DNA from: Penicillus capitatus
Lineage: Eukaryota; Plantae; Chlorophyta
Direction: 5' to 3'
Assembly: GCA_965649825.1 (NCBI GenBank)
Contig: OZ287702.1
Span: 796,786-860,785 of the forward strand
DNA length: 64,000 bases
Part shown: positions 1-64,000 of the stretch, piece by piece
How the letters are laid out: every line of letters begins with the position of its first letter
How positions within the stretch are numbered: the stretch's first letter is position 1
Notes under the pieces: model-generated
The model's input: only the letters and a program-made list of their open reading frames with translations
Told to the model about the DNA's origin: nothing
Database searches by the model: none
Translations under genes and position numbers: made by a program

Positions 1-754
1 GGCACACTGAATGTGTTACTGCTTAGGACACGAGTGTTCCAGAGCCGATGCTACTGCAGTCGGCGTCGTCTCCGCGCAATTGACGTTTCCCGTAGCTGCC
101 TTCCTCGACTTCCGGCCATCCGTACTCCCAGTCGGCATATCTGATCCGTCAGTCGATGCGTCTCGGTCGGCGTTTGCGCGGACGAAAACGACATCCACTG
201 CCGATTGTTCCGAAACAACTGCACGACTGACTGGCGACCGAACTTCGCCGAAATCGACCCCATGTTTCCAGATTTACGCCGCAGCACCACATGCCGCTGT
301 GAGACTGACCACCGCAACTTCACGAAGGCTGTGAGCGACGACGCAGTCGCATCGACGAAACCCTCGGCGAAGCTGAGATGCGGTCAGCGGAGTCAACCAC
401 CGCAGACAAAGGCATCGTCACATACCATCCGTACTTGTGCCGGTCCAGGGACCTCAACTGGAGGCATCTGAGGCGCGGACACGGACGACACAGAGTCGGA
501 TGTGTTTGTAATGTTTGTCCGTGCGGTCGGTGGCTAGTCTGCACGGAACGGCTTCGCTTTCCACCAGCAGCAGTAGAAGAACGCCTACGACGCTCCGAAA
601 CCAGACTGTCGCGTGCGCCGGGCGCCGTCGGCGCGCATGCGGATGCGAGGCGGAGGCAGAGAAACGGCGGGCGAACGCGGATTAATGATGATTGTTCGAT
701 GTCTTCGATTCTGCAGACTAGTCTCTGACTTGCCGTCGTTTCAGTCCATCACTC
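1..754. repeat. Direct repeat copy A (left end truncated by the window); candidate 3' LTR or tandem-duplication unit
   Basis: 1-754 matches 1321-2073 with about 5 transitions and one 1-bp indel; the ORF track shows near-identical ORFs at 11/1331 and 16/1336. Confidence 0.95.
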
Positions 755-768
755 TTCCCTGCGCAACT

Positions 769-1283
769 TCACCGTCGTCGAGCAGATGCAAATTCTGCCT
801 GAGTAACAAGACCCTTCAGCTGTCTTCTTCTCCGATCGCTGATCGTCTGAATACTGCGCTTCACCAGACCGTCGGATTGCGGATGATATACCCTATGACG
901 TGAGGTGCGACACGGGCTGTCGCACCATGTCGATACGGCAGATCCACAAAACACCTGCGCATTATCTGCATAGATCAATCGTAGAGGAGACTCGTCTGTC
1001 GTATTGTCTCGAATCCATGCACTGACCGGCAGAATTGCTCGAACTCTTCCGCATCTTGAGCATCAGTTACCCATCGCCACTCGTCAGATGGCTGAGATTC
1101 TGATGTACACCAATGCACGCAATGCGCTTTCTCGATCACCATGCGACCTTCTGTTGTCAGATGATCGAGACGTAGCGCGTCCGCTGCGTCTTCGTATCCC
1201 AGAAGTTGCGGTCTTCGATTGAGTGACAGTATACGAGCATGGCAGATAGTTCGCTCTGCAAAACGAATCCAGATTTGCGTCAC
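769..1283 (-). pseudogene. Degenerate Ty3/gypsy-type retrotransposon integrase fragment
   Basis: ORF 769-978 reads IYADNAQVF...RVYHPQSDGLVKRSIQTI, matching the rve core motif (SDNG.QF ... YHPQS.G.VER); the catalytic Glu position is Lys. ORF 975-1283 resembles a decayed integrase HHCC zinc-binding region. A purine tract AGGGAAGAG lies on the minus strand at 752-760. Confidence 0.7.
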
Positions 1284-1320
1284 GATCGCTTGCAGATGGC
1301 CCGCCTATTGGCAGGTCATC

Positions 1321-2073
1321 GGCATACTGAATGTGTTACTGCTTAGGACACGAGTGTTCCAGAGCCGATGCTACTGCAGTCGGCGTCGTCTCCGCGCAAT
1401 TGACGTTTCCCGTAGCTGCCTTCCTCGACTTCCGGCTATCCGTACTCCCAGTCGGCATATCTGATCCGTCAGTCGATGCGTCTCGGTCGGCGTTTGCGCG
1501 GACGAAAACGACATCCACTGCCGATTGTTCCGAAACAACTGCACGACTGGCTGGCGACCGAACTTCGCCGAAATCGATCCCATGTTTCCAGATTTACGCC
1601 GCAGCACCACATGCCGCTGTGAGACTGACCACCGCAACTTCACGAAGGCTGTGAGCGACGACGCAGTCGCATCGACGAAACCCTCGGCGAAGCTGAGATG
1701 CGTCAGCGGAGTCAACCACCGCAGACAAAGGCATCGTCACATACCATCCGTACTTGTGCCGGTCCAGGGACCTCAACTGGAGGCATCTGAGGCGCGGACA
1801 CGGACGACACAGAGTCGGATGTGTTTGTGATGTTTGTCCGTGCGGTCGGTGGCTAGTCTGCACGGAACGGCTTCGCTTTCCACCAGCAGCAGTAGAAGAA
1901 CGCCTACGACGCTCCGAAACCAGACTGTCGCGTGCGCCGGGCGCCGTCGGCGCGCATGCGGATGCGAGGCGGAGGCAGAGAAACGGCGGGCGAACGCGGA
2001 TTAATGATGATTGTTCGATGTCTTCGATTCTGCAGACTAGTCTCTGACTTGCCGTCGTTTCAGTCCATCACTC
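1321..2073. repeat. Direct repeat copy A'; candidate 5' LTR or tandem-duplication unit
   Basis: Near-identical to 1-754; similarity ends at ...CAGTCCATCACTC, 6 bp before the ATG at 2080. Confidence 0.95.
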
Positions 2074-2079
2074 AGTATC

Positions 2080-5000
2080 ATGATAAACTTCAGACGGTCT
2101 GCAGTCGGTATCATTCTGCTTCTATATTGTCTGGCAGAAGCACAACAAGAGCTCGAAGGTGAAAGGAACAAACACACTCGTTCTTCGGAAACTTCTCGTA
2201 GACACGCAACATTACCTTTTGTCGCTCTTTCCGGCCCGGAAAGAGAGAGATTCGAGTTGCTAGAAACCGAACGTGTGCTTGGACACGCGTTTTAACCTTG
2301 AGGCTTTCTTCACAGGAGAGGGATGCGCTTTGAAAGAGGAAGGCACCAACGCAAGTTTTAATGAAGAACGTGGGACATGGACCGTCGGCGACGAGTTTTT
2401 TGAAGACTACGACTTGCAAGACGTTGTCGACTGTGCGAGTGAGGGAGATGTGATACGCTTGAACGTTGTTGTGTTAAGCCAACACGCCCCTAACAATGAG
2501 CTCATCTACTTACACTTGTGTCGATCTCCAAGCGACAGGTCGTAGGTTCGCTACACCTTCCCATCCACAAATAGACCCGCGGCTCTACGTCACAGATTCC
2601 AAGTAGATTCCGGAATCTTCGCAGAATATTCCTTCTTTGTTACTTAAAATAAAGTACCCTATAAAAGCTTTGTGAATGTACAGATCTTGTCTTTCGTTTG
2701 TAAGACTTTACGTTTCACAGGTCTACGTGCGCCCACCTTTAAAATTGTTTCCATCTAAAAACCTACGCAACAACGTCTCCAAAACCATTCGTCCACGAAG
2801 ACGCATTGAGATCGTGAAACGTCTCGAAATACGCGGAGTCTATGAAGAGAGTCCCGCAGGCGCAAACGTTCCGAAACCAGCGCTGACGTGCCCTTTGGGC
2901 AACTCGCTCCTCTTTATCCAGTCAGTTACAATAGACACCTCAGTGTAGTTCTGAATTGCGTCTGCAGGAATGCGAGTACCATTTTGCAGAACGTTGTCGT
3001 TCGAGATTGCGAGTTCGCGGAGCAGTTCGCGAATCTTAACATCGTCGATGTCACCTGCAATCAATCCCGCGAGGGTCCCATCGTACTCGAAATGATCGGC
3101 GTTGAATTCATCAACAATCGCAATCTACGTGGGAGAGTTGGATTTCATGTTCATAATGCTTCCTGCGTCTCGGTCACTCTTCGCAACTTCACATTCCGAC
3201 AAAATGAATATCTACTTGGTTCTGTTTTCGGAAAGCAGAATGACCTCGAGAGCGTACTCATTTCTGATAACATCCAGTGGCTCCAAATGACCATCAGAGG
3301 CGAATTCACCGCATTCTTCAATACAGAAATGCAGCGGAATGAATTTTTGGGCAGAGCAAACGATAACGATCAACCGTACAATCATTTTCGTTCCCTATGG
3401 ATTAGATTTAACAAGAGTTGTGGCTGCAGGTTTGAGGACATGGCACATCCAACAGACGTCTCTGCTTTAAAGAATGCCGTCTTTCGCTTTCCGGAGACGT
3501 CAACATCAAGACTGAAGGATATCGTTTCGATGAACAACACCGGCTGCGTGATGTCTATTGAGAGAGGAACGCTGACAGTGATTGGGATTCACAGTTTATT
3601 AACAACACTGGCGGGATCGGCTCCGTTATCATCGCCTTTCGAAGCAATGTCTCTCTGACCGATGCTGTATTCGAGATCAACGCGTACAATAACCCAGGAG
3701 GATGCTGGACTTGGCAGATGGAAGAGATAGCTTGATCCGCAACGTGCATTTTCGGAGGAATTTCGCCATAGCAGGCTCTTGTATTCTTGCGACGGATCCG
3801 AAGAGTCTGGGCATCTGGAACTCCACTCTGGAGCTGAACTACAATGACTATGGAGGGGCGGTTTCCGTAGACAGATCCTTCGATTCGAATTCGAGCTTGA
3901 CGATTTCCGATTGTCGGTTTTTGACAAACAATGTGACTGGGTCTGGACACCGTGCCAGGGGCAGCGTCGTCATCCAGCGTTTTAATGGCGGGAATATCAC
4001 AATACAATCGACGACCTTTGGACGACAGGTTGAAGAAAGGTGTTCGCTTCACTCTGACAATCTTTTCGGAATGTTCATTAATGATGATCGTATCGGAATG
4101 GTAGTGCTGACGGACACTCTGAACATTGCACTGGCTGTCAGAAATTGTTCGTTTGTCAAGGGACTCGGTATTTTGGGCAGCGGGATCCGTTTGGTAGACG
4201 TCAGTGGCAACTTCTCTATCGCACAATCTCTGTTTCATGAGATCAGAACTTGCACCTATGCGAGTGCCATATTCTTGAGATCTGCCAGTGCATACGGTAC
4301 TGTTCCCACGATGCTGACTATTACAGACTGTGCAGTTTCTTCAAATCGTTTCCGCGGCCAGACGATCTACATAAGTGGAAGCAGAGTAAACGCAGAACTG
4401 GGAGGAATACGATTTGAGGACAATGTTATCAATACCCGGTGGTGGATTGGAGGTTCCGTATTATTTGCAGGTGGCGTCGACAGTCTCTCTATGATAAACT
4501 GCACGTTGCAGAACAACAGCGCTCTGATTGATCGTAGTACTATGGAAGAGATGGGATCAGTGCACATAGAACGCACCCGAAGAATCAGGATAGAGCGAAG
4601 CAATTTCAACGCCAATTCGGTGGGTTCGAGAAGAGGGAATGCTGGAGGTGCCATCTATTGTTCCGCTGACGGAGAAACCAGCAGTCTAGAAATACATGAA
4701 TGCGAATTTGAGAGGAATGTTGCTGCTGACGGTGGAGCTCTTTATCTCAGCGGCTTCCACCATCTTCGTTTGACAAACTGTACCTTTCGAGAAAACAGAG
4801 CCGCTGATTATGGAGGAGCAATCCGTATTCTTGCACCAACCTCTGGGTATGACGACATCATTAGAGTAAACTTCACCGGAAACAAAGCTGCCGTCGGGGG
4901 GGCCTTGTGTATCAGCGGTCAACAGACACCATCACTGCAAGAGTCCTTTTTCTCAGAAAATGAAGCAACGTTGTATGGAGGTGCCATTGCACTGATAGCG

Positions 5001-7920
5001 CTCCATCGACCAGGATCCTTTGCATACAATGGATCCATCATCTACGACGGGACTGGCGCACGCTCCCAGACTCAACTACCATACATGACTCCATACGGCG
5101 AAACCATAGGTCGTTCCAGCACATTTATAGCAAATAGAGCATCGTTCGGAGGTAGCACCGACTAATATGTTTGCATAGTACTAAAAGTGAGGTCATTGTC
5201 TCCAGGAGCTCTTTTCTTCTATGGCGCTCGCGTCATTGTCGATGTGGACATCAACCCAACCCAAGTCTTTAATGCGTCCAGTCACTGTCTCTACTGTCGA
5301 TTTCGAGACAGACTAAACTGTACCAGGAATCATGCAAGCATTGCTGGAGGTGCCATTTTTGCAAGAGAGATACGAGACGCAAAGCACTTCATGGAACGCT
5401 GCAGAAATGTTGGAGAAGAACCACTCGAGGAGAACACTGTCACCACCTCGTACGCTGAGAATCCGGTGTGCCTGGTGGACGCAGACAACACTGTCGGAGA
5501 AGGCGGATATGGTCCAGATGTTGCCACCACAGCAATCGGCTTCTTCGCCGCACTGATCTACGACAACGGAACTCGGGTGATACTAGAAGAAGGAGCTGAG
5601 TATGACTTTGGCGATTGGAAGAGCGGTGACGATTTTCCCACGATGCAGATTTCCCTCCATGACGACTATGGACAAGGTCCGGCAAGAAAGGGATCTTCAT
5701 CCGTAAATTTGCCTCACGCCGACCTGGGAAATGTGCACCTGCCTGACTATTCGGCTCCTGTCACAGCAGTTTTGAGATCTGCTGATGGTCTTCTTCCGAA
5801 CGACATCGTGGCCGATTTAGCATCAGGAGAGGCAAATCTCACAATCGGTTCGCCGATGGTGAAACCTGAAATCTACACAGCTACCCTGAGTGTACCGGAC
5901 TTGTCCACAGAAAGTATACGTTTTAGAGTCAGAATCCGTCCGTGCATCGTAAACGAAGTGCCTCGTGAGGACAACAGGGGTTGTAATGAATGCGATCCTG
6001 GACAATACAACTTTGATCCCAGAAAAGGAAGATGTGTCACATGTCCAGACGATGCAGACTGTTTGGGCAAGTATATTCTCCCAGAGTCCGAACACTGGAA
6101 TGCATTTCCATGCTCGCACCACGTTCAAAAGTGCATTTCTACAGAAGCCTGTCTTGGCCGAAACTCAGAAGCTCTAAACACCACCTCATTGGAAGACAAG
6201 GCGACAGGATGCGAACTGTCCGAAAAAGATGTTAGAGATTATCAGTTGGCTTTGTGCAAAGAAGGATATGAAGGCTCCCTGTGCGGGTCGTGCGCAAGGG
6301 ATCATGGTAGGTTCGGCACATTTAGGTGCCTGCCATGTCAGCATCCTATCAGTGCGATTGCGACTGTTATTGCCGCCCTCTTCTTCATGACGATTCTTTC
6401 GCTGATTCAGATAAGAGGGACATTGACCCTTGCAGATCTACAGTCGTCGAGGAGAAACTTTTCGAGATTAATCAAACGCTGGAAAAGACTCTCTGTCCAC
6501 CACAATACGAATACCAATCAGAGAGTCACGGACACGCCTCAACAAGAAGCAGGACCCTCAGATCCAACTGCGCGACCTCGAGATTCGTCATCGGACTACC
6601 AAAGTAAAGCGCAAGAAGAGAACATAAAGTTCGTGCAAATCCTAAAGGTGACCTGTCATTTTCTTCAAGGATCTCTCTGCTGCATCAGTTATGTGCAGAT
6701 TGCCGTGAACTTTGTTCAAGTCGTGGCTGCTGGAATGGCACTGGACATAGCTTGGTCGTCGTCCGTACTCCGACTTTTCGAAGCTTGGGGTGCGTGACAT
6801 TTGCATCATTGATTTAATAAGAGTGACTCCTGCTTGCTACACAGATTGGATAGGCGGAGCCGTGAGCCTGTCCTTTGGATTTTCATTCGGCTGCTTATTG
6901 CCAAAAAATGCAGCAACGTCGACATCTGTTGTGCTGGCGATTATGACGCTCTCCATGCCTCCGTTCGTCGCCTCTTTCATTTGTTTAGTCTGGACAAGCT
7001 ATGCAGTGATGAAAGGCAGGCCAGGGGTATACCTGATCCGAAGAATCGTTCTTGTGTGTGTCTCTGTCTTCTACGTCTCCTATCTTCCTCTCGTCCGCAC
7101 GGCCATCAGCGTGTTTTCCTGCGTGGATGTCTTTTACGCTGTCACTCTTGAAGGAGTTGATGCATCGCATTCTTACTGGGCCGTGGACATGTCCATCAGG
7201 TGTTTCGTCAGCAGCCACAAGGTTCTTGCAATCGGCGTCGCCCTCCCGGTTCTCATGCTCTCTCTCCTCTTTCCTGTCCTCATGGCTACGATTCTCATCA
7301 TCGCCAGCAAGAAGGATTCACTTCGTTCTCCCTGGATTCGAGAAACATTCGGCATACATTTTGCCGCTTTAAAAGAACTCTTCATATTCTGGGAATGCAT
7401 TGTCTTGTTAAGGAAGTTTCTAATAGCTGTTGTAGCTGCCTTTTCGTACGATTTAGAAGCCAATCTACAGGGAATGTTTCTTCTTGCTATTCTACTGCTT
7501 GCACTTTTTCTGCACGTTTCGGCATCACCATTCAGGTCAAACATGAACACCCTCAATCTCCTTGAATCCGCGTCTCTCATTATTAGTGCGTCTACTATAC
7601 TGTGTGGTCTCATTCTGAATGACAAGAAGATTTCGCATGATATTTTGTCATCCAGTTTGACGGCAGCCATTCTGTTTCTGAATATCGGTTTCTCCTTGGT
7701 GCTTGCTTACTTTCTGGCAAAACACAAAATCAATGAAATGCATTTCGTTCTTTTGTCGAATGGAGAAGAACTGCCGTCGAACAATATATTCAGCGTGATT
7801 AAGAACTTTCTCGTCCATCGTTTCGAACAACTCAAAAATGCACTCACACAGAAACCCCGCGACATACAACATTCTGGTTTGGTACCGAGAGTCGAGTTGA
7901 CACCGGATCTTCCAAACTAG
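2080..7920 (+). pseudogene. Large cell-surface receptor/adhesin-like gene: signal peptide, pectin-lyase-like beta-helix with Pmp-like GGA(I/L/V) and FxxN repeats, Cys-rich GCC2/GCC3-like region, multi-TM C-terminus; probably disrupted
   Basis: N-terminus MINFRRSAVGIILLLYCLAEAQQ; repeats such as FERNVAADGGAL, FRENRAADYGGAI, FTGNKAAVGGAL; CNECDPGQYNFDPRKGRCVTCPDDADC and CKEGYEGSLCGSC; many hydrophobic helices in 6350-7720. Solo LTR at 2467-2772 and apparent 1-nt frameshifts near 3585 and 3705. Confidence 0.8.
2467..2772. mobile_element. Solo LTR (306 bp) inserted in a coding exon
   Basis: Termini TGTTG...CAACA; 4-bp target-site duplication ACGT at 2463-2466 and 2773-2776; internal AATAAA and TATAAAAG near 2648-2668. 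Removing the element and one TSD copy restores DVIRLNVSKTIRPRRRIEI. Confidence 0.85.
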
Positions 7921-9415
7921 TAGGCCCTTTTGTGATCGATTGTTGATCTTGTTGATCGCATTTCATCTGACTACATTTTAGTACACCTCGACATGTTTAA
8001 CCATTCTATCGGTACCTTTATTTAAGAATCCATCGCATTTCATCTTCTTGCTCAGACATGAGTCAATGATGACGTTTCCAAAACTCACAGTTGATGAAAT
8101 CGATTAGCCTGCTATGAGCAACCTTTATTGCCCAAGTCCCAGAGAGAATTCAAAATATCAGCCGCTGAGAAACGATTACGAAAACTGATTGCAATGATAT
8201 GTGTCGGATTTGATGCGATCGGTGTGTAAAGCGAACAGTCCTATCATTTAATCCTCATTGCTAAAGATACAGTGGAACAAATGTCTTGTTTCTTGTTGTA
8301 ACGAAGTTTGTGTACGGGCGCGCGTATGATAATTGATAGTGCAGTATTCTACTAGGTTAGGTAAGCCTACGGCTCATTCGCGGCCCCAATTCATCGGCAG
8401 ATCAATACGCAAGCTTCACTGGACGGTAACGCGAGATGATTCGCCGTCATATAGCACTCTTCTAAAGCTACCTTGTTTATAGTCTGCTCAGAGCTTCCAT
8501 ACAGTTTACCAGGTGAGGAAAACATGAAGAATCTGATGGTTTTACGGACGCGCCAACGGAAGATGATCGAGAGGACCAGAGGACTGGCACGCCATTCCAA
8601 GGAACCATTTGCGAGATTGTACCGAGCGGTTCAGCCGAGCAGGTGACGCAAAAGAGTAACTAAGGACGATGCGGTAGACCTAGATATGCCACTGGCCGAA
8701 ACAGGCGTGGCTCTCAGAGCCTCTTGGACACCGCCGTCGAGGGGCGACGATGTCTCTCAAGCAGCTTTCCTGTAAACAAAGACGTTCGTGGCTCTTGCTC
8801 CTATCTCTGCCATTCCGCATTGTGTTGCGGCGTCTTTCTATCTCTGAAGACGCACGAATGGTGCCGAGCAGTGCCGTCGTAAGGAATGCAAAGAGTCATC
8901 TATGCGCCCTACGGCGCTATGTCAAGACATTCTTACACCCCTCATCTGGTGTTAGAAGCTAGACAACTGGACCAAAGATCTACACGTGCAGGTAGTTAGT
9001 TGTCAGTCATCAAATGTGTTCTTGTGGCTTCAGTCACATTCCTTTTCCCGAGTTCGACAAAGGCGACTGACTGGCTTGCAGACTTACGTCTTCCACATCA
9101 ATTTTGCTTCAAGAAGTTTTGCGGGATACGTGTCATCGTCAATCGATGTCGTTCGGGCGCCGGAAAGAGGAAGAATACAAACGGGTTGCTTTCTAGTTCC
9201 AAAAGATAAGGTTGTGCGAAACAGACGCGCAAGACCAGCTTCTGGTGTTCTGTATTGAGTTTTCAATGCTCACACCAACAAAAGTGCATAGTACAGAACA
9301 TCTGGCCGATTTGACGGCAGCAGTCGTATAACGGCCATGTGCGTGATGAGACATACGTGCGCACATCTTGAATTCGTCGTATAAAATCGACTGTTAGTGT
9401 AGTGATCTGGACGGA

Positions 9416-11656
9416 ATGGCGAAGGGTTGCCGTGCTTTCACAGAATGCTCCAGGAAATACGGTAGTCCACTTTACGACTTCTTTATTCCGTCTCTGTTCG
9501 AGTTTTCCACGGGGAAGTCAGTAGTCATCAAAGATTGGCGCCTTGTAACTTGTGCTGACCGTTGCGCACTATTGAGCGTATGTTCTTAGGGTGTCTTTTT
9601 GCGAATCCTACAAGTCGCCATTCTTATCTACGTGCTAGTCGATGTCGTCAGCAAAGCATCTTACATGCGCCAAGAAGTACCCATGGCTGGCTGTCTCTGC
9701 CGTCACTTAACCGTCGAGCATAGGTCCCGAAGGGAGTCGTCAGTCCAGTGGTGCAAGTGAGGGCCGATGAACGAAGACAAATGTTTCTAGATCAGCGTAT
9801 TGTAAGACTGGCCTTTTGCCTGTCATGTCATCAATGACTTTGTTGTGTTGTCTGGTACAGCAATACAACAACGATAGCCTGCCTTACTGCGCCAACCCGG
9901 AAAACTACACCTACACTTTCGGAAACGATAGCTTTACAGGCTTCCAGTAGAGAATAACAGTAAGAAAGGATACAAGAGTGATTGCATGTGTTCAGGTGTT
10001 TGGTGATGGATGTCTTGGCAAATCCTCAAAAGGGAGAGACGAAGTTCTTCATCACCACCTACATGCGCATCGACAAGCTCTACTACGTCGACGTGCCAAA
10101 GCGCCAGGATTGTCCAAATCCGACAGAGATCCCCGCTATCGAGCTGACTGCCACTGCACTCGGCAACACCCCTTTCTTTGGCGTCTGCGTCTTCAGCAGT
10201 GTCGATCAGTACTTCACGATCGATCCAGAAGCAATTCCAATCGTAACGGGCCTTACTCTACATGGACTTGTAAAACTTCTGTTCTGTGCTCATAGACATT
10301 CATACACTCCTACTACACATCCGTCGTAGACAAGAGCGGATCTGTTCCTCAGACCGTCATCAAAGCGGAAAACTACGACGGAGGAGAGCTCTGGGCTCGA
10401 GACGGAGATCCTATACGCCTCAACACAAGGGAGCTATTGAAGATCAGTGGTGTGGATTTAGACAAACGACTGGATGAACAGCCTAACGGCCAGGGACTGG
10501 ATGCCGCAGCCAGAGACAACAAAACAGTCTCCTATCCTTATGCCCGTCTCTCTGGAGTCACTCTGATCATGACGTTTAAGTACTACACCCGCGCACTGGC
10601 TCCTGGGCGCTTCAAATGGACAGCGGGAGGGAAAGCAGGAGACACCATCTGCATTGTCGAAGTCACTCCTCAGCTCACGTGGTCATCTCAGGGATCAGAC
10701 ATTCAGCAGTTGATCAACTATACAGACGGTCCATTCTTCATCAATCCAAGACGTGAGCGTCGTGCAGCGAACGAAACAGAATCTCTTCTGGAAGGAATCC
10801 AAGTGGATTACCAGAGAAATGGCATTGAGCTCAAAATCAAGATTACAGGTCAGACTGCTTGCCATCGCCAGTATTACACGAAATGTTTTTAGGGAATATG
10901 GGACGATTTGAATTCTTCTCCCTTGTCACTGCAGTGATAACCGGCGCTGTATTGCTGAGCTTTGCACAGATTGCCGTCTCTTATGTTGCAATTTATGGGT
11001 TGGGCGTAGCGTCTACGCTATATGCCGAACATATAGAGGAGTCTGTCAACTGGAGAATGGACTATGCCCGATTTGCAGTCCAGTCTCTCGTTGCTGGAAT
11101 GGCGTTCAGGAAATACGACGAAGACGGATCGGGAACTCTGGATCGCCAAGAAATCTACAAGCACTTGAATGACGTCTTCCAAGGCGAAAGAGAGAATGGT
11201 CAGATTTTGAGTCTGGACGAGGTGGCATGCCTGTCCGACTTCTTTCTACGTCACAGACAGTTGACAGACGGCGAGGGCGAGCTCGAAGAACAATCAGAAG
11301 GCGTAAGATCACCCTGTCCTGTATCTCATTATCGCATCTCTGTGTCACAGTCGTCTGGTAACGTGGAGATTACGACAGTCAATATGGCTGACTGGATCGA
11401 TACCTTTACAGAAGAGAAGGTGCAGATCAGTTCTTTGACGCGTTTGGTCAAGAGTGAATACAACGATCCGAAGACCATCGAAATCCTTCGCGCCCTCGCT
11501 CAGGTACATCGTGTCAAAATTGTGGGAGAACTGTGATATGTGAACCTGAAGGGACGGGCGCTTCGCACTGGACCTCGCGTAATGATTGATTCCAAATCTG
11601 AATCTCAGACGGCAAATGCATGTGTCCGAGAACCGCTGCTAGAACATAATACCTGA
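9416..11656 (+). CDS. P2X: P2X receptor-like cation channel with C-terminal EF-hand, copy 1 (spliced)
   Basis: N-terminal F-S-T-G-K (YxTxK/R-like) then VIKDWRLG; TM1 GVFLRILQVAILIYVLV; pre-TM2 RNGIELKIKITG-NMGRFEFF and TM2 SLVTAVITGAVLLSFAQIAVSYV; EF loop DEDGSGTLDRQE at 11117-11152. GT-AG introns give a continuous frame; last exon ends ...EPLLEHNT*. Confidence 0.85.
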
Positions 11657-12554
11657 GCCCTGAACCTGAGCTAACACGTTGCATTCGGTCAGCGGGAAAG
11701 ATTACACCAACAGAAATCTACCTTTTTATTTCATGTGAATGTCATTCTGTCCGTTGTGTGTTCGTGCTGTCAATTCCAGATGTGCGGAATTGCCATCACT
11801 TCGCAGCGTTGAAGACTTTTTTGCAGTTTGGGAGAACAATGCACTCAACCTTGTTTGGCAGCTTGAGATCAGAAAAGCATCTCTTTTTCGACATAGACGA
11901 CCATGTGCATCGCAGTAAAATGCAGTGATGCCTTAGAGACAGAGCCCTCAGCCTGTATGAAAGACAAAGGATCGTTTTTGTAGACCTTGCCTATTTGTTC
12001 CATTTTCAACTCCGTTTGTCCTGAAGACGATCCCTTCTTTGCTAATCGTCGTTTTCACAGTCTCGGACTAAAGAGGATAGACCCATTCATAGACTGTACA
12101 TGTTGTTTTCCCTTTCTTTTGCAAGTTCAATTATGAATGTTGTTGAGTCACAGAATGGTTTGAAACATTGGTTCTTGATTTGTCGGTTGCGCCGACAAAA
12201 CGGCAATCGACATCAAACAAATTGTAACTGCGAACAAAATGGGTGCATTGCTTGATTTCACACCTATCGTATCTTATCTGAGTGTGACTAAAGATCGATC
12301 GTCATGCACTAGATAGAACTCTAGCGTCTTCAATTGAAATACGGACAAGGTTCTTCACCTGAAGGACGACCGGCATATCTGAAGCAAGTTATTTGCCAAA
12401 GGCGGCGGTCTTCTGTAACAAATGAATGACACATCAGTAGTGGATAGTGCGGCCCAAACTGTCCCATACATTTATCGATCCGGGAGTCAGTCAAGACTTT
12501 GACAAAAGGTGTCGATCGTCACCACCGCTCTTCTCCAATCATCGGGATTAGCTC

Positions 12555-14262
12555 ATGTTGCGATCTCGCTTCCTTCAAATTCTCCAAACGCTTTCAGGCG
12601 CGCGGAGCTCTTTGGCTTTCTGTTCGACTCTTGCCGAGGCCGCAGCGGCCACCAGGGCCGAGCGCTCCGTCCCAACGATTTTTGACAAGTGATTCTTTCG
12701 ATCGTCTTCCCTGTTCCAAACGCACGTCGTGTGTAACAGATCTTTGAAAGCGCGCCATAAGGAGCGAAGCGCTTTTGCCCTTTCTAATGGCACAGAAGAG
12801 TCTCCGTTCATTCAAGGAGTGATCTCACACTTGTTGGGTCGACTCGAAGACACAACTAGGACATTTAAACGTGTTCTGCTCCTCGGAAACTACCGTAAAT
12901 TTTCTTCCACCTTTCGGTCACGATCATTCATCCCTGTTATGTCTCATATAGCACATCACTCTCTCGAAATGTTACCACGATATAAGGTCGGGATAGAGGA
13001 GGTACTCTTCGTCAATCCGAGTCAGACTGAGCGGCGGACAGCAGAGGTGTGGCCAATGACCAGCAACTGCGGTTTCAACTAACAGATTGCAAGGATCTCA
13101 CTTCAGCTGGCATCACCGTGCAGACATTGGAGGGCGATGATGAAGGACTGCCTCTGATCCCTGGATCCGTCGATCGTAAGTAAGGGAATCGTTTTCATCT
13201 ACCTACCCTTCTGTCATGATTTCTCGATCACTCGTCTGGGAACGATGATCCAATTTGATGATCGTTTTTTGTGGATAGTGGTGATCAGCATTTTGTCGAT
13301 GCACTGGATCAATGACTTGGAAGTGAGTCCCGATAAAAATAAATCCATACGTTGTCTCTCTTCCATCAGCAACCTAAAGGTCCCCACTGCAGTTTGAGTT
13401 CGCTCGTTTGGCTTCTCAAATTGACAGCATGAACCGAGAAGAATGGACGGTTGGACATCTTTGTGCCATTCAGCAAAGGCGCAAAGCTACATTCCGTTGC
13501 ACATCGTCTGTCTTTAACGCTTTGTGACAGGGATCGCTGCTGCAGTGTCGTCTGGCTCTGAAGCCGGATGGCCTGTTCTTGGGAACCATGCTGGGAGGCA
13601 CAACGCTCCAGGAACTCCGCACCTGCCTTGCTTTGGCAGAACAAGAACGCAAAGGCGGCGTCTCGCCCAGAATGTCACCCCTCGTGCAAGTCATCCATCC
13701 ATTCTCCTTCGCCCGTAGGACACTTGAGATGGCCTTTTTGAGTAGGTGAGTGATGCCGGGCAGCTGCTGACGGATGCTGGATTGAAGCTCACTTCAGTAG
13801 ATGTGGACAATGTGATCATGAAGTACAGAAATGCATGGGATCTCATTCAGCACCTAAGAGCAAGATCTGCATTCTCTCTATGCGATGCCCATTCCACAGC
13901 ACCAGGTGATGGGAGAGAGCAACGCCTGCGTCCAAAGACAACCTATGCTCCATCTCGATACTGCTATGGCGGTAAGCATCACGTACTTCATGCGCAGCTT
14001 AGAGAAATCCAATGCGACCTGCAGATGAGCGCTTTGTATGATGCAAAGTACAGTGACGAAGATGGATGGATTCGAGCGAGCTTTCAGGTGTGTTATGCAC
14101 ATGAGTGTCGTTTCGGAGAGATAGATGGCGATGCAGGTTGTCTACATGATAGGCTGGTCTCCAGATCCAGGCCAGCAGAAACCTGCGCAACGAGGATCCG
14201 CACAGGTATCGCTAGAAGACTTGGATGATTTCGCCGCAGAATGGAAAGAGATAGAAACTTAG
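12555..14262 (+). CDS. NDUFAF5: Mitochondrial complex I assembly factor NDUFAF5-like SAM-dependent methyltransferase/hydroxylase
   Basis: Presequence [11 protein letters not shown]...; [88 protein letters not shown]. Confidence 0.92.
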
Positions 14263-14408
14263 TAATGATAAAGGCATCTCTGATGCTCACATGCCAATCA
14301 ACAAAAACCTACACTGTGAGTAGAGGTGTACAGGAATAGACAGATGAGCATTGGGTTAAGGGAGGTGTCCCTCAGAGAACCGTTTAAGTGTAATCAGTGT
14401 TCGGCTGT

Positions 14409-16161
14409 CTAAACAAGACGAAGCATGTTCAAAACTGCATCCTCCACTCGGCGCCGCAGCAGTTCCGATTTGAGTTTCTGGTTGATTTCTGACCCGAAGG
14501 AATAGACCAATGCACGACGTGCCGATTCCAAGTCAATGCCTCGTGCCCTACAAATCAGCCGTCTCTGATCCTTTCCCAAAGGCCACGCAAGTGTTTCTAC
14601 CTGAAGTAGAATACCTCATCGTCTGAAAGATCGGACACGGTGCAGCCATGCGTGCACTTCACATCGTCCGCCACAATCTGAAGGTTGGGCTTCACGTTCA
14701 CCGTTGCCTTGGGTGCCAGAAGCAAATTGCGGCTCAACTGTCCCGCATCTGTTTTCTGTGCGCGACGATTCACCTAAGAGAGATTCTCGCTCACGGTCTG
14801 CCTGATCAAGAATTCTTCACCTGGACGTTGCCATCGAATACTCCGGAGCCTGAGGACGACGTGACAATACACTTGTGCAGCTGGTTGACGGTGCCCGAAG
14901 AGTGATCCAGAGTGACTTTTGAATGCAAGTCATGCAGCTGTGTATCGCCTGACAGATGAAAGTGATACATCTCAGTCTCTGTTTCATCTCCACTCTACAG
15001 CCTGTCACATCAAAGACGGAACCTTCATGGACCAGCCAACCTGTTCGATGTCAAGATCGTGTCTGGAGAGCTGTCCGCCGATGGTCGATTCCACTAGATG
15101 ATAATTCGATTTGGTCGATTGACGGACGAGGGTGGTTTTCATGTGATAGCCAGATGGACCATCGAGCTGCACGTAATGATGGAAGAGCTCTGCGTTTTCG
15201 TCAAGTTCGATCTCACAGACGGGAAGAGAGAGGTGTGCACCCGAAGTACCATCCAGCATCACGAACTCTTCTACGACCTCCAGACGACTGCCGTTCCGAC
15301 ACTTGATGAAAAGACGAGGAGCTGATACATGAAAATCTTCGCCATCCCCTAACGAGATCACAGACATCCAGCGTCTCTCAGCACAAGAGTGAGACCTGAC
15401 GAGAGATAGACAATGTGTAGAGGCTGTGCGATCTGGGTATCTCTGGGAATGTCGAGACAGAGGGCGTCCGTAAACAGTGCACCATTCAGCTTCGCAAATG
15501 GACCTCCTCTCGCCGACGACTGAGCACCCTGTAGAAAACCAGTCCTTCTTCTTTGTCAGTCGAGATCGATTTCGCCTGACCAGGAGGTCCAATGAAGTGG
15601 TCCTTTGGTTTGTGTCCTGGATGCATTTCTTCAAATCGTCGTCCAGTGTGGTGACCTTCCACTGAAGGACGCCGTTGAGAATGATAACTCGGTTTCTGCT
15701 GTCTTCCTCCAACAACAGTCCATCAATGGCACTGTCCTCCACAGCCACTGTTGTATTCGCTTTCTTGACGGGGGCTTTGAGAATTGGCGATATATCAGTG
15801 AAACGAAAGGTCTCTTCTTGAGTTGTTGGCATTCGAAGTGTGCTCAATTCCTGCAGGCTTTTTTCTCTGATATCGCCGAAGACATTACTACAGGACGCGT
15901 TTTTTCTCCCGTCGTCTAAGAATGCAACAGGGAGCACTCACCTTTCTGCAGAAAGGCAGTTTTTGAGGAGACGCGAAATGAAGCGATCTTCGACCTCTTC
16001 TGCACGTATTCCATTCCCGGTTGCCTTCCTTCGCACCGCTCGACGCCCATCGACCCCACCACGAATCTCCGCTACACCACAACCTCGATCATGTAGGAGC
16101 ACGCCAAACGCGTGTCTGAAGACTTACGACGTGCGATTCGGTTTGGAATGGAAGCCATCAT
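14409..16161 (-). CDS. SUFD: Plastid Fe-S cluster assembly protein SufD
   Basis: Transit-peptide-like start; LRMPTTQEETFRFTD, APRLFI, LEVVEEF, QIVADDVKCTHGCTVSDL, FYFRARGID. Confidence 0.92.
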
Positions 16162-16426
16162 GCGCAATGCTTTCGTTGGCAATCACATACAACACACTGC
16201 CCACTCTCCTGTCCAATGTATTCGCATTCTTCAAAGCGATGCCGGAACAAGTTAAAAACGTTGTCTTCTGTGCCAGCCAATCAAACAGGCGATTCTAGTA
16301 GTCTGCAGATCTTGTTAACGAGCAGGATGTATCAAACATGTCTTGTCCCAGCAGCGTGATGGGACGTCAAGCCGCGCGCATGATAAAACAGTCCAACCGG
16401 CCTGGCAGGACATTATCGACGCGGCG

Positions 16427-18725
16427 ATGGTTGACCTCACCTGTTTTGCGAAGATAGGCGAGGATGCCCTTAATCGTTTCTTCGGAAGGGTGCAGTTTCT
16501 CTTCAACTTTGCCACTGAGAAGTTTGTCGTTATCAAAGACTGGCGCCTCGTAACTTGTGCCGACCGTGGCGCACTATCGAGTGAATGTTCTTAGGGCCTC
16601 ATTTTGAGACTGCTACAAGTTGCTATTATCATCTACGTGCTAGTCGATGTCGTCAGCAAAGCATCTTACATGCTTCAAGAGGTCCCCATGACAGGCCGTC
16701 TCTGCCGTCATTTAACCGTCGAGGCATAGGTGCCAAAGGGAGTCGTCAGTCCAGTGGTGCAAGTGAGGGCCGATGAACGAAGACAAATGTTTCAAGATCA
16801 GCGTGCTGTAAGACTAGTCTTTTTGCCTGTCCTGTCGTCAATGACTTTGTTGTGTTGTCTGGTACAGCAATACAACAACGATAGCCTGCCTTACTGCGCC
16901 AACCCGGAAAACTACACCTACATTTTCGGAGACGATAACTTTACAGGCTTCCAGTAGAGAATAACAGTAAGAAAGGACACAAGAGTGATTGCATGTGTTT
17001 AGATGTTTGGTGATGGATGTCTTGGCAAATCCTCAGAAGGGAGAGACGAAGTTCTTCATCACCACCTACATGCGCATCGACAAGCTCTACTACGTCGACG
17101 TGCCAAAGCGCCAGGATTGTCCAGATGCGGAAGAGATCCCCGCTATCGAGCCGAATGCCACTGCACTCAGCAACACCCCTTTCTTTGGTGTCTGCGTCTT
17201 CAGCAGCGTCGATCAGTACTTCACGATCGATCCAGAAGCAATTCCAATCGTAATGGGCCTTACACTGCAGGGACATGTAAAACTTCTGTTCTGTCCCTCT
17301 AGACATTCATACACTCCTACTACACATCCGTCGTAGACAAGAGCGGCTCTGTTCCGCAGACCGTCGTCAAAGCGGAAAACTACGACGGAGGAGAGCTCTG
17401 GGCTCGAGACGGAGATCCTATACGCCTCAACACAAGGGATTTATTGAAGATCAGTGGAGTGGATTTGGACAAACGACTCAATGAACAGCCTAACGGCCAG
17501 GGACTGGACACCGCGGCTAGAGACGATGAAGAAGACTTCTATCCTTATGCCCGCCTCTCTGGAGTCACTTTGATCATGACGTTCAAGTACTACACCCGCG
17601 CACTGGCTCCTGGGCGCTTCAAATGGACAGCGGGAGAGAAAGCAGGAGACACCATCTGCGTTGTCGAAGTCACTCCTCAGCTCACGTGGTCATCTCAGGG
17701 ATCAGACATTCAGCAGTCGATCAATTATACAGACGACCCATTCTTCATCAACCCAGAACGTGAGCGTCGTCCCTCGAACGAAACAGAATCTCTTCTGGAA
17801 GGAATCCAAGTGGATTACCGGAGAAACGGCATTGAGCTCAGATTCCAAGTCTCAGGTCAGACATCCTATTCCGTCAGACTTAAGTGAAACTGTGTTGCAG
17901 GAAACATGGGACACTTTGACTTCTTCTCCCTTGTCAATGCACTGGTGGCAGGTGCTGTGCTGTTGGGAGTGGCTCAGTTGATCGTAACATATGTCGCGAT
18001 GTATGCACTGGGTCTGTCTTCTGAACTCTACTTGGAATACATGAGAGAGTCTGTCAACTGGAGAAAGGAATACGCACGCTTTGCTGCTCAGTCTCTGGTT
18101 GCCGGTTCGACCTTCATGAAGTACGATAGTAATGAGTCGGATGCTCTGGATCGGAGGGAGATCTATAAATACCTAATGGAGATCTTTAGCGGAGACAAGG
18201 AAGAGGCTAAGATTCTGGACCGTCAGCAAGTCGCATGTCTTACAGATTTCTTGATGCGACACGGAGAAATGAAAACAAATGTATCAAGAGGAAGATTGGA
18301 AGATGTGGGTATACATCTTCTGCTACCACACGCTTACTTTTGCTGTTGTAGGTGTCAGATGTGCAGATCAGCACCATCAATATGGCAGAATGGGTGGACA
18401 TCTTCACAGAAGAGAAAGTGCAGATCAAGTCTCTGGCGCGTCTGGTGAACAGCGAGTACAAGGATGAAAAGGTCAAAGACGTCCTTCTCGCTCTCGCAGA
18501 GGTATCGCAAATCGAAGATTCGGTCATTTTGTTCGAGCTGTGGACATGAAGGGACGGGGTCTGCGTTCTCTCACGGGAATTGGAAGCGATGAATTTGCAA
18601 GATTGCAACGCGAAGACACCCAAGCGGCTGAACAACAACTCCTTAACACTGAGGAAGGGGTAAGCGCCGGCTCCGAAGCCCCGATCATTCCGAAAGAAGG
18701 GGTAAATGTAATTTTTTATAAATGA
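16427..18725 (+). CDS. P2X: P2X receptor-like cation channel with C-terminal EF-hand-like loop, copy 2 (spliced; 3' end may extend to about 19025)
   Basis: FNFATEKFVVIKDWRL; ectodomain nearly identical to copy 1; YRRNGIELRFQVSG-NMGHFDFF; TM2 SLVNALVAGAVLLGVAQLIVTYV; loop DSNESDALDRRE at 18125-18160. Confidence 0.85.
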
Positions 18726-19152
18726 CTGACTTCGTGGGGGTACATGCGATTCTCTACAAATGACTCCGTGGGATTTCTGGCTTTTTTCTTCGTTCCTTGC
18801 TGTCGCAACCAAAATCGAAACTCTCTCTGACGTGACTGTTTGTTTAGGGATCTGGACTGCGTTCGGATGGGAACCAATGAGACGGACCCCGCAGTGGATT
18901 TCCATTATGAAGCAGAAAATCACCTGGATTCATCATCTGCTCACACATGGCCACATTCGCAGCCTTCATCTATGTTTGTTTCCGATGGCATCTGTTATCA
19001 CATTTCAGCGAACAACCGGCTATAAACGCATTGTGAAAAGTGGACGAATCCGTTAAGCTCAAATGACAAGCTCTGTTCTGCAACAGCCTAGTGTGAGCAA
19101 TGTGACGAACGCTACATGCTGACGCATGAATCTTCAGAAATGCGCCGTTTTG

Positions 19153-20490
19153 TCAGTCTGACAATTCCGATGCGTTCTCCGACTCCTCTTTATCAAGTTC
19201 CAATGTAGACTCGACCTCTTGCTCCACTGCCTCTTCCTCCTCCTCTTCATCCATTGGTAGACCGGTGTCTTGGAGGACTTCATCTGAATACGATACCTGG
19301 CAGACAGACACGGATGTGTTTCTAGAAAAGAATAGAGCGCTGTGGGAACGCACCTTGACCATGGCAGGCCGCAGGAGTCTTCCTCTGATCGTAAAGCCTT
19401 TCCTTAGCTCCTGCAACACGGTTCCGTCTGGTAAGTCATTATTCAGCTCCCTCAGCATCGCATCGTGAAACTCGGGATCGAACGGTTTCTGATCGCAGTC
19501 GATCACTTCTACGCCCAACTGACTGAAGAGATCGACCATCTGTCGATAGAGTCCCTAACCCGCAACGTTGCGGCCTCAGCAAAAGAAGACTGACACAAAA
19601 AGAGACCGAACCATGAAATTTGTCACAATAGCTTCCTCGCTCTCGTTCTGTGGCTTGATCTGCGTTCGGGCCAGTTCAAAATTGTCAATCATTGGCAGAA
19701 GCGCCTCGATCACATCGCCCTTTGCCACATTCCTTAACTGTTCTCTTTCGCTCTCCTGCATCGATCGATGATTTGATGCTAGCAATGGAATGCGCAGATA
19801 GTGAACATACAGCTCTCTTTCTGAAGTTATCAAAATCGGCATTGAGACGAAGATATTTAGATTTGAGTTCTTCCATCTCTGCCTCTGTCATCGTACAGCG
19901 TTCCTCTGCATCACTCTTGGCACTCAGTAGCTCATGGAACCCCTGTTGCACCTCGCCAATCATCTCCTCCTAAACACAACCATTTCTCGGTCACTCTCAC
20001 ATAAGACCCGTCCACTCAAATGACCGTTGCCGCATCGGACTCTTTCATTTTCTGAAGAATCTCGGCACACGGACCGCTATACTCGTCGCCGTCACCGGAT
20101 ATCTCTTCTTCTTCTTTGCTGCTTCGCCAAGTGCATGCTGAATAAGACACTCGCAAGGTGGAAGGCGCTCACCTCTCCGTTTCTTCTTCTGTTTGTTTCT
20201 CTTCATCCACGACTGTCTGATTTTCGGGATCCTGTACAGCAGACCCCATGATCCCTTTCCTTCGTGCACTCAATACTTACTGCAGATCTGAGGAGGATCG
20301 GTGTTCTGCGCGTTACAGTGCCGAGAATGGGGAACCGTCCAGTCCGGCAGACAGTAATGGGACCCGTGTTTCGGCCACCGCGCAGAAGCGTGCCCTTCGC
20401 AGCCCGTGGGCAGTCCATTCCCATCACATGTCTTCGTAAAGTCTGTCGCGTTAGAAGATCAGTCGAACCCAACACACGTGACACGCGCAT
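19153..20490 (-). CDS. GRPE: Organellar (likely plastid) GrpE nucleotide-exchange factor
   Basis: KYLRLNADFDNFRKR, IEALLPMIDNFELA, FDPEFHDAM, VLQELRKGFTIRGRLLRPAMVKV; Arg/Ser-rich transit peptide from ATG 20490. Confidence 0.93.
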
Positions 20491-20638
20491 CGCGACAGAC
20501 GAACGCAGAACAGAACCCTCGATCGAACACGATGACGTTAATCATCATCCCGCAGTTGATGCACGATGGCATCATCTCTGTGGGTGGGATCTCGCATCGT
20601 TTCTCCCACGTTTCTGTCGGATCTTGTGTCGATTGCCG

Positions 20639-22015
20639 ATGGAATCGCTCACAGGACGCTTCTCTTGCTATCGACTTCTCTCCAAGAATGCCGTGTCGAT
20701 TCCATCAATAAGAGGACGGCGAATTGCCCGCTGCAGTGTGGCGGAACCTGATTCGCCAAACTCGACTGGACCCGTCGTAAAGGAGATCGGAATCAGTACT
20801 CTCCTGGGAACATCGCGCAGAGCGAATGAAGATCGTTACGATTACCAGGCAGGCCCATATGACAATCATCTGCGCCCAAGATGTGCTTGTGGATATGTTA
20901 GTTTGTGGAAGATGAAGGAAAGGTTGGCGAAATCAACGCCTACGCTGGAGTGTTTGATGGACACGGTATAGCACCAATGCGCAAACTCTCGATCAAGATT
21001 ACAGGGATCTGTTCTGTTAGGTGGCGATGCCGTTTCTGAGAGATTGGAAGAGACGTTCCGAGAAGAAGTTACAAAATTCTGGGACAGTGAGAATCCAGAA
21101 AGGGCGATTAAGAAAGCCTATACCGAAATGGATCGGCAACTGCTGCAAACGCCTCCGGGTTTCTTCGGGATGTTCCGTGAGAGAGGCGTCGGCGGAGCCA
21201 CATGTGGTTCTACGGCTGCCACGATCTGCATCTTCAAAGTCTGCCTCACTTACCTCTCACGTCCAACGGCCATCGATCCGATCGAATGGACAGGACAAGA
21301 GTGGCACACAGAAGATCTTAGCTGCTAACGTTGGCGATTCTCGCGTCATCCTCGTCCGTGACGGAAACGCTGTGCAGTTGACGAAAGATCACGTTCCAGA
21401 TCTGTACGGTTTCGCGTTTGATCCCTCTTTGTGCCGTGGAGTGGGATCGTGATCGCTTAGTGAGGAAGAGAGGGAGAGGATCGAAAAGGAGAATCCAAAT
21501 CCCAGAATGGAGCTCGTGCGATATGTGAACGGTGTTTGGAGAGTGGGTGGCGTTCTTGCCTTGTCTCGTGCGTTTGGCGATGCCTACCTGAAAGCCAATT
21601 TAGACTTTGAGGGCGTCGATTCTGGCAGTGATTACAGGACTGGATTTGGTGTCATTGCTGAGCCCTATGTCTCCGTGACCGATCTCAAAAGCACGTACAA
21701 ATCATGCATGCCTGTACCAGAGGCAGCAACATGCCGTGGCATCTGTAGAAGGCGATACGTGGCTAATGGTGCACACTGATGGACTGAACAATACAGAGTA
21801 TCGTGGCGGCGGCAGTGGCCTGACCAATGAGCAATTGGCTGGATTCTCTGCTCAAGACGGTGTGTTCTGTACAAGACTCGATCTGCAGAGTGACGTTGTG
21901 TGATCTTGTAGAGGAACAGAGTGCCCAATCTCTGGCAGAGAAGCTCGCAGAAGAGGCACAAGAGGCAGGAAGTAGTGATGACATCTCTATCATTTGCATC
22001 AAACTCAACACTTAA
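20639..22015 (+). CDS. PP2C-family protein phosphatase, probably plastid-targeted
   Basis: NEDRY, YAGVFDGHGG, CGSTA, AANVGDSRVIL, LTKDHVPD, VGGVLALSRAFGDAYLK, GSSDDISII. Confidence 0.92.
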
Positions 22016-22977
22016 ATTTCTTTTGTGTCACACAAATGAGCTCAGTATTTCTTTCTGTTCTGATGTCTCCAGAGGTCTTAGCCCACAGGACACAAGTTTC
22101 AAGCGTCCCTTATACAAAATATCGATCCGCATTCTAGGTAACGAAAATGTAAGGCATCAGAACAGGAAAAGAAAAGAAAAGATGGTGTTTGTGGCAGTGG
22201 CGAAGTCATCATACCTCTATGGGTGACCGTCTGGTCCACTTCCGAAACAGCCGTACATAAGTATGCTGAATGCATCACCCTCAGCCAAGATGGAAAGCTG
22301 CAGAAAAGAGACTACCCACCAAAATGGTGTCCATTACTAAACGATGTGACAAGATCCCCCGCACAAAACATGCCCAACCAGCCCTTACATCATGGTAGTA
22401 GAGATCATAGGAAGACCAACATACCCCCTGCATTACTGGAAAAGCTCTGAATCGGGCATCGGATGAGTGACACGTTCATTGCACATAATATCTCTTGACC
22501 CGACATTGCTTGTGAATCGAACGAACGTTATGTCATGCTCCGGGAGGAATCAAAATAGCGAATAATTTCTGAACAGTCCGTCGTCTGTCTATCTGCCTGT
22601 TTGCAGTATGATCGATTGTGAATTGTACTTCGTCATGCGTTCCACCTCATTCCGCACCCAGCAATGGTAAATATGAAGTCTGAGCAAGCAGCTGATGAAA
22701 CGCAAAGAATCGAAAGAACGTAAACTGCCATGCCAGCCTTATTCCACCCCGAGCAATGCGCCCCGAACTGTTTGCAGTCGTTCCCACTTACGACCAGAAT
22801 AAGACCGACGTCAATTATGTGAAAATTCTATTGTGTTCACTCAAATCCACATCTAGCACTTGGTTTGGATACACACAGGAAAGTGTGTCCTACCTCAGCA
22901 ACCCAACAAAACAGTCTTGGCCAGGAGTTCCTGTCCAAAAAATGGCAAAAAGGCATATCAGTGTAGAAGATGCTGAT

Positions 22978-23520
22978 CTAGAAGGTCTCAACACTCCGAT
23001 ACTGTTCTCCGACAAATGATCTTGCAGAGCGCACAGATAGAGTAGGGGGAAGCAGATCTTCCAGAGCCCCACAACTTGAACGAGCCGCATATCGGCGAAA
23101 GAGTGACTTGAAGGTCATGTCCTTCTTTCCAGATGACGCTGTGAAGGAATTCGAAGACGGTTCGACTATCGGCGCAGAAGTGGTCGAGAAAAGCGCCGGA
23201 ATTCGCTGCGGCGTCGGTGCATCTTCAACCAGTGCCTGCTGCAATTCCGCTGCGCGTCTTCTGCTGCTCGAACGCGTCTTCTTCTTCCGTCTCGACGTCG
23301 AACAAAGGTCCTTGACTCGATTAAGCGGCCGCTTCACTTCTTCGTACTGTACATGCTGTAATAATGCCTCGGCTGTTTGTTCGCGTACGCGAAGGACGAC
23401 GTGTTGACGAATGTCTGCACATTCGCGCTCAATTTCGTTTAGGTAACGCAGCGATGTCACTGCCGGGCGTGACTTTGCCCCGCGGCTGGACATAAGGCGA
23501 TTGCTGCTCAAAGCATTCAT
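22978..23520 (-). CDS. Hypothetical protein (about 180 aa; 3' end uncertain)
   Basis: Long ORF with protein-like composition and a basic RRKKK stretch; no recognised family. Confidence 0.4.
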   Translation of the reverse strand: MNALSSNRLMSSRGAKSRPAVTSLRYLNEIERECADIRQHVVLRVREQTAEALLQHVQYEEVKRPLNRVKDLCSTSRRKKKTRSSSRRRAAELQQALVEDAPTPQRIPALFSTTSAPIVEPSSNSFTASSGKKDMTFKSLFRRYAARSSCGALEDLLPPTLSVRSARSFVGEQYRSVETF

Positions 23521-23732
23521 GTTCGAGAAGATGATGTTGCCACAAAACACTGTGGAAGTGAAAAGGATGTGAGACAAGAGAGGTGGAAAGAGAAAGCGCG
23601 AAAGTGAATGAAAAGCGCAATGTCAGCGCACTTAACCGAATGACGTGTGGCAAGCATTGAACGGGCAATACATCGATGCATCCATCACAGACATCTATTA
23701 GGCGACCATTACGCAACATTGCCCCCTGCTGA

Positions 23733-24878
23733 ATGGACCGAGATGCCGCTCCGTCTCCTGCCGCGTCCGCTCTCGAAGAGAAGAAGGGAGAAGAGAAGGG
23801 AGAGCAAGGAATGACGTCCGACGACCTGCTGAGGCAGTATGCGGGACAAGATATGGATGCACTACTCAAGGCAAGGGAATCGGTCCTGACAGGACTGCTC
23901 TGTGGCCTATGTGTGGACATACCTGTGTTCTTTGACCGACAGGAATTTTTCTCGGAAGTTCGGCAAGTGGATAGAGACAATGAAGTGACGCGTGTCATCT
24001 GGGCGTTTAAGATTAATCCCTACGAACAGCTGAATTTGCGTTTTGATGCTGCCGATGATGAGGTCCGGCGACAGTACAGAAAACTCTCCCTTCTGGTGCA
24101 TCCTGACAAATGCTCACATCCTCAGGCACGCGAAGCCTTTGAAAGTGCGTTATTGTGTAGGATCGCTCACATTCTATCGAGCCTTGTGATCTGTTTTTAG
24201 TTCTGGGCGATGCACAGAAGTATCTATTGAACGAGGAGCGAAGAAGACAGTTACAATTTGGCCTCGATGTTGCACGAGGTCCACGACTCATGTCACTAGT
24301 GCCCGCCCTCATTGCTGACAGCTGATTTCTGCTTTACAGACGAGATCCGAAAAGAGTGGAAGAAACAGACGAAGCACGACTCTGCTGTGCGTATTGCTAG
24401 TGCGCTCCATGACGTTTGTGTTACCACACAGGAGTGTCTCTGGTCATGATGCGGTCGTGCTGTGCAGGACGGATTGTCGGGGATCCAGGCAGAGTACGAA
24501 GCGACAGATGCTTTTCATCACAAATGGAAGATGAAAGCACGGGATGTGTTGGCGAGAACGGCATGGCGAAAGCAACGCATTGAGAAGCGCATTCGTGAAG
24601 AGGAGACGCGTCTAGAGATCGAAGAGAAGGAAGAACGTGCCGAGCGCAAAGCCAAACGCAAACATCATCACGATTGGGAGAAGAGTCGAGATCAGCGCGT
24701 GGGCAGTTGGCGCGATTTCATGAGCAACAAGAAGAAGACGGGCAACAGCAGCAAGAAGAAATCGAAATCGATCGGCGAAATGCGGCCGCCGCCACTGAAG
24801 ACGCATGATGAGGATAAGCTCTATGTACAGCGCTGTGCCGTCGAGCAGTTTCGGCCGGCCAATGGCAAAAAGACTTAA
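23733..24878 (+). CDS. DNAJC8: DnaJ-domain protein, DNAJC8/SPF31-like
   Basis: EFFSEVRQVDRDNEV, FKINPYEQLNL, YRKLSLLVHPDKCSHPQAREAF (HPD motif), WEKSRDQRVGSWRDF. Confidence 0.92.
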
Positions 24879-24906
24879 TACATGATCATCATCATCATCC
24901 TCGTTG

Positions 24907-25256
24907 TTACTTCCATGCCTCTCGAGTCAACAGTTCCTTTGCCATGGTCGTCACATGTGGATGGGGATAATGCGTGAGTCTCTCGACGAATTCTTGAAGG
25001 CTGAGTGCTTCGAGGTGTTCGCGTTTGCACGGATGATGCAAGAGATGGTAGAGATTGATACGGGCCGTCTCCGTCGTGCCGCGCGAGGCTCGACCCGATT
25101 GCCACTCGCGGACGATGCAGTTGAGAATCTCCCGAATCTGTTGGACTTCGTGAAAGCACTACAGATGTCACGCACGTCTCGCTGAGATGGGCGTCAAATA
25201 AATCGAATTACCAGCGATGGCGAATGCCAAAAAGACGAAATATCACCACCATCCAT
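24907..25256 (-). CDS. Small two-exon protein (98 aa) with TFIIS N-terminal/LW-like helical motif
   Basis: ATG 25256, 15 codons, a 53-nt GT-AG intron, then an 83-codon exon ending ...LQEFVERLTHYPHPHVTTMAKELLTREAWK*. Absent from the ORF track. Confidence 0.55.
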
Positions 25257-25371
25257 GGCCCACACAACAATTAGCAATATAGAGAAAATGGAACAAACAA
25301 AGGTCGAAGACCACCGATATCCAAGGAAAGTATTGCTGCGATCATCAAAGTCATTATCTGCATTCCTCTGC

Positions 25372-26333
25372 TCATGTAAAGAGCTTCTTGCGAATAGCCG
25401 GGAGATTCTCCTGGAAGGTAATCATCAAACGGTCGTCTAATGTATTGGAAAGAACAATGCGTCCATCCGCTGATGTCAGCACCACACCTCCAGTGCTGCC
25501 AGAGAACACGTATGTGAGTAAAGAGGATAGGCGGGTGGGATGGCGGCGGACCATGTGAGAGCTGGATCGTCGTTTTCTCCGACGGGAGGTGGATTGAGGA
25601 AATCTTTTTCGTCGAGTTTGACTTCAGGAGCTCCTTCGCCGTACACCGTTGCATACTCTTCTCTCACTTTTTTGATCATGGTGGACACCAACTGCTTGTC
25701 GCATTCTCTGCATTTCACAACGGCACTCGCTTCACCCAGTTTCTTTAATCCCTACAGTCATCCCTCTGTCATGTCACGCATGTCTGCTTAGAGTGGAGTG
25801 GTGCCTGGACGAGGAGTTTTTGGACGAGGGCCTGATAGGTGCTACCCTTTGCCGTCTTCACGAGTCTTTGTCTGGCTGCTTTGATTGTCTCTTGCACGGC
25901 ACCGTCGCGTGCGGCCAGGACTTTCAAACGAGACTCGTTGACATACTTCGAATAGGCACTAAGCGGCAGAAAGGGCATCAGAGAGGTGCCTCGTGCTGCG
26001 CATGCATCACATTTTCTTTTGAACTTCAGCCTGCGCCGCTTTGCGTGCGAATTCCGCGCGGATGTTCGCTTTCTCCGTATGTAACAGTTGTAGCTTTTCC
26101 ACATTAAAGTCCTGGAAAGGGACAAAACGTGGCGGCCGATGTTCGGTGTCGTCTGCTTACCTCGTTCGCAGCGTCGGCGATTTCGTTTGCCTTCTCTAGA
26201 GCCTCTTGCTCGATAAACTTGCACATGTGGTCGATCTGTGTGTCAACCTAAAAACCCAAAGGGCCATTTTCGCACGAAGCGTTGCCCAAAGCTCCGACGG
26301 GAGTCATCATGCGCCTACCTCGCTTTGGTTCAT
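25372..26333 (-). CDS. VHA-E: V-type proton ATPase subunit E
   Basis: MNQSE-VDTQIDHMCKFIEQEALEKANEI; NESRLKVLAARD; GGVVLTSADGRIVLSNTLDDRL; LPAIRKKLF*. Confidence 0.95.
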
Positions 26334-26570
26334 TTTGTCTTGTTAACAGAAAGGACGACGACGCGACGAAGAGAAGTGGACCGGCGAACCGAAGACGACG
26401 GTAGAGTCAGGAAGAAACGGTGAACGGGTGTCGAAGTGATGAGAGGTCGCGACTGACGGACAGACTGACTGAACTCTTGACAACGGCCAGTCGTATAATG
26501 TCGATTGGATGCTTCTGAAAAGACAGCTGCGTCGCAAAGAGCCACAACCATGTCGACCAACCACTGAAGA

Positions 26571-29500
26571 TCAGCGCACCGGACTCACACGATCACTCTT
26601 GCGATAGCCACGACAGCGCACACGTGTCTTAAGATCGACGTCGTTGTGACGGTGGAGTATTCTATGCACAGCATTACATTCACAGAGTTGGATCTCATGT
26701 CCATACAAGGCACTGCTTCGTTCTGCGTTACACATGAAGATCAAAAAGATCGAGATTGAGAGTATGGACATAGACAAACAGCTCTTCTCGAGCAGCTAAG
26801 GACAGCCTACAGTCATGTATACCCCCATCCACGAAGCTAAAAACTACATCGTCACTTGCCAAAGAATTCCCAATCGACAGATAAAAAAGGCTTCCATCAG
26901 AGCTCGGCGTTGATAGAATCGTGTTTCTCTCTACTCGGCTATCGTCTGCAACATCCAAATGAATTCCCTCCCGCAAACAACGAAGGAATAAGTGCAGGAC
27001 GTTGAGATTTGCGGACGGCGGAGGTGGTGGTAGTGGATCACTTCTCTCCGTAATTTATGCCACTCGGCATTTTTCGAGGTCTGCCAACAGTTTTCTAAGC
27101 AGCTCCTGCTGTGCATGGACAATCTCTCGGACTTCATCGGTCGGCTCTTCTGCAATGCTGTGAATCGATCGATGTCTTGATTCGAAGGAAGGGATGGAGG
27201 TATCGGTGAAGTCCATGACAGATGGCATGGCAGAGAAATTTCGTCGGTGCATTCGTTGTGTCCTCAGATTGGAAGTGAATCGGTGAATGACAGCATCTTG
27301 CTGCGAAATGATGCTCTCTTTGTTGCAGAGATCAATCTCGAGATCTGCCACACGTTTCGTCAAGTTCCTCACTTCCTGCTCTAACAGATCTAAGTGTCCG
27401 ATCGATGCCGCCCGACCGAACGATACTCCCGACAATTCCTACGGCACCCACAACAACGTCATGTCGATTCGCGCATCGATGAAGGAAGCTGCTGGGTACC
27501 TGTGAAACATTTCTTCTGTGTTCCTGTGAAATCTCGCTCATGGGGGAGAAAGGCTGTTCCGTTAGACGCGCCAGCGGGAGATTATTGAACGCGTCCGATT
27601 CGGTAGACGTCGAGCATCCACGTCGAAGACGATCCCGACTGGTGGGAGGGTCGACATCCGCCGATGTACCGACATGAGACTGTTCTCTTCGACGATCCAT
27701 CGTCGATAGAGATTCTCTTTTATTCACCCAAGACTGACTGGCATCTGCTTGCGAAGCGTGACGAATGTCGTGCGATTGCAATGGCTTTTTAGACAGAGCA
27801 GCGCCGGAAGAGACATGCTCCGTCTGGACAGCATCTCTACTCTTGGACAACGGTGTGTGATCCGCAACATCTTCGTGCGCACCCACGGGAGAGAAGACGA
27901 GTTCGTGGCAATCCTCTTCTTCCAGCTCAAAATCGGTCTGCACAGCAACATCATGCGTGATCAGCACATCCATCCATTCGTAGAGCTCGTCATCATTATG
28001 CGTCCAAGGTCGTTCGGAAGAGGGACTCCGACTGGGATTGCTGAAGTAAGCGCTTCCAGAACGAGAGTGCGTGTCACGAGAGGAATTCCTTAGTGTCATC
28101 GTAACGGCGGTCATGGGACTCTCGGAAAAGTTCTCCGGGCGATATCCATTCGATTGAGAATGGGGTGTTGACTCATCTTCGCTGTACGTTGGATTCTCGT
28201 CCCATGAAAGACCATCGCGTCCCGTTGCTTGAGGATGTCTTGCAGACTGCGAAGACAGAAAGCGAATGTCGTTATGTGTGTACAGGCAGCAAAGGAAGAT
28301 AGACCTTCGAGATCTCTGGCATATCTTTGACAAGGCCACACGCAAGCGCTTGACGTCCCACTTCGACCAGATGCCGGTCGGCCGTTCTTATGGAGGAGTC
28401 TGCAGTTGGATGCGGCGGTTTGTCTTCAAATGAGGGATTCCGATTCCATTGGGGCACTTTCAGGCGTTTGAGGGTTCGATCCGTCTGAACATAAGGAACA
28501 TGAGCCATGTGAGAAAATCCTCTGAGACAGGGTGACAGGCAATAGAGTGATAACTGACGCAAACTGAAATCTGAATCAATAGCTGTGTCAAACGGATGTA
28601 ACTGCAAATAAAGGAATTTTCTGGCGGATTCGTGGAAAAATAACAAAGAGAGGTGGGTGCTTAAAGTCGAAACGGAACCGTAGCGAACCGGATACGTTCG
28701 TTTGCGCGTGATGTTCAAAGAAAAACCGAATTCCTTTATTGTCGCCGAGAGTTCGAAGCTGGCATAAAGGCAGAAGGAGAAATACGTTCCTCTATCGAAC
28801 AACAGAGGCGACATCCAGAAGAGACATAAAAGCACAGTGGTGGGGATGGAAAGAGGGTTTGCGGGTTGCAATATCTTCTGTCGTTAGTAACCGTGGGAAT
28901 AGACCACTCAGAGAGCGACTGACGACCGCCGGCGCCGAAGAAGATGCGACAGGGAAAAGCAGACGGTAAAAAATGCATCGCCCTCTTTGGCGTTCGGAGA
29001 GAGGCCGAAGAGAAATTCGCGACATCGGGATGCTCACCTGTGACGTTACAACGTAATGTCGCCGGGGTTGAAGTGTGACAAGCGATTGCCTCTGCTCTTC
29101 GACCTGTCCTTCGCTGTCCGCAAGCATCGAGTCATTCAGCCAAGCGCCTGGCCGTAGAGGATTGCCCGTATCTAAGTAGAGATCCTTTTTGGCTGTGACG
29201 GTCTTCGCTGGAAAATTGTTGGCTAGCCATTCGAAGTGATCTTCATTGGAGCCGACCACGTCGCCGTCGAAGTGGGAATCTTCGTCAGCAGTGTCAGCAG
29301 AAATGGGCAGAGAAGACGACGTGGAGGTTATACCGCTAGCGGAATGGACGATGTCCTCTGACCGACCGTACTCGATCTCATCGACATCGTCTGTGCAGAA
29401 CAAAGTGCGTGTCTGAGAGAATTTGGTTTTCCACAGAAGCCATTCGACGGCATCCGTCGCCAATGAAGCAAAGAAAACATCGCCCATTGGATTCTCCTTC

Positions 29501-29748
29501 CTGCCGAGAGACGTCGCGGGCGTCCCATCGACGGCAGAGATCCATGGCAGGGAAAGACGCGCTGATCTCTCGCTCTCCGCTGCGTAAACGGCTTTTGAGT
29601 GGCGATTAAACGATAAGGGTGTCGAATCCCGCCAGGAAAAGACAAAGCTCTCTAGAGCGTCACTCGCTACCTCTCTCTTCGAAGGGTCACGGATCCTTGA
29701 TATTCCGCGGCATTCTGGTCTCTTTCCTGACGACTTCTGGCATCTCAT
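26571..29748 (-). CDS. Large hypothetical Ser-rich/coiled-coil protein (multi-exon; boundaries approximate)
   Basis: Chain of long minus-strand ORFs (28792-29817, 28272-28871, 27332-28345, 27055-27435) with coiled-coil heptads such as LLEQEVRNLTKRVADLEIDL and VHAQQELLRKLLADLE. Confidence 0.5.
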
Positions 29749-29831
29749 ATTTTTCTCACACTGCCATTCCTGGTCGATGACTGGCGTCGTCGTGAGTTGT
29801 ATCTGGACGACACGCATAAGAGCATGGGCAT

Positions 29832-30348
29832 TTAAATGCTTAAGGGTATAGTGATGGAACGAACGTCGAGAACGAGAGGGGTTTTGATATCACAATCTTC
29901 GTCCGGCTCGAGAAGCAGTAGGAGCTTTTTTGTGCGTTGTTCCTCGCCGGCATGAAGTGCTGCGTTGAACGTCGTCTTGCAGACAGTGCGACAGACGACC
30001 GTCATCGTCTCGATCGACCAGTAGCGCACGCCAATCTCGATCTCCTGCACTCGCAGGTCGACGCGTTCTTTCGATCACCTCGCAATCCACCTCTGCCTCA
30101 ACATTGGCGACAGCTCCCGAATGCGCTCTCTGGATGCAAAGGAGGAAGACGATGTGATCGACTGCCCGCATGCCACGAAGGCAGACGCGCCCATCCGAAC
30201 AACGAAACGCGGCATCTGCAATGCAGCGACCTCTGTTCTTGACATAGACTTGAATGCGCGTCCAGTCGTGCGGTACGGCGCTAATATCGTCAAGTGTGAT
30301 GCCAAAGCGAACGCCGCGTTCGACAAAGCTCCTGTCTAAGCCATCCAT
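29832..30348 (-). CDS. Hypothetical two-exon protein (about 155 aa)
   Basis: MDGLDRSFVERGVRFGITLDDI...VANVEAE, a 46-nt GT-AG intron, then EIEIGVRYWSIETMTVVC...TIPLSI*; globular-like composition. Confidence 0.5.
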
Positions 30349-30499
30349 AGCAATGCCTTTGGCTGTGTACAACGATGGCGTCATGCGTTTCATCGACAGC
30401 GCCGGCGAGGAACGCAGCACAATCACAGAAATCAACAAGACAGTTGAGACGCTTCGTATCAGGAGGATATCTTCGAGACCTTTGGACAGTCCAATAAGC

Positions 30500-32496
30500 T
30501 TAATCCCAGTATTTGATGAGGCCATCCCAACCACATGTGGCCATTTTGCTGGACTCCAGTGGATGCCAACAGGCACCGAGACAGACTTTGTCATGTGCCT
30601 GGAAGGTTCGGACCACTTTCTTTGGCATTTGCCATTCCCAGAAGAAACAACGACCCCGACTGTCTCCTGACATAATGTAGCGGCCGTCCGGCGAGAAATC
30701 GATTTGACAGGCGTATCCTGAATTGCTGTGACCACGGAACGACTTTTTTCGATTGAGGCGAAATCGCTCCTTTGTGGAGTACGTCACGATCTGATTGTCT
30801 TGAGACTGTCCGCAAAAGTAGTTCCCCGAGGGATGCAGCGTAATAGCCGGCATGGAATGCATCGAGGGATCAGCAATGTACTTGATCTGAACGGGAATGC
30901 CAAATTCCCAAATCCGCAAGCTCTTGTCGTCGCTCGACGTCACAAAACGACGCCCTTCGTCTACAAAGGTGATGGTATTGACGGCCTCCAAATGATAATC
31001 GTAGATCTGCACATCCTCCCCTGTGTCCAGATCAAATTGATAGACTTTGTGATCGGCGCAGCCCGCCATGAGAACATTCTGTTTGTTGTCGTCTGGATGG
31101 AATTTGGCCACGAAGAAGAGCTTGTTCTTATTGATAGTCCTCACCACCTGTCCCGTCTCTGTGTCCCACAAATGAATGTTGCAATCGTAACCGGTGCTGA
31201 GGAATTTCCGGCCGTCATTGCTGAAGAAGATATCACGTACTCCCTAGACCAGCCCATCTCGTCATCCACAACGCTCAGCACATGTTCTTGCTGTACTTTG
31301 GAGTGGCCCAGATAGGTTTGCATACATTTGCCGGAATTGAAGACGTCCCAGATTTTGACACGTCCGTCCATTCCTGCAGAGAGGATCAGGTGGCCGGAGG
31401 TCGGGAAGAACTGAATGGCATTGACGCCCTTTGTGTGACCCGACCAGGAATGCACCCATCTCTTCGGCAGATAGCAGAACTCATTGTCCTTCTTCTTATC
31501 TTTGGGCGGCTCCAGCCACTTGCCTTTCTCTTCGTCTTTGCCATGAAAATTGCTCTTGATGATAATCTCGCCACTCTGTTTCAATTTCTTTGCTGCCTTC
31601 TCTTCATTGATCTTTTCCAAGTAAGCTCTCTGCTCTTCGGTCAGCTCATTTGTGGTCACTTCTTTCTTGGCCCATGGCTGTGAGTGCGTAATCTGAAACG
31701 GCTGTGTGGGATCGAATGAAGCCATACGAGCCTGTTTGGCCTCTTCTTTGGCTCTCTTTTCTTCTGCCGTTTTTCTCTTCTTCTGTGCACTGGAAGCATC
31801 CATCGTGAACACAGACTCGCCTACAAAGCAGTCATGCAATGCGTCTTCATATGCGTCGGGAATAGACACCGAAATTCTCTTCCCATGCTTTCTTGTCACC
31901 GATGATGGTCCTTCCCGTCGGGTCCATTGCATAACCGAGACTAAGTTCACCACACTCTGTTGAAGAAAAGTGACAGTTATCCCCCTCTCCTGTGAGACCT
32001 GTGAAACGTCATGTATTGCTCATCAAATACGTGTGGGTCGAGATGCTCGTCCTCTACAGCTCCTGTCCAATGATTCTGTAACCCAACCGGAATCGATCTC
32101 TGTTCATCTGGAGGATTGGGCCCTACATATCGCGACAGCACCTATCTCACACTTTTTTCAGAAGAGTGTGAGAATATACCGTAAACAGGGGCTATCAGGT
32201 CTTTGTACTTTGGATTCGTTTGCAGCTTCCTGGACGCCGGATCTTTGACAGCAGCATCGTCTTTTCAGACTCGCTCGTCACAGCACAACGACGGACCTTG
32301 AAACTCTCGCGTCAGACTCTTCTGTGTGATTTCTGTGTCCACAAGTGTGAGGCCTGTCGTGTCAACCTGAGGAATATGCTATCAGAACCATAAATGGTTA
32401 AGCCCACTTTGATACCGATGGTGCAGACTTAACGACGGGCAACTTCACCTCAGCTCCCTCTTCCGGAAGGTGCCTATCCTCCCGAGGCTCTGACAT
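30500..32496 (-). CDS. CDC40: Pre-mRNA splicing factor CDC40/PRP17 (WD40)
   Basis: [89 protein letters not shown]; start codon approximate. Confidence 0.95.
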
Positions 32497-32828
32497 CACG
32501 AAATATGGCTATTCTTAAGGCAGATGCTAAGAAGCTCGACGCTGTTTAGACGATCGCTGTGACCCGAATGTCACATCATTTGCGTTCTTTGGAGAACTCC
32601 TCGACCATTCGCGAGAATCGACGATACGCGCGACATTGTCTCAGTAACCAACCTCTTCTCGTTTTTCTTCTACTCGACCTAGCCAAGTTTCGCTAGCGAC
32701 GAGGCGAAACAGGACAGCTCAAGGAGAAGCTGACGGAAAACGTGGTTTCCTTTCGTCTGTTGACTTGAATGCTTCCTTTGTAGAGAAGTAAGCAACCTCG
32801 TTCCCAATGACTCGCAGCAGGCTCGAGA

Positions 32829-34390
32829 ATGGCGGTGTGTTCCTGTAGTCTACTTTCTCTATCAGCTTCTCTTCGCTCATCTATGAAATTTGCGTTGCGC
32901 CGTAGTGAGCTGCTTTGTCTCGACCCGGTAGATCTTCTTCGTATTCAGTTTTTGCTTTTCTGGCATCTTCTCTTACTTGTTCACCAGACCGTTATGACAA
33001 CGCAAACGGGCCCTCCCGGTACATCCTCACACTTTCTCATAGACTTGCCTAGCTGCGTGTCTTGTTGTCAGCTGTCATTCCGCAATGTCCAAAGGAAAGT
33101 TCCTTCGCTACTAATAGAGAAAAACGCATAGGGAGATATCCAGAAGTCTGTCTTGCGAAGATTTCGAGAACGACATCGAACTCGAAACCTGCGTATGGGG
33201 TCAAGGCCGAGAAGGGCAGACGCGCAAGAATGGAGGACACGTATGCTATACGAGAGAATCTCATTGGGTCTGGGACCCCACTGGGTTCCATTCCTTGCCG
33301 ATACCCGTGGGGAACCGACCCAGAGATAGCCCATGTCCTCTCTACACATGATCCTATAACGCATGAGGTCATCTATCTCCGCATATGCGTTTATCGACCT
33401 CTGTATATGACGGTGTGACTTTAGACTCACCGAAAGACATTGTTTCAGACGTCTATGCTGCACTACTACGCTGTCTACGATGGCCATGGAGGGAACGAAG
33501 CTTCCGAGCATTGTGCGTCGAAGATGCACGAAAATATTCGCGAGGCATGGAACAATCTGCCTGGACATTCTTCTCTGTGTGCGGGAGAAGGTTTTCTGAG
33601 TGACGACAATGATGAACGCCCGTCAAGTTCTGAAGACATCGTCGAAATGTTCAAGACTGCTTTTAAATGGACCGACGATGAATTTCGTCTCAAGAATGAG
33701 AATTCTGCAATCATTGGCAGCACAGCCGTTGTCGCCCTCATTGGAGACCATCACATTTTCATCGGTTACTGTGGTGCGTCCATACCATTGCCGATATTCC
33801 TTCATCCATCAACCTCAGTCTGATGTACAGGAGATTCTCGTGCCGTGTTATGCCGTGGAAAAAAAGCTTATGCCTTGACCGTTGACCACAAGCCAGAACG
33901 TGACGATGAAACAGTGCCCCTCCATGAAGCGCATGTCCAAGTGTGAGGACCATTGTGTTGCATGCAGGACCGAATACAGAGAGCGGGAGGTCAAGTGCTG
34001 TTCTTCAACGGGCCTCGTGTCATGGGTCTTTTGGCAATGTCCAGAGCCATCGGAGATTTATCTTTACGTCCCTACGTCATCTCTACCCCCGACTGCTGTA
34101 TCATTCATCGTAATCCAGAGGATGAAGTATTGATCCTGGCATCTGACGGCTTATGGGATGTTCTAACCAATCAAGAAGCTTGTTCACTGGCGATCAAGTG
34201 CCTTCAAAGGGCAAAAGAAAAGGGAGCTACATCTCAAGAGGCAACACGCTTGACGGCCACTGTGTTAACAAGAGCAGCCATGGAGAGGGGCAGCCGCGAC
34301 AACATCACGGTCGTTATTGTGGATTTGAGAGCGCAGCCAGATGTTGTGAGCCCAGTCTCGTCTATGGAGAATGATTCTGCTTGCAACTGA
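32829..34390 (+). CDS. PP2C-family phosphatase resembling plant clade A (5' end uncertain)
   Basis: YGVKAEKGRRARMEDTY, YYAVYDGHGG, IGSTAVVAL, GDSRAVL, LTVDHKPER, RVMGLLAMSRAIGD, LILASDGLWDV, GSRDNITVVIVDL. Confidence 0.92.
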
Positions 34391-34974
34391 CGAGACGCGG
34401 TCGTGGGGGGTAGAGAAAAGACCCATACATACATTATGGCATGTCAACAAAGGATTAATCTCGATGATACAAGGGAGATACGAAGAAGATATTATGAAAC
34501 CTATGCTGTGCCGATTTCTCTGCCTGCGCCCGTACTCCGACAACAGGATCGTTGACAAAAGAATTCTGTATACTAAACTGTCTGTCCTTGTCTGGATGCT
34601 CATGATAGGACTAAGAAATAAGGTTCTTTCTGCTTGAGAGTACATATCTGCCTGAAGCCCAAAAGCGCTGACCAAAAAAATCCTCTATCTCCATCGCATC
34701 TATCTCGTCTGATATCGGTTTTTGAATGTGGTCAAACCTTCATTTGGATTATTTCTTTTGCTAAGCACATAATCTCTCTTGTGGCCACTCGCTAGAGATT
34801 CAGAAGCAGTGCAAGGAACGTAAAGTGGGTGTCTGACAAATAGAAAGATTGTCCAATGCCCGCTCATGATGAAGTTGTCGAATGAATGTGGTCAGTCAAC
34901 TGCCACATTTCATTGTTCCTTACTTCGGAGAGTTTAGCCTTTTGATTGAATCTTGTCATTGGCTGATTGAGGAG

Positions 34975-35391
34975 AGCTAGTCGGAATAAAAGCAAGCACA
35001 ATTCCAAACCATGTTTCATTGGCAATCTTCACCTGAATGTCCCCGTGGGAGTCGTTGGGTTGTTTCTGCTCATCAAACACTGATTGATGGTGTGAGAATA
35101 TTCTCACCGAAAACTTCGACAACAACAGACTTCTACGGTTGTTTGTGAGTACAATGGAGAAGAAGGCTTTTGATTTGAGCTTTTATCGCCGGCAAACTTC
35201 AATAGCTAGTCGGGGTAATAGCCAGCACAATTCCAAACCACATTTCATTGGCAATCTTCACCTGAATGTCCCCGTGGGAGTCGTTTGATTGTATCTGCTC
35301 AAGCAAGAAGCAGCTGTGGTCTGCAGAGCTCTTTACGGAAAACTTCAACAACAAACTCCGACGTATGTTTGTGAGTGCAATGGAGAAGAAG
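34975..35391. repeat. Diverged tandem duplication, period about 229 bp (34975-35165 and 35204-35391)
   Basis: Shared core CACAATTCCAAACCA..TTTCATTGGCAATCTTCACCTGAATGTCCCCGTGGGAGTCGTT and shared end TTTGTGAGT.CAATGGAGAAGAAG. Confidence 0.85.
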
Positions 35392-35866
35392 AACACTGTC
35401 TATCTGATATCCTCGTTTGTATTGTACGATAATTGCCAAATCTTCGACATGCACTTCAAACCGTATCTATTGTGCTGTTTCGAGGCAAAGGACATGTTAA
35501 GAGCAAATGGGTGGCTTGCTACAATTTCGAGTCCAATGTGAACAGCCTAATCTCCGACCTTATTCCATCGTCCCATGTTGATGCATCATTCTGTGATCAC
35601 AGGAGTCACAGTCCCGACAGGATGGAACAATAATCGAGCAACAGACAGGTATAGAACGTAATCTCAAATAGAGAAACATGATGTAACGTTGATGTGCACA
35701 CAAACCACGACCTCACCATCAGCCCTTAAAGATAGATTCTCAGAATTCCATTCACCAACAAGACGCTACACGACGGCGATGCAATACCTCTAACAACCTC
35801 CTTTAACTTGATCGTCTTCTTCTTCTTATGTACTAATTCTCAATGCTACAATAGAACAGAGCACCT

Positions 35867-36401
35867 TTACTCGACCTAAGCTTACGTTTCGTTGATTGCA
35901 TCTATACCACTCCACAAACAAAGCCTTACGTGTACTTTAATGAGGTTTATCTCGGATTCTTTGATTGCTGGAATGTCGGACAAACAGAGAGGATCCAACA
36001 GTTGATCGTCATTAAGGCTCAACACCTGAACACCCCTCCCTTATGCAATGCAAATCATAGCACAGCACTGGCTGACCTGTTTCGACATACAATAACCATA
36101 TTTCTGCTCGATGTATGCTTTTAAGTAAGATACGAGTGTGCCCATCTTGAACTAAATCCACGCAAACACACACGATGCATGGTTTTTGCACGATGCTTGA
36201 AGAGAGCATCGCCTTACGAGCTGCGTTTCTTCGGCGCCGTCGGGCAAAACGAGCGAAACCTGCCGCAGATGTCGTGACATGGCTGAAGTATTCACAAGTG
36301 CGTCGCACCTGAACATCAGAGCCATTCTCTTCTAGGAGTTCCTTTTTCTTGATTTCCTGTAGGTTATTGGGCAGTCCTGCCAAGTTCAGTCGAGTCGCCA
36401 T
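35867..36401 (-). CDS. Small ubiquitin-like (beta-grasp) domain protein, about 104 aa, five exons, no C-terminal GG
   Basis: GT-AG introns of 49, 66, 51 and 54 nt give MATRLNLAGLPNNLQEIKKKELLEENGSDVQVSLVLPDGAEETQLFKMGTLVSYLKAYIEQKYGYCMSKQVLSLNDDQLLDPLCLSDIPAIKESEINLIKVHVE*. Confidence 0.75.
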
Positions 36402-36747
36402 TTCCGACACCTGGTCGCAAGTCAATGGCGTCCGTGTTGTGTTTTGTCTCTCAGAGATGTCGTGTCCGTAAGCGACTGCAAATCTCCACTCGCGCACTGT
36501 TCGCCACAGCTCGGCACTGAACGAGAACTGCCCCCGATTTCCTTCGCAGACAAACCACTCCCAACGCACGAATCGAATGCAGGAGACATTTGATGCATTA
36601 AATTGACCGGCAGTACCTGACGGATCATACCGATCAACGTAACGGTCAACAACGACCGACGAAGCTTCGCGAAGAGCCCATATCTTGACAGAGAGCCACT
36701 TTCAGGGAACACCTACTCGCAACCCAGTCACCAAGAGAGTCGCGGAG

Positions 36748-38898
36748 ATGGCTGAAACCATGCCAAGTGAACTGCGAAGCGTGTCGGGGAATAGCGACAT
36801 GGTTGTGGCTTTAGTGAGCGAAGACGGCGACGGCGAGGCATCTCAAGAAGACTTCGATTTTGACAAGGATGCCAAAGTTGGAGCAGAAGTCGATATCACC
36901 GTCAGCAGCTTCGCCTTGGCACCCTTGATACGAAAGCAATGTCTGTCATGTGGTATATAGAAAGACGGAGGGGTGGTGAAGAAGATCTTGGTGGAAGGAA
37001 CGGGATGGAAGAAACCTGAAACGGGAGATGCCGTTGCAGGTATGCCCACCCGAGGTCCCTCATCATAGAAACGGCAACGGATTCTGTGGGATGAAGTGCA
37101 TTATGTTGGGACATTGGAAGATGGGAGTAAGTTCGATTCGAGCCACGATCGCGGAGAGCCTTTCAATTTCACACTCGGCAAAGGCATGGCAGCACATCCA
37201 ACGTCAACCTGTGGGGAAGGACAGAGTGACCCATAGGTCAGGTGATCAAGGGATGGGATGAGGGAGTGAAGACGATGAAGAAAGGGGAGAAGGCGGTTTT
37301 GACATGTAAGCCAGAGTATGCTTACGGTGCCAGTGGCAGTCCACCCTCGATTCCGGCCAATGCCACACTCAACTTTGAAGTGGAATTGTTGCATTGGCGA
37401 AGTGTGAGTGATTTGACTGGAGATGAAGGGGTGATTAAGACGATCGTCAAAGAAGGAACGGGACTCGACACCCCGGGCGACCATGATGAAGTGTTGGGTA
37501 ATATCACAACGTTTGATTGATGAGAATGTACAGCGTGTGGTGTTTAGTGAAGTACACGGCCAGAATCCAAGGAAGCGATGTTGTTTTCGCTTCCACTCCA
37601 GATGAAGGCATAGAGTTTGTGCTGCGTGAAGGTCACACTTTGCCCACTCAAGCACTCTCTCTTATTGGCTGTGTGTTAGGTCATCTGTGTAAGGGGATTG
37701 GAGTTGCGGTTGCAGAGATGAAGGAAGGGGAGGAAGCCACAGTCAAACTATCTTCGCAATGTATGCGGCATCTATCTTTGGTGTTTGATGCTTGATCGAA
37801 ATGCATTGTGTATGGTTCAGATGCGCAGCCTCCGGGAAAGAGTGATGAAGACCTTGCATCGCAGGCATCTCTAGAGATTGCACTGACGCTCGTTTCTTGG
37901 AAGAAAGTGGAGTTCATTTCAGAAGACAACCTCATCGTGAAGAAAACGTTAAAGAAATCAAGCGGCTGGGATAAGCCAAAAGAAGGGGCGACCGTCAAGA
38001 TACGCTATACAGCACGGCTCGCCGACGGGACTGTTTTCGAACAGTGCCTCGAAGGAAAGGAACTGGAATTCACTGTCGACGAAGGTCAACTCGCGCAATG
38101 CGTCTCTCATTTCTGACATCTCAGACGATCTGTGTTTCAGAACAAGTGATCGAAGGTCTGGACAAGGCCGTTATGAAAATGAGCAAAGGAGAAGTGGCAG
38201 AGATTAAGATTTCTGGAAAATATGCCTTTGCGGAGGAGGCACAACGAGAGTTGGCCTCCGTTCCTGCTGGAGCAGATGTCATCTACGAAGTGGAGCTTGT
38301 GGATGTGGACAATCCCAAGAACTCATATGATCTCACTGTGCCCGAGAAGATCGCTCTGGCTCGAGCCAACAAAGAGAAGGGCAACAAGGCTTACAAAGAA
38401 GGCAAATACATCCGAGCCGTTTCGAAGTACGAAGCTGCACTGAAGCCGATCGATTACGAGAAGAATTTCGAAGATGAATTGCAAAAGGAGGCGAAGGAGA
38501 TGAAGCGCATTGTCTGGTTGAACATTGCCGCTGTGTCATTGAAACTGGGAGACTATGCCAAAGCCATCGCCAATTGTGGTAAAGTACTTGCCGTGGATCC
38601 CAACAACATCAAAGCGCTTTTCCGACGATCCCAGGCATACATGCACCGCTCCGATTTCATCGAGGCTGAACGCGATATCAAACTGGCACACGATTTGGAG
38701 CCACAGAATCGAGATGTCATCGCACAGTACAAAACACTAAAACAAGAGATGAAGAGCTCGAGTGAGCGAGAGGCCAAGATGTACAGCACGATGTTCAAGA
38801 AACTGGCCGAGACGAAAGATCCAGAGCCTGAAGATAAACGGCCGACGACGGAGGAGGCAAAAGACGTCGCAATGGAGGCAGGGCCGAGTGGAGAGTAA
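36748..38898 (+). CDS. ROF1: Multi-FKBP + TPR peptidyl-prolyl isomerase (FKBP62/ROF1 type)
   Basis: [40 protein letters not shown], three FKBP repeats, and a TPR region [13 protein letters not shown]...[13 protein letters not shown]. Confidence 0.95.
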
Positions 38899-39105
38899 CC
38901 CAACGCGAACAAACGGTGTCTTTTCAGCTTTTGTCAGACAATGGATGTGTCGGTATGTCATTAAATGAACGCATCACACACACGATGCCCCACGATTTCT
39001 TTGACATTGCGACTACGACGACCGCGTATCTATGGCGACATCCGAAAACATCTCCGGTTTGCTGGAAGTAAAGATTCTCGATGCCGTTTCTCACACTTTG
39101 CAACG

Positions 39106-40678
39106 ATGGTGGTCACACAGTCGGATGATCCAGTCTTGGTGCGGTCGTTTCGTGGACACAACGACGCTGTGACCTCCGTCGCTTTTCACACAAACATGCG
39201 GCAACTCATTTCTGGCGGTCTGGACGGAAACGTTATGGTGTGGAACTTCAAGCCAAAGATGCGAGCTCTGCGCTTTGCCGGACACAAAGTCTATATTCTT
39301 TCCACTGGCGACGATCGAGTTGCCGTCGAAATAGGGCGCTGTGTTTTCGGTCGCGTTCTCTCCGACGCGTTCGCTGATCGCTTCGGGAGCCAAAGACCAG
39401 ACCATTCGTCTGTGGCAGGCAACGGCGTCCGTCACCACAATGCTCGCTCCTGCCCTGCTGACCCTTCTGTATGGCACAGCGACGGTAAATCGACGGAACT
39501 CAAAGCGCACAGCGGCACCGTTCGCTGCGTTCGGTTCAGCCAGGATGGCCACCATTTGATCTCGTGTTCCGACGACAAGAGCGTCAAAGTGGACGGCGTT
39601 TTCACGTTTGATGGTGCCGTTGACAGGGCTTTGTTAGGTGTGGACGGTGCCTGGTCAGCGGTTTCAGTCGACATTGAATGGCCATTCGAATTGGGTTCGA
39701 TCGTGCTGCTTTTCGCCCGATGGACGTTTGGCGTCTTCGTGCGGCGACGATAAGACAGTCCGTGTGTGGGATCTTCGAACGAAGAAGGCAGTGAGGCGCT
39801 ATGAGGGACACGGTGGCAGCATCAACGCCGTGCAGTTTCATCCTGACGGCGCCTGTGTCGCCGCCGGCACGACCGATGCAACAATCAGGGTATGGGATAT
39901 ACGAACGGACACACTGTTGCAGCTCTACAATGAACACGACGGTGCAGTGACCGGTAAGGTGACAGTCGAGCGGGTGGGAGACCGACCACGCGACCGCAGG
40001 GATTCGTTACCATCCCGGAGGCGATTTTTTGCTGAGCGCTTCACTGGATGGCACGTTGAAAGTTTGGGATGTTCGGGAAGGGCGTCTGTTCTATACAGTC
40101 CATGGACACGAGGGATCCACTCTTGGTGTCGATTTTTCGCCAGCTGGAGATTTCTTTGCGTCGTGTGGTGCCGACGAACAAGTAAGTGCCACGCACGTTG
40201 TGTCAAACGTGGCCGAGGCGTCCGACAGGTTATGGTATGGAAAACAAACTTCGACCGTTTCCTTGACGACGGCATCCTGATTCCAGTCGCGACAAACCAC
40301 AAACGCAAAGAAGATCGCGGAGTACCTACTGCCGCCGCCGCCGCCGCCACCGTGGTCAAAGAGACGCACGCATCGTCTAAAGACAAGACCCCTGGGACAG
40401 AAGACGGCGCCAAAGAAGCCGAAACGACGCCGCCGACACTCGATCAGATACTGGACCACGAGACTGTCCAGGATCGATTTGACGGAGAGGATGCGCCTGT
40501 TATGGTCGCCGGCACACTGAAGCACATCGTCGGCGAACTGAACGTCATGAGTCAGACCCTTGGGCTACTCGTCCAGAGAATGACGTTAAACGAAGACAAG
40601 GTCAAGAAACTGGAAGAACAGCAGCGATCCTATATGGACACGAATGTCCGCCATGACGCCGATGGCGAGCCACATTAA
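39106..40678 (+). CDS. POC1: Centriolar WD40 protein POC1
   Basis: DDPVLVRSFRGHNDAVTSV, NFKPKMRALRFAGHK, LNGHSNWVRSCCFSPDGRL, QVMVWKTNFD, and the C-terminal Poc1 coiled coil LKHIVGELNVMSQTLGLLVQRMTLNEDKV. Confidence 0.95.
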
Positions 40679-40701
40679 CGATTCCATTATTCCTCTGCGC
40701 A

Positions 40702-41494
40702 ATGCTCATCGTCCTGTTGTCGTTGCTGTTCCTCTCGACTGGACTGCTCGCGTGAGGGCTACTATCGCGTTCTTCTTTATCGAGCGAGCGACACGTGTTG
40801 TATGCAGAGCTCCAGATGAGGGCGAAGGGATTCAGGGTCGTTTAGTTGTGCCAGGTGCGACTCGACGTCTATCACGTTGCCTGAGACCACACGATGAACA
40901 GGGGGTGTCCGTTTTCGCGATTTTCGCCTGCTGCTGCAGCTCCATGCAGGAGAAGAGCATCGTTTTGCCTACTGTCGCAGTGATGGGACATTTACATTGC
41001 CTCCTTTGCCGCCTGGAGTGCATGTGCTGACGATATCGGGCAAAGGAGAATGGTACTTCCCGCCACTCAAGATCGATGTCTCCTCGCGCGCCGCCGATTC
41101 GATCCGCGTCGCTTTTCTCGACACCTGGAAGGCATCCATCACATCGTTTCTCACACATATCATCTCACACTTTATGCATTCTAGCCTGTTCGTCTGCCTC
41201 TTGTCATCAAAGGCACACCGCTCAATCACTTTGAGGTTTTCAGGAAGAGCCTCCCTGACGTCTCGTGTGATTTCGTTGTCTGTACGTCAGGTGCGGCGTC
41301 CGTTTAGTCTATGGGGACTGTTGAAGAGTCCCTATGGCATCATGATCGGCGTCATGTTATTCGGCATCGTTGTCTTTCCGATGATGAAGATCGATCCAGA
41401 AGAGTACCGTCAGGCACAGGAGATGTGGAGAGGAGGCCAAGGATCACAAGACAGACCTCCTCAGTTGACACAGCCTTCTCGTCGAAGAGACTGA
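40702..41494 (+). CDS. EMC7: ER membrane protein complex subunit 7
   Basis: Signal peptide MLIVLLSLLFLSTGLLA; DGTFTLPPLPPGVHVLTI, FPPLKIDVS, HFEVRRPFSLWGLLKSPYGIMIGVMLFGIVVFPMMKIDPEE. Confidence 0.9.
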
Positions 41495-41830
41495 AACGCA
41501 TCTTCCATCTTAACAGACACATACGCGTTCTTGTAATAGAGCGAGATCGAGCGGGCGGGTGTGGGAGAGGATCCATTTTGCATCGAAATCTTTCAGCACA
41601 CGCTTCTCAGCTTAAATGCAGGATTGAACGTTCGTCACATCAGAGCATTATCACTTGGCCTGACACATATGTGTGTCATCAACACAGTCATCAGTAGTTG
41701 TCTCTGCAAAGGAATTTGAGTTGGAATGGAAATGGATCAAACAGAGAAAGAAAACAGCAAAGATGAATTGAAGAAGAGTCTTGTTGTTGTTATCTGGCAG
41801 AAGGTTGCTGCATCGCATTCACAAACACAT

Positions 41831-43498
41831 CTAGGACTTCTTGATGAAGGGGTCAAGCGGCTTGCCAATAGAGAAGGTCACGAAGCCGATCTTCTTCAAC
41901 TCTTCCACGTTCAGGATGTTTCTTCCATCAAAAATAAATGCCGGCTTGACCATGTTGTCGTAGATCTTCTTGTAGTCGTATGTTTTGAACTCGTCCCATT
42001 CTGTCAAAACGGCAATGGCGTGGGCATTCTTGGCAACTTCGTAAGGATCGAAATGCACGTCCACTGCTTGCTTGATCTTGGCATCCGCTTTGGTCGGGGA
42101 CAACGGATAGTCCCACTGGAACTTCGCAAGCGAAAGATCATGGAACATCTGTGTCTCGCTGACCTGCGGATCATAGACGCTGCAATTGGCGCCTTCTCGG
42201 ATGAGTCCATGAACAACGTCAATAGCAGGCGTCTCTCTCGTGTCGCCCGTATCTTTCTTGAACGCAAATCCAAAAATGGCTATCTTCTTGCCGACGACAG
42301 TATTGAACATACTGTTGACCATGCGCTCCACGAATCGCGACTTTTGCCAGTCGTTCATCTGAACAACGGAGCGCCAGTAATCGGCAACCTTGGGGACGCC
42401 ATGGGTCTCGCAGACGTAGCACAGATTGAGGATATCTTTTTGGAAGCATGAGCCTCCGAAGCCAACGGAAGCGTTCAGGAATTTAGGCCCGATACGCGAA
42501 TCCGTGCCAATGGAGTGCGCCACCTAAACACCCAACAGCCGTCACATCAGCACCGCTCCGTCGCGTAAGCTTCATCCGGGACGTACTTGCGAAACGTCGG
42601 CGCCCGTCATTTCACACAACGCAGAGATGGCATTGATGGAAGAAATGCGCTGAGCCAAAAAGGCATTGGCCGTCAGCTTAGAAAGCTCAGCCGACCACAA
42701 GTTCGCGGTGATAATGCGCTCTGAGGGCACCCAGTGCTCGTAAACACTCTTCAACACCTGAATCGCGCGTTGGCCCGATTCCGTCTCGTTTCCGCCGATA
42801 AGCACCTAGACGAACCGTCACATGGTCAAAGAATGAAGAGAAGAAGATGAATCGTCACGGACTCTGTCTGGGTTGAAGAGATCCTCGACAGCGGTACCCT
42901 CGGCGAGGAACTCTGGGTTCGACAAGATTTCGAACTGCACCTCGGGGATGTTGCAATTGCGCCGCAGAACCTATGACGGGACGTTTGTGAAGAGAACGAA
43001 CCTAACAGCGCCGCCGGCATGTGTTTTACCTTGCCAATGGCTTCCGCCGTTTTCACGGGCACCGTCGATTTCTCAACGATGATTTTGCTCGAGGTGGAAC
43101 AGGCAGCAATCATACGGGCAGCTCCCTCCCAGTAAGTCAAGTCCGCGGCGGATCCAGCACCGATTCCGCGCGTCTTGGTGGGGGTATTGACACTGCATGC
43201 ACGTACAAACATCTCGTTCTCCGTGGCGGCCGCCTCGAGGATCTTACCTAACGAAAACGAGATCTGCCTCGCCGACATGTTTGTGGGTATCTGTGCTGAA
43301 GAACAAGTTCCGTCCTCGAGCTTCTTTCACAACATCGAGAAGTCCCGGCTCATAAATCGGCAAATCATCAGTCTGCCACGCATTGATGCGTGCTTCGTTG
43401 ATGTCCACCACCACGACTTCAATTTCAGGGCACTTGAGGGCCATCATGGCCATCGTCGGGCCACCGACGTAGCCAGCCCCAATGCATGCGATCTTCAT
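41831..43498 (-). CDS. UGD: UDP-glucose 6-dehydrogenase
   Basis: [73 protein letters not shown]. Confidence 0.98.
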
Positions 43499-43889
43499 GG
43501 TTTTCAGAGCAGGGTTCTCTCGAAGGTCTAGCTAGAAACGACGCAGCGAAAGATTTGGATGAAACGACGTTTCGAGCAAGTCAGAAAACGTTCAGGAGGA
43601 GAAAGGGAAGAGGCGCTTAAATAGACCAGACCGCGCCACGGATTTGAGGAAAGAGCCGGATCAATTGGATTAACTTTTGGAAACATCGTACTGAGCGACG
43701 TCAACCGCAGCAGCGATACCTGCTGACCAATCTGAGAAGCTGAGCGCGTTGTCACATCATGTATGCTCCATCCAGAACATCGAACGAAGCCATGCCAATC
43801 TCTGAAAATATTAACCGTACCATCCCCACACCGAGTCGGAATTCAGGTGGTCAAATCAAAAAAGGTCGAGAGCACAACAGTGCAAGCGT

Positions 43890-46800
43890 TTATGCCTGAT
43901 GCATAGAAGCTCTCAGGGTGGAAGAAAAGTCATGAAAAGTTTTCTGCTGTTTGGGAGTCATCTTGGCAACAGCTGTCGTCAAAATCTCATTGCCCATGGA
44001 GTGACTAAACGACTGCAGAATGTTCCAAATGCGGGTAGCTGTCTCCGGCATCGTCATCGTCTTCCCTGCAGCCAAGATGCGCACCAGCACCTTCAAAACA
44101 CACACATCAACACACTCTCACTCTTTTGCTGATAATGAGTGACCTCCACAATGTGAACAAGATTCTTGTTGTTGCCACCGAGAACCCGGACATCCTGCTG
44201 TTCGACCATCGTTACCAGCAGTGCATGCATGTTTCTGGCCTCTAGGTCATCGTGGAGCAAAGGTAAGTTCTTGAGCCAGACTTGGTCCACCACTTCCGGA
44301 TCCACCTTGTCCGGAAACTGCTGGATGATCTTGCCAATCGTCGAGACGATGTTATCCGTGGCCATTTCGTTTTCGCGACTCTTGGCAGAAGGGTGCTGAA
44401 CAGCACGGATCAGATTTGGAAGCAGTTCAGGGATGTGTGGCTGAAAAGCTTCCGGATACTTCGACGCCACAACACCCAATCCATACACACTGCATTGCCG
44501 CAGACTCGCATCTTCATTCGATGCGCCTTCGATCAAGAAAGGCAAAAATTCGTGCAAGTAATTGTTTCCAGCCTGTGGGCAGTGCTCCAAAATATCGTCC
44601 ACGACACAAATGGCGATTCGGCGTTCCACAGCCGAGCGGCCTTTGCCCAAAAGTGCATGAACAAATGGCATTGAACCGACGATGTAGGTAATCACGGCAT
44701 CGCCGTACCTCTTCATGAAAGAGGAGAGAACGGTGGCCACTTCGTCCAGCACATCTGTCTCCATCTCTTCCTCATCATCATGATTCGTCGGGGGAACATT
44801 CTCATACTCCTCAAAATCGTCCTCTTCATCGGACAGGAGACCTTCAATGCGTTGCTTTCGACGATCTTCGCTCTCGGAGAAGACCATACGCAATGTGTCG
44901 AAACACTGGGAGACCATTGTTTCGGAGAGCAGTTCTGGTGTTAGGATGTCCACCATGGCAGCAATAGCACGCAATGCAGACTCTATCACTTCAAGTTCGT
45001 CTTCGTTTTTGAGGGCGTCGATGGCGGCTGGCCAGATGAATTCGACCATCTGTTTCACAAAATCCAGCGTGACACCAGCGCCGTTTTTCATTCCGGTCAG
45101 TGCGGCATCGAGAAGCTCTGGAAGACACTGAAATGCTCCGCTCCGAACTTCATCACTGAAAATGAATTTCAGCATAGGGACAACCACATCTGTGATCTCT
45201 TTGACGTACGGCAGGAAGCCATCTTTCAACACGCCGGCATAACTGGCAACCATTTCGCAGGCAGTGGCTTTCTCCTCCATGGCACTGCTGCGCAATCGCA
45301 CGAGCTTGCCACCCACATGGAAAGTCTCGGAGTCGTCGTCATCGCTGTTGTCATTTAGAGGATCTGTGATCTTGATCTCTGGATCGGCTTTGATGTGATT
45401 CAGCACAAGCGGCATGACGATTTCGAGGTAGGGGAGGAATTCACGTCCCAGACTGCGACACATTCTGGCTCCTGCCTGAATCATGTAACCAGGCAACGGA
45501 TCAGAAGGATCAAAGTGCGCCTGATGCAGTTGATGAATGAGTTGCATGACTTCACTGGCATCTTGACGGAAACGATCTGCGCCGACGGCCATCCCCACCA
45601 GCGAAATGCACTCCAATGCCTTCGCCCTCAAGTATCGATGTTTAGGATCGGTCGCCTGAGCAAACATGGTCCGAAGCAGCGGCATCACCGCATCGTAGTA
45701 GGCGCCAAAATGCTCATTTGCGCTGTCTGCCACACTGGCCAGTGCCGTGAGTGCAGATTCCGCCACCAGACGCGAGGGAGAGTGCAGGAGTTGTATGAAA
45801 GTGGGCACCAGAGCATCCAGATAGGGCAGAATGTCATCCTCCTCGCATTCATCGCAGAAATTGACAATCGCTGCTGCTGCATGTGCCTGAACGCGTGGAT
45901 GCTGAGCATCTTCCATCACCGATTTCAGTTTTGGGATGATCTTCTCGTGCTGCGAGCCTTGGATATCTGGAGAGAGATCGGTGCACATCTGCCCAATGGC
46001 TTGACAGGCAGCCCATCGCACTTTGGGCATCGTATCGCTCAATCCATTCATGCACATATCTGTCAGCGCATCGATTTCTTGCAGCATGACTTTGTCACAT
46101 CCTTCTGCAATTTGTGACAGACAGATGAAAGACGCCTGCCTTTTCTGCCAAGAGGGATCATTGATGCAGCCACTCAGCATGGCGCCAGCGATCGGAACTA
46201 ACACTCTGCCACCGAACGACAGAGCCAGACGATCCAAGGACTCCATACCAAAATCAAACAGCTCGCCATTTCCTGCGTCTTCATCCTCATCTTCTGCTGT
46301 ATGCCATTTGGGCAGGTCTTCGATGTCGAGCAAGAAAACCATCAACGCCTCGAAGAGACACTCTGCGAAATTTGGCATGGCTCTGAAGAGATTTCCCAGC
46401 CCCTGGTCTTTCTGCTCGGCAATCGAGATCAAGACTTCTGCTGCCAAGATACGCATCGATTTGTCGATGGAATCCGAGAGCGTCACTTTCAGCAGGGATG
46501 GTAATATTTCCTTTAGAGATGGCTTCAGAAAACGCGGTGCCTCTTCGGCGACATCGATGAGACTCTCCATCACCGTCTCAGCCGCCGTCTCGTCTCTATT
46601 CTTCAAAAACTCAAGCAGCGCTTCGATCACTTTGGGCACCATGGGTCTCAGAGCATCCGCCACCTGACCTTTCTCGGATGCAATTCTGCACATCGCTGAG
46701 ATGGCTTCGGATTTGACAGGGACAGGTCCTGTGAGAATTGCCCGTTCGATAGCCGTCACTAACATCTGACCAGTGGCGTTGAAAATCTCAAAGTCTGTGT

Positions 46801-47311
46801 TCTCTGCCAGAGAACCAATGATGCGAAAAGCAGTGACCACTGCATGCGATTCAGAACCCTCCATCAACTGAAACAGGGCCTGATGCAATTCTGGCCATCG
46901 GCCTGTCGACAACAAGTAACGGGCGAGTTCGGAAACAGCATCGGCCGTTTTGAACAGCACATCTGCGATTTTTTCAGCACGGAGCGCATTTAAGAGCTCA
47001 CTCTTCACTTCATACTTCACCGGATCTGACAGAGCCGTCCACATCAACGGAGTCTCGATCGTCAAGCATTTGCGAAGGAGCATTGCCGAGAAGGCACGAA
47101 ATGCCACGACCTCTGAGTGACGCACCGTAGATATGAGATAACGCACAAACAAGTCTGGATGTTTCTTCAACTCGACTAACACCGCCTCGGCAAATTTCCG
47201 TCGAGTGTTGTCCGGGTTCATGAGCTCCCGTAAGAAATCTTCAAACTGCTGGGCATCGGGCGTCATCAACACCTGGACGATTTGTTGCACTTTGGCCGCC
47301 GACATCGCCAT
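43890..47311 (-). CDS. IPO5: Importin-5 / karyopherin beta-3 (HEAT repeats)
   Basis: ESLDRLALSFGG, WQKRQASFICLSQIAEGC, PRVQAHAAAAIVNF, LRAKALECISLVGMAVG, MEEKATAC, ATDNIVSTIGKI. Confidence 0.95.
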
Positions 47312-47406
47312 TCTCTTCGACGGTCTCAGAGCAGACGTACGTCGAAAATGCAACGGAGAGGGATAGATGATGAGGTCATCATGCATTTACTGGCGATAAC
47401 CGAGTG

Positions 47407-49759
47407 ATGAATGCGCCTTTGTTGAAGGGATGTGGATGGACAAGTCGTTGGGCGATGTTAAGCGCATGGAGGGCGTTGCCTCCGTCACCGACTCGACACT
47501 TAAAGGCCTCGCGTCTCTATGCGAAGAAAGGGATGTCGCGTCGAGTGAAGACGACGAGGACAGAGGCGCCGTCTGAGATCAGGGAGATATCGGGCAGCCT
47601 GGAGGAGCCACCTATCGTGATAGATGAGGTGACAGCCTCAGAGGAAGAGGAGGTTGAGACGCTCTCTGTGGCTCCCCCGGTCGAGGCAGAGGAGGAAGAA
47701 AACGAGATCGGCGTGGTGAACAGTGTGGCGCCTGTTGTCGAGGAGTCATCATTTGACGAGACGCCGCCCGTTGATGAGCACGTCGAGAGTGTCTTTCACG
47801 AAACGGTGGACCCAATGCCGCTGCATACTCGAATTTTGTCGTCAATGGACTGGGGAGCAGCTGGGATGGGGACAGGCATCGCTGCCGCTATTCTTGGAGC
47901 GTTGTTCGTGGGGCGAAGCTTCGCTCAGGGGGATTCGAGTCGCAACACACTTGCCACGACGATTCACAAAGTGATCTTTTCGTGGACGTCGGTTGTTACA
48001 TCTCCCGTATTCTGTTTAGGGAACGAAATACTACAAGCTACAGAAAGAGGCAGAAGTTCGATTGAATAGCTTCATGGCCATCATTCAACATCAACAAAAG
48101 GCCAATCTCTCCGCCAAGGTCGCCAAGAGATACGAGTATCTCACTCTTATGTGTGAGATTGAGACAGAATCTCGGAGATGAGGGATGCTGTTACGTCATC
48201 GAGTCATTGGCTTTCAACAACATCTGTGAGATGTTGGACCTGAGCAACAATGGTATTGGAGAGAAAGGCATCATACACATGAGTGAGATGTTGACAAAAA
48301 ACAACGTGCTCAAGGCACTTTTGCTCTCAACGAATAATGCAGGAGATGAAGGAGCAAAGGCTTTGGCCAAAGTTCTTGCCAGTAGAGCCAGTCACTGTTT
48401 TGAAGGATGTCGGTATGGTGGTGGTGATGCTAGGTAACACATCTATGGAGACGTTGTGTCTGAATGGGAACAATGTTGGTAATGAGGGGGCGATTCTGTT
48501 GGCTGAGATGCTGAAAACGAATACCACTCTCAAAACCCTCGAACTGAACAGCAATTCTATCGAGTATGAAGGAGCGGCGGCTTTGGCTGAGGCCCTTGCT
48601 CAGAACAGTACTTTAAAAAACCTCGCCATCAGGTACCTCGCTGCATAAAGTGTGCTCAGTATCATTCTCTGTTGCAGTGATAACTATATTGGAGGTATGG
48701 GTGCCTCGCTCTTTGCCCAGGCACTGAAGAAAAACACATCGATTGAGGAGTTCTCCATCAAGGGGAACGAAATCGGAAACGAAGGGTTGAAAGCACTTAG
48801 CGAAGCCCTGATTGTAAGCGTCTCTCCTTCTTTATCTCCATTCTTCTCCTCGTATGCAAGGAAAGGGAATCTGATATACGCTCCCTGGATATTGGAAACA
48901 ATGGCATCACTGAAGAAGGAGCAGAGATGTTGGCAATGCTCATCCGTGCCAAGAATCTGGAAAACCTGGAGATCTACAGCAATGATCTGGCAGACGGAGG
49001 TCTGTATAAGGTAACATCAACTGTCGTGTAAAACAGAACTGTATGACAGAGGATGTCATCTATGTAGATCGCTCAATCTCTGATGGGCAATGAGACACTG
49101 TTCTCTTTGGATCTGGGAGGCAACAACATTGGCCCCGATGGTATCAAAGTGCTTTCTGCTGCCATCCGTGACAGCCCCTCTCTGCGTTCACTCGATCTCA
49201 GCTATAATCCCATTGGATCAGACGGTGCCGAGGCCATCGCAGATGTCACCAAATACGATCTCAAAGTGCCTATCCTTCCTCCTTCGCATCCCTTACTCAT
49301 AGGCGAATGGTGTGGACAGCTGGACACTTTGAAGTTAGGTTGGTGCAAACTGGAACAGCAAGGAGCACAGGGCATTGCAGATTTGATCATGTACAACACA
49401 TCCTTAGCCATTATCGATCTACGAGGCAACAATCTCGGAGACTACGGTGCCATCATCATTGCCAACAGCTTAAAACAGCACGAGAATATGAATCTGATCG
49501 AGCTCGATATGGGATACAACGAAATCAAAGATGACGGCGCCTGTGCTCTGGCACAGGTTCTATACGCACCCACCATCTGCGCCCTTTGGATAGGACTGCT
49601 GTGTTCTAGAGTCTCAAGGCCAATGCTGAGGGGGCAGTCAAAGAACTGAAGCTCAATTCGAATTACATTAGCAGATTCGGTCAGATCGCTCTGAACGAAG
49701 CACTGGACGTGGTGTTTGAAATAAGTGGGGGTAACAAAGAGACCACCATCATATTTTAA
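47407..49759 (+). CDS. Plastid-targeted RNI-like leucine-rich-repeat protein (similar to plant At1g10510-type proteins)
   Basis: Transit peptide, acidic linker and one TM helix, then LRRs (LDLSNNGIGEKG, LCLNGNNVGNEG, LDLGGNNIGPDG, LKLGWCKL, IDLRGNNLGDYG); spliced C-terminus ...LNSNYISRFGQIALNEALD...TIIF*. Confidence 0.85.
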
Positions 49760-49839
49760 TGACACACACATACACACAACACCGTGACACAGATGATGTA
49801 TCAAGAGATAATCTGATCTTTCGCTCGCAGATGCACGGT

Positions 49840-50539
49840 CTACGGCACACGCATCTTTGAAAAGAGACGTTGGACAGAAGAGAGCGAGATGATGCATCGT
49901 TCGAAATTGAGTGTCCCCTGGAAACGTCACATCCCAAAGAATGTGTGCGATGGCCTGCCTTGCCTTGGAGATGATGACGAGTTCGAGAAATGCCAGAGCA
50001 CCACCGGCAGCAATGTCTGAGAAGTAATGCCTTCCGAGTAAGACCCGGGAGAGCGCTGTTACCAACGACCACCAAAACACGAGACACTGCATCCACCAAC
50101 TTCCCAGATGCCACATCATCCAGAACAGTCCCACAAAGAGGCACCTCGATGCATGTCCACTCGGAAACGAATACCGATCGACGTCCACCACCAGGAGATA
50201 GTCTCCAGCGTCATTGTACGATGGCCGAGGACGTCGAACGATGCATTTTAGAAGACCCACAAATGCGAGATCGATGAGGAGACCCAGGAAGAGATTGAGT
50301 GCAAATGTTCGGATCGTCGTGGTGAAGTAATGATGTGGGAAGCAGCCAACGAAGAGTGCAAGGGGAAACATAATGGGACCGCCGATATGCTCCAGAACGA
50401 GGAAGACTCTGCGTGGGACTTTCTTGCCTAGACTTCGGTAGAGAGTATAGGATATATGTGCGTCGACAGATTGCAACGTGGAGAACGAGCAGCGCGAGCA
50501 ACGACAGTTGTGCAGCTCATTTGTCGGCAGGAGTGACAT
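49840..50539 (-). CDS. PAP2-superfamily lipid phosphate phosphatase (PLPP6/7-like)
   Basis: LKCIVRRPRP (C1), YSFPSGHASR (C2), SRVLLGRHYFSD (C3); the 3' end uses a GC-AG intron at 49918-49963 and ends ...FSKMRVP*. Confidence 0.88.
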
Positions 50540-50578
50540 ATCCAAGTGCTCGCGGGACTTAGAGATGTGACGGATGGC

Positions 50579-51751
50579 ATGGCAACCAGGCTTACACGCA
50601 GCGCTTTGAAGATTCGACGGTTCTTGGCAACGCGTGTGGCGGCTAGGGAGGAACGTGGCTGGGCTTCTTACTTACTGTTCTTGCCCGCAGCCTTTGCCTC
50701 TGGTCTTGGCATCTGGCAGATCCAGAGAAGGTCCTGGAAAGTGAAGGATCGCCTCTGTTGCGCTGTCTTTGCTTGACAAAGGGACGTTGAACTGTTAGGA
50801 AGATCTTCTCCGACTGAGAGAATCAAAAGTCTTTTCAGAGCCCTTCTCACTCTTTCCTCGCTTCACAGACATCACTCCATATGATCGAGTCACTGTCCAC
50901 GGAATCTTCCTGCACGATAAATCGGTCTTTATCGGTCCCCGTGTCCGAACGTAGAGCCCACGCGTTTTGATGGTTTTGTCGATGGGCATGTTTTTTTTTT
51001 GTATGCAGTATTGATGGTATGCCGCAAAAGGGATATGTCCTCATCACGCCGTTACTCGATCCAGAGAGGTTCCAGCCTGAATCCCTGACGCACTGCGGCA
51101 ATGATGTGGTCGTTCTTAGTCACCATGTGGCCTTGGTGAATCGGGGCTGGGTTCCTGAATCTTGGAAAGAGATGTCGAGAAATGGCTCAGAGGGACAGCA
51201 ACGACAGCAGACAGGAAACGCTGCGAAGATCGATGGGTTGGTGGTCGAGAGCGAAAAGCCAAGCATGTTTGTACCGGAGAACGATCCGGTCAAAGGAACC
51301 TGGTTTTGGATCGATGCCATCGAAATCGTACGCGATGGACTTCCCTCAGGAAAGAGGGCACACCGAATGGCATTCTATTGTTTAGGCCAAGACATGTGGT
51401 CTGCCAGCAGAGACACCATTGATTCAAGTCATTCAGCAGACGGCTCAAGGCAAACTCCCTCCAGCGATCCGTACGACCTGCCTTGGCCTCCTCAACCTGT
51501 CACATCATTCTGCTGATAGATGGCGGTCGTGGAAGGACGATCGAGTTCAATTCCAGAGAGAGCTACCCTGTTGCCAAAGAGCTGTCCGATTTTGTCAACT
51601 TCTCCGTCATGCCAGGTGATGCTCCTTGTGTCGAGGGATGACGATTTCATCACACTGTTGTGCAGTGGATCACCGTAACTACGCATGGATCTGGTTCTCC
51701 CTGTCGCTGGTCACATCTTTCATGGCGTATCGAGTGACGAGGGGGAAGTGA
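50579..51751 (+). CDS. SURF1: SURF1/Shy1 cytochrome c oxidase assembly protein
   Basis: LGIWQIQRRSWK, QKGYVLITPL, LVNRGWVP, FVPENDPVKGTWFWID, DHRNYAWIWFSLS. Confidence 0.93.
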
Positions 51752-52113
51752 ATGGCTAACCACAACATCGAGAATTACAGAACTCGCAGTCGGCACACCA
51801 CATGTCATGCGTCACGATCAATCAGATGACGCTTATACTTCAGAAATTAATAGCAAATGAATACAAAACCATCCTTCACGGCGCTCCGCTGCATTTCACA
51901 AGGACTCATCTATTCAGACAGAGAATCCCGCAGGATTCGTATCATACACAACACAGAAATGCTGTCTGTTCCAACCTCGAGCTCTGAGGCCATCGAATTG
52001 TTAATCAGAGATAAGAACTCAGGAAAGACAGTGACGTCGGCAATGGTTGATAAAAACCGGGGTTGACAGAGGAAAGGTAGTGTACAAAAAAGGGAGAAAA
52101 GATGGTTTGTTTT

Positions 52114-54169
52114 TTAACGTGTTTTGCTGTCTGCCCCCGACAACTCCGACAGGAGTTTTCGGAACCTCTGCTGTTGGCGAAAGCTCTCCCTCATGATCAA
52201 ATCCACTTCGCGCTTGGAGAGTTCCTGATAGCTCTTGGACTGCGAAACACGATCGAAATCGTTCACAATGTGATTCAAAACGGCAGACTGTAGCGCATCC
52301 AGTCCATTTGCATCTGCCAATGACAACAGCGCCGCCGAAAAATCTGCAGCCCCTTCGGGATCTTCATCATAACGCGTCTTGAGCTGCTCGACCAACAGAG
52401 ACTCGCATGTTTTGATCAAGCGAGGAACACCATAGTAACAAGCCGCATGCAAGATATCGATCACCAGCTGTGAATCCAAATCCCCTGGGAGTTCATCTTT
52501 GTAAATATATTGGAGGAAATGGGACATGGCTTCTTGGGAGAACTGACTGGGAACACAGAGCTCGTCATCTTCAGAATCGCACATGTCGCTTTCGAATCTT
52601 GCACGGAAATACTCACAGCGCACTGTCAGAGACACCATCGCATAGAGAGACATGACGACATTCACACCCATCTTACCTTTCAGTACGGTTCTGTGAGAAC
52701 TAAGGGTCCAATCTTCACCCACCAGTGCGCAGTCTGGTTCTGCAAAGTGTACTAAATCCAAACAGACGTCTTCTGCAGAGTTCTGTGATTTGGTTGCATC
52801 TTTCCCGTGGCGGAATCCGAGAAGATTGCTGATGGATCTTTTGACTCTTCTGGGTCCTTTGATGGATGATGAGGATTCGTTCTCGACATCCATTTCGCCA
52901 TCTGACGCAATGCCTTCCGAGAAAGAGCGCACGAGTTTTGTATCTTCTGTCAATGTGGAGGGTGGCACGTCTACCATCATCTTCTCCTCCCGTTCCGCGT
53001 TCATGATAGAGAGAACGATGTCGGCATCGGATGGAACGGAGAGATCCGAGAATCGAACTTGTGTGAGGATGCGTTGCTGGATACGCCCATCTGCCTTGCG
53101 CGTGATCAGTCGAAGTTCTTGGCCCACCGGGACAGTCATTTTACCGCCGTCCAGTTTCAGCATGCGCACGAGATTTGGTAACTTGTCTTCCGGACATGTG
53201 CCACCGACATGGATCTTATCAAAGTAATCGCGATGGACCGTCGGAATAAACGCATTGCGTAAAAGAAACTGCACTGGGCAGCTATCGCGTACGTAAGCAC
53301 GGTTATCTTCGCGAAGCTTCTGAAGACAGGCGGTGGAAAAATCCAGAATCTCTTGTTTGATCTCGACACCCACACATTCCCCATTTCTGCCAACCTACAC
53401 ACGCCAACATTCGAGCAGACTGCACAAACGCACACCTACCAAATAAGCGCCACAGGCAGCGACAATTCCACAACCACTTCCGATATCCATAAACCTGTCA
53501 GTCACATCATCCATCACACCCCACATGCCGTGATGCCGAGTGACAGGCAATAGGGTATCACTTTTCGCCTGGCTGTAGGTCTAGGGCTTCGAGACAGGTG
53601 GCGTGCATGTGCGGCGCCGAAATGTTGAATTCCATCTCCTCGACCCGTATCGGTGTGTCCGAATAGGCCTCTTCCTTGTAATCCGTCGGAATGAATGTCC
53701 CGCGTGGGCACATGAGCAATGCCTTTTCGACGCGTTGACTACCGTCGCAGCGTCGACATCATACCAATGCCTTTTTGAACACGGCCTACCTCTTAACCAC
53801 GTTGAGCTCTTTGAGAATATTGACCAATTCGGTATTGTCCGCAGCGGTTTCTTGCATATTGACACGTGGTCCGGCAAAAAGGCGGAAGAAATCTCGTAGG
53901 ACCAAGTTTCGGTTCATTCTTTCGTTTCCTCCAGGCGGTCCTTGCATCGCACGTCGACGTTCGTTTCGTCCCGTGAGCTCGGGATGCTCGTCGTTCGGTT
54001 CTTCGTCTTCTTCACCGTCGTCCTCTGCCTCGTCGTCGTCGTCCACCTCGTCGTTGTCGTCGAAAAGCTCTTCGTCGCTGTCGTTGGTGTCTACGCTCTG
54101 TTCGAAGATATCGTCGTTGTCTTCACCGTCATCGAGATGCACAAAAACGTGCTCTCTGTTTGCAGACAT
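52114..54169 (-). CDS. Fusion protein: acidic N-terminus + protein-L-isoaspartate O-methyltransferase (PIMT/PCMT) domain + BTB/POZ (+ BACK-like helices)
   Basis: Spliced translation gives FNISAPHMHATCLEAL, motif I FMDIGSGCG, motif II FDKIHVGG, motif III LKLDGGKMTVPVG and VRFSDL. It continues in the same ORF into HRTVLK-VRCEYFRARFES...MSHFLQYIYKDEL...ACYYGVPRLIKTCE (BTB). Confidence 0.9.
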
Positions 54170-54349
54170 GCCGCGACGTGAAACGAGCGAAAAGGCCCGG
54201 ACGGGACAGCGTCGACATGACGTGGATGAACACCATCATCGTCCTTCAGCCAGCCATCCAGCCAGATAGCTAGCCGGCCGCCATGCAGTCGCCTTACGAG
54301 GCCACACGCAAACGCACACACAGTGGCAAGGGATCGATATCTGGTCAAA

Positions 54350-54975
54350 TCAACGGTGGTGAGGAACGGGGGCTGCTCTGTAGAGATGGATGCACCGGAG
54401 ACGGAGGGACCTGTACGTCGCGGAATATTTGAAAAAGACTGTAGGTGAGTGTGGGTACTTGAAAAGAGTAAAAATGTGAACTGTCAGTACCGGGAATGAT
54501 GTACGGATTCGGAGATGGAGCGAAGCCGAGACAGGAGACGGTGGAATTGGTTGAGGTGACTGGTCTTCATCCTTATCGTGTCTGCACGCGTGCCAAAGGG
54601 TGTGCTCCATAGGATTTGGTGATTGAGTATGTATCCGCTCTGCTTGAGAGAGCTGTAGATATGGCGAGCTTTCGAGGAAAGCTCAAGTATGAAGATTTCG
54701 TCTGGCAAGTCTCGGAAGTGCAATCGGACATCGTTCTGTAACGCAACAGAGTGTCCTTTTCGTTTCTAGGAGCCCTACAAGCTCGAACGACTGAAAGAGC
54801 TTCTCGAAAAGAACGAGGAGATTAAGAAAGCCCGGAAGGTGAAGACATCGGAGAGTGTCGGACGATGTGCGCGGGAGACGGTGTTGTGTGCAGGTGGATC
54901 TTGATAAGAATGATCTTGCGGCCCTTGGTTCGCGAGACAAAGACGTCAAGGATGCAGGAGAGAACGGCCATCCAT
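54350..54975 (-). CDS. Hypothetical multi-exon protein (boundaries uncertain)
   Basis: A 43-nt GT-AG intron joins LLVLFEKLFQSFEL to NDVRLHFRDLPDEIFILELSSKARHIYSSLKQSGYILNHQILW; no start codon resolved. Confidence 0.35.
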
Positions 54976-55127
54976 GAGTCTCTCTTTATGTACGTTTCAT
55001 CAACGACGCGACAGATCCACCCTTCAAATTACCATCTTAATGCGTACCATGTGTGATACCTACCTGTATGCCGCTTCGCTGACGATTCGTTTGCTATCGC
55101 GATCGGAGTGTCGACTGGTTTCTCGGG

Positions 55128-55739
55128 ATGGGATCCAAAATGGAGGAGATCATGCGTAAGCGTCGCGAGGCGCGAGATGCCGAATACGAAGCTCGATGGA
55201 ACAATGGTTTTGCCGCAGACCATCCGGACTACGATCCGACCTTTACTGGACCGTCGATCCTCAAAGCGTCGCGCGCCACAGAGGAGCACTTCCATGCGAT
55301 TGCGAAGAACGATATCAAAGAGGTCTACGCGAAAATCGCAGAGGGAGTTGATTTCAACTGTATCAATGCGGCACGTGATCAGACGCTCTTCTGGGGCATC
55401 GACGGCGGCGTGGAGATTATCAAGCTGCTCGTCGATTGCGGTGCCGATCTGAACCGTCGTTCCGCTAAGGACTGGACGCCACTGAGCTATGCTCGAGCCG
55501 AGGGTAAGTACGGGGCCGTTGAAGAAGCGAGTATCCATACTGAGGTTCGATCGGCATCACACGCGTGTGTTTTGGACATGAGTGATATCTAGGACGTTCT
55601 TAAATACTATGACGCGACAGACGATGGCTCGAGGCCATCACATTCCGGTTCGCGCAGTCCTCGCGAAAGCTATGATCCTGAGACACCAGACTTCACTCGC
55701 GAGCGTGGCAGTTATCAATCGCCATCGCCAGCTCCATAG
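55128..55739 (+). CDS. Ankyrin-repeat protein
   Basis: GGVEIIKLLVDCGADLNRRSAKDWTPLSYAR ankyrin consensus; final exon DVLKYYDAT...SPSPAP* after a GT-AG intron. Confidence 0.8.
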
Positions 55740-55950
55740 AAATCGTATTCTTCATCAAACAGTCCGGTCAGCTTATTTTTAAACAACATGAGCGAATTCT
55801 GGTCACTATGAACTAAGATAGGCGGACGACTAACGCATGCATATCCCACGTCCAGTAAATGTCAGAGAGCAAGCAAACCTGCGTGCGAATCACAAAACTC
55901 TTAGTTCAGTGAACGAAAACGGAATAAAATCTTGAAGATAATAAATCAGA

Positions 55951-56875
55951 CTAAGTCGATCCGACGATATTGTCTCCGAGATGAATATCGCCATTGTGTT
56001 GATATTGCAATGGATGCATCCATCTAGAGAGCATCGCTTTCGAAGAACGCCACGGGGGCAAAGCGCCCTTCGTCGTTTCAAAGGATCGATTCATTTCGCA
56101 GCACAGCAAACGGACGAGCTGTTCCAGACGCTCATAGGATCCGAGGTAGACCTCGTGGACACTCTCCAGCAGAGTGGAGTAAGCAGATGAGGGATTGGGT
56201 ATATCAAATTGGGCCTTGAACTGAGGATCGAGGATCAAAGGGGCGGGAGGGGTGTACGGTCGTTTATCTGAAACGCTGTGCTCTGTGCCGTAGATCAAGA
56301 GAAAACGATGGCGCACTCGGCAACAGCCGGAGACGTGCAGCATGTCTTTCCGCTCGTCAACCAGTTTGACGGCAAAATCGAGACGTTCCAATGTCTGAGC
56401 CAGCACATGCAAATCCAAAACGCCGCCGACTTCGCATGAACCTCGTGCTAATGCATATGCTTGCATGACCTAGATGCAACCATAGTGTTTGAGATCTCAC
56501 TCTTTCTAAAAAGAGTGAGTGACGGTTACTTGTTTTTCAAACTCCGTAAGAAGATTGTGGTTTTCCTTAACTTCATGGATAGCTGCAATTAAATCGGATC
56601 GCTGCCCATCATCCTTGCAGGCGGCTATCGTCGACAACGGCGAACTTTTCCCGCGAGTCACGGACAATTCCATATCGAAGATTAAGTTGTCGCTCGTGGA
56701 GCCTTCATCTTGTTCCTGCAATGAACGTCCGAATCGGCGGCGGAACGTAAGGACGTATTACGCCGGCTCTCGGTCGCATATGTCGTCCACGTTCCTTCAC
56801 AATCTTCGGCATTTCTGTGTTTTGTCGGGATACGGTGTATGGCGCCTGTGCCTTTTTGTGCACGCCAAGGCGCAT
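55951..56875 (-). CDS. DUF506 / PDDEXK-like plant-family protein
   Basis: LILDPQFKAQFDIPNPS..Y..LL, LEQLVRLLCCEMNRSF, LPPWRSSKAMLSRW match the DUF506 C-terminal signature; start approximate. Confidence 0.85.
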
Positions 56876-57162
56876 GATGCCTACTGTGAACCACTGTAAC
56901 ATGAAACTAACCGACAAAATGAAATTACCGTCGTCGGATGCGGCGCCGGATATCGATGGATTCCCCATAACTCCTCTCCTACCCACGTACCGCAACGTGA
57001 TTTGTTACACTCGTTTTGTTTCGAGTTATCTCTGTTCTGCAATCACGTAACATGACAAAAGCGAACTAGGATGTGTTAAGAACACTTGGATTTCGACATT
57101 TCTAGAAATCGGTAGCGTCGGGCGAACTCTACAGAGGACGATTTTGTGCTTCCAGATGGGCA

Positions 57163-58357
57163 TCAAAGGGTTGATGAGGAGTTTAGGCAAAATTCATAGG
57201 ATGAAAGCGGAAAGCAACATTCCTTGTAAAAACAGATGGAAAACGACCGTGTACAGAAAAAACAATCGAAATGTAAATGCACAATTCCTCGAGATTCTTT
57301 GCACATGTATGGCGAACATCGTCGACGAGTCAGAAGCGGAGTGCACACAATACTGTACTTGGCGAGAGGCTTATGTGCTTTGGAAAGTGCACCAGCTGGC
57401 AACGGCCAATTCTCGAGTGAAGATTCTTCAGAGTCCCATGGAATCACACATCGACACCGACCAGGTGATGTACCTAGCAATTCCTAAAAGGCCTCTTGGA
57501 CGGGGATGTATCGATCGACGTCGAAAAGAGTTCCTCGGAATCCACTCTGCTGAGATCTGTCAGCCAAGGATCGATCCAGGTATCATCCTGACATTCGAAG
57601 AAATCATCTTCGCCGGATTCCTCGTCATCGAATCGAACTGAAGCTGCGCCGGCCAACCTCTGTAAGACAACTGCTAGACAGGCCATCCGCTCGAACTCTT
57701 CTAGTGACATGCCAATCATCAGACACGTTGGATGCACAGCCACTTCTGGCATGCAAACTGTCAGCTGCCCTCTGTCTTGCGACGACCATCCACATTCTCT
57801 CAGCCAGCGCCCAAGTAAGGCTGCTGAGAATTCTGTTGGCCTTTCCAGCATCCGAGATTTCCAGTCGTCACACCAGCCATGCAGAGGGTGCCTGATCTTA
57901 GAGAACGAACTTGCCGATCTCGATGACACCGAGATCAGACTTTCCTCGGGGACAGTTTCATCAATGCTTATACGTCTGGATACCGAATCTGATTCGAGGT
58001 TCGAGAGTGGACAGTCTTGCTGGACAGAAGCCACATCTGGATTGGGCTTGACCTGTCTCCTGTCCGTGCCGCAGGGAGGCATTCCGTGTGTTCTCGACTT
58101 GACTCCATGTCAAAGGCCGTTGCCTCCGGCGCCTGTGAAGCCAATCTCCGGTCCACTGAGCCTTGGAGCGCTGCCTTAGCGCCAAGTCGACGACTCGTGG
58201 CGCTCGCTTTACAGTGTAACCCATGTGCATCTTGGCCCTTGTCGTACAGGATCGGGGGCGAATTTGCCAACGGTCTCTGGAATTCACGGTTGCGTATACT
58301 GAATCTGTACGCGTCCCCCGCTTCAACGACGTCTGCTGAAGGTGCGAACCGACGCAC
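57163..58357 (-). CDS. Hypothetical Ser/acidic-rich protein (boundaries uncertain)
   Basis: Overlapping long minus-strand ORFs 57474-58082 and 57163-57480 with plausible splice joins; no family recognised. Confidence 0.4.
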
Positions 58358-59961
58358 TTGTTTATTCAGCAGGGTGGATTCTCGTCTTCAAGACCAGCAC
58401 AAATCATTCCGTCGTCCCATCTCTCAGTCTCTCAGTGCATGAGCTTCTCCAGGCGGCCCTGGAAAAACTGGTTGGCCGTGTTTGGGCTACGATGGGAACT
58501 GCTCGACCACTGGTCTCGATGCAGTTTTTCCTTTTTTTCGGTGCATCCACAAACGCACAGGTACCTGTAGCTCGTGAAACTGTCTTGCCTGCTTAGGGAT
58601 GGCGATGTCCTCATCCCCATGGAGAGGAATTGCATTGCCTCAGGTACACCACATCCAGCAGGGAATACAGCGATCCCGTCAACGTAGTGTCTGTTTCACC
58701 CAAGACAGCGACACAACTCGCGACCGAATGGCCGTCTGGAGCTGTATAGCAGCCTGGTCTCCTGAGATGCACCGCAATGCTTGCGTTGCTCGCTCTGAGG
58801 AGACTGGCACACCGAGGCGATCCCTCTTCATGTAAACATTGCTGTTGGTTTCATTGCTGAGAGCTGTCTGTTTTTTCCAACTGGAAAAGTATCGAGACTA
58901 TAGAATGGCGTCCTGCACGCACATGTACTGTAAACAGTCACACGTGTAACACATCATCATGTTGTCCTCCAACACTCGCTCCACTCTGCTCTCTGATTTT
59001 TCTGGGCGTCCAATAGAAATTGCTACGATGTAACACCGATTCCCTCAACGCTTATCGACAGGTACAACGATCTCACGCGTGCACGCCGACGCTGCTATCG
59101 TTTCTATAAGAGCTTCCTCTGCATCTTAAAACTTGTTCAGAACATTTGAGGTCGGGCAGAACAAAACACTTCATGAAGGTAAAGATTCAGCTGTCTCGGT
59201 CGCTGCAACGATACTGGCATGTCCTCCGCCGTCCAGCACCACTCCAGAGCTCCACCTCAGAAAACACGAGAAGATGAATGTGCCATCAAACACTCGCGTG
59301 CACATATCACTCTTCCTCGGCGATGTGTCCTACCTAGACTACTTCAGAGCAGAACACGAGCAAGACAACTGCTCCAGAAAACAACTGCTCTGCCAACCTG
59401 GAAACACGAAAGACGCAGATCTTTCGTAATCTCACTCAAAAACAGCGATTCCCTGAGCTCTCTCTTTTCATGCGCCAGCGGACTGTGCTCGGCCAGAAGA
59501 CTGGATCTGCTGCCATCCGCATTTGTCAGAGTTGCACCTGCCTGCCCGCAGCTCGACAGTCACTCTCTGTGCCCGTCACCCTGCGCAATGCTGCTGGACG
59601 AGCGAACGCCGTTGACCGACTGCGCTATTTCTTTCTCTGAGGGGTCGTGCATGCATCACCGGCCACTCCGAGTGTCCGAGCACAACGAAGGATGCCTGCA
59701 GATCGATGGCAAACGACACTTCGGGGCTTCTGCGAGCGTCCAGCTCCACGGAGAACGACGTCGACTGAAAGGAATCCGTGCCACGACGCTCTTGTGAACG
59801 ACTTCTGCGACGAGTCGGCCCCCAACATCCACCCCCGGAGACCAGAGACCTCTCATGTCCGTCTCCTCCGACCGTTAGGCTGCAACCAACGCGTCAAAAG
59901 GACTTCCCCAGGCTGTAACTGACCTTTTGTCTGTTTCTTGCGCGCGTGTTTTCTGCCGACA

Positions 59962-61427
59962 ATGGACTGCGAGACGACGACACCATGTGCCAACGACCCT
60001 AAATATACGTTCCCCGGCAAAGAGTAAGTGTTCTCCGTCCTCCTCCGCCGCCGCCGCCATGCGTTACGGCTTCTGAGCCATGCGCTGGCCTTCTCGCGCT
60101 ATCCCCTTCCGCGAGAGCTTTTACGACTGTCGGGACGCCGAAAGCCGGAGAAGAGCTAGTGGCCATCCGGCCGCGCAGCATGCGGCTCTTCGCGCGTTTC
60201 TCTGTCATGCGTGCTGACGCGGCCTACAGACACGTCGCTCTGCATGACAGAGACTAACTTTTTGTGTGCTCTGTAGGTTTTCGCAGATAACCCTAGGAGA
60301 GGTTATGGGGAAGTACCCCCCTAGGGGGTTCGAAGGGTTGGATGATGCCCAGAGGCAGGAGTTATTCTGGGCGCTCAAAGCCCAGTCGACGGCGCAGATG
60401 GCGCCCACGGATGAGCCCCCTGTCCGGTTTGGACCACCTGGTGGCCAAACCGGTCAGGACACGACAATGAGGAGGCGCCCCCGTCGAGTTTCCGTCGCGG
60501 AACGACAAAGGCGCCTCACTTCTAGCCAAGGCATCCCGGAGGTAAGCCCACATGCACACACACGGCATGACTCTTATGCTGTTCTGTCTTGCAGGGCAAT
60601 CCTCCACCGCCATCTGCGCCGCAGCAGCCATGCCCACCAACGCAGGAATCCGCGCAACAGGCGCCGCTGCAGCAACCAAGCCACCCACCGCAGGAATCCG
60701 CGCAACAGGCGCCTCTGGATCAACCAAGCCCACCGCCTCAGCAATCGGCGCAACCGGCGCCGCCGGAGCATCCATGCGCACCCATGCCACAATCCGCGCA
60801 ACAGGCGCAGCCCCAGCCACCGCCGCTGCAGCATCCATGGGCAGCCATGCCATGCCATCCGCCGCCGCCGCCACTGCAGTCATTTGGATCACCGCCGCCA
60901 CTGCAGTCATTTGGATCACCGCCGCCACAGCAACCCATCCCAGGGGCAACCATGCAATGGACCCCTTGTCCACCTCCCCACAACAACACCCCTCCTCCTA
61001 TATCACCTCCTACCCCACCTTATCATCTCTTTCCTCCCCGTCCCCATGTCTTCTGTATCCCAGCCTGCCCCTCACCTGTCATTTCTCCCCGTCTTTTTAA
61101 ATTCTCTTTCCTCGCCCGACCCCCATTTCCAGAGCGCACCTCAGTTTTTTCACTGAGGTGCCAACCTGTTATCCCACCGCGGCCATTCATTTTTCCTGTG
61201 GGGCCGCTTGGCATTCATCCGAGACCTTACTTCATGTCCGGAGAATGCGTCCGCGTAGGCACATCCGCCATCCCAGAGCGGTTGTTTTTCCTTTCCGGGA
61301 CTTGCGTAAGTCACTCTTCACTCTTCTCTCTTCTATTGTGTGTTTCTGTGTAGGTGTCTATCGGATATTAGCACAAAGAGCCTCATCTCATTGGCTCTTT
61401 GTACACTGTTTTTTGGCGGGGGACTGA
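59962..61427 (+). CDS. Pro/Gln-rich low-complexity protein with a short non-repetitive N-terminal region
   Basis: Splicing gives MDCETTTPCANDPKYTFPGKDFYDCRDAES...FSQITLGEVMGKYPPRGFEGLDDAQRQELFWALKAQ, then QESAQQAP repeats and PPPLQSFGS twice. The intron ending near 60275 has a CTAAC branch point and a pyrimidine tract. Confidence 0.55.
60864..60920. repeat. 27-bp tandem duplication (CGCCGCCACTGCAGTCATTTGGATCAC, two copies) within the Pro-rich gene
   Basis: Directly visible; encodes PPLQSFGSP twice. Confidence 0.85.
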
Positions 61428-61864
61428 AAAAGCCAAAAAGAAATAAAAAGTTTTGTTTTTTATCTGTGGAATTAGGGTTCTGCATGCTGCCAGCTGTTTT
61501 CTGTTTTTTGCCTTTCAGAGCGTCCCTCGACAGTCATTTTCGGTATCGTGCACGGGACTGCATTGGTTTTTTCTCATGTGTGCACCTTTACTATGATCTG
61601 GTTTGTTTGAGAGGCCAGATTTAGACAAAGACGTTCTGTTTCTCTTCTGTTTTTTGACTGCTGCATGGCTGTTGTTTTGTGCCAGTCGCACTCATGGATG
61701 GGAGGTCGACTTAAATCTTTTGTTTATATTAGTAATAAATGTGGGCAGGACATATTTCTGAGCTGCGGTGGTTCATTTGGCAGTGTACATGGCTTTACTG
61801 TGTGGCGGTGGTGTACATTTGTGCGGTCATTTCTGTTTTTCTGAGGTGGAAGTCTATCATGTGC

Positions 61865-62728
61865 TCAGTTCTGGCGAAAAGGTGGCTTGTCAGATGGACT
61901 GGTTCTTAGTTCTGGAGCAGAGAAGGGCGATGGGTGCTCATAATCACTGGGAAATGGATTGGATAATCTGGAGACCGTTTTCTGGAGTACTGGACTTCTA
62001 GGTGGTTTGTGCTGGTGGTGCATGGCATGCTGGACAAGTGTCTCTGCTGGAGGTGGATGTCGAGGTGTCCGGTCTGCTGGAGGTGGATGTCGAGGTGTCC
62101 GGTCTGCTGGAGGTGGATGTCGAGGTGTCCGGTCTGCTGGAGGTGGATGTCGAGGTGTCCGGTCTGCTGGAGGTGGATGTCGAGGTGTCCGGTCTGCTGG
62201 AGGTGGATGTCGAGGTGTCCGGTCTGCTGGAGGTGGATGTCGAGGTGTCCGGTCTGCTGGAGGTGGATGTCGAGGTGTCCGGTCTGCTGGAGGTGGATGT
62301 CGAGGTGTCCGGTCTGCTGGAGGTGGATGTCGAGGTGTCCGGTCTGCTGGAGGTGGATGTCGAGGTGTCCGGTCTGCTGGAGGTGGATGTCGAGGTGTCC
62401 GGTCTGCTGGAGGTGGATGTCGAGGTGTCCGGTCTGCTGGAGGTGGATGTTGAGGTGTCCGGTCTGCTGGAGGTGGATGTTGAGGTGTCCGGTCTGCTGG
62501 ACTGTTATCTTTGGGATGGAAGGTCTGAGGATGTGCTCCATTCTCTGGCAGGACTTGGGAAGAGTGATGGATATGGTTATCCAACAATGGCCAGGGAGCA
62601 TCACAGTATTCATTCTTATGACACGGTAAGTGACATGCTGAATCTCTATGTGGAGCAGAAACTAATGAGGTGCCTTCTCTGCAGGGTGGTGGATGCAACA
62701 ACGATTTGGTTTCCTGGAATACCAACAT
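61865..62728 (-). CDS. Possible Pro/His/Arg-rich ORF containing 15 PPPADRTP(R/Q)H repeats
   Basis: 287-aa ORF; non-repeat flanks are also P/H/Q-rich, but a 30-bp unit stays open in several frames regardless of coding. Confidence 0.35.
   Translation of the reverse strand: MLVFQETKSLLHPPPCREGTSLVSAPHRDSACHLPCHKNEYCDAPWPLLDNHIHHSSQVLPENGAHPQTFHPKDNSPADRTPQHPPPADRTPQHPPPADRTPRHPPPADRTPRHPPPADRTPRHPPPADRTPRHPPPADRTPRHPPPADRTPRHPPPADRTPRHPPPADRTPRHPPPADRTPRHPPPADRTPRHPPPADRTPRHPPPADRTPRHPPPADRTPRHPPPAETLVQHAMHHQHKPPRSPVLQKTVSRLSNPFPSDYEHPSPFSAPELRTSPSDKPPFRQN
62041..62500. repeat. 30-bp minisatellite, about 15.3 copies (GGTCTGCTGGAGGTGGATGTCGAGGTGTCC)
   Basis: Sequence lines 62101-62400 are identical; the last two full units carry a C>T variant; no spacers. 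Confidence 0.98.
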
Positions 62729-63295
62729 GAAACTGAATTAGCTCTACAAGGCATGCTGAAAACGAAGGAGAAGTTTGCAGAACCAGATGAATGCGATGAA
62801 AATCGGCCAGACAGCTGTTATGTGGAACATCAAGGTACAGTGTCCCCCTTATGATCATTGGATGCTTAGATTCGATATCAGACATGAAGGGATTGGATCA
62901 TCATGTTCAGGCATTCTGAAGGAATGATTTCCAGAAAGAAATCATCGGCAATCGAACGTCGCAATCCGACATCATAAAGAGAATTCATGAGACAGAGCCG
63001 AAGACACTGAGAGCAATGATCATTCAAGAAACGCGACAAGACTGAAGACATCTCTATCGAAGGACACAATTTGGTTTTCGCGCCGACAGATCCATCTTCA
63101 CAATCCATTCTGCAAAGCTTGTGGACATCTTACATGATGTTCCCAGTACACCAGGGAATCTAAGGTTCCCAAAAAGGTCCTTTCATTTTACACTTCGTGC
63201 TGAGTGGTGCTCTGTTCTGTAGAAAAGTTCATTGTCCGAAAAAAGATAACATGTTGAGAAGAGCATGCAAGAAGACCACAGTTTCCATCATGCGT

Positions 63296-63358
63296 GAGCT
63301 CGGTCGAATCAGCTGGAAAGTCTACATGAGCTCGGTTGAATCAGCTGGAAAGTCTAAA
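63296..63358. repeat. 32-bp tandem duplication
   Basis: GAGCTCGGT(C/T)GAATCAGCTGGAAAGTCTA at 63296 and 63328. Confidence 0.85.
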
Positions 63359-64000
63359 GGACACTGGAGTATCAGTTTCTGCAGAGTGAATTCGTCTGAC
63401 CAAGGAGCCCTTTGATGCGTACGTCAGTCCATCGCATCCTGCACTCACCAACACAGTTCTCAAGGTAATCTGCAGATGCCTCATGGTCCTTTTTGTACAC
63501 TTCATTTGACAGGCATTTTAAGAAACAGGGTCGAAGGAAGTGGCAGCAGTGGCCTGGACGCAATGACAGAGGCGATTTGGTCAAGATGCTCTGGATCGAG
63601 TCTTTTCTACGAGCCTTTGATCTATCGTCTCGTGAAAAGCGATGAATTCGGCAACAGATTCATCGATCACGACGATGGAAGACACGATTGCTAAATGAGA
63701 GTGGAATCCTGGATCTCGCGATGCTATGGCATTGAGTGTTCTCTGGTGTCTGGACTGGCGTAAAGAAGAAGACTCAGATCACAGACAACGACTTCCAAAG
63801 CCACCCTGGATAGAAGAGAGAGATCAATCCTGTCTCGCCTGGAGTCATGCCCTCGGACAACGATGATCATACAAGCAAACGCCGTTGATCATTCCAAGAG
63901 ACTGGAAACGCCCAGGGAAAACTGGAGTGTATTCTTTGCCAACACTTCACCAGATGATCTGGATCAGATTCGAGGCATAGGGACTCTGAACTCAAGAGTC

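Follow-up and report, generated by a model that had tools for sequence, protein, structure and literature searches.

The P2X receptors of animals carry ten cysteines in their ectodomain, and those of Dictyostelium are short proteins of about 380 amino acids. Branch 1 P2X receptors (P2XRs), which include those of Dictyostelium and green-algal proteins, lack at least two of the canonical ATP-binding residues, and ATP-evoked currents have nonetheless been reported for the Dictyostelium receptors (PMC10620158). OtP2X, the one characterised algal receptor, retains the equivalents of Lys69 and Lys308 (PMC3853471), and in Halocafeteria the P2XR-related proteins are described as conserving a Tx[K/R] motif and as longer in the C-terminal tail (PMC5447177). 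In plant TPC1, Ca2+-dependent gating requires the second EF-hand (PMC11085791). No P2X with an EF-hand is described in the papers found by our literature search, in agreement with an earlier note on this DNA, according to which the characterised P2X receptors of animals, Dictyostelium and Ostreococcus are not known for an EF-hand tail.

The window, by which we mean the whole 64-kb stretch of DNA that was analysed, comes from a siphonous green alga and contains two neighbouring genes of this family between 9416 and 18725. The earlier note had delimited this range correctly: it opens with the start codon of copy 1, the first ATG (9416), and closes with the stop codon of copy 2. Both genes and all of their features given below are on the + strand. 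Copy 1 (9416..11656) encodes 611 aa in nine exons (9416-9544, 9590-9676, 9724-9801, 9861-9946, 9996-10269, 10335-10848, 10893-11302, 11351-11503 and 11552-11656, the last with the stop codon) with an uninterrupted frame, and copy 2 (16427..18725, stop codon at 18723-18725) encodes 629 aa, also in nine exons (16427-16549, 16595-16681, 16730-16807, 16868-16953, 17003-17276, 17342-17855, 17901-18304, 18352-18501 and 18552-18725, the last with the stop codon). The predicted sizes of the proteins are about 68-70 kDa. Two unrelated genes lie between the copies: the first is on the + strand (~12.5-14.3 kb), and a SufD-like one follows on the - strand (14.4-15.9 kb).

Both gene models were built by hand from genomic sequence alone, and the prokaryote-style ORF calls of the database yield fragments only (P0001, P0007, P0153). 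It could be argued on these grounds that at least one of the copies is a decaying duplicate or a mis-modelled gene, with an architecture that is an artefact of hand-joined exons. We consider this very improbable: all 16 introns are GT..AG, of similar length (44-65 nt) and at positions conserved between the copies; the spliced proteins can be aligned over their whole length with P0002, a gene model from Caulerpa; dN/dS is 0.05-0.36 across all exons compared; the orthologues of both copies in a related species are intact over the exons examined; and the mean pLDDT of the AlphaFold models exceeds 85 (85.2 for copy 1 and 86.4 for copy 2). In these models, copy 1 and copy 2 are intact genes.

The P2X topology that had been ascribed to both paralogues is borne out by profile and structure comparisons. 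The Pfam family P2X_receptor (PF00864) is matched with 32.3 bits by copy 1 and 40.5 bits by copy 2 (cut-off 27), and hhalign against human P2X4 gives a probability of 98% (E 2.6e-13) over 360 aligned columns, the ectodomain alignment to canonical P2X being of low confidence except in the TM-proximal parts. Comparison of the family profile with the PDB finds P2X4 at E 1.4e-14, covering TM1 and the pre-TM2/TM2 region. AlphaFold combined with Foldseek recovers the P2X fold in both copies, the models being monomers, with trimer assembly and tail-pore contacts outside their reach. The top 50 Foldseek matches of both models are all P2X1/2/3/4/7 (E about 1e-12), with 5svk_A as the best one (E 1.8e-12, target-normalised TM-score 0.55). 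Against solved P2X chains, the models reach moderate TM-scores (0.33-0.34 query-normalised, about 0.55 target-normalised), at about 10% identity.

The individual elements of this topology can be read in the translations. The TxK motif of the cytoplasmic N-terminus is T32-G-K34 in copy 1 (9509..9517), within the stretch aligned to the YxTxK region of P2X3/P2X4, and T30-E-K32 in copy 2 (16514..16522). TM1 is modelled as a helix of residues 41-64 in copy 1 (9536..9652, spanning intron 1), where it aligns with TM1 of P2X4, and of residues 39-62 in copy 2 (16541..16657, spanning intron 1). The ectodomain of about 330 residues is divergent, with four family-invariant cysteines. A conserved G-I...G-x-x-G-x-F strand precedes the pore helix TM2 in each subunit, and NGIELKIKITGNMGRFEFF and NGIELRFQVSGNMGHFDFF are read in the translations of the copies, continuing into TM2. 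In copy 1, the strand NGIELKIKITGNMGRF (residues 369-395 in the AlphaFold model) passes into TM2 (FFSLVTAVITGAVLLSFAQIAVSYVAIY, 10913-10996, helix 397-424) over 10818..10996, spanning intron 6, and in the comparison of the family profile with the PDB this pre-TM2/TM2 stretch aligns with YGIRFDIIVFGKAGKFDII...GLALLG of human P2X4. TM2 of copy 2 (FFSLVNALVAGAVLLGVAQLIVTYVAMY, 17921..18004) is modelled as helix 395-422. Sequence profiles and models together identify the two predicted products as P2X-fold membrane proteins. They would be expected to conduct ions and, by homology with P2X, to assemble as trimers.

Gating by ATP is a different matter. The earlier note had assumed ATP-gated receptors, and neither copy has the three lysines that bind ATP in canonical P2X: opposite K67, K69 and K313 of human P2X4, the alignment has V, Q and Q in copy 1, with R as the third in copy 2, and across the family these columns hold W/Y/F, E/S/Q and Y, almost never Lys. 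ATP gating is therefore unproven; it could still operate through a different site, which is what has been reported for P2X of the Dictyostelium type. The two proteins could then be ordinary ATP-gated P2X receptors with a non-canonical ATP site as in Branch 1, in which the EF-hand would tune desensitisation via Ca2+ feedback, and would do so differently in each subunit. The fold is present in both models by Foldseek and the Dictyostelium Branch 1 receptors conduct on ATP despite their missing residues (PMC10620158), but the three lysine positions are all non-Lys here, whereas OtP2X retains two such equivalents (PMC3853471). In our opinion this reading is rather unlikely.

What distinguishes the two proteins is their long tail, in which the EF loop noticed earlier in both copies is confirmed by pattern, family profile and model. 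An EF-hand pair starts about 40 residues past TM2 in both copies, and the long helix after TM2 runs on as its entering helix. A PROSITE-style EF-loop pattern, applied to all six reading frames of the whole 64 kb, has only two matches in the window, which are the homologous EF1 sites of the two copies: DEDGSGTLDRQE in copy 1 (11117..11152; AlphaFold helix 443-464, strand 471-472, helix 474-486) and DSNESDALDRRE in copy 2 (18125..18160; helix 441-462, strand 469-470, helix 472-483, pLDDT about 93). The loop of copy 1 is canonical and that of copy 2 lacks Gly6, just as first described; it has Asp at position 6 and keeps the ligand positions 1, 3, 5, 9 and 12, so every Ca2+ ligand position is present in both copies. 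The second loop is degenerate in both: GNVEITTVNMAD in copy 1 (11357..11392; AlphaFold helix 497-515, strand 536-537, helix 538-545) has non-ligating residues at positions 1, 3 and 5 and a low-confidence insertion just before it, and SDVQISTINMAE in copy 2 (18355..18390) is placed by the family profile and AlphaFold. In both models, the two helix-loop-helix units are joined by a short loop-loop beta bridge. Two more conserved helices come after the pair.

Positions 422-502 of the family profile match calmodulin, calcineurin B and calbindin as an EF-hand pair (E 1e-8 to 1e-11), and the tail region that contains EF2 aligns with EF-hand 2 of both calmodulin and calcineurin B. NOX5 is also among the EF-hand matches of the profile. 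The Pfam EF-hand scores are sub-threshold (EF-hand_6 at 21.6 bits for copy 1, with a cut-off of 25, and a fragment at 11.8 bits for copy 2); in a domain scan, the P2X part of the proposed architecture stands above the cut-off and the EF-hand part falls below it. EF1 shares exon 7 with TM2 in both copies, and channel and EF loop are in one ORF in transcriptome-derived relatives (Neomeris Trinity; Tetraselmis and Pyramimonas MMETSP). From profile and model, we conclude that the EF-hand pair in the cytoplasmic tail is real, and that canonical Ca2+ binding appears possible at one site only of each predicted pair.

The design is not peculiar to this pair of copies: a profile search finds 706 relatives at E<=1e-3. 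The family ranges over green algae and environmental eukaryotes, and its named members are green-algal, among them Caulerpa, Bryopsis and Tetraselmis. Most family members, Caulerpa and a third paralogue included, have an EF loop at the same alignment column, and the architecture is ancient and common to the whole family. Could the pair be a structural or docking module independent of Ca2+, lending stability to the trimer as a cytoplasmic cap or ballast, or offering a site to binding partners? The degenerate EF2 of both copies and the loss of at least one EF1 ligand position in about a quarter of the family would suit such a role, as would the two helices after the pair, encoded by exon 8 with a dN/dS of 0.05 to 0.19, a value from which it follows that constraint on the tail extends beyond the loop. 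On the other hand, D/DNS/DNSTEG/ED are retained at positions 1, 3, 5 and 12 in 84 of the 113 relatives with filled loop columns, with Gly6 in 63 of these 84, a pattern to be expected only under selection for metal binding, and both window loops match the strict EF pattern. We regard a Ca2+-independent module as unlikely.

By blastn of the window against itself, 9490..11118 and 16495..18126 are 87.8% identical, introns counted, and this tract stops where the EF1 loop starts, at its first codon; dS between the copies is 0.19 in exon 6 and 2.8 in exon 7, and identity is 88% in the channel body versus 56% in the tails. The per-exon and per-intron identities and the dS values define a conversion tract: the ectodomain exons and introns have been homogenised by gene conversion, most likely in the direction from copy 2 to copy 1. 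In a related species, the orthologues of both copies lie on either side of SufD in a syntenic locus, and the copies are old tandem paralogues. Compared with that species, the TM2+EF1 exon has a dN/dS of 0.165 in copy 1 and of 0.112 in copy 2. Purifying selection has acted on the TM2 and tail exons during their divergence. Tails that differ more than bodies would suit the ATP-gated reading with its subunit-specific tuning, but the copy 2 loop retains all ligand positions and differential tuning is therefore not evident from sequence. The earlier claim of different tuning had Gly6 as its sole basis, and the copy 2 loop fits the EF pattern. Its loss of Gly6 is weak evidence, because the ligands are kept and Gly6 is absent from 21 of the 84 ligand-canonical family loops (25%). 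The copy 2 orthologue in the related species has Asn at this position (DSNKSNALDRKE).

Taking all this together, we favour, with reasonable though far from full confidence, an old gene-converted pair of P2X-fold cation-channel subunits in which Ca2+ at EF1 modulates gating. Cytosolic Ca2+, including that entering via the pore, would bind EF1; the Ca2+-bound EF1 would bring about a conformational change of the tail, which is joined to TM2, and this change would modulate channel gating. Binding of Ca2+ by EF1 and its influence on gating are predictions, and Ca2+ feedback gating of both channels is plausible. Heterotrimers of copy 1 and copy 2 subunits and a role in wound signalling are speculation.

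A channel design that combines the P2X fold with a Ca2+-sensor module, common to a large algal and protist family, is described in none of the papers that our search found. Plant and diatom TPC1, as well as the non-channel NOX5/RBOH, also have a cytosolic EF-hand in the same polypeptide as a membrane domain, but their membrane folds are unrelated to P2X and the analogy is of design only. Animal P2X1-7 (5SVK hP2X3, 9BQH hP2X4, 6U9V rat P2X7) resemble the window proteins in two-TM topology, the N-terminal TxK, the G-I-x-F...G-x-x-G-K/R-F strand into TM2 with G-x-x-L-L, and the overall fold (Foldseek probability 1.00, E about 1e-12); they differ by the low identity of about 10%, by K67, K69 and K313, missing in the window proteins, and by their ten ectodomain cysteines where the window family has only four invariant ones. 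P2X7 has a large cytoplasmic C-terminal domain too, which is a ballast there and an EF-hand pair here. The Dictyostelium P2XA-E and other Branch 1 receptors (PMC10620158) are alike in their divergent ectodomain and in the partial or whole loss of canonical ATP residues, and Branch 1 and the protist P2XR-related proteins occur, as the window family does, in green algae and protists; an EF-hand is mentioned neither for Branch 1 (PMC10620158) nor for Halocafeteria (PMC5447177). Ostreococcus tauri OtP2X is likewise a green-algal P2X-family protein with an N-terminal YXTXK/R motif (PMC3853471), but it is a 42-kDa, ATP-gated receptor for which no EF-hand is reported, whereas the window proteins carry an EF-hand pair.

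As shown by hand-built gene models and structure prediction, the window contains two intact genes for proteins with a P2X fold. Copy 1 (9416-11656, + strand; 611 aa) and copy 2 (16427-18725, + strand; 629 aa) were modelled by manual joining of open reading frames across introns with GT..AG ends, which gave nine exons in each case. The region is eukaryotic and its introns are very short; the 16 introns of the two genes measure 44-65 nt each, and their positions are identical between the copies. An earlier note, made from the sequence alone, had placed the pair in an interval that runs from the first ATG of copy 1 to the stop codon of copy 2, and all of the motifs that it quoted are found in the translations. 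Spliced models were required for domain detection, as the single-exon ORFs gave no P2X match in Pfam. After splicing, both proteins pass the curated cut-off of 27 bits for PF00864 (P2X_receptor), with 32.3 bits for copy 1 and 40.5 bits for copy 2, the match covering mainly the N-terminus and the first transmembrane helix (TM1).

The N-terminal YxTxK/R motif appears as F-S-T-G-K in copy 1 (T32-G-K34) and as F-A-T-E-K in copy 2 (T30-E-K32), with T-x-K retained and Phe instead of Tyr in both. In the AlphaFold2 models (mean pLDDT 85.2 and pTM 0.70 for copy 1, 86.4 and 0.69 for copy 2), a mostly beta ectodomain lies between transmembrane helices 41-64 and 397-424 of copy 1, and between 39-62 and 395-422 of copy 2; by homology, both termini would be on the same cytoplasmic side. 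The earlier note had named the lack of a P2X fold in structure prediction as grounds for giving up its reading, and the opposite was found: for each model, the best 50 Foldseek matches in the PDB are exclusively P2X1, 2, 3, 4 or 7 chains, led by 5svk_A (E 1.8e-12, probability 1.00, target-normalised TM-score 0.55). The strand leading into the second transmembrane helix (TM2) reads NGIELKIKITGNMGRFEFF in copy 1 and NGIELRFQVSGNMGHFDFF in copy 2. A profile of 54 members of the wider algal and protist family, here called A2, matches human P2X4 chains with E 1.4e-14 across TM1 and the strand/TM2 block, where its 'ryGIkfkfqasGkigkfdf...glVLlg' is aligned to 'AYGIRFDIIVFGKAGKFDI...GLALLG' of the human receptor. 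Alignment of A2 to human P2X4 by hhalign gave a probability of 98% and an E of 2.6e-13 over 360 columns, with a P2X4 sequence checked against PDB-match fragments only. Animal P2X receptors have ten conserved ectodomain cysteines, a pattern that is absent here: each copy has five, four of them invariant in the 54-sequence alignment (C108, C128, C166 and C191 in copy 1 numbering). We think that the products of both genes are likely to assemble as trimeric channels.

P2X receptors are textbook ATP-gated channels; work on them is, to our knowledge, almost wholly confined to animals, apart from single cases in Dictyostelium and Ostreococcus. In alignments anchored on TM1 and the pre-TM2 strand, in which N293 and R295 have no reliable alignment, K67 of human P2X4 stands opposite V81, K69 opposite Q83, and K313 opposite Q378 (R in copy 2). 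Across the family (the best 150 relatives plus three proteins), the columns of K67, K69 and K313 hold W/Y/F, E/S/Q and Y, respectively, and only 3 sequences have Lys at the K313 column. The characterised algal receptor OtP2X retains equivalents of Lys69 and Lys308 (PMC3853471), whereas copy 1 has Q83 at the K69 column. Among protists, Harding et al. had noted P2XR-related proteins whose ATP residues are unconserved and whose C-tails are longer (PMC5447177), and two or more ATP-binding residues are reported to be missing from the 'Branch 1' P2XRs, a group with Dictyostelium and green-algal members (PMC10620158). To take the lost lysines as proof of ATP insensitivity would be too strong, since Dictyostelium receptors give ATP-evoked currents despite missing several such residues (PMC10620158). 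Canonical ATP binding by the products of copy 1 and copy 2 is not supported, but ATP may still gate these channels.

Directly after TM2, both proteins have a pair of EF-hands, one site of which is complete in its ligands. The loop of this first EF-hand, EF1, is DEDGSGTLDRQE in copy 1 (11117-11152, + strand) and DSNESDALDRRE in copy 2 (18125-18160, + strand). Both loops, each followed by Ile, satisfy a PROSITE-style pattern (ligands at positions 1, 3, 5 and 12, hydrophobic residues at 8 and after 12), and in the six-frame translation of the 64 kb window this pattern has exactly two matches, the homologous EF1 sites. As single sequences they score below the Pfam EF-hand_6 cut-off of 25 bits (21.6 bits for copy 1, 11.8 bits for a fragment of copy 2). 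A Caulerpa paralogue, P0152, reaches 27.7 bits for a Pfam EF-hand, above the cut-off, and positions 422-502 of the family profile, which span both EF-hands, match calmodulin, calcineurin B and calbindin with E values of 1e-8 to 1e-11. In the copy 1 model, TM2 is followed by a short helix (428-437) and by the long entering helix of EF1 (443-464), its 12-residue loop (465-476, of which residues 471-472 form a short strand) and its exiting helix (474-486). The second EF-hand, EF2, consists of helix 497-515, a low-confidence insertion, strand 536-537 and helix 538-545, after which come two more helices. The tail of copy 2 is arranged in the same way, its EF1 loop having a pLDDT of about 93, and in both models the two helix-loop-helix units are paired via a short beta bridge. 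EF2 is degenerate in the window proteins, as positions 1, 3 and 5 of its loops, GNVEITTVNMAD and SDVQISTINMAE, are non-ligating. Intron 7 of copy 1 (11303-11350) is 48 nt long, in frame and stop-free, so its retention would add 16 residues to the long EF2 loop and keep the frame; the equivalent intron of copy 2 has 47 nt, and its retention would shift the frame. EF1 is encoded by the same exon as TM2, exon 7, and splicing it out would thus remove the pore helix too.

The architecture is shown to be strongly conserved across a large family. A word-indexed homologue search gave no more than 2 relatives, and later 4; under exhaustive profile searching, 706 representative proteins fall within E<=1e-3, 191 within E<=1e-10 and 49 within E<=1e-30, and many have 500-650 aa and span channel and tail. 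Named green-algal members come from Caulerpa lentillifera (three genes), Bryopsis sp. KO-2023 (GMH40917.1, annotated 'hypothetical'), Ostreobium quekettii, Neomeris dumetosa, [Myrmecia] bisecta, Tetraselmis sp. GSL018 and Pyramimonas parkeae. The combination of P2X channel and EF-hand to which the earlier note had drawn attention does exist, but as a trait of this family and not as something special to the window pair. For several relatives the sequence is an ORF from a transcriptome (Trinity or MMETSP) that contains both parts; in those species, a single mRNA thus carries the channel together with the EF-hand. When the best 150 relatives, both proteins of the window and the Caulerpa protein were aligned to the family model, TM2 was present in 128 sequences and the loop columns were filled in 113, of which 84 have D / DNS / DNSTEG / ED at ligand positions 1, 3, 5 and 12. 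Ca2+ binding at EF1 thus seems likely to us.

Loop position 6 deserves separate consideration. It is Gly in copy 1 and Asp in copy 2, as the earlier note had recognised in pointing to the missing Gly6, and Asn in the copy 2 orthologue of a related species (ERZ26696514), whose EF1 loops are DEDGSGTLDRKE and DSNKSNALDRKE. The PROSITE EF-hand pattern accepts D and N at this position, and Gly6 is found in 63 of the 84 ligand-canonical loops, the others having N, K, W, D etc. A dead EF-hand in copy 2 is unsupported given the pattern match, the Asn of the orthologue and the variation across the family. The proposal that the two subunits are tuned differently likewise finds no support, as copy 2 fits the EF pattern and 21/84 ligand-canonical loops lack Gly6. 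Nor do the present analyses lend support to the heterotrimers and the part in wound signalling that the earlier note had suggested. Since Gly6 is missing in copy 2 of the related species too, its loss is old and tolerated.

Gene order in the related species (PMP-repeat gene, copy 1 orthologue, SufD on the - strand, copy 2 orthologue) is as in the window, and these syntenic orthologues make the duplication older than the species split. Divergence between the copies is very uneven along the genes. Identity is 85-96% for exons 2-6 and introns 1-5, versus 64-71% for exons 7-8 and 53-64% for introns 6-8; dS is 0.19 in exon 6 versus 2.8 in exon 7; and in the blastn tract 9490-11118 versus 16495-18126, similarity collapses exactly at the first EF1-loop codon. 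At the protein level, identity is 88% in the channel body and 56% in TM2 plus tail. The ectodomain region has probably undergone gene conversion from copy 2 into copy 1; the direction is suggested by exons 5-6 of copy 1, whose identity is 74% and 80% with copy 2 of the relative but 67% and about 71% with copy 1 of the relative. Both tails are under purifying selection, as dN/dS against the related species is low in exon 7 (0.165 for copy 1, 0.112 for copy 2) and exon 8 (0.054 and 0.194).

The contig of the window (ENA ERZ25074695 ctg340592, 6.93 Mb) holds a third paralogue some 120-190 kb away (locus L001:9097-11351; record 1239464-1260765). Its N-terminus and tail are copy-1-like, its EF1 loop is DDDGSGTLDRQE, and it is part of a larger segmental duplication that includes sequence upstream of copy 1, with 79-87% DNA identity between window 2077-12022 and L001 5996-11720. 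It was considered as a pseudogene, but the TM1 exon is disrupted only in the tblastn frame and the DNA is intact in another frame; the paralogue is apparently intact.

The surroundings of the pair hold several features of their own. Upstream of copy 1, a series of long ORFs (2888-7920, + strand) carries Chlamydia polymorphic-membrane-protein repeats (PF02415, 36 bits), an unusual domain in a green alga; this PMP-repeat gene has a syntenic counterpart in the related species (loci L003-L005), and a partial duplicate adjoins the third paralogue. Two genes unrelated to the copies lie between them: a SufBD-core (SufD-like) gene (14409-15937, - strand), presumably for plastid Fe-S assembly, and a gene on the + strand (about 12.5-14.3 kb) that had no match in Pfam and PDB searches and whose C-terminus may resemble NDUFAF5-type methyltransferases. 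A GrpE exon (19153-19539, - strand) is found directly downstream of copy 2, and a single ORF at 52114-53373 (- strand) joins a PCMT-type methyltransferase piece to a BTB/POZ domain. An importin-5-like protein (44093-47386, - strand) is encoded by a single uninterrupted ORF of 1097 codons, 30 kb from the P2X-like genes with their eight introns each, and intron density seems very uneven in the source genome. In sequence, this importin-5 is 55% identical to a EukProt protein whose name follows the style of the Caulerpa models, versus 47% for Bryopsis and 48% for Ostreobium, which suggests that the DNA comes from a bryopsidalean alga closer to Caulerpa.

Two relatives show further variation of the tail. 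P0152 (Caulerpa lentillifera g8251.t1) has 1133 aa, almost double the length of other members, and around residues 854-887 it contains a second region of EF-hand type; it may be either a fused gene model or a protein with a much longer tail. In another family member, P0098, it is the EF2 position (residues 469-481, DDDDDGKLQYREW) that matches the strict EF pattern, while EF1 does not; two functional sites may have been present in the ancestral tail, with losses that differed by lineage.

Automated pipelines have largely missed this architecture, because single EF-hands fall under Pfam cut-offs and the P2X model is mainly N-terminal; in most family members one of the two domains is under threshold. 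The Myrmecia and Tetraselmis proteins are named 'EF-hand domain-containing protein' in UniRef. The precomputed matches of P0152 to PF00864, PF13405 and PF13499 indicate that the combination is within reach of automated annotation. Sub-threshold domain scores are the probable cause of its neglect: in the searchable literature we found no description of a P2X with an EF-hand and nothing relevant on P2X in Caulerpa or Bryopsis. Scaffold and sensor are each well known; it is their fusion and the clade-wide loss of ATP lysines that go undiscussed there.

In mechanistic terms, Ca2+ bound at EF1 would act on TM2 through helix 443-464. A possible, if rather doubtful, reading is that a widespread P2X-fold clade of green algae and other protists no longer uses the canonical ATP site, its gating being set, or strongly influenced, from inside by Ca2+ on the TM2-attached EF-hand pair. 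If true, this would be a class of trimeric Ca2+-activated (or Ca2+-inactivated) channels on a P2X scaffold, which could propagate or end Ca2+ waves in siphonous algae with their giant single cells. Green algae have strongly different sets of land-plant-type and animal-type channels, and, if the EF-hand controls gating, the proteins would be a testable candidate for green-algal Ca2+ signalling and the first P2X-fold channels with a built-in Ca2+ sensor. The locus is in any case an entry to a subfamily of hundreds of representative sequences that combine the P2X scaffold with an EF-hand pair and are without the canonical ATP lysines. The animal P2X2 receptor has been reported to interact with the EF-hand sensor VILIP1 (PMC3360091), but that sensor is a separate protein, whereas the EF-hands described here belong to the same polypeptide as the channel.

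What the first reader, a model, noticed from the sequence alone, without database searches (positions are those of the whole stretch)
52114..54169. PIMT-BTB fusion: candidate CUL3 adaptor linking isoaspartate damage recognition to ubiquitination
Seen: one spliced gene encodes a D/E-rich N-terminus, a PIMT domain with the canonical ISAPHMHA signature and AdoMet motifs I-III, and a C-terminal BTB/POZ domain with BACK-like helices. The PIMT-to-BTB junction lies inside one uninterrupted ORF (52114-53373), so it is not a gene-merging artefact. Established: PIMT binds and methylates L-isoAsp residues; BTB domains recruit Cullin-3; animal PCMTD1 pairs a PIMT-like domain with a SOCS box to recruit Cullin-5/Elongin BC. 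Inference: this may be an independently evolved, CUL3-based repair-or-destroy module. Unlike PCMTD1 it keeps the PCMT1-type substrate motif, so it may both methylate and ubiquitinate damaged proteins. I know of no functional description of this architecture, but could not search for one.
Basis: partly seen in the sequence, partly recalled or inferred. Interest (0 to 1): 0.85.

Follow-up and report, generated by a model that had tools for sequence, protein, structure and literature searches.

The report
Isoaspartate-reader domain fused to a BTB adaptor
A green-alga gene joins a variant of the enzyme domain that recognises age-damaged (isoaspartyl) proteins to a BTB domain of the kind that recruits the Cullin-3 ubiquitin ligase; the fusion is real, old and widespread among protists, but nobody has tested what it does.

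Summary
On the minus strand, 54169-52114, a five-exon gene encodes 612 aa: an acidic tail, a PIMT-like domain (Pfam PCMT, E 3e-38), a disordered linker, and BTB plus 3-box/BACK helices (BTB E 1.6e-14; Foldseek match to SPOP BTB-BACK). A relative 91% identical in DNA supports the exon model: 103 of 130 exon substitutions fall at third codon positions.

Two corrections:
The PIMT-BTB junction still lies within one exon.
- The PCMT1-type motif is not fully kept. PCMT1 Thr57, whose change to His abolishes most PCMT1 methyltransferase activity, is Asn here and in 79 of 81 BTB-fused relatives. Motif II is RNA instead of GDG.

The architecture is not peculiar to this genome. At least 60 clusters at 50% identity carry it, in green algae, red algae, Amoebozoa and Heterolobosea. 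Sister architectures join the same domain class to RING fingers, and PCMTD-like relatives carry SOCS boxes.

Best reading: a CUL3 substrate receptor that reads isoaspartyl damage, analogous to animal PCMTD1-CRL5. Whether it also methylates is open. I found no paper on this architecture. Verdict: new variant of a known kind, moderately high interest.

The parts
52114..54169 (-). Whole coding region of the PIMT-like/BTB gene (612 aa, 5 exons, stop TAA at 52116-52114)
   Evidence: splice model. (Pfam). (the orthologue in L001/L002 splices to an intact 609-610 aa protein under the same model).
53790..54169 (-). Exon 1: acidic N-terminus, conserved helix, start of the PIMT fold
   Evidence: The junction sequence NVVK|SQRVEK matches homologues.
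53739..53789 (-). Intron 1 (51 nt, GT..AG)
53562..53738 (-). Exon 2: pre-motif I region
53495..53561 (-). Intron 2 (67 nt); 22-24% substitutions and an 8-nt indel against the relative
53440..53494 (-). Exon 3: motif I
53395..53439 (-). Intron 3 (45 nt)
52677..53394 (-). Exon 4: second half of the PIMT fold, linker and first strands of the BTB; holds the domain junction
52623..52676 (-).
   Evidence: BTB rises from 40.3 to 54.4 bits on removal. (7-nt deletion in the relative). (absent from all homologues).
52114..52622 (-). Exon 5: rest of the BTB, 3-box/BACK-like helices, stop
53954..54169 (-). Acidic, disordered N-terminus (residues 1-72, 34 D/E)
   Evidence: pLDDT below 50.
53876..53914 (-). 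Conserved segment NRNLVLRDFFRLF (residues 86-98), function unknown
   Evidence: LxxFLRLIAG conserved in chlorophyte members. (helix, low confidence).
52972..53848 (-). PIMT-like seven-beta-strand methyltransferase fold (residues 108-345; spans introns 1-3)
   Evidence: PF01135. (PDB PIMTs and PCMTD1). (pLDDT above 90). (TM 0.85-0.88 to PIMT structures).
53600..53629 (-). Pre-motif I FNISAPHMHA; Asn165 (53626-53624) stands where PCMT1 has Thr57 and PCMTD1 has His
53467..53490 (-). AdoMet motif I MDIGSGCG (family-specific Cys194)
53248..53268 (-). Motif II FLLRNAF (Asn251 where PCMT1 has Asp141)
52765..52902 (-). Disordered linker (residues 369-414)
   Evidence: pLDDT below 50. (variable length; absent in amoebozoan short forms).
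52384..52734 (-). BTB/POZ core (residues 425-523; spans intron 4)
52576..52584 (-). M457-C458-D459 in the alpha3-beta4 loop, aligned with the phi-x-E CUL3 clamp motif (KLHL22 L-K-E)
   Evidence: alignment. (phi-x-[DE] in 81 of 85 family members). PMC3597819 for the role of the loop.
52120..52383 (-). Helical extension after the BTB (residues 524-611): 3-box/BACK-like
   Evidence: pLDDT above 90. (174 columns, rmsd 2.2 to SPOP BTB-BACK 4j8z; also KBTBD2-CUL3, A55-CUL3). (Pfam BACK only E 0.009).

Best explanation
The gene encodes a single-chain substrate receptor of a Cullin-3 RING ligase whose substrate-binding module is a PIMT-like domain.

Inferred mechanism:
- The BTB with its 3-box/BACK helices dimerises and docks onto the N-terminal domain of CUL3.
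- The PIMT-like domain binds AdoMet and, through the retained SAPHMHA pocket, L-isoaspartyl residues in aged proteins.
- The bound protein is ubiquitinated and degraded.

This would be the CUL3 counterpart of animal PCMTD1-CRL5.

Shown here: the gene structure, the two folds, their conservation, the distribution of the family, and the class-specific residues.

Inferred only: AdoMet binding, isoAsp binding, CUL3 binding and ubiquitination.

Open: whether the domain still transfers methyl groups. The almost invariant Asn at the PCMT1 Thr57 position and the Asn in motif II argue that it is not an ordinary repair enzyme.
For: Gene model and selection:
- Four GT..AG introns.
- Exon substitutions against a relative 91% identical in DNA fall 15/12/103 by codon position.
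- Exon indels are 3 or 6 nt; intron indels are 7 and 8 nt.
- The orthologue is intact. Protein identity is 98.5% in the PIMT domain and 99.0% in BTB-BACK, against about 90% in the tail and linker.

Folds:
- Pfam PCMT E 3e-38 and BTB E 1.6e-14.
- AF2 mean pLDDT 81, with both domains above 90.
- Foldseek finds PIMT structures at TM 0.85-0.88. The C-terminus matches SPOP BTB-BACK and the CUL3-bound KBTBD2, A55 and KLHL3.

CUL3 features:
- M457-x-D459 aligns with the phi-x-E loop of KLHL22.
- Phi-x-[DE] is kept in 81 of 85 family members.
- That loop clamps CUL3 helix H2, and the 3-box is needed for affinity (PMC3597819).

Architecture logic:
- About 60 of the 123 nearest cluster representatives aligned carry PIMT+BTB.
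- The same N-class domain is fused to RING fingers in Euglenozoa. PCMTD-like neighbours carry SOCS boxes.
- So PIMT-like domains have been joined to three different E3 modules.

Precedent: PCMTD1 binds isoAsp peptides in an AdoMet-dependent way within CRL5 and does not methylate them (PMC12590147).

Single-transcript evidence: transcriptome ORFs of Tetraselmis, Bangiopsis and Nematostelium contain both domains.
Against: - No biochemical datum exists for any member.
- The acidic residue of the loop motif is Asp, not Glu, here and in 64 of 85 members.
- Pfam BACK is below threshold.
- BTB domains also serve purely as oligomerisation modules.
- Even for PCMTD1, ubiquitination of isoAsp substrates has not been demonstrated (PMC12590147, Discussion).
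- The pocket differs from both PCMT1 and PCMTD1 (Asn165, Cys194, Asn251), so the ligand could differ.
- I could not model the complex with CUL3. I also could not check that these species have CUL3; its presence in green algae rests on general knowledge.
Confidence: 0.55

Rival explanations
1. It is an active isoaspartyl repair methyltransferase. The BTB only makes it a dimer or tethers it to some partner other than CUL3, and no ubiquitination is involved.
For: - SAPHMHA, motif I, the post-I acid (E215) and motif III are retained.
- The domain is on average nearer to canonical PIMTs than to the PCMTD class (distance 1.48 against 1.67).
- Many BTB proteins do not bind CUL3 (general knowledge).
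Against: - Thr57 is replaced by Asn in 79 of 81 BTB-fused members. In PCMT1 a change at this site (T to H) removes most activity (PMC12590147).
- Motif II Asp is replaced by Asn, as in inactive PCMTD1.
- The phi-x-[DE] loop and 3-box/BACK helices are conserved.
- Sister architectures with RING and SOCS box point to ubiquitin ligation.
Confidence: 0.17
2. It is a dual repair-or-destroy enzyme. The domain both methylates isoAsp and presents the substrate to CUL3.
For: - The pocket is closer to PCMT1 than PCMTD1's is (HMHA kept).
- Asn is smaller than the His that blocks the AdoMet-substrate channel in PCMTD1 (PMC12590147).
Against: - Same residue changes as above.
- In PCMTD1, restoring Thr did not restore activity, so several changes matter (PMC12590147).
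- Nothing in the sequence can settle this.
Confidence: 0.2
3. It is a CUL3 receptor, but the PIMT-like pocket reads something other than L-isoaspartate, such as another carboxyl-bearing or damaged residue, or a specific native protein.
For: Class-specific, almost invariant changes in the pocket and cofactor site: Asn165, Cys194, Asn251.
Against: - PCMTD1, whose pre-motif I is more diverged (IHLSAPCIYS), still binds isoAsp specifically (PMC12590147).
- Ser167-Ala-Pro-His-Met are invariant in the 32-sequence family alignment.
Confidence: 0.07
4. It is an annotation or assembly artefact: two neighbouring genes read as one.
For: Prokaryote-style gene calling on the relative's contig splits the locus into pieces.
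Against: - The junction lies inside one exon.
- The frame is conserved with third-position substitutions throughout.
- The same architecture occurs in dozens of genomes and transcriptomes.
- The split falls exactly at intron 4, which breaks the frame in that species.
Confidence: 0.01

Closest known systems
PCMTD1/PCMTD2 (animal PIMT-domain proteins, substrate receptors of CRL5 through a SOCS box)
   Same: A PIMT-like domain is joined in one chain to a cullin-recruiting module. Motif II has Asn in place of Asp. The Thr57 position is replaced. There is a disordered, acidic low-complexity region. PCMTD1 gave E 3e-22 over the whole domain.
   Different: - BTB/3-box (CUL3) instead of SOCS box/Elongin BC (CUL5).
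- Asn, not His, at the Thr57 position.
- HMHA and LDxGSG are kept.
- It falls outside the PCMTD clan in the tree (82% bootstrap for that clan).
- Found in algae and protists, not animals.
Canonical protein-L-isoaspartate O-methyltransferase (PCMT1/PIMT, EC 2.1.1.77)
   Same: Same fold (TM 0.85-0.88). SAPHMHA, motif I and motif III are shared.
   Different: - Thr57 is Asn; motif II GDG is RNA; extra helices follow strand 7.
- Multidomain, 612 aa against about 210-230 aa.
- It lies outside the canonical clan (93% bootstrap).
SPOP and BTB-BACK-Kelch proteins (KLHL3, KLHL11, KLHL22, KBTBD2): single-chain CUL3 substrate adaptors
   Same: BTB core plus helical 3-box/BACK extension. A hydrophobic residue sits in the alpha3-beta4 loop (M457 aligns with KLHL22 Leu). 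The substrate-binding domain is in the same chain.
   Different: - The substrate domain is N-terminal, as in SPOP, and is a methyltransferase fold rather than MATH or Kelch.
- The loop has Asp where these proteins have Glu.
- BACK is short and below the Pfam threshold.
Cereblon (CRL4 receptor that reads C-terminal cyclic imides)
   Same: The concept only: a cullin-RING receptor that reads a spontaneous chemical damage mark (cited in PMC12590147).
   Different: Unrelated fold and a different cullin. It is of interest because euglenozoan relatives combine RING, a PIMT-like domain and a Yippee domain. The Yippee fold is related to cereblon's CULT domain; that relation is my own knowledge and was not tested here.

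Membership tests
Canonical PIMT / PCMT1 (EC 2.1.1.77) | Match to Pfam PF01135 above the gathering score, and the PIMT fold | tested here: met
   132 bits against a cut-off of 20.3. Foldseek TM 0.85-0.88 to 4o29, 2yxe and 1kr5.
Canonical PIMT / PCMT1 (EC 2.1.1.77) | Pre-motif I x-T-I-S-A-P-H-M, with Thr57 lining the AdoMet-substrate channel | tested here: not met
   The sequence is FNISAPHMHA. Asn165 aligns with Thr57. All 23 members of the canonical clan have Thr; 79 of 81 BTB-fused proteins have Asn.
Canonical PIMT / PCMT1 (EC 2.1.1.77) | AdoMet motif I (D/ExGxGxG) and an acidic residue after strand 2 | tested here: met
   D189-I-G-S-G-C-G and E215.
Canonical PIMT / PCMT1 (EC 2.1.1.77) | Motif II V-G-D-G | tested here: not met
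   The sequence is LLRNA. Asn251 sits in the Asp141 column. That column is Asn in 95 of 101 N-class sequences, and Asp in 17 of 26 T-class sequences.
Canonical PIMT / PCMT1 (EC 2.1.1.77) | Groups with canonical PIMTs in a tree of the domain | tested here: not met
   The canonical clan has 93% bootstrap and excludes the window protein. This is a neighbour-joining tree on 236 columns, so it is a rough test.
Canonical PIMT / PCMT1 (EC 2.1.1.77) | Methyl esterification of L-isoaspartyl peptides | not testable with these tools
   Needs an enzyme assay.
PCMTD (PCMTD1/2, CRL5 receptors) | SOCS box (BC box and Cul5 box) after the PIMT-like domain | tested here: not met
   There is no SOCS_box hit; the C-terminus is a BTB. 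SOCS boxes are found in 6 of 31 non-BTB neighbours.
PCMTD (PCMTD1/2, CRL5 receptors) | His at the PCMT1 Thr57 position, with LNxGSGTG and YDRIYxGA motifs | tested here: not met
   The window protein has Asn165, MDIGSGCG and FDKIHVGG. The H clan has 82% bootstrap and excludes it.
PCMTD (PCMTD1/2, CRL5 receptors) | AdoMet-dependent binding of isoAsp without methyl transfer | not testable with these tools
   Needs native mass spectrometry and methylation assays, as in PMC12590147.
BTB/3-box CUL3 substrate adaptors | BTB/POZ fold | tested here: met
   PF00651 at 54.4 bits against a cut-off of 20.5. PDB hits KLHL22, BTBD6 and SPOP. pLDDT above 89.
BTB/3-box CUL3 substrate adaptors | Phi-x-E motif in the alpha3-beta4 loop that clamps CUL3 helix H2 | tested here: inconclusive
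   The window protein has M457-C-D459. The hydrophobic residue is kept, but the acid is Asp. The family has [MLWF]-x-[DE] in 81 of 85 members, with Asp in 64 and Glu in 17.
BTB/3-box CUL3 substrate adaptors | 3-box/BACK helices following the BTB | tested here: met
   The Foldseek alignment covers 174 columns of SPOP BTB-BACK at rmsd 2.2, and 160-165 columns of KBTBD2 and A55 BTB-BACK bound to CUL3. Pfam BACK is only E 0.009, so this is met by structure prediction, not by sequence profile.
BTB/3-box CUL3 substrate adaptors | Direct binding to the CUL3 N-terminal domain, and homodimerisation | not testable with these tools
   No multimer prediction is available here. It needs a pull-down or ITC.

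The most novel reading that the evidence does not exclude
N-class PIMT-like domains are a third, ancient branch of the PIMT superfamily that works as an isoaspartate reader wired to ubiquitin ligases. In green and red algae, Amoebozoa and Heterolobosea the module is a BTB (CUL3). In Euglenozoa it is a RING finger, there together with a Yippee domain. On this reading, degradation directed by isoAsp is an ancestral eukaryotic proteostasis pathway that arose apart from animal PCMTD-CRL5. The Asn variant of the pocket might still allow methyl transfer, which would give a true repair-or-destroy enzyme.
Probability: 0.35. Interest if true: 0.8.

Novelty: new variant of a known kind. Interest (0 to 1): 0.6.

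Why it matters
Whether isoaspartyl damage acts as a degron is an open question. Even for human PCMTD1-CRL5, ubiquitination has not been shown (PMC12590147).

PIMT-like domains have been joined repeatedly to three different ubiquitin-ligase modules: SOCS box, BTB and RING. These fusions occur across distant eukaryotes and are under strong purifying selection. That is independent comparative support for the idea.

It also offers simpler experimental systems. The BTB form is a single-chain CUL3 receptor that needs no Elongin B/C, and it occurs in culturable algae and dictyostelids.

The natural Thr/His/Asn series at one pocket residue gives a direct handle on what separates repair (methyl transfer) from recognition.

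Tried and rejected
- Rfam and tRNA scans of the window found nothing.
- Six literature searches combining PCMTD1, isoaspartyl, PCMT, BTB, POZ and cullin returned only incidental co-mentions. None described a PIMT-BTB protein.
- Warmack et al. 2022 (PMC9875861) is not held. What I say about PCMTD1 therefore rests on Pang et al. 2025.
- That paper does not number the Thr/His residue in its main text. I identified it as Thr57 because it is the only T-to-H difference in my alignment.
- I used the last homologue search on a canonical PIMT (Closterium). The aim was to see whether algae that carry the fusion also keep a canonical enzyme. The 120 listed hits were nearly all land plants, so co-occurrence remains untested.
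I used my own HMMs for BTB and PIMT and Pfam on subsets.
- The tree cannot say whether the N class is sister to the PCMTD class or to canonical PIMTs. The three groups meet at one node, the root is unknown, and the split for the N side has only 44% bootstrap because of divergent RING-type sequences.
- Shared features with PCMTD1 (Asn in motif II, a longer spacer before motif II) are suggestive only.
- Gene-merging artefact: rejected (see rival explanations).
Full report
**Observation and gene model**

The gene lies on the minus strand. I read the sequence and built a five-exon model:

| Feature | Window coordinates | Length |
|---|---|---|
| Exon 1 | 54169-53790 | |
| Intron 1 | 53789-53739 | 51 nt |
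| Exon 2 | 53738-53562 | |
| Intron 2 | 53561-53495 | 67 nt |
| Exon 3 | 53494-53440 | |
| Intron 3 | 53439-53395 | 45 nt |
| Exon 4 | 53394-52677 | |
| Intron 4 | 52676-52623 | 54 nt |
| Exon 5 | 52622-52114 | |

All four introns are GT..AG. The product is 612 aa.

Pfam gives PCMT (PF01135, E 3.1e-38, residues 112-320) and BTB (PF00651, E 1.6e-14, residues 425-523). BACK is only sub-threshold (E 0.009).

One correction concerns the ORF 52114-53373. It contains intron 4, which is 54 nt long, in frame and free of stops.
- Leaving it in lowers the BTB score from 54.4 to 40.3 bits.
- No homologue has the 18 extra residues.

The domain junction itself lies wholly in exon 4.

**Independent support from a close relative**

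A protein fragment 97% identical (P0045) led to two contigs of an ENA assembly, of 4.08 Mb and 0.6 Mb. They have the same neighbours as the window: SURF1, PAP2, an importin and an ankyrin gene. The locus is 91% identical in DNA.

Aligned to my model:
- Exon substitutions fall 15/12/103 on codon positions 1/2/3.
- Exon indels are 3 and 6 nt.
- Introns 2 and 4 carry 8-nt and 7-nt indels. The 7-nt deletion in intron 4 would break the frame, so that stretch is an intron.

The relative's gene splices to an intact protein of 609-610 aa. Protein identity by region:

| Region | Identity |
|---|---|
| PIMT domain | 98.5% |
| BTB-BACK region | 99.0% |
| Acidic tail | about 90% |
| Linker | about 90% |

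This is a functional gene under purifying selection on both domains.

**Structure**

The AlphaFold2 model was built with a 32-sequence family alignment. Mean pLDDT is 81.
- Residues 108-365 (PIMT fold plus two extra helices) and 420-611 (BTB and a helical extension) are mostly above 90.
- Residues 1-85 and 370-413 are disordered.

Foldseek against the PDB:
- PIMT structures at TM 0.85-0.88, and PCMTD1 (9oma).
- For the C-terminus, SPOP BTB-BACK (174 columns, rmsd 2.2), and the CUL3-bound KBTBD2, vaccinia A55 and KLHL3.

**The family**

The architecture is common. The first homologue search gave 44 hits, nearly all PCMT+BTB. An exhaustive HMMER search with the PIMT domain alone gave 70 cluster representatives at E below 1e-30. 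About 60 of the 123 representatives I aligned carry both domains.

Named members:

| Group | Members |
|---|---|
| Chlorophyta | Caulerpa lentillifera (two paralogues, 64% and 56%), Bryopsis (56%), Ostreobium (52%), Tetraselmis, Monoraphidium, Chlorella, Micractinium, Coccomyxa, Elliptochloris, Apatococcus |
| Rhodophyta | Porphyridium, Bangiopsis, Erythrolobus |
| Amoebozoa | Cavenderia fasciculata, Arcella, Nematostelium |
| Heterolobosea | Pharyngomonas |

The nearest named relatives are all Bryopsidales, so the window most likely comes from a siphonous ulvophyte. Several members are transcriptome ORFs, so the fusion is transcribed as one mRNA. Public names are automatic, for example "protein-L-isoaspartate O-methyltransferase" and "BTB domain-containing protein".

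**The PIMT-like domain is its own class**

I aligned 161 domains. The residue at the PCMT1 Thr57 position sorts them into three classes.

| Class | Number | Pre-motif I | Motif I | Motif II | Motif III |
|---|---|---|---|---|---|
| T (canonical enzymes) | 26 | xTISAPHMHA | not tabulated | VGDG | DAIHVGAA |
| H (PCMTD-like) | 33 | xHxSAP | LNxGSGTG | GN | YDRIYxGA |
| N | 101 | FNISAPHM[HY]A | LDxGSGCG | xxNxF | DR[IV]HVGA |

- 79 of 81 BTB-fused proteins are N-class.
- In a neighbour-joining tree, the canonical clan has 93% bootstrap and the H clan 82%.
- The N side is not resolved as a single split (44%).
- Mean distances are N-T 1.48, N-H 1.67 and H-T 1.73.

In my alignment, Thr57 is the only Thr-to-His difference between PCMT1 and PCMTD1, and it aligns with Asn165 of the window protein. 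Pang et al. 2025 (PMC12590147) report:
- This His blocks the channel between AdoMet and the substrate carboxylate.
- T-to-H in PCMT1 removes most activity.
- H-to-T does not restore activity in PCMTD1.
- PCMTD1 binds isoAsp peptides only with AdoMet bound, and does not methylate them.

The SAPHMHA pocket is kept, but the decisive position and motif II are changed in a family-wide, conserved way. Asn occupies the Asp141 column in 95 of 101 N-class sequences. Catalysis is an open question.

**The BTB looks like a CUL3 adaptor**

M457-C458-D459 aligns with L-K-E of KLHL22. By my reading of the SPOP sequence, it also aligns with M233-E-E235 of SPOP. This loop clamps helix H2 of CUL3, and the following 3-box is required for affinity (Canning et al. 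2013, PMC3597819).

Across 85 family BTBs the motif is [MLWF]-x-[DE] in 81. The acid is Asp in 64 and Glu in 17, the latter including the short forms of Arcella (P0041), Nematostelium (P0036) and the unnamed P0040. The helical extension matches BTB-BACK structures.

**Architecture logic**

The 31 nearest long relatives without a BTB have a PCMTD-like consensus. Among them:
- 9 carry RING fingers.
- 6 carry a SOCS box.
- 6 carry a Yippee/Mis18 domain.
- 2 carry a protein kinase.

Per-protein scans show:
- RING + split N-class PIMT + Yippee in Euglenozoa: Urceolus and Papus here, and Lacrimia P0042.
- PIMT-kinase-RING.
- Two PIMT domains followed by a RING.

So PIMT-like domains have been wired to three kinds of E3 module. 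This is the strongest indirect argument that the BTB here serves ubiquitin ligation.

**Conclusion**

The most likely function is a CRL3 substrate receptor for isoaspartyl-damaged proteins (confidence about 0.55). It may or may not retain methyltransferase activity.

Rivals:
- A BTB-dimerised repair enzyme with no link to CUL3.
- A true dual-function enzyme.
- A CUL3 receptor with a different ligand.
- An annotation artefact, which is essentially excluded.

I found no paper describing this architecture. The concept is known from PCMTD1. The module, the domain class and the taxa are different, so this is a new variant of a known kind.

Noticed in passing
P0120, P0121, P0124, P0137, P0042 (database proteins; Urceolus, Papus, Lacrimia): Euglenozoan proteins combine an N-terminal RING finger, a PIMT-like domain split by an insert (N-class in all but P0042, which has Thr at the Thr57 position), and a C-terminal Yippee/Mis18 domain. 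The Yippee fold is related to cereblon's CULT domain, a reader of cyclic-imide damage. That relation is my own knowledge and was not tested.
   Followed up: partly
P0092, P0127, P0087, P0122 (database proteins): Further PIMT-like architectures: PIMT-protein kinase-RING, two PIMT domains followed by a RING, and EF-hands followed by PIMT.
   Followed up: no
window 52623-52676: This 54-nt intron is in frame and has no stop, so it hides inside a 419-codon ORF. In the close relative it is 47 nt.
   Followed up: yes
window 53864-53914: The segment NRNLVLRDFFRLFAGPR lies upstream of the PIMT fold. It is conserved in chlorophyte members (LxxFLRLIAG) and absent from amoebozoan short forms. The model gives a helix at low confidence. 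Its function is unknown.
   Followed up: no
window 53467-53490: Motif I has a family-specific Cys (GSGCG, at least 90% conserved), where PCMT1 has Ser and PCMTD1 has Thr.
   Followed up: no
window 54497-54760 (+): A TAF13-like gene (MMYGFGD... then DLVIEYVSALLERAV...) diverges from the PIMT-BTB gene. They share an upstream region of about 330 bp. I read this by eye and did not search it.
   Followed up: no
window 51019-51750 (+); 49442-50545 (-); 44093-47386 (-): SURF1-like, PAP2 phosphatase and importin-5-like genes lie in the same order as on the relative's 4-Mb contig.
   Followed up: partly
window 2888-7920 (+): Four long ORFs (256, 487, 536 and 376 codons) lie nearly end to end. The one at 3702-5165 carries Chlam_PMP repeats (PF02415, E 3.7e-9). 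The first 2 kb of the window has a higher GC content (0.57).
   Followed up: no
L001 and L002 (ENA ERZ26696514, contigs of 4.08 Mb and 0.6 Mb): Two nearly identical copies of the whole locus lie on different contigs of one assembly. They are probably haplotypes of a species close to the source of the window.
   Followed up: partly
P0004 and P0005 (Caulerpa lentillifera): This species has two paralogues of the PIMT-BTB gene, 64% and 56% identical to the window protein.
   Followed up: no
window 15005-15937 (-): A SufB/D-type Fe-S assembly ORF, in keeping with a plastid-bearing organism.
   Followed up: no
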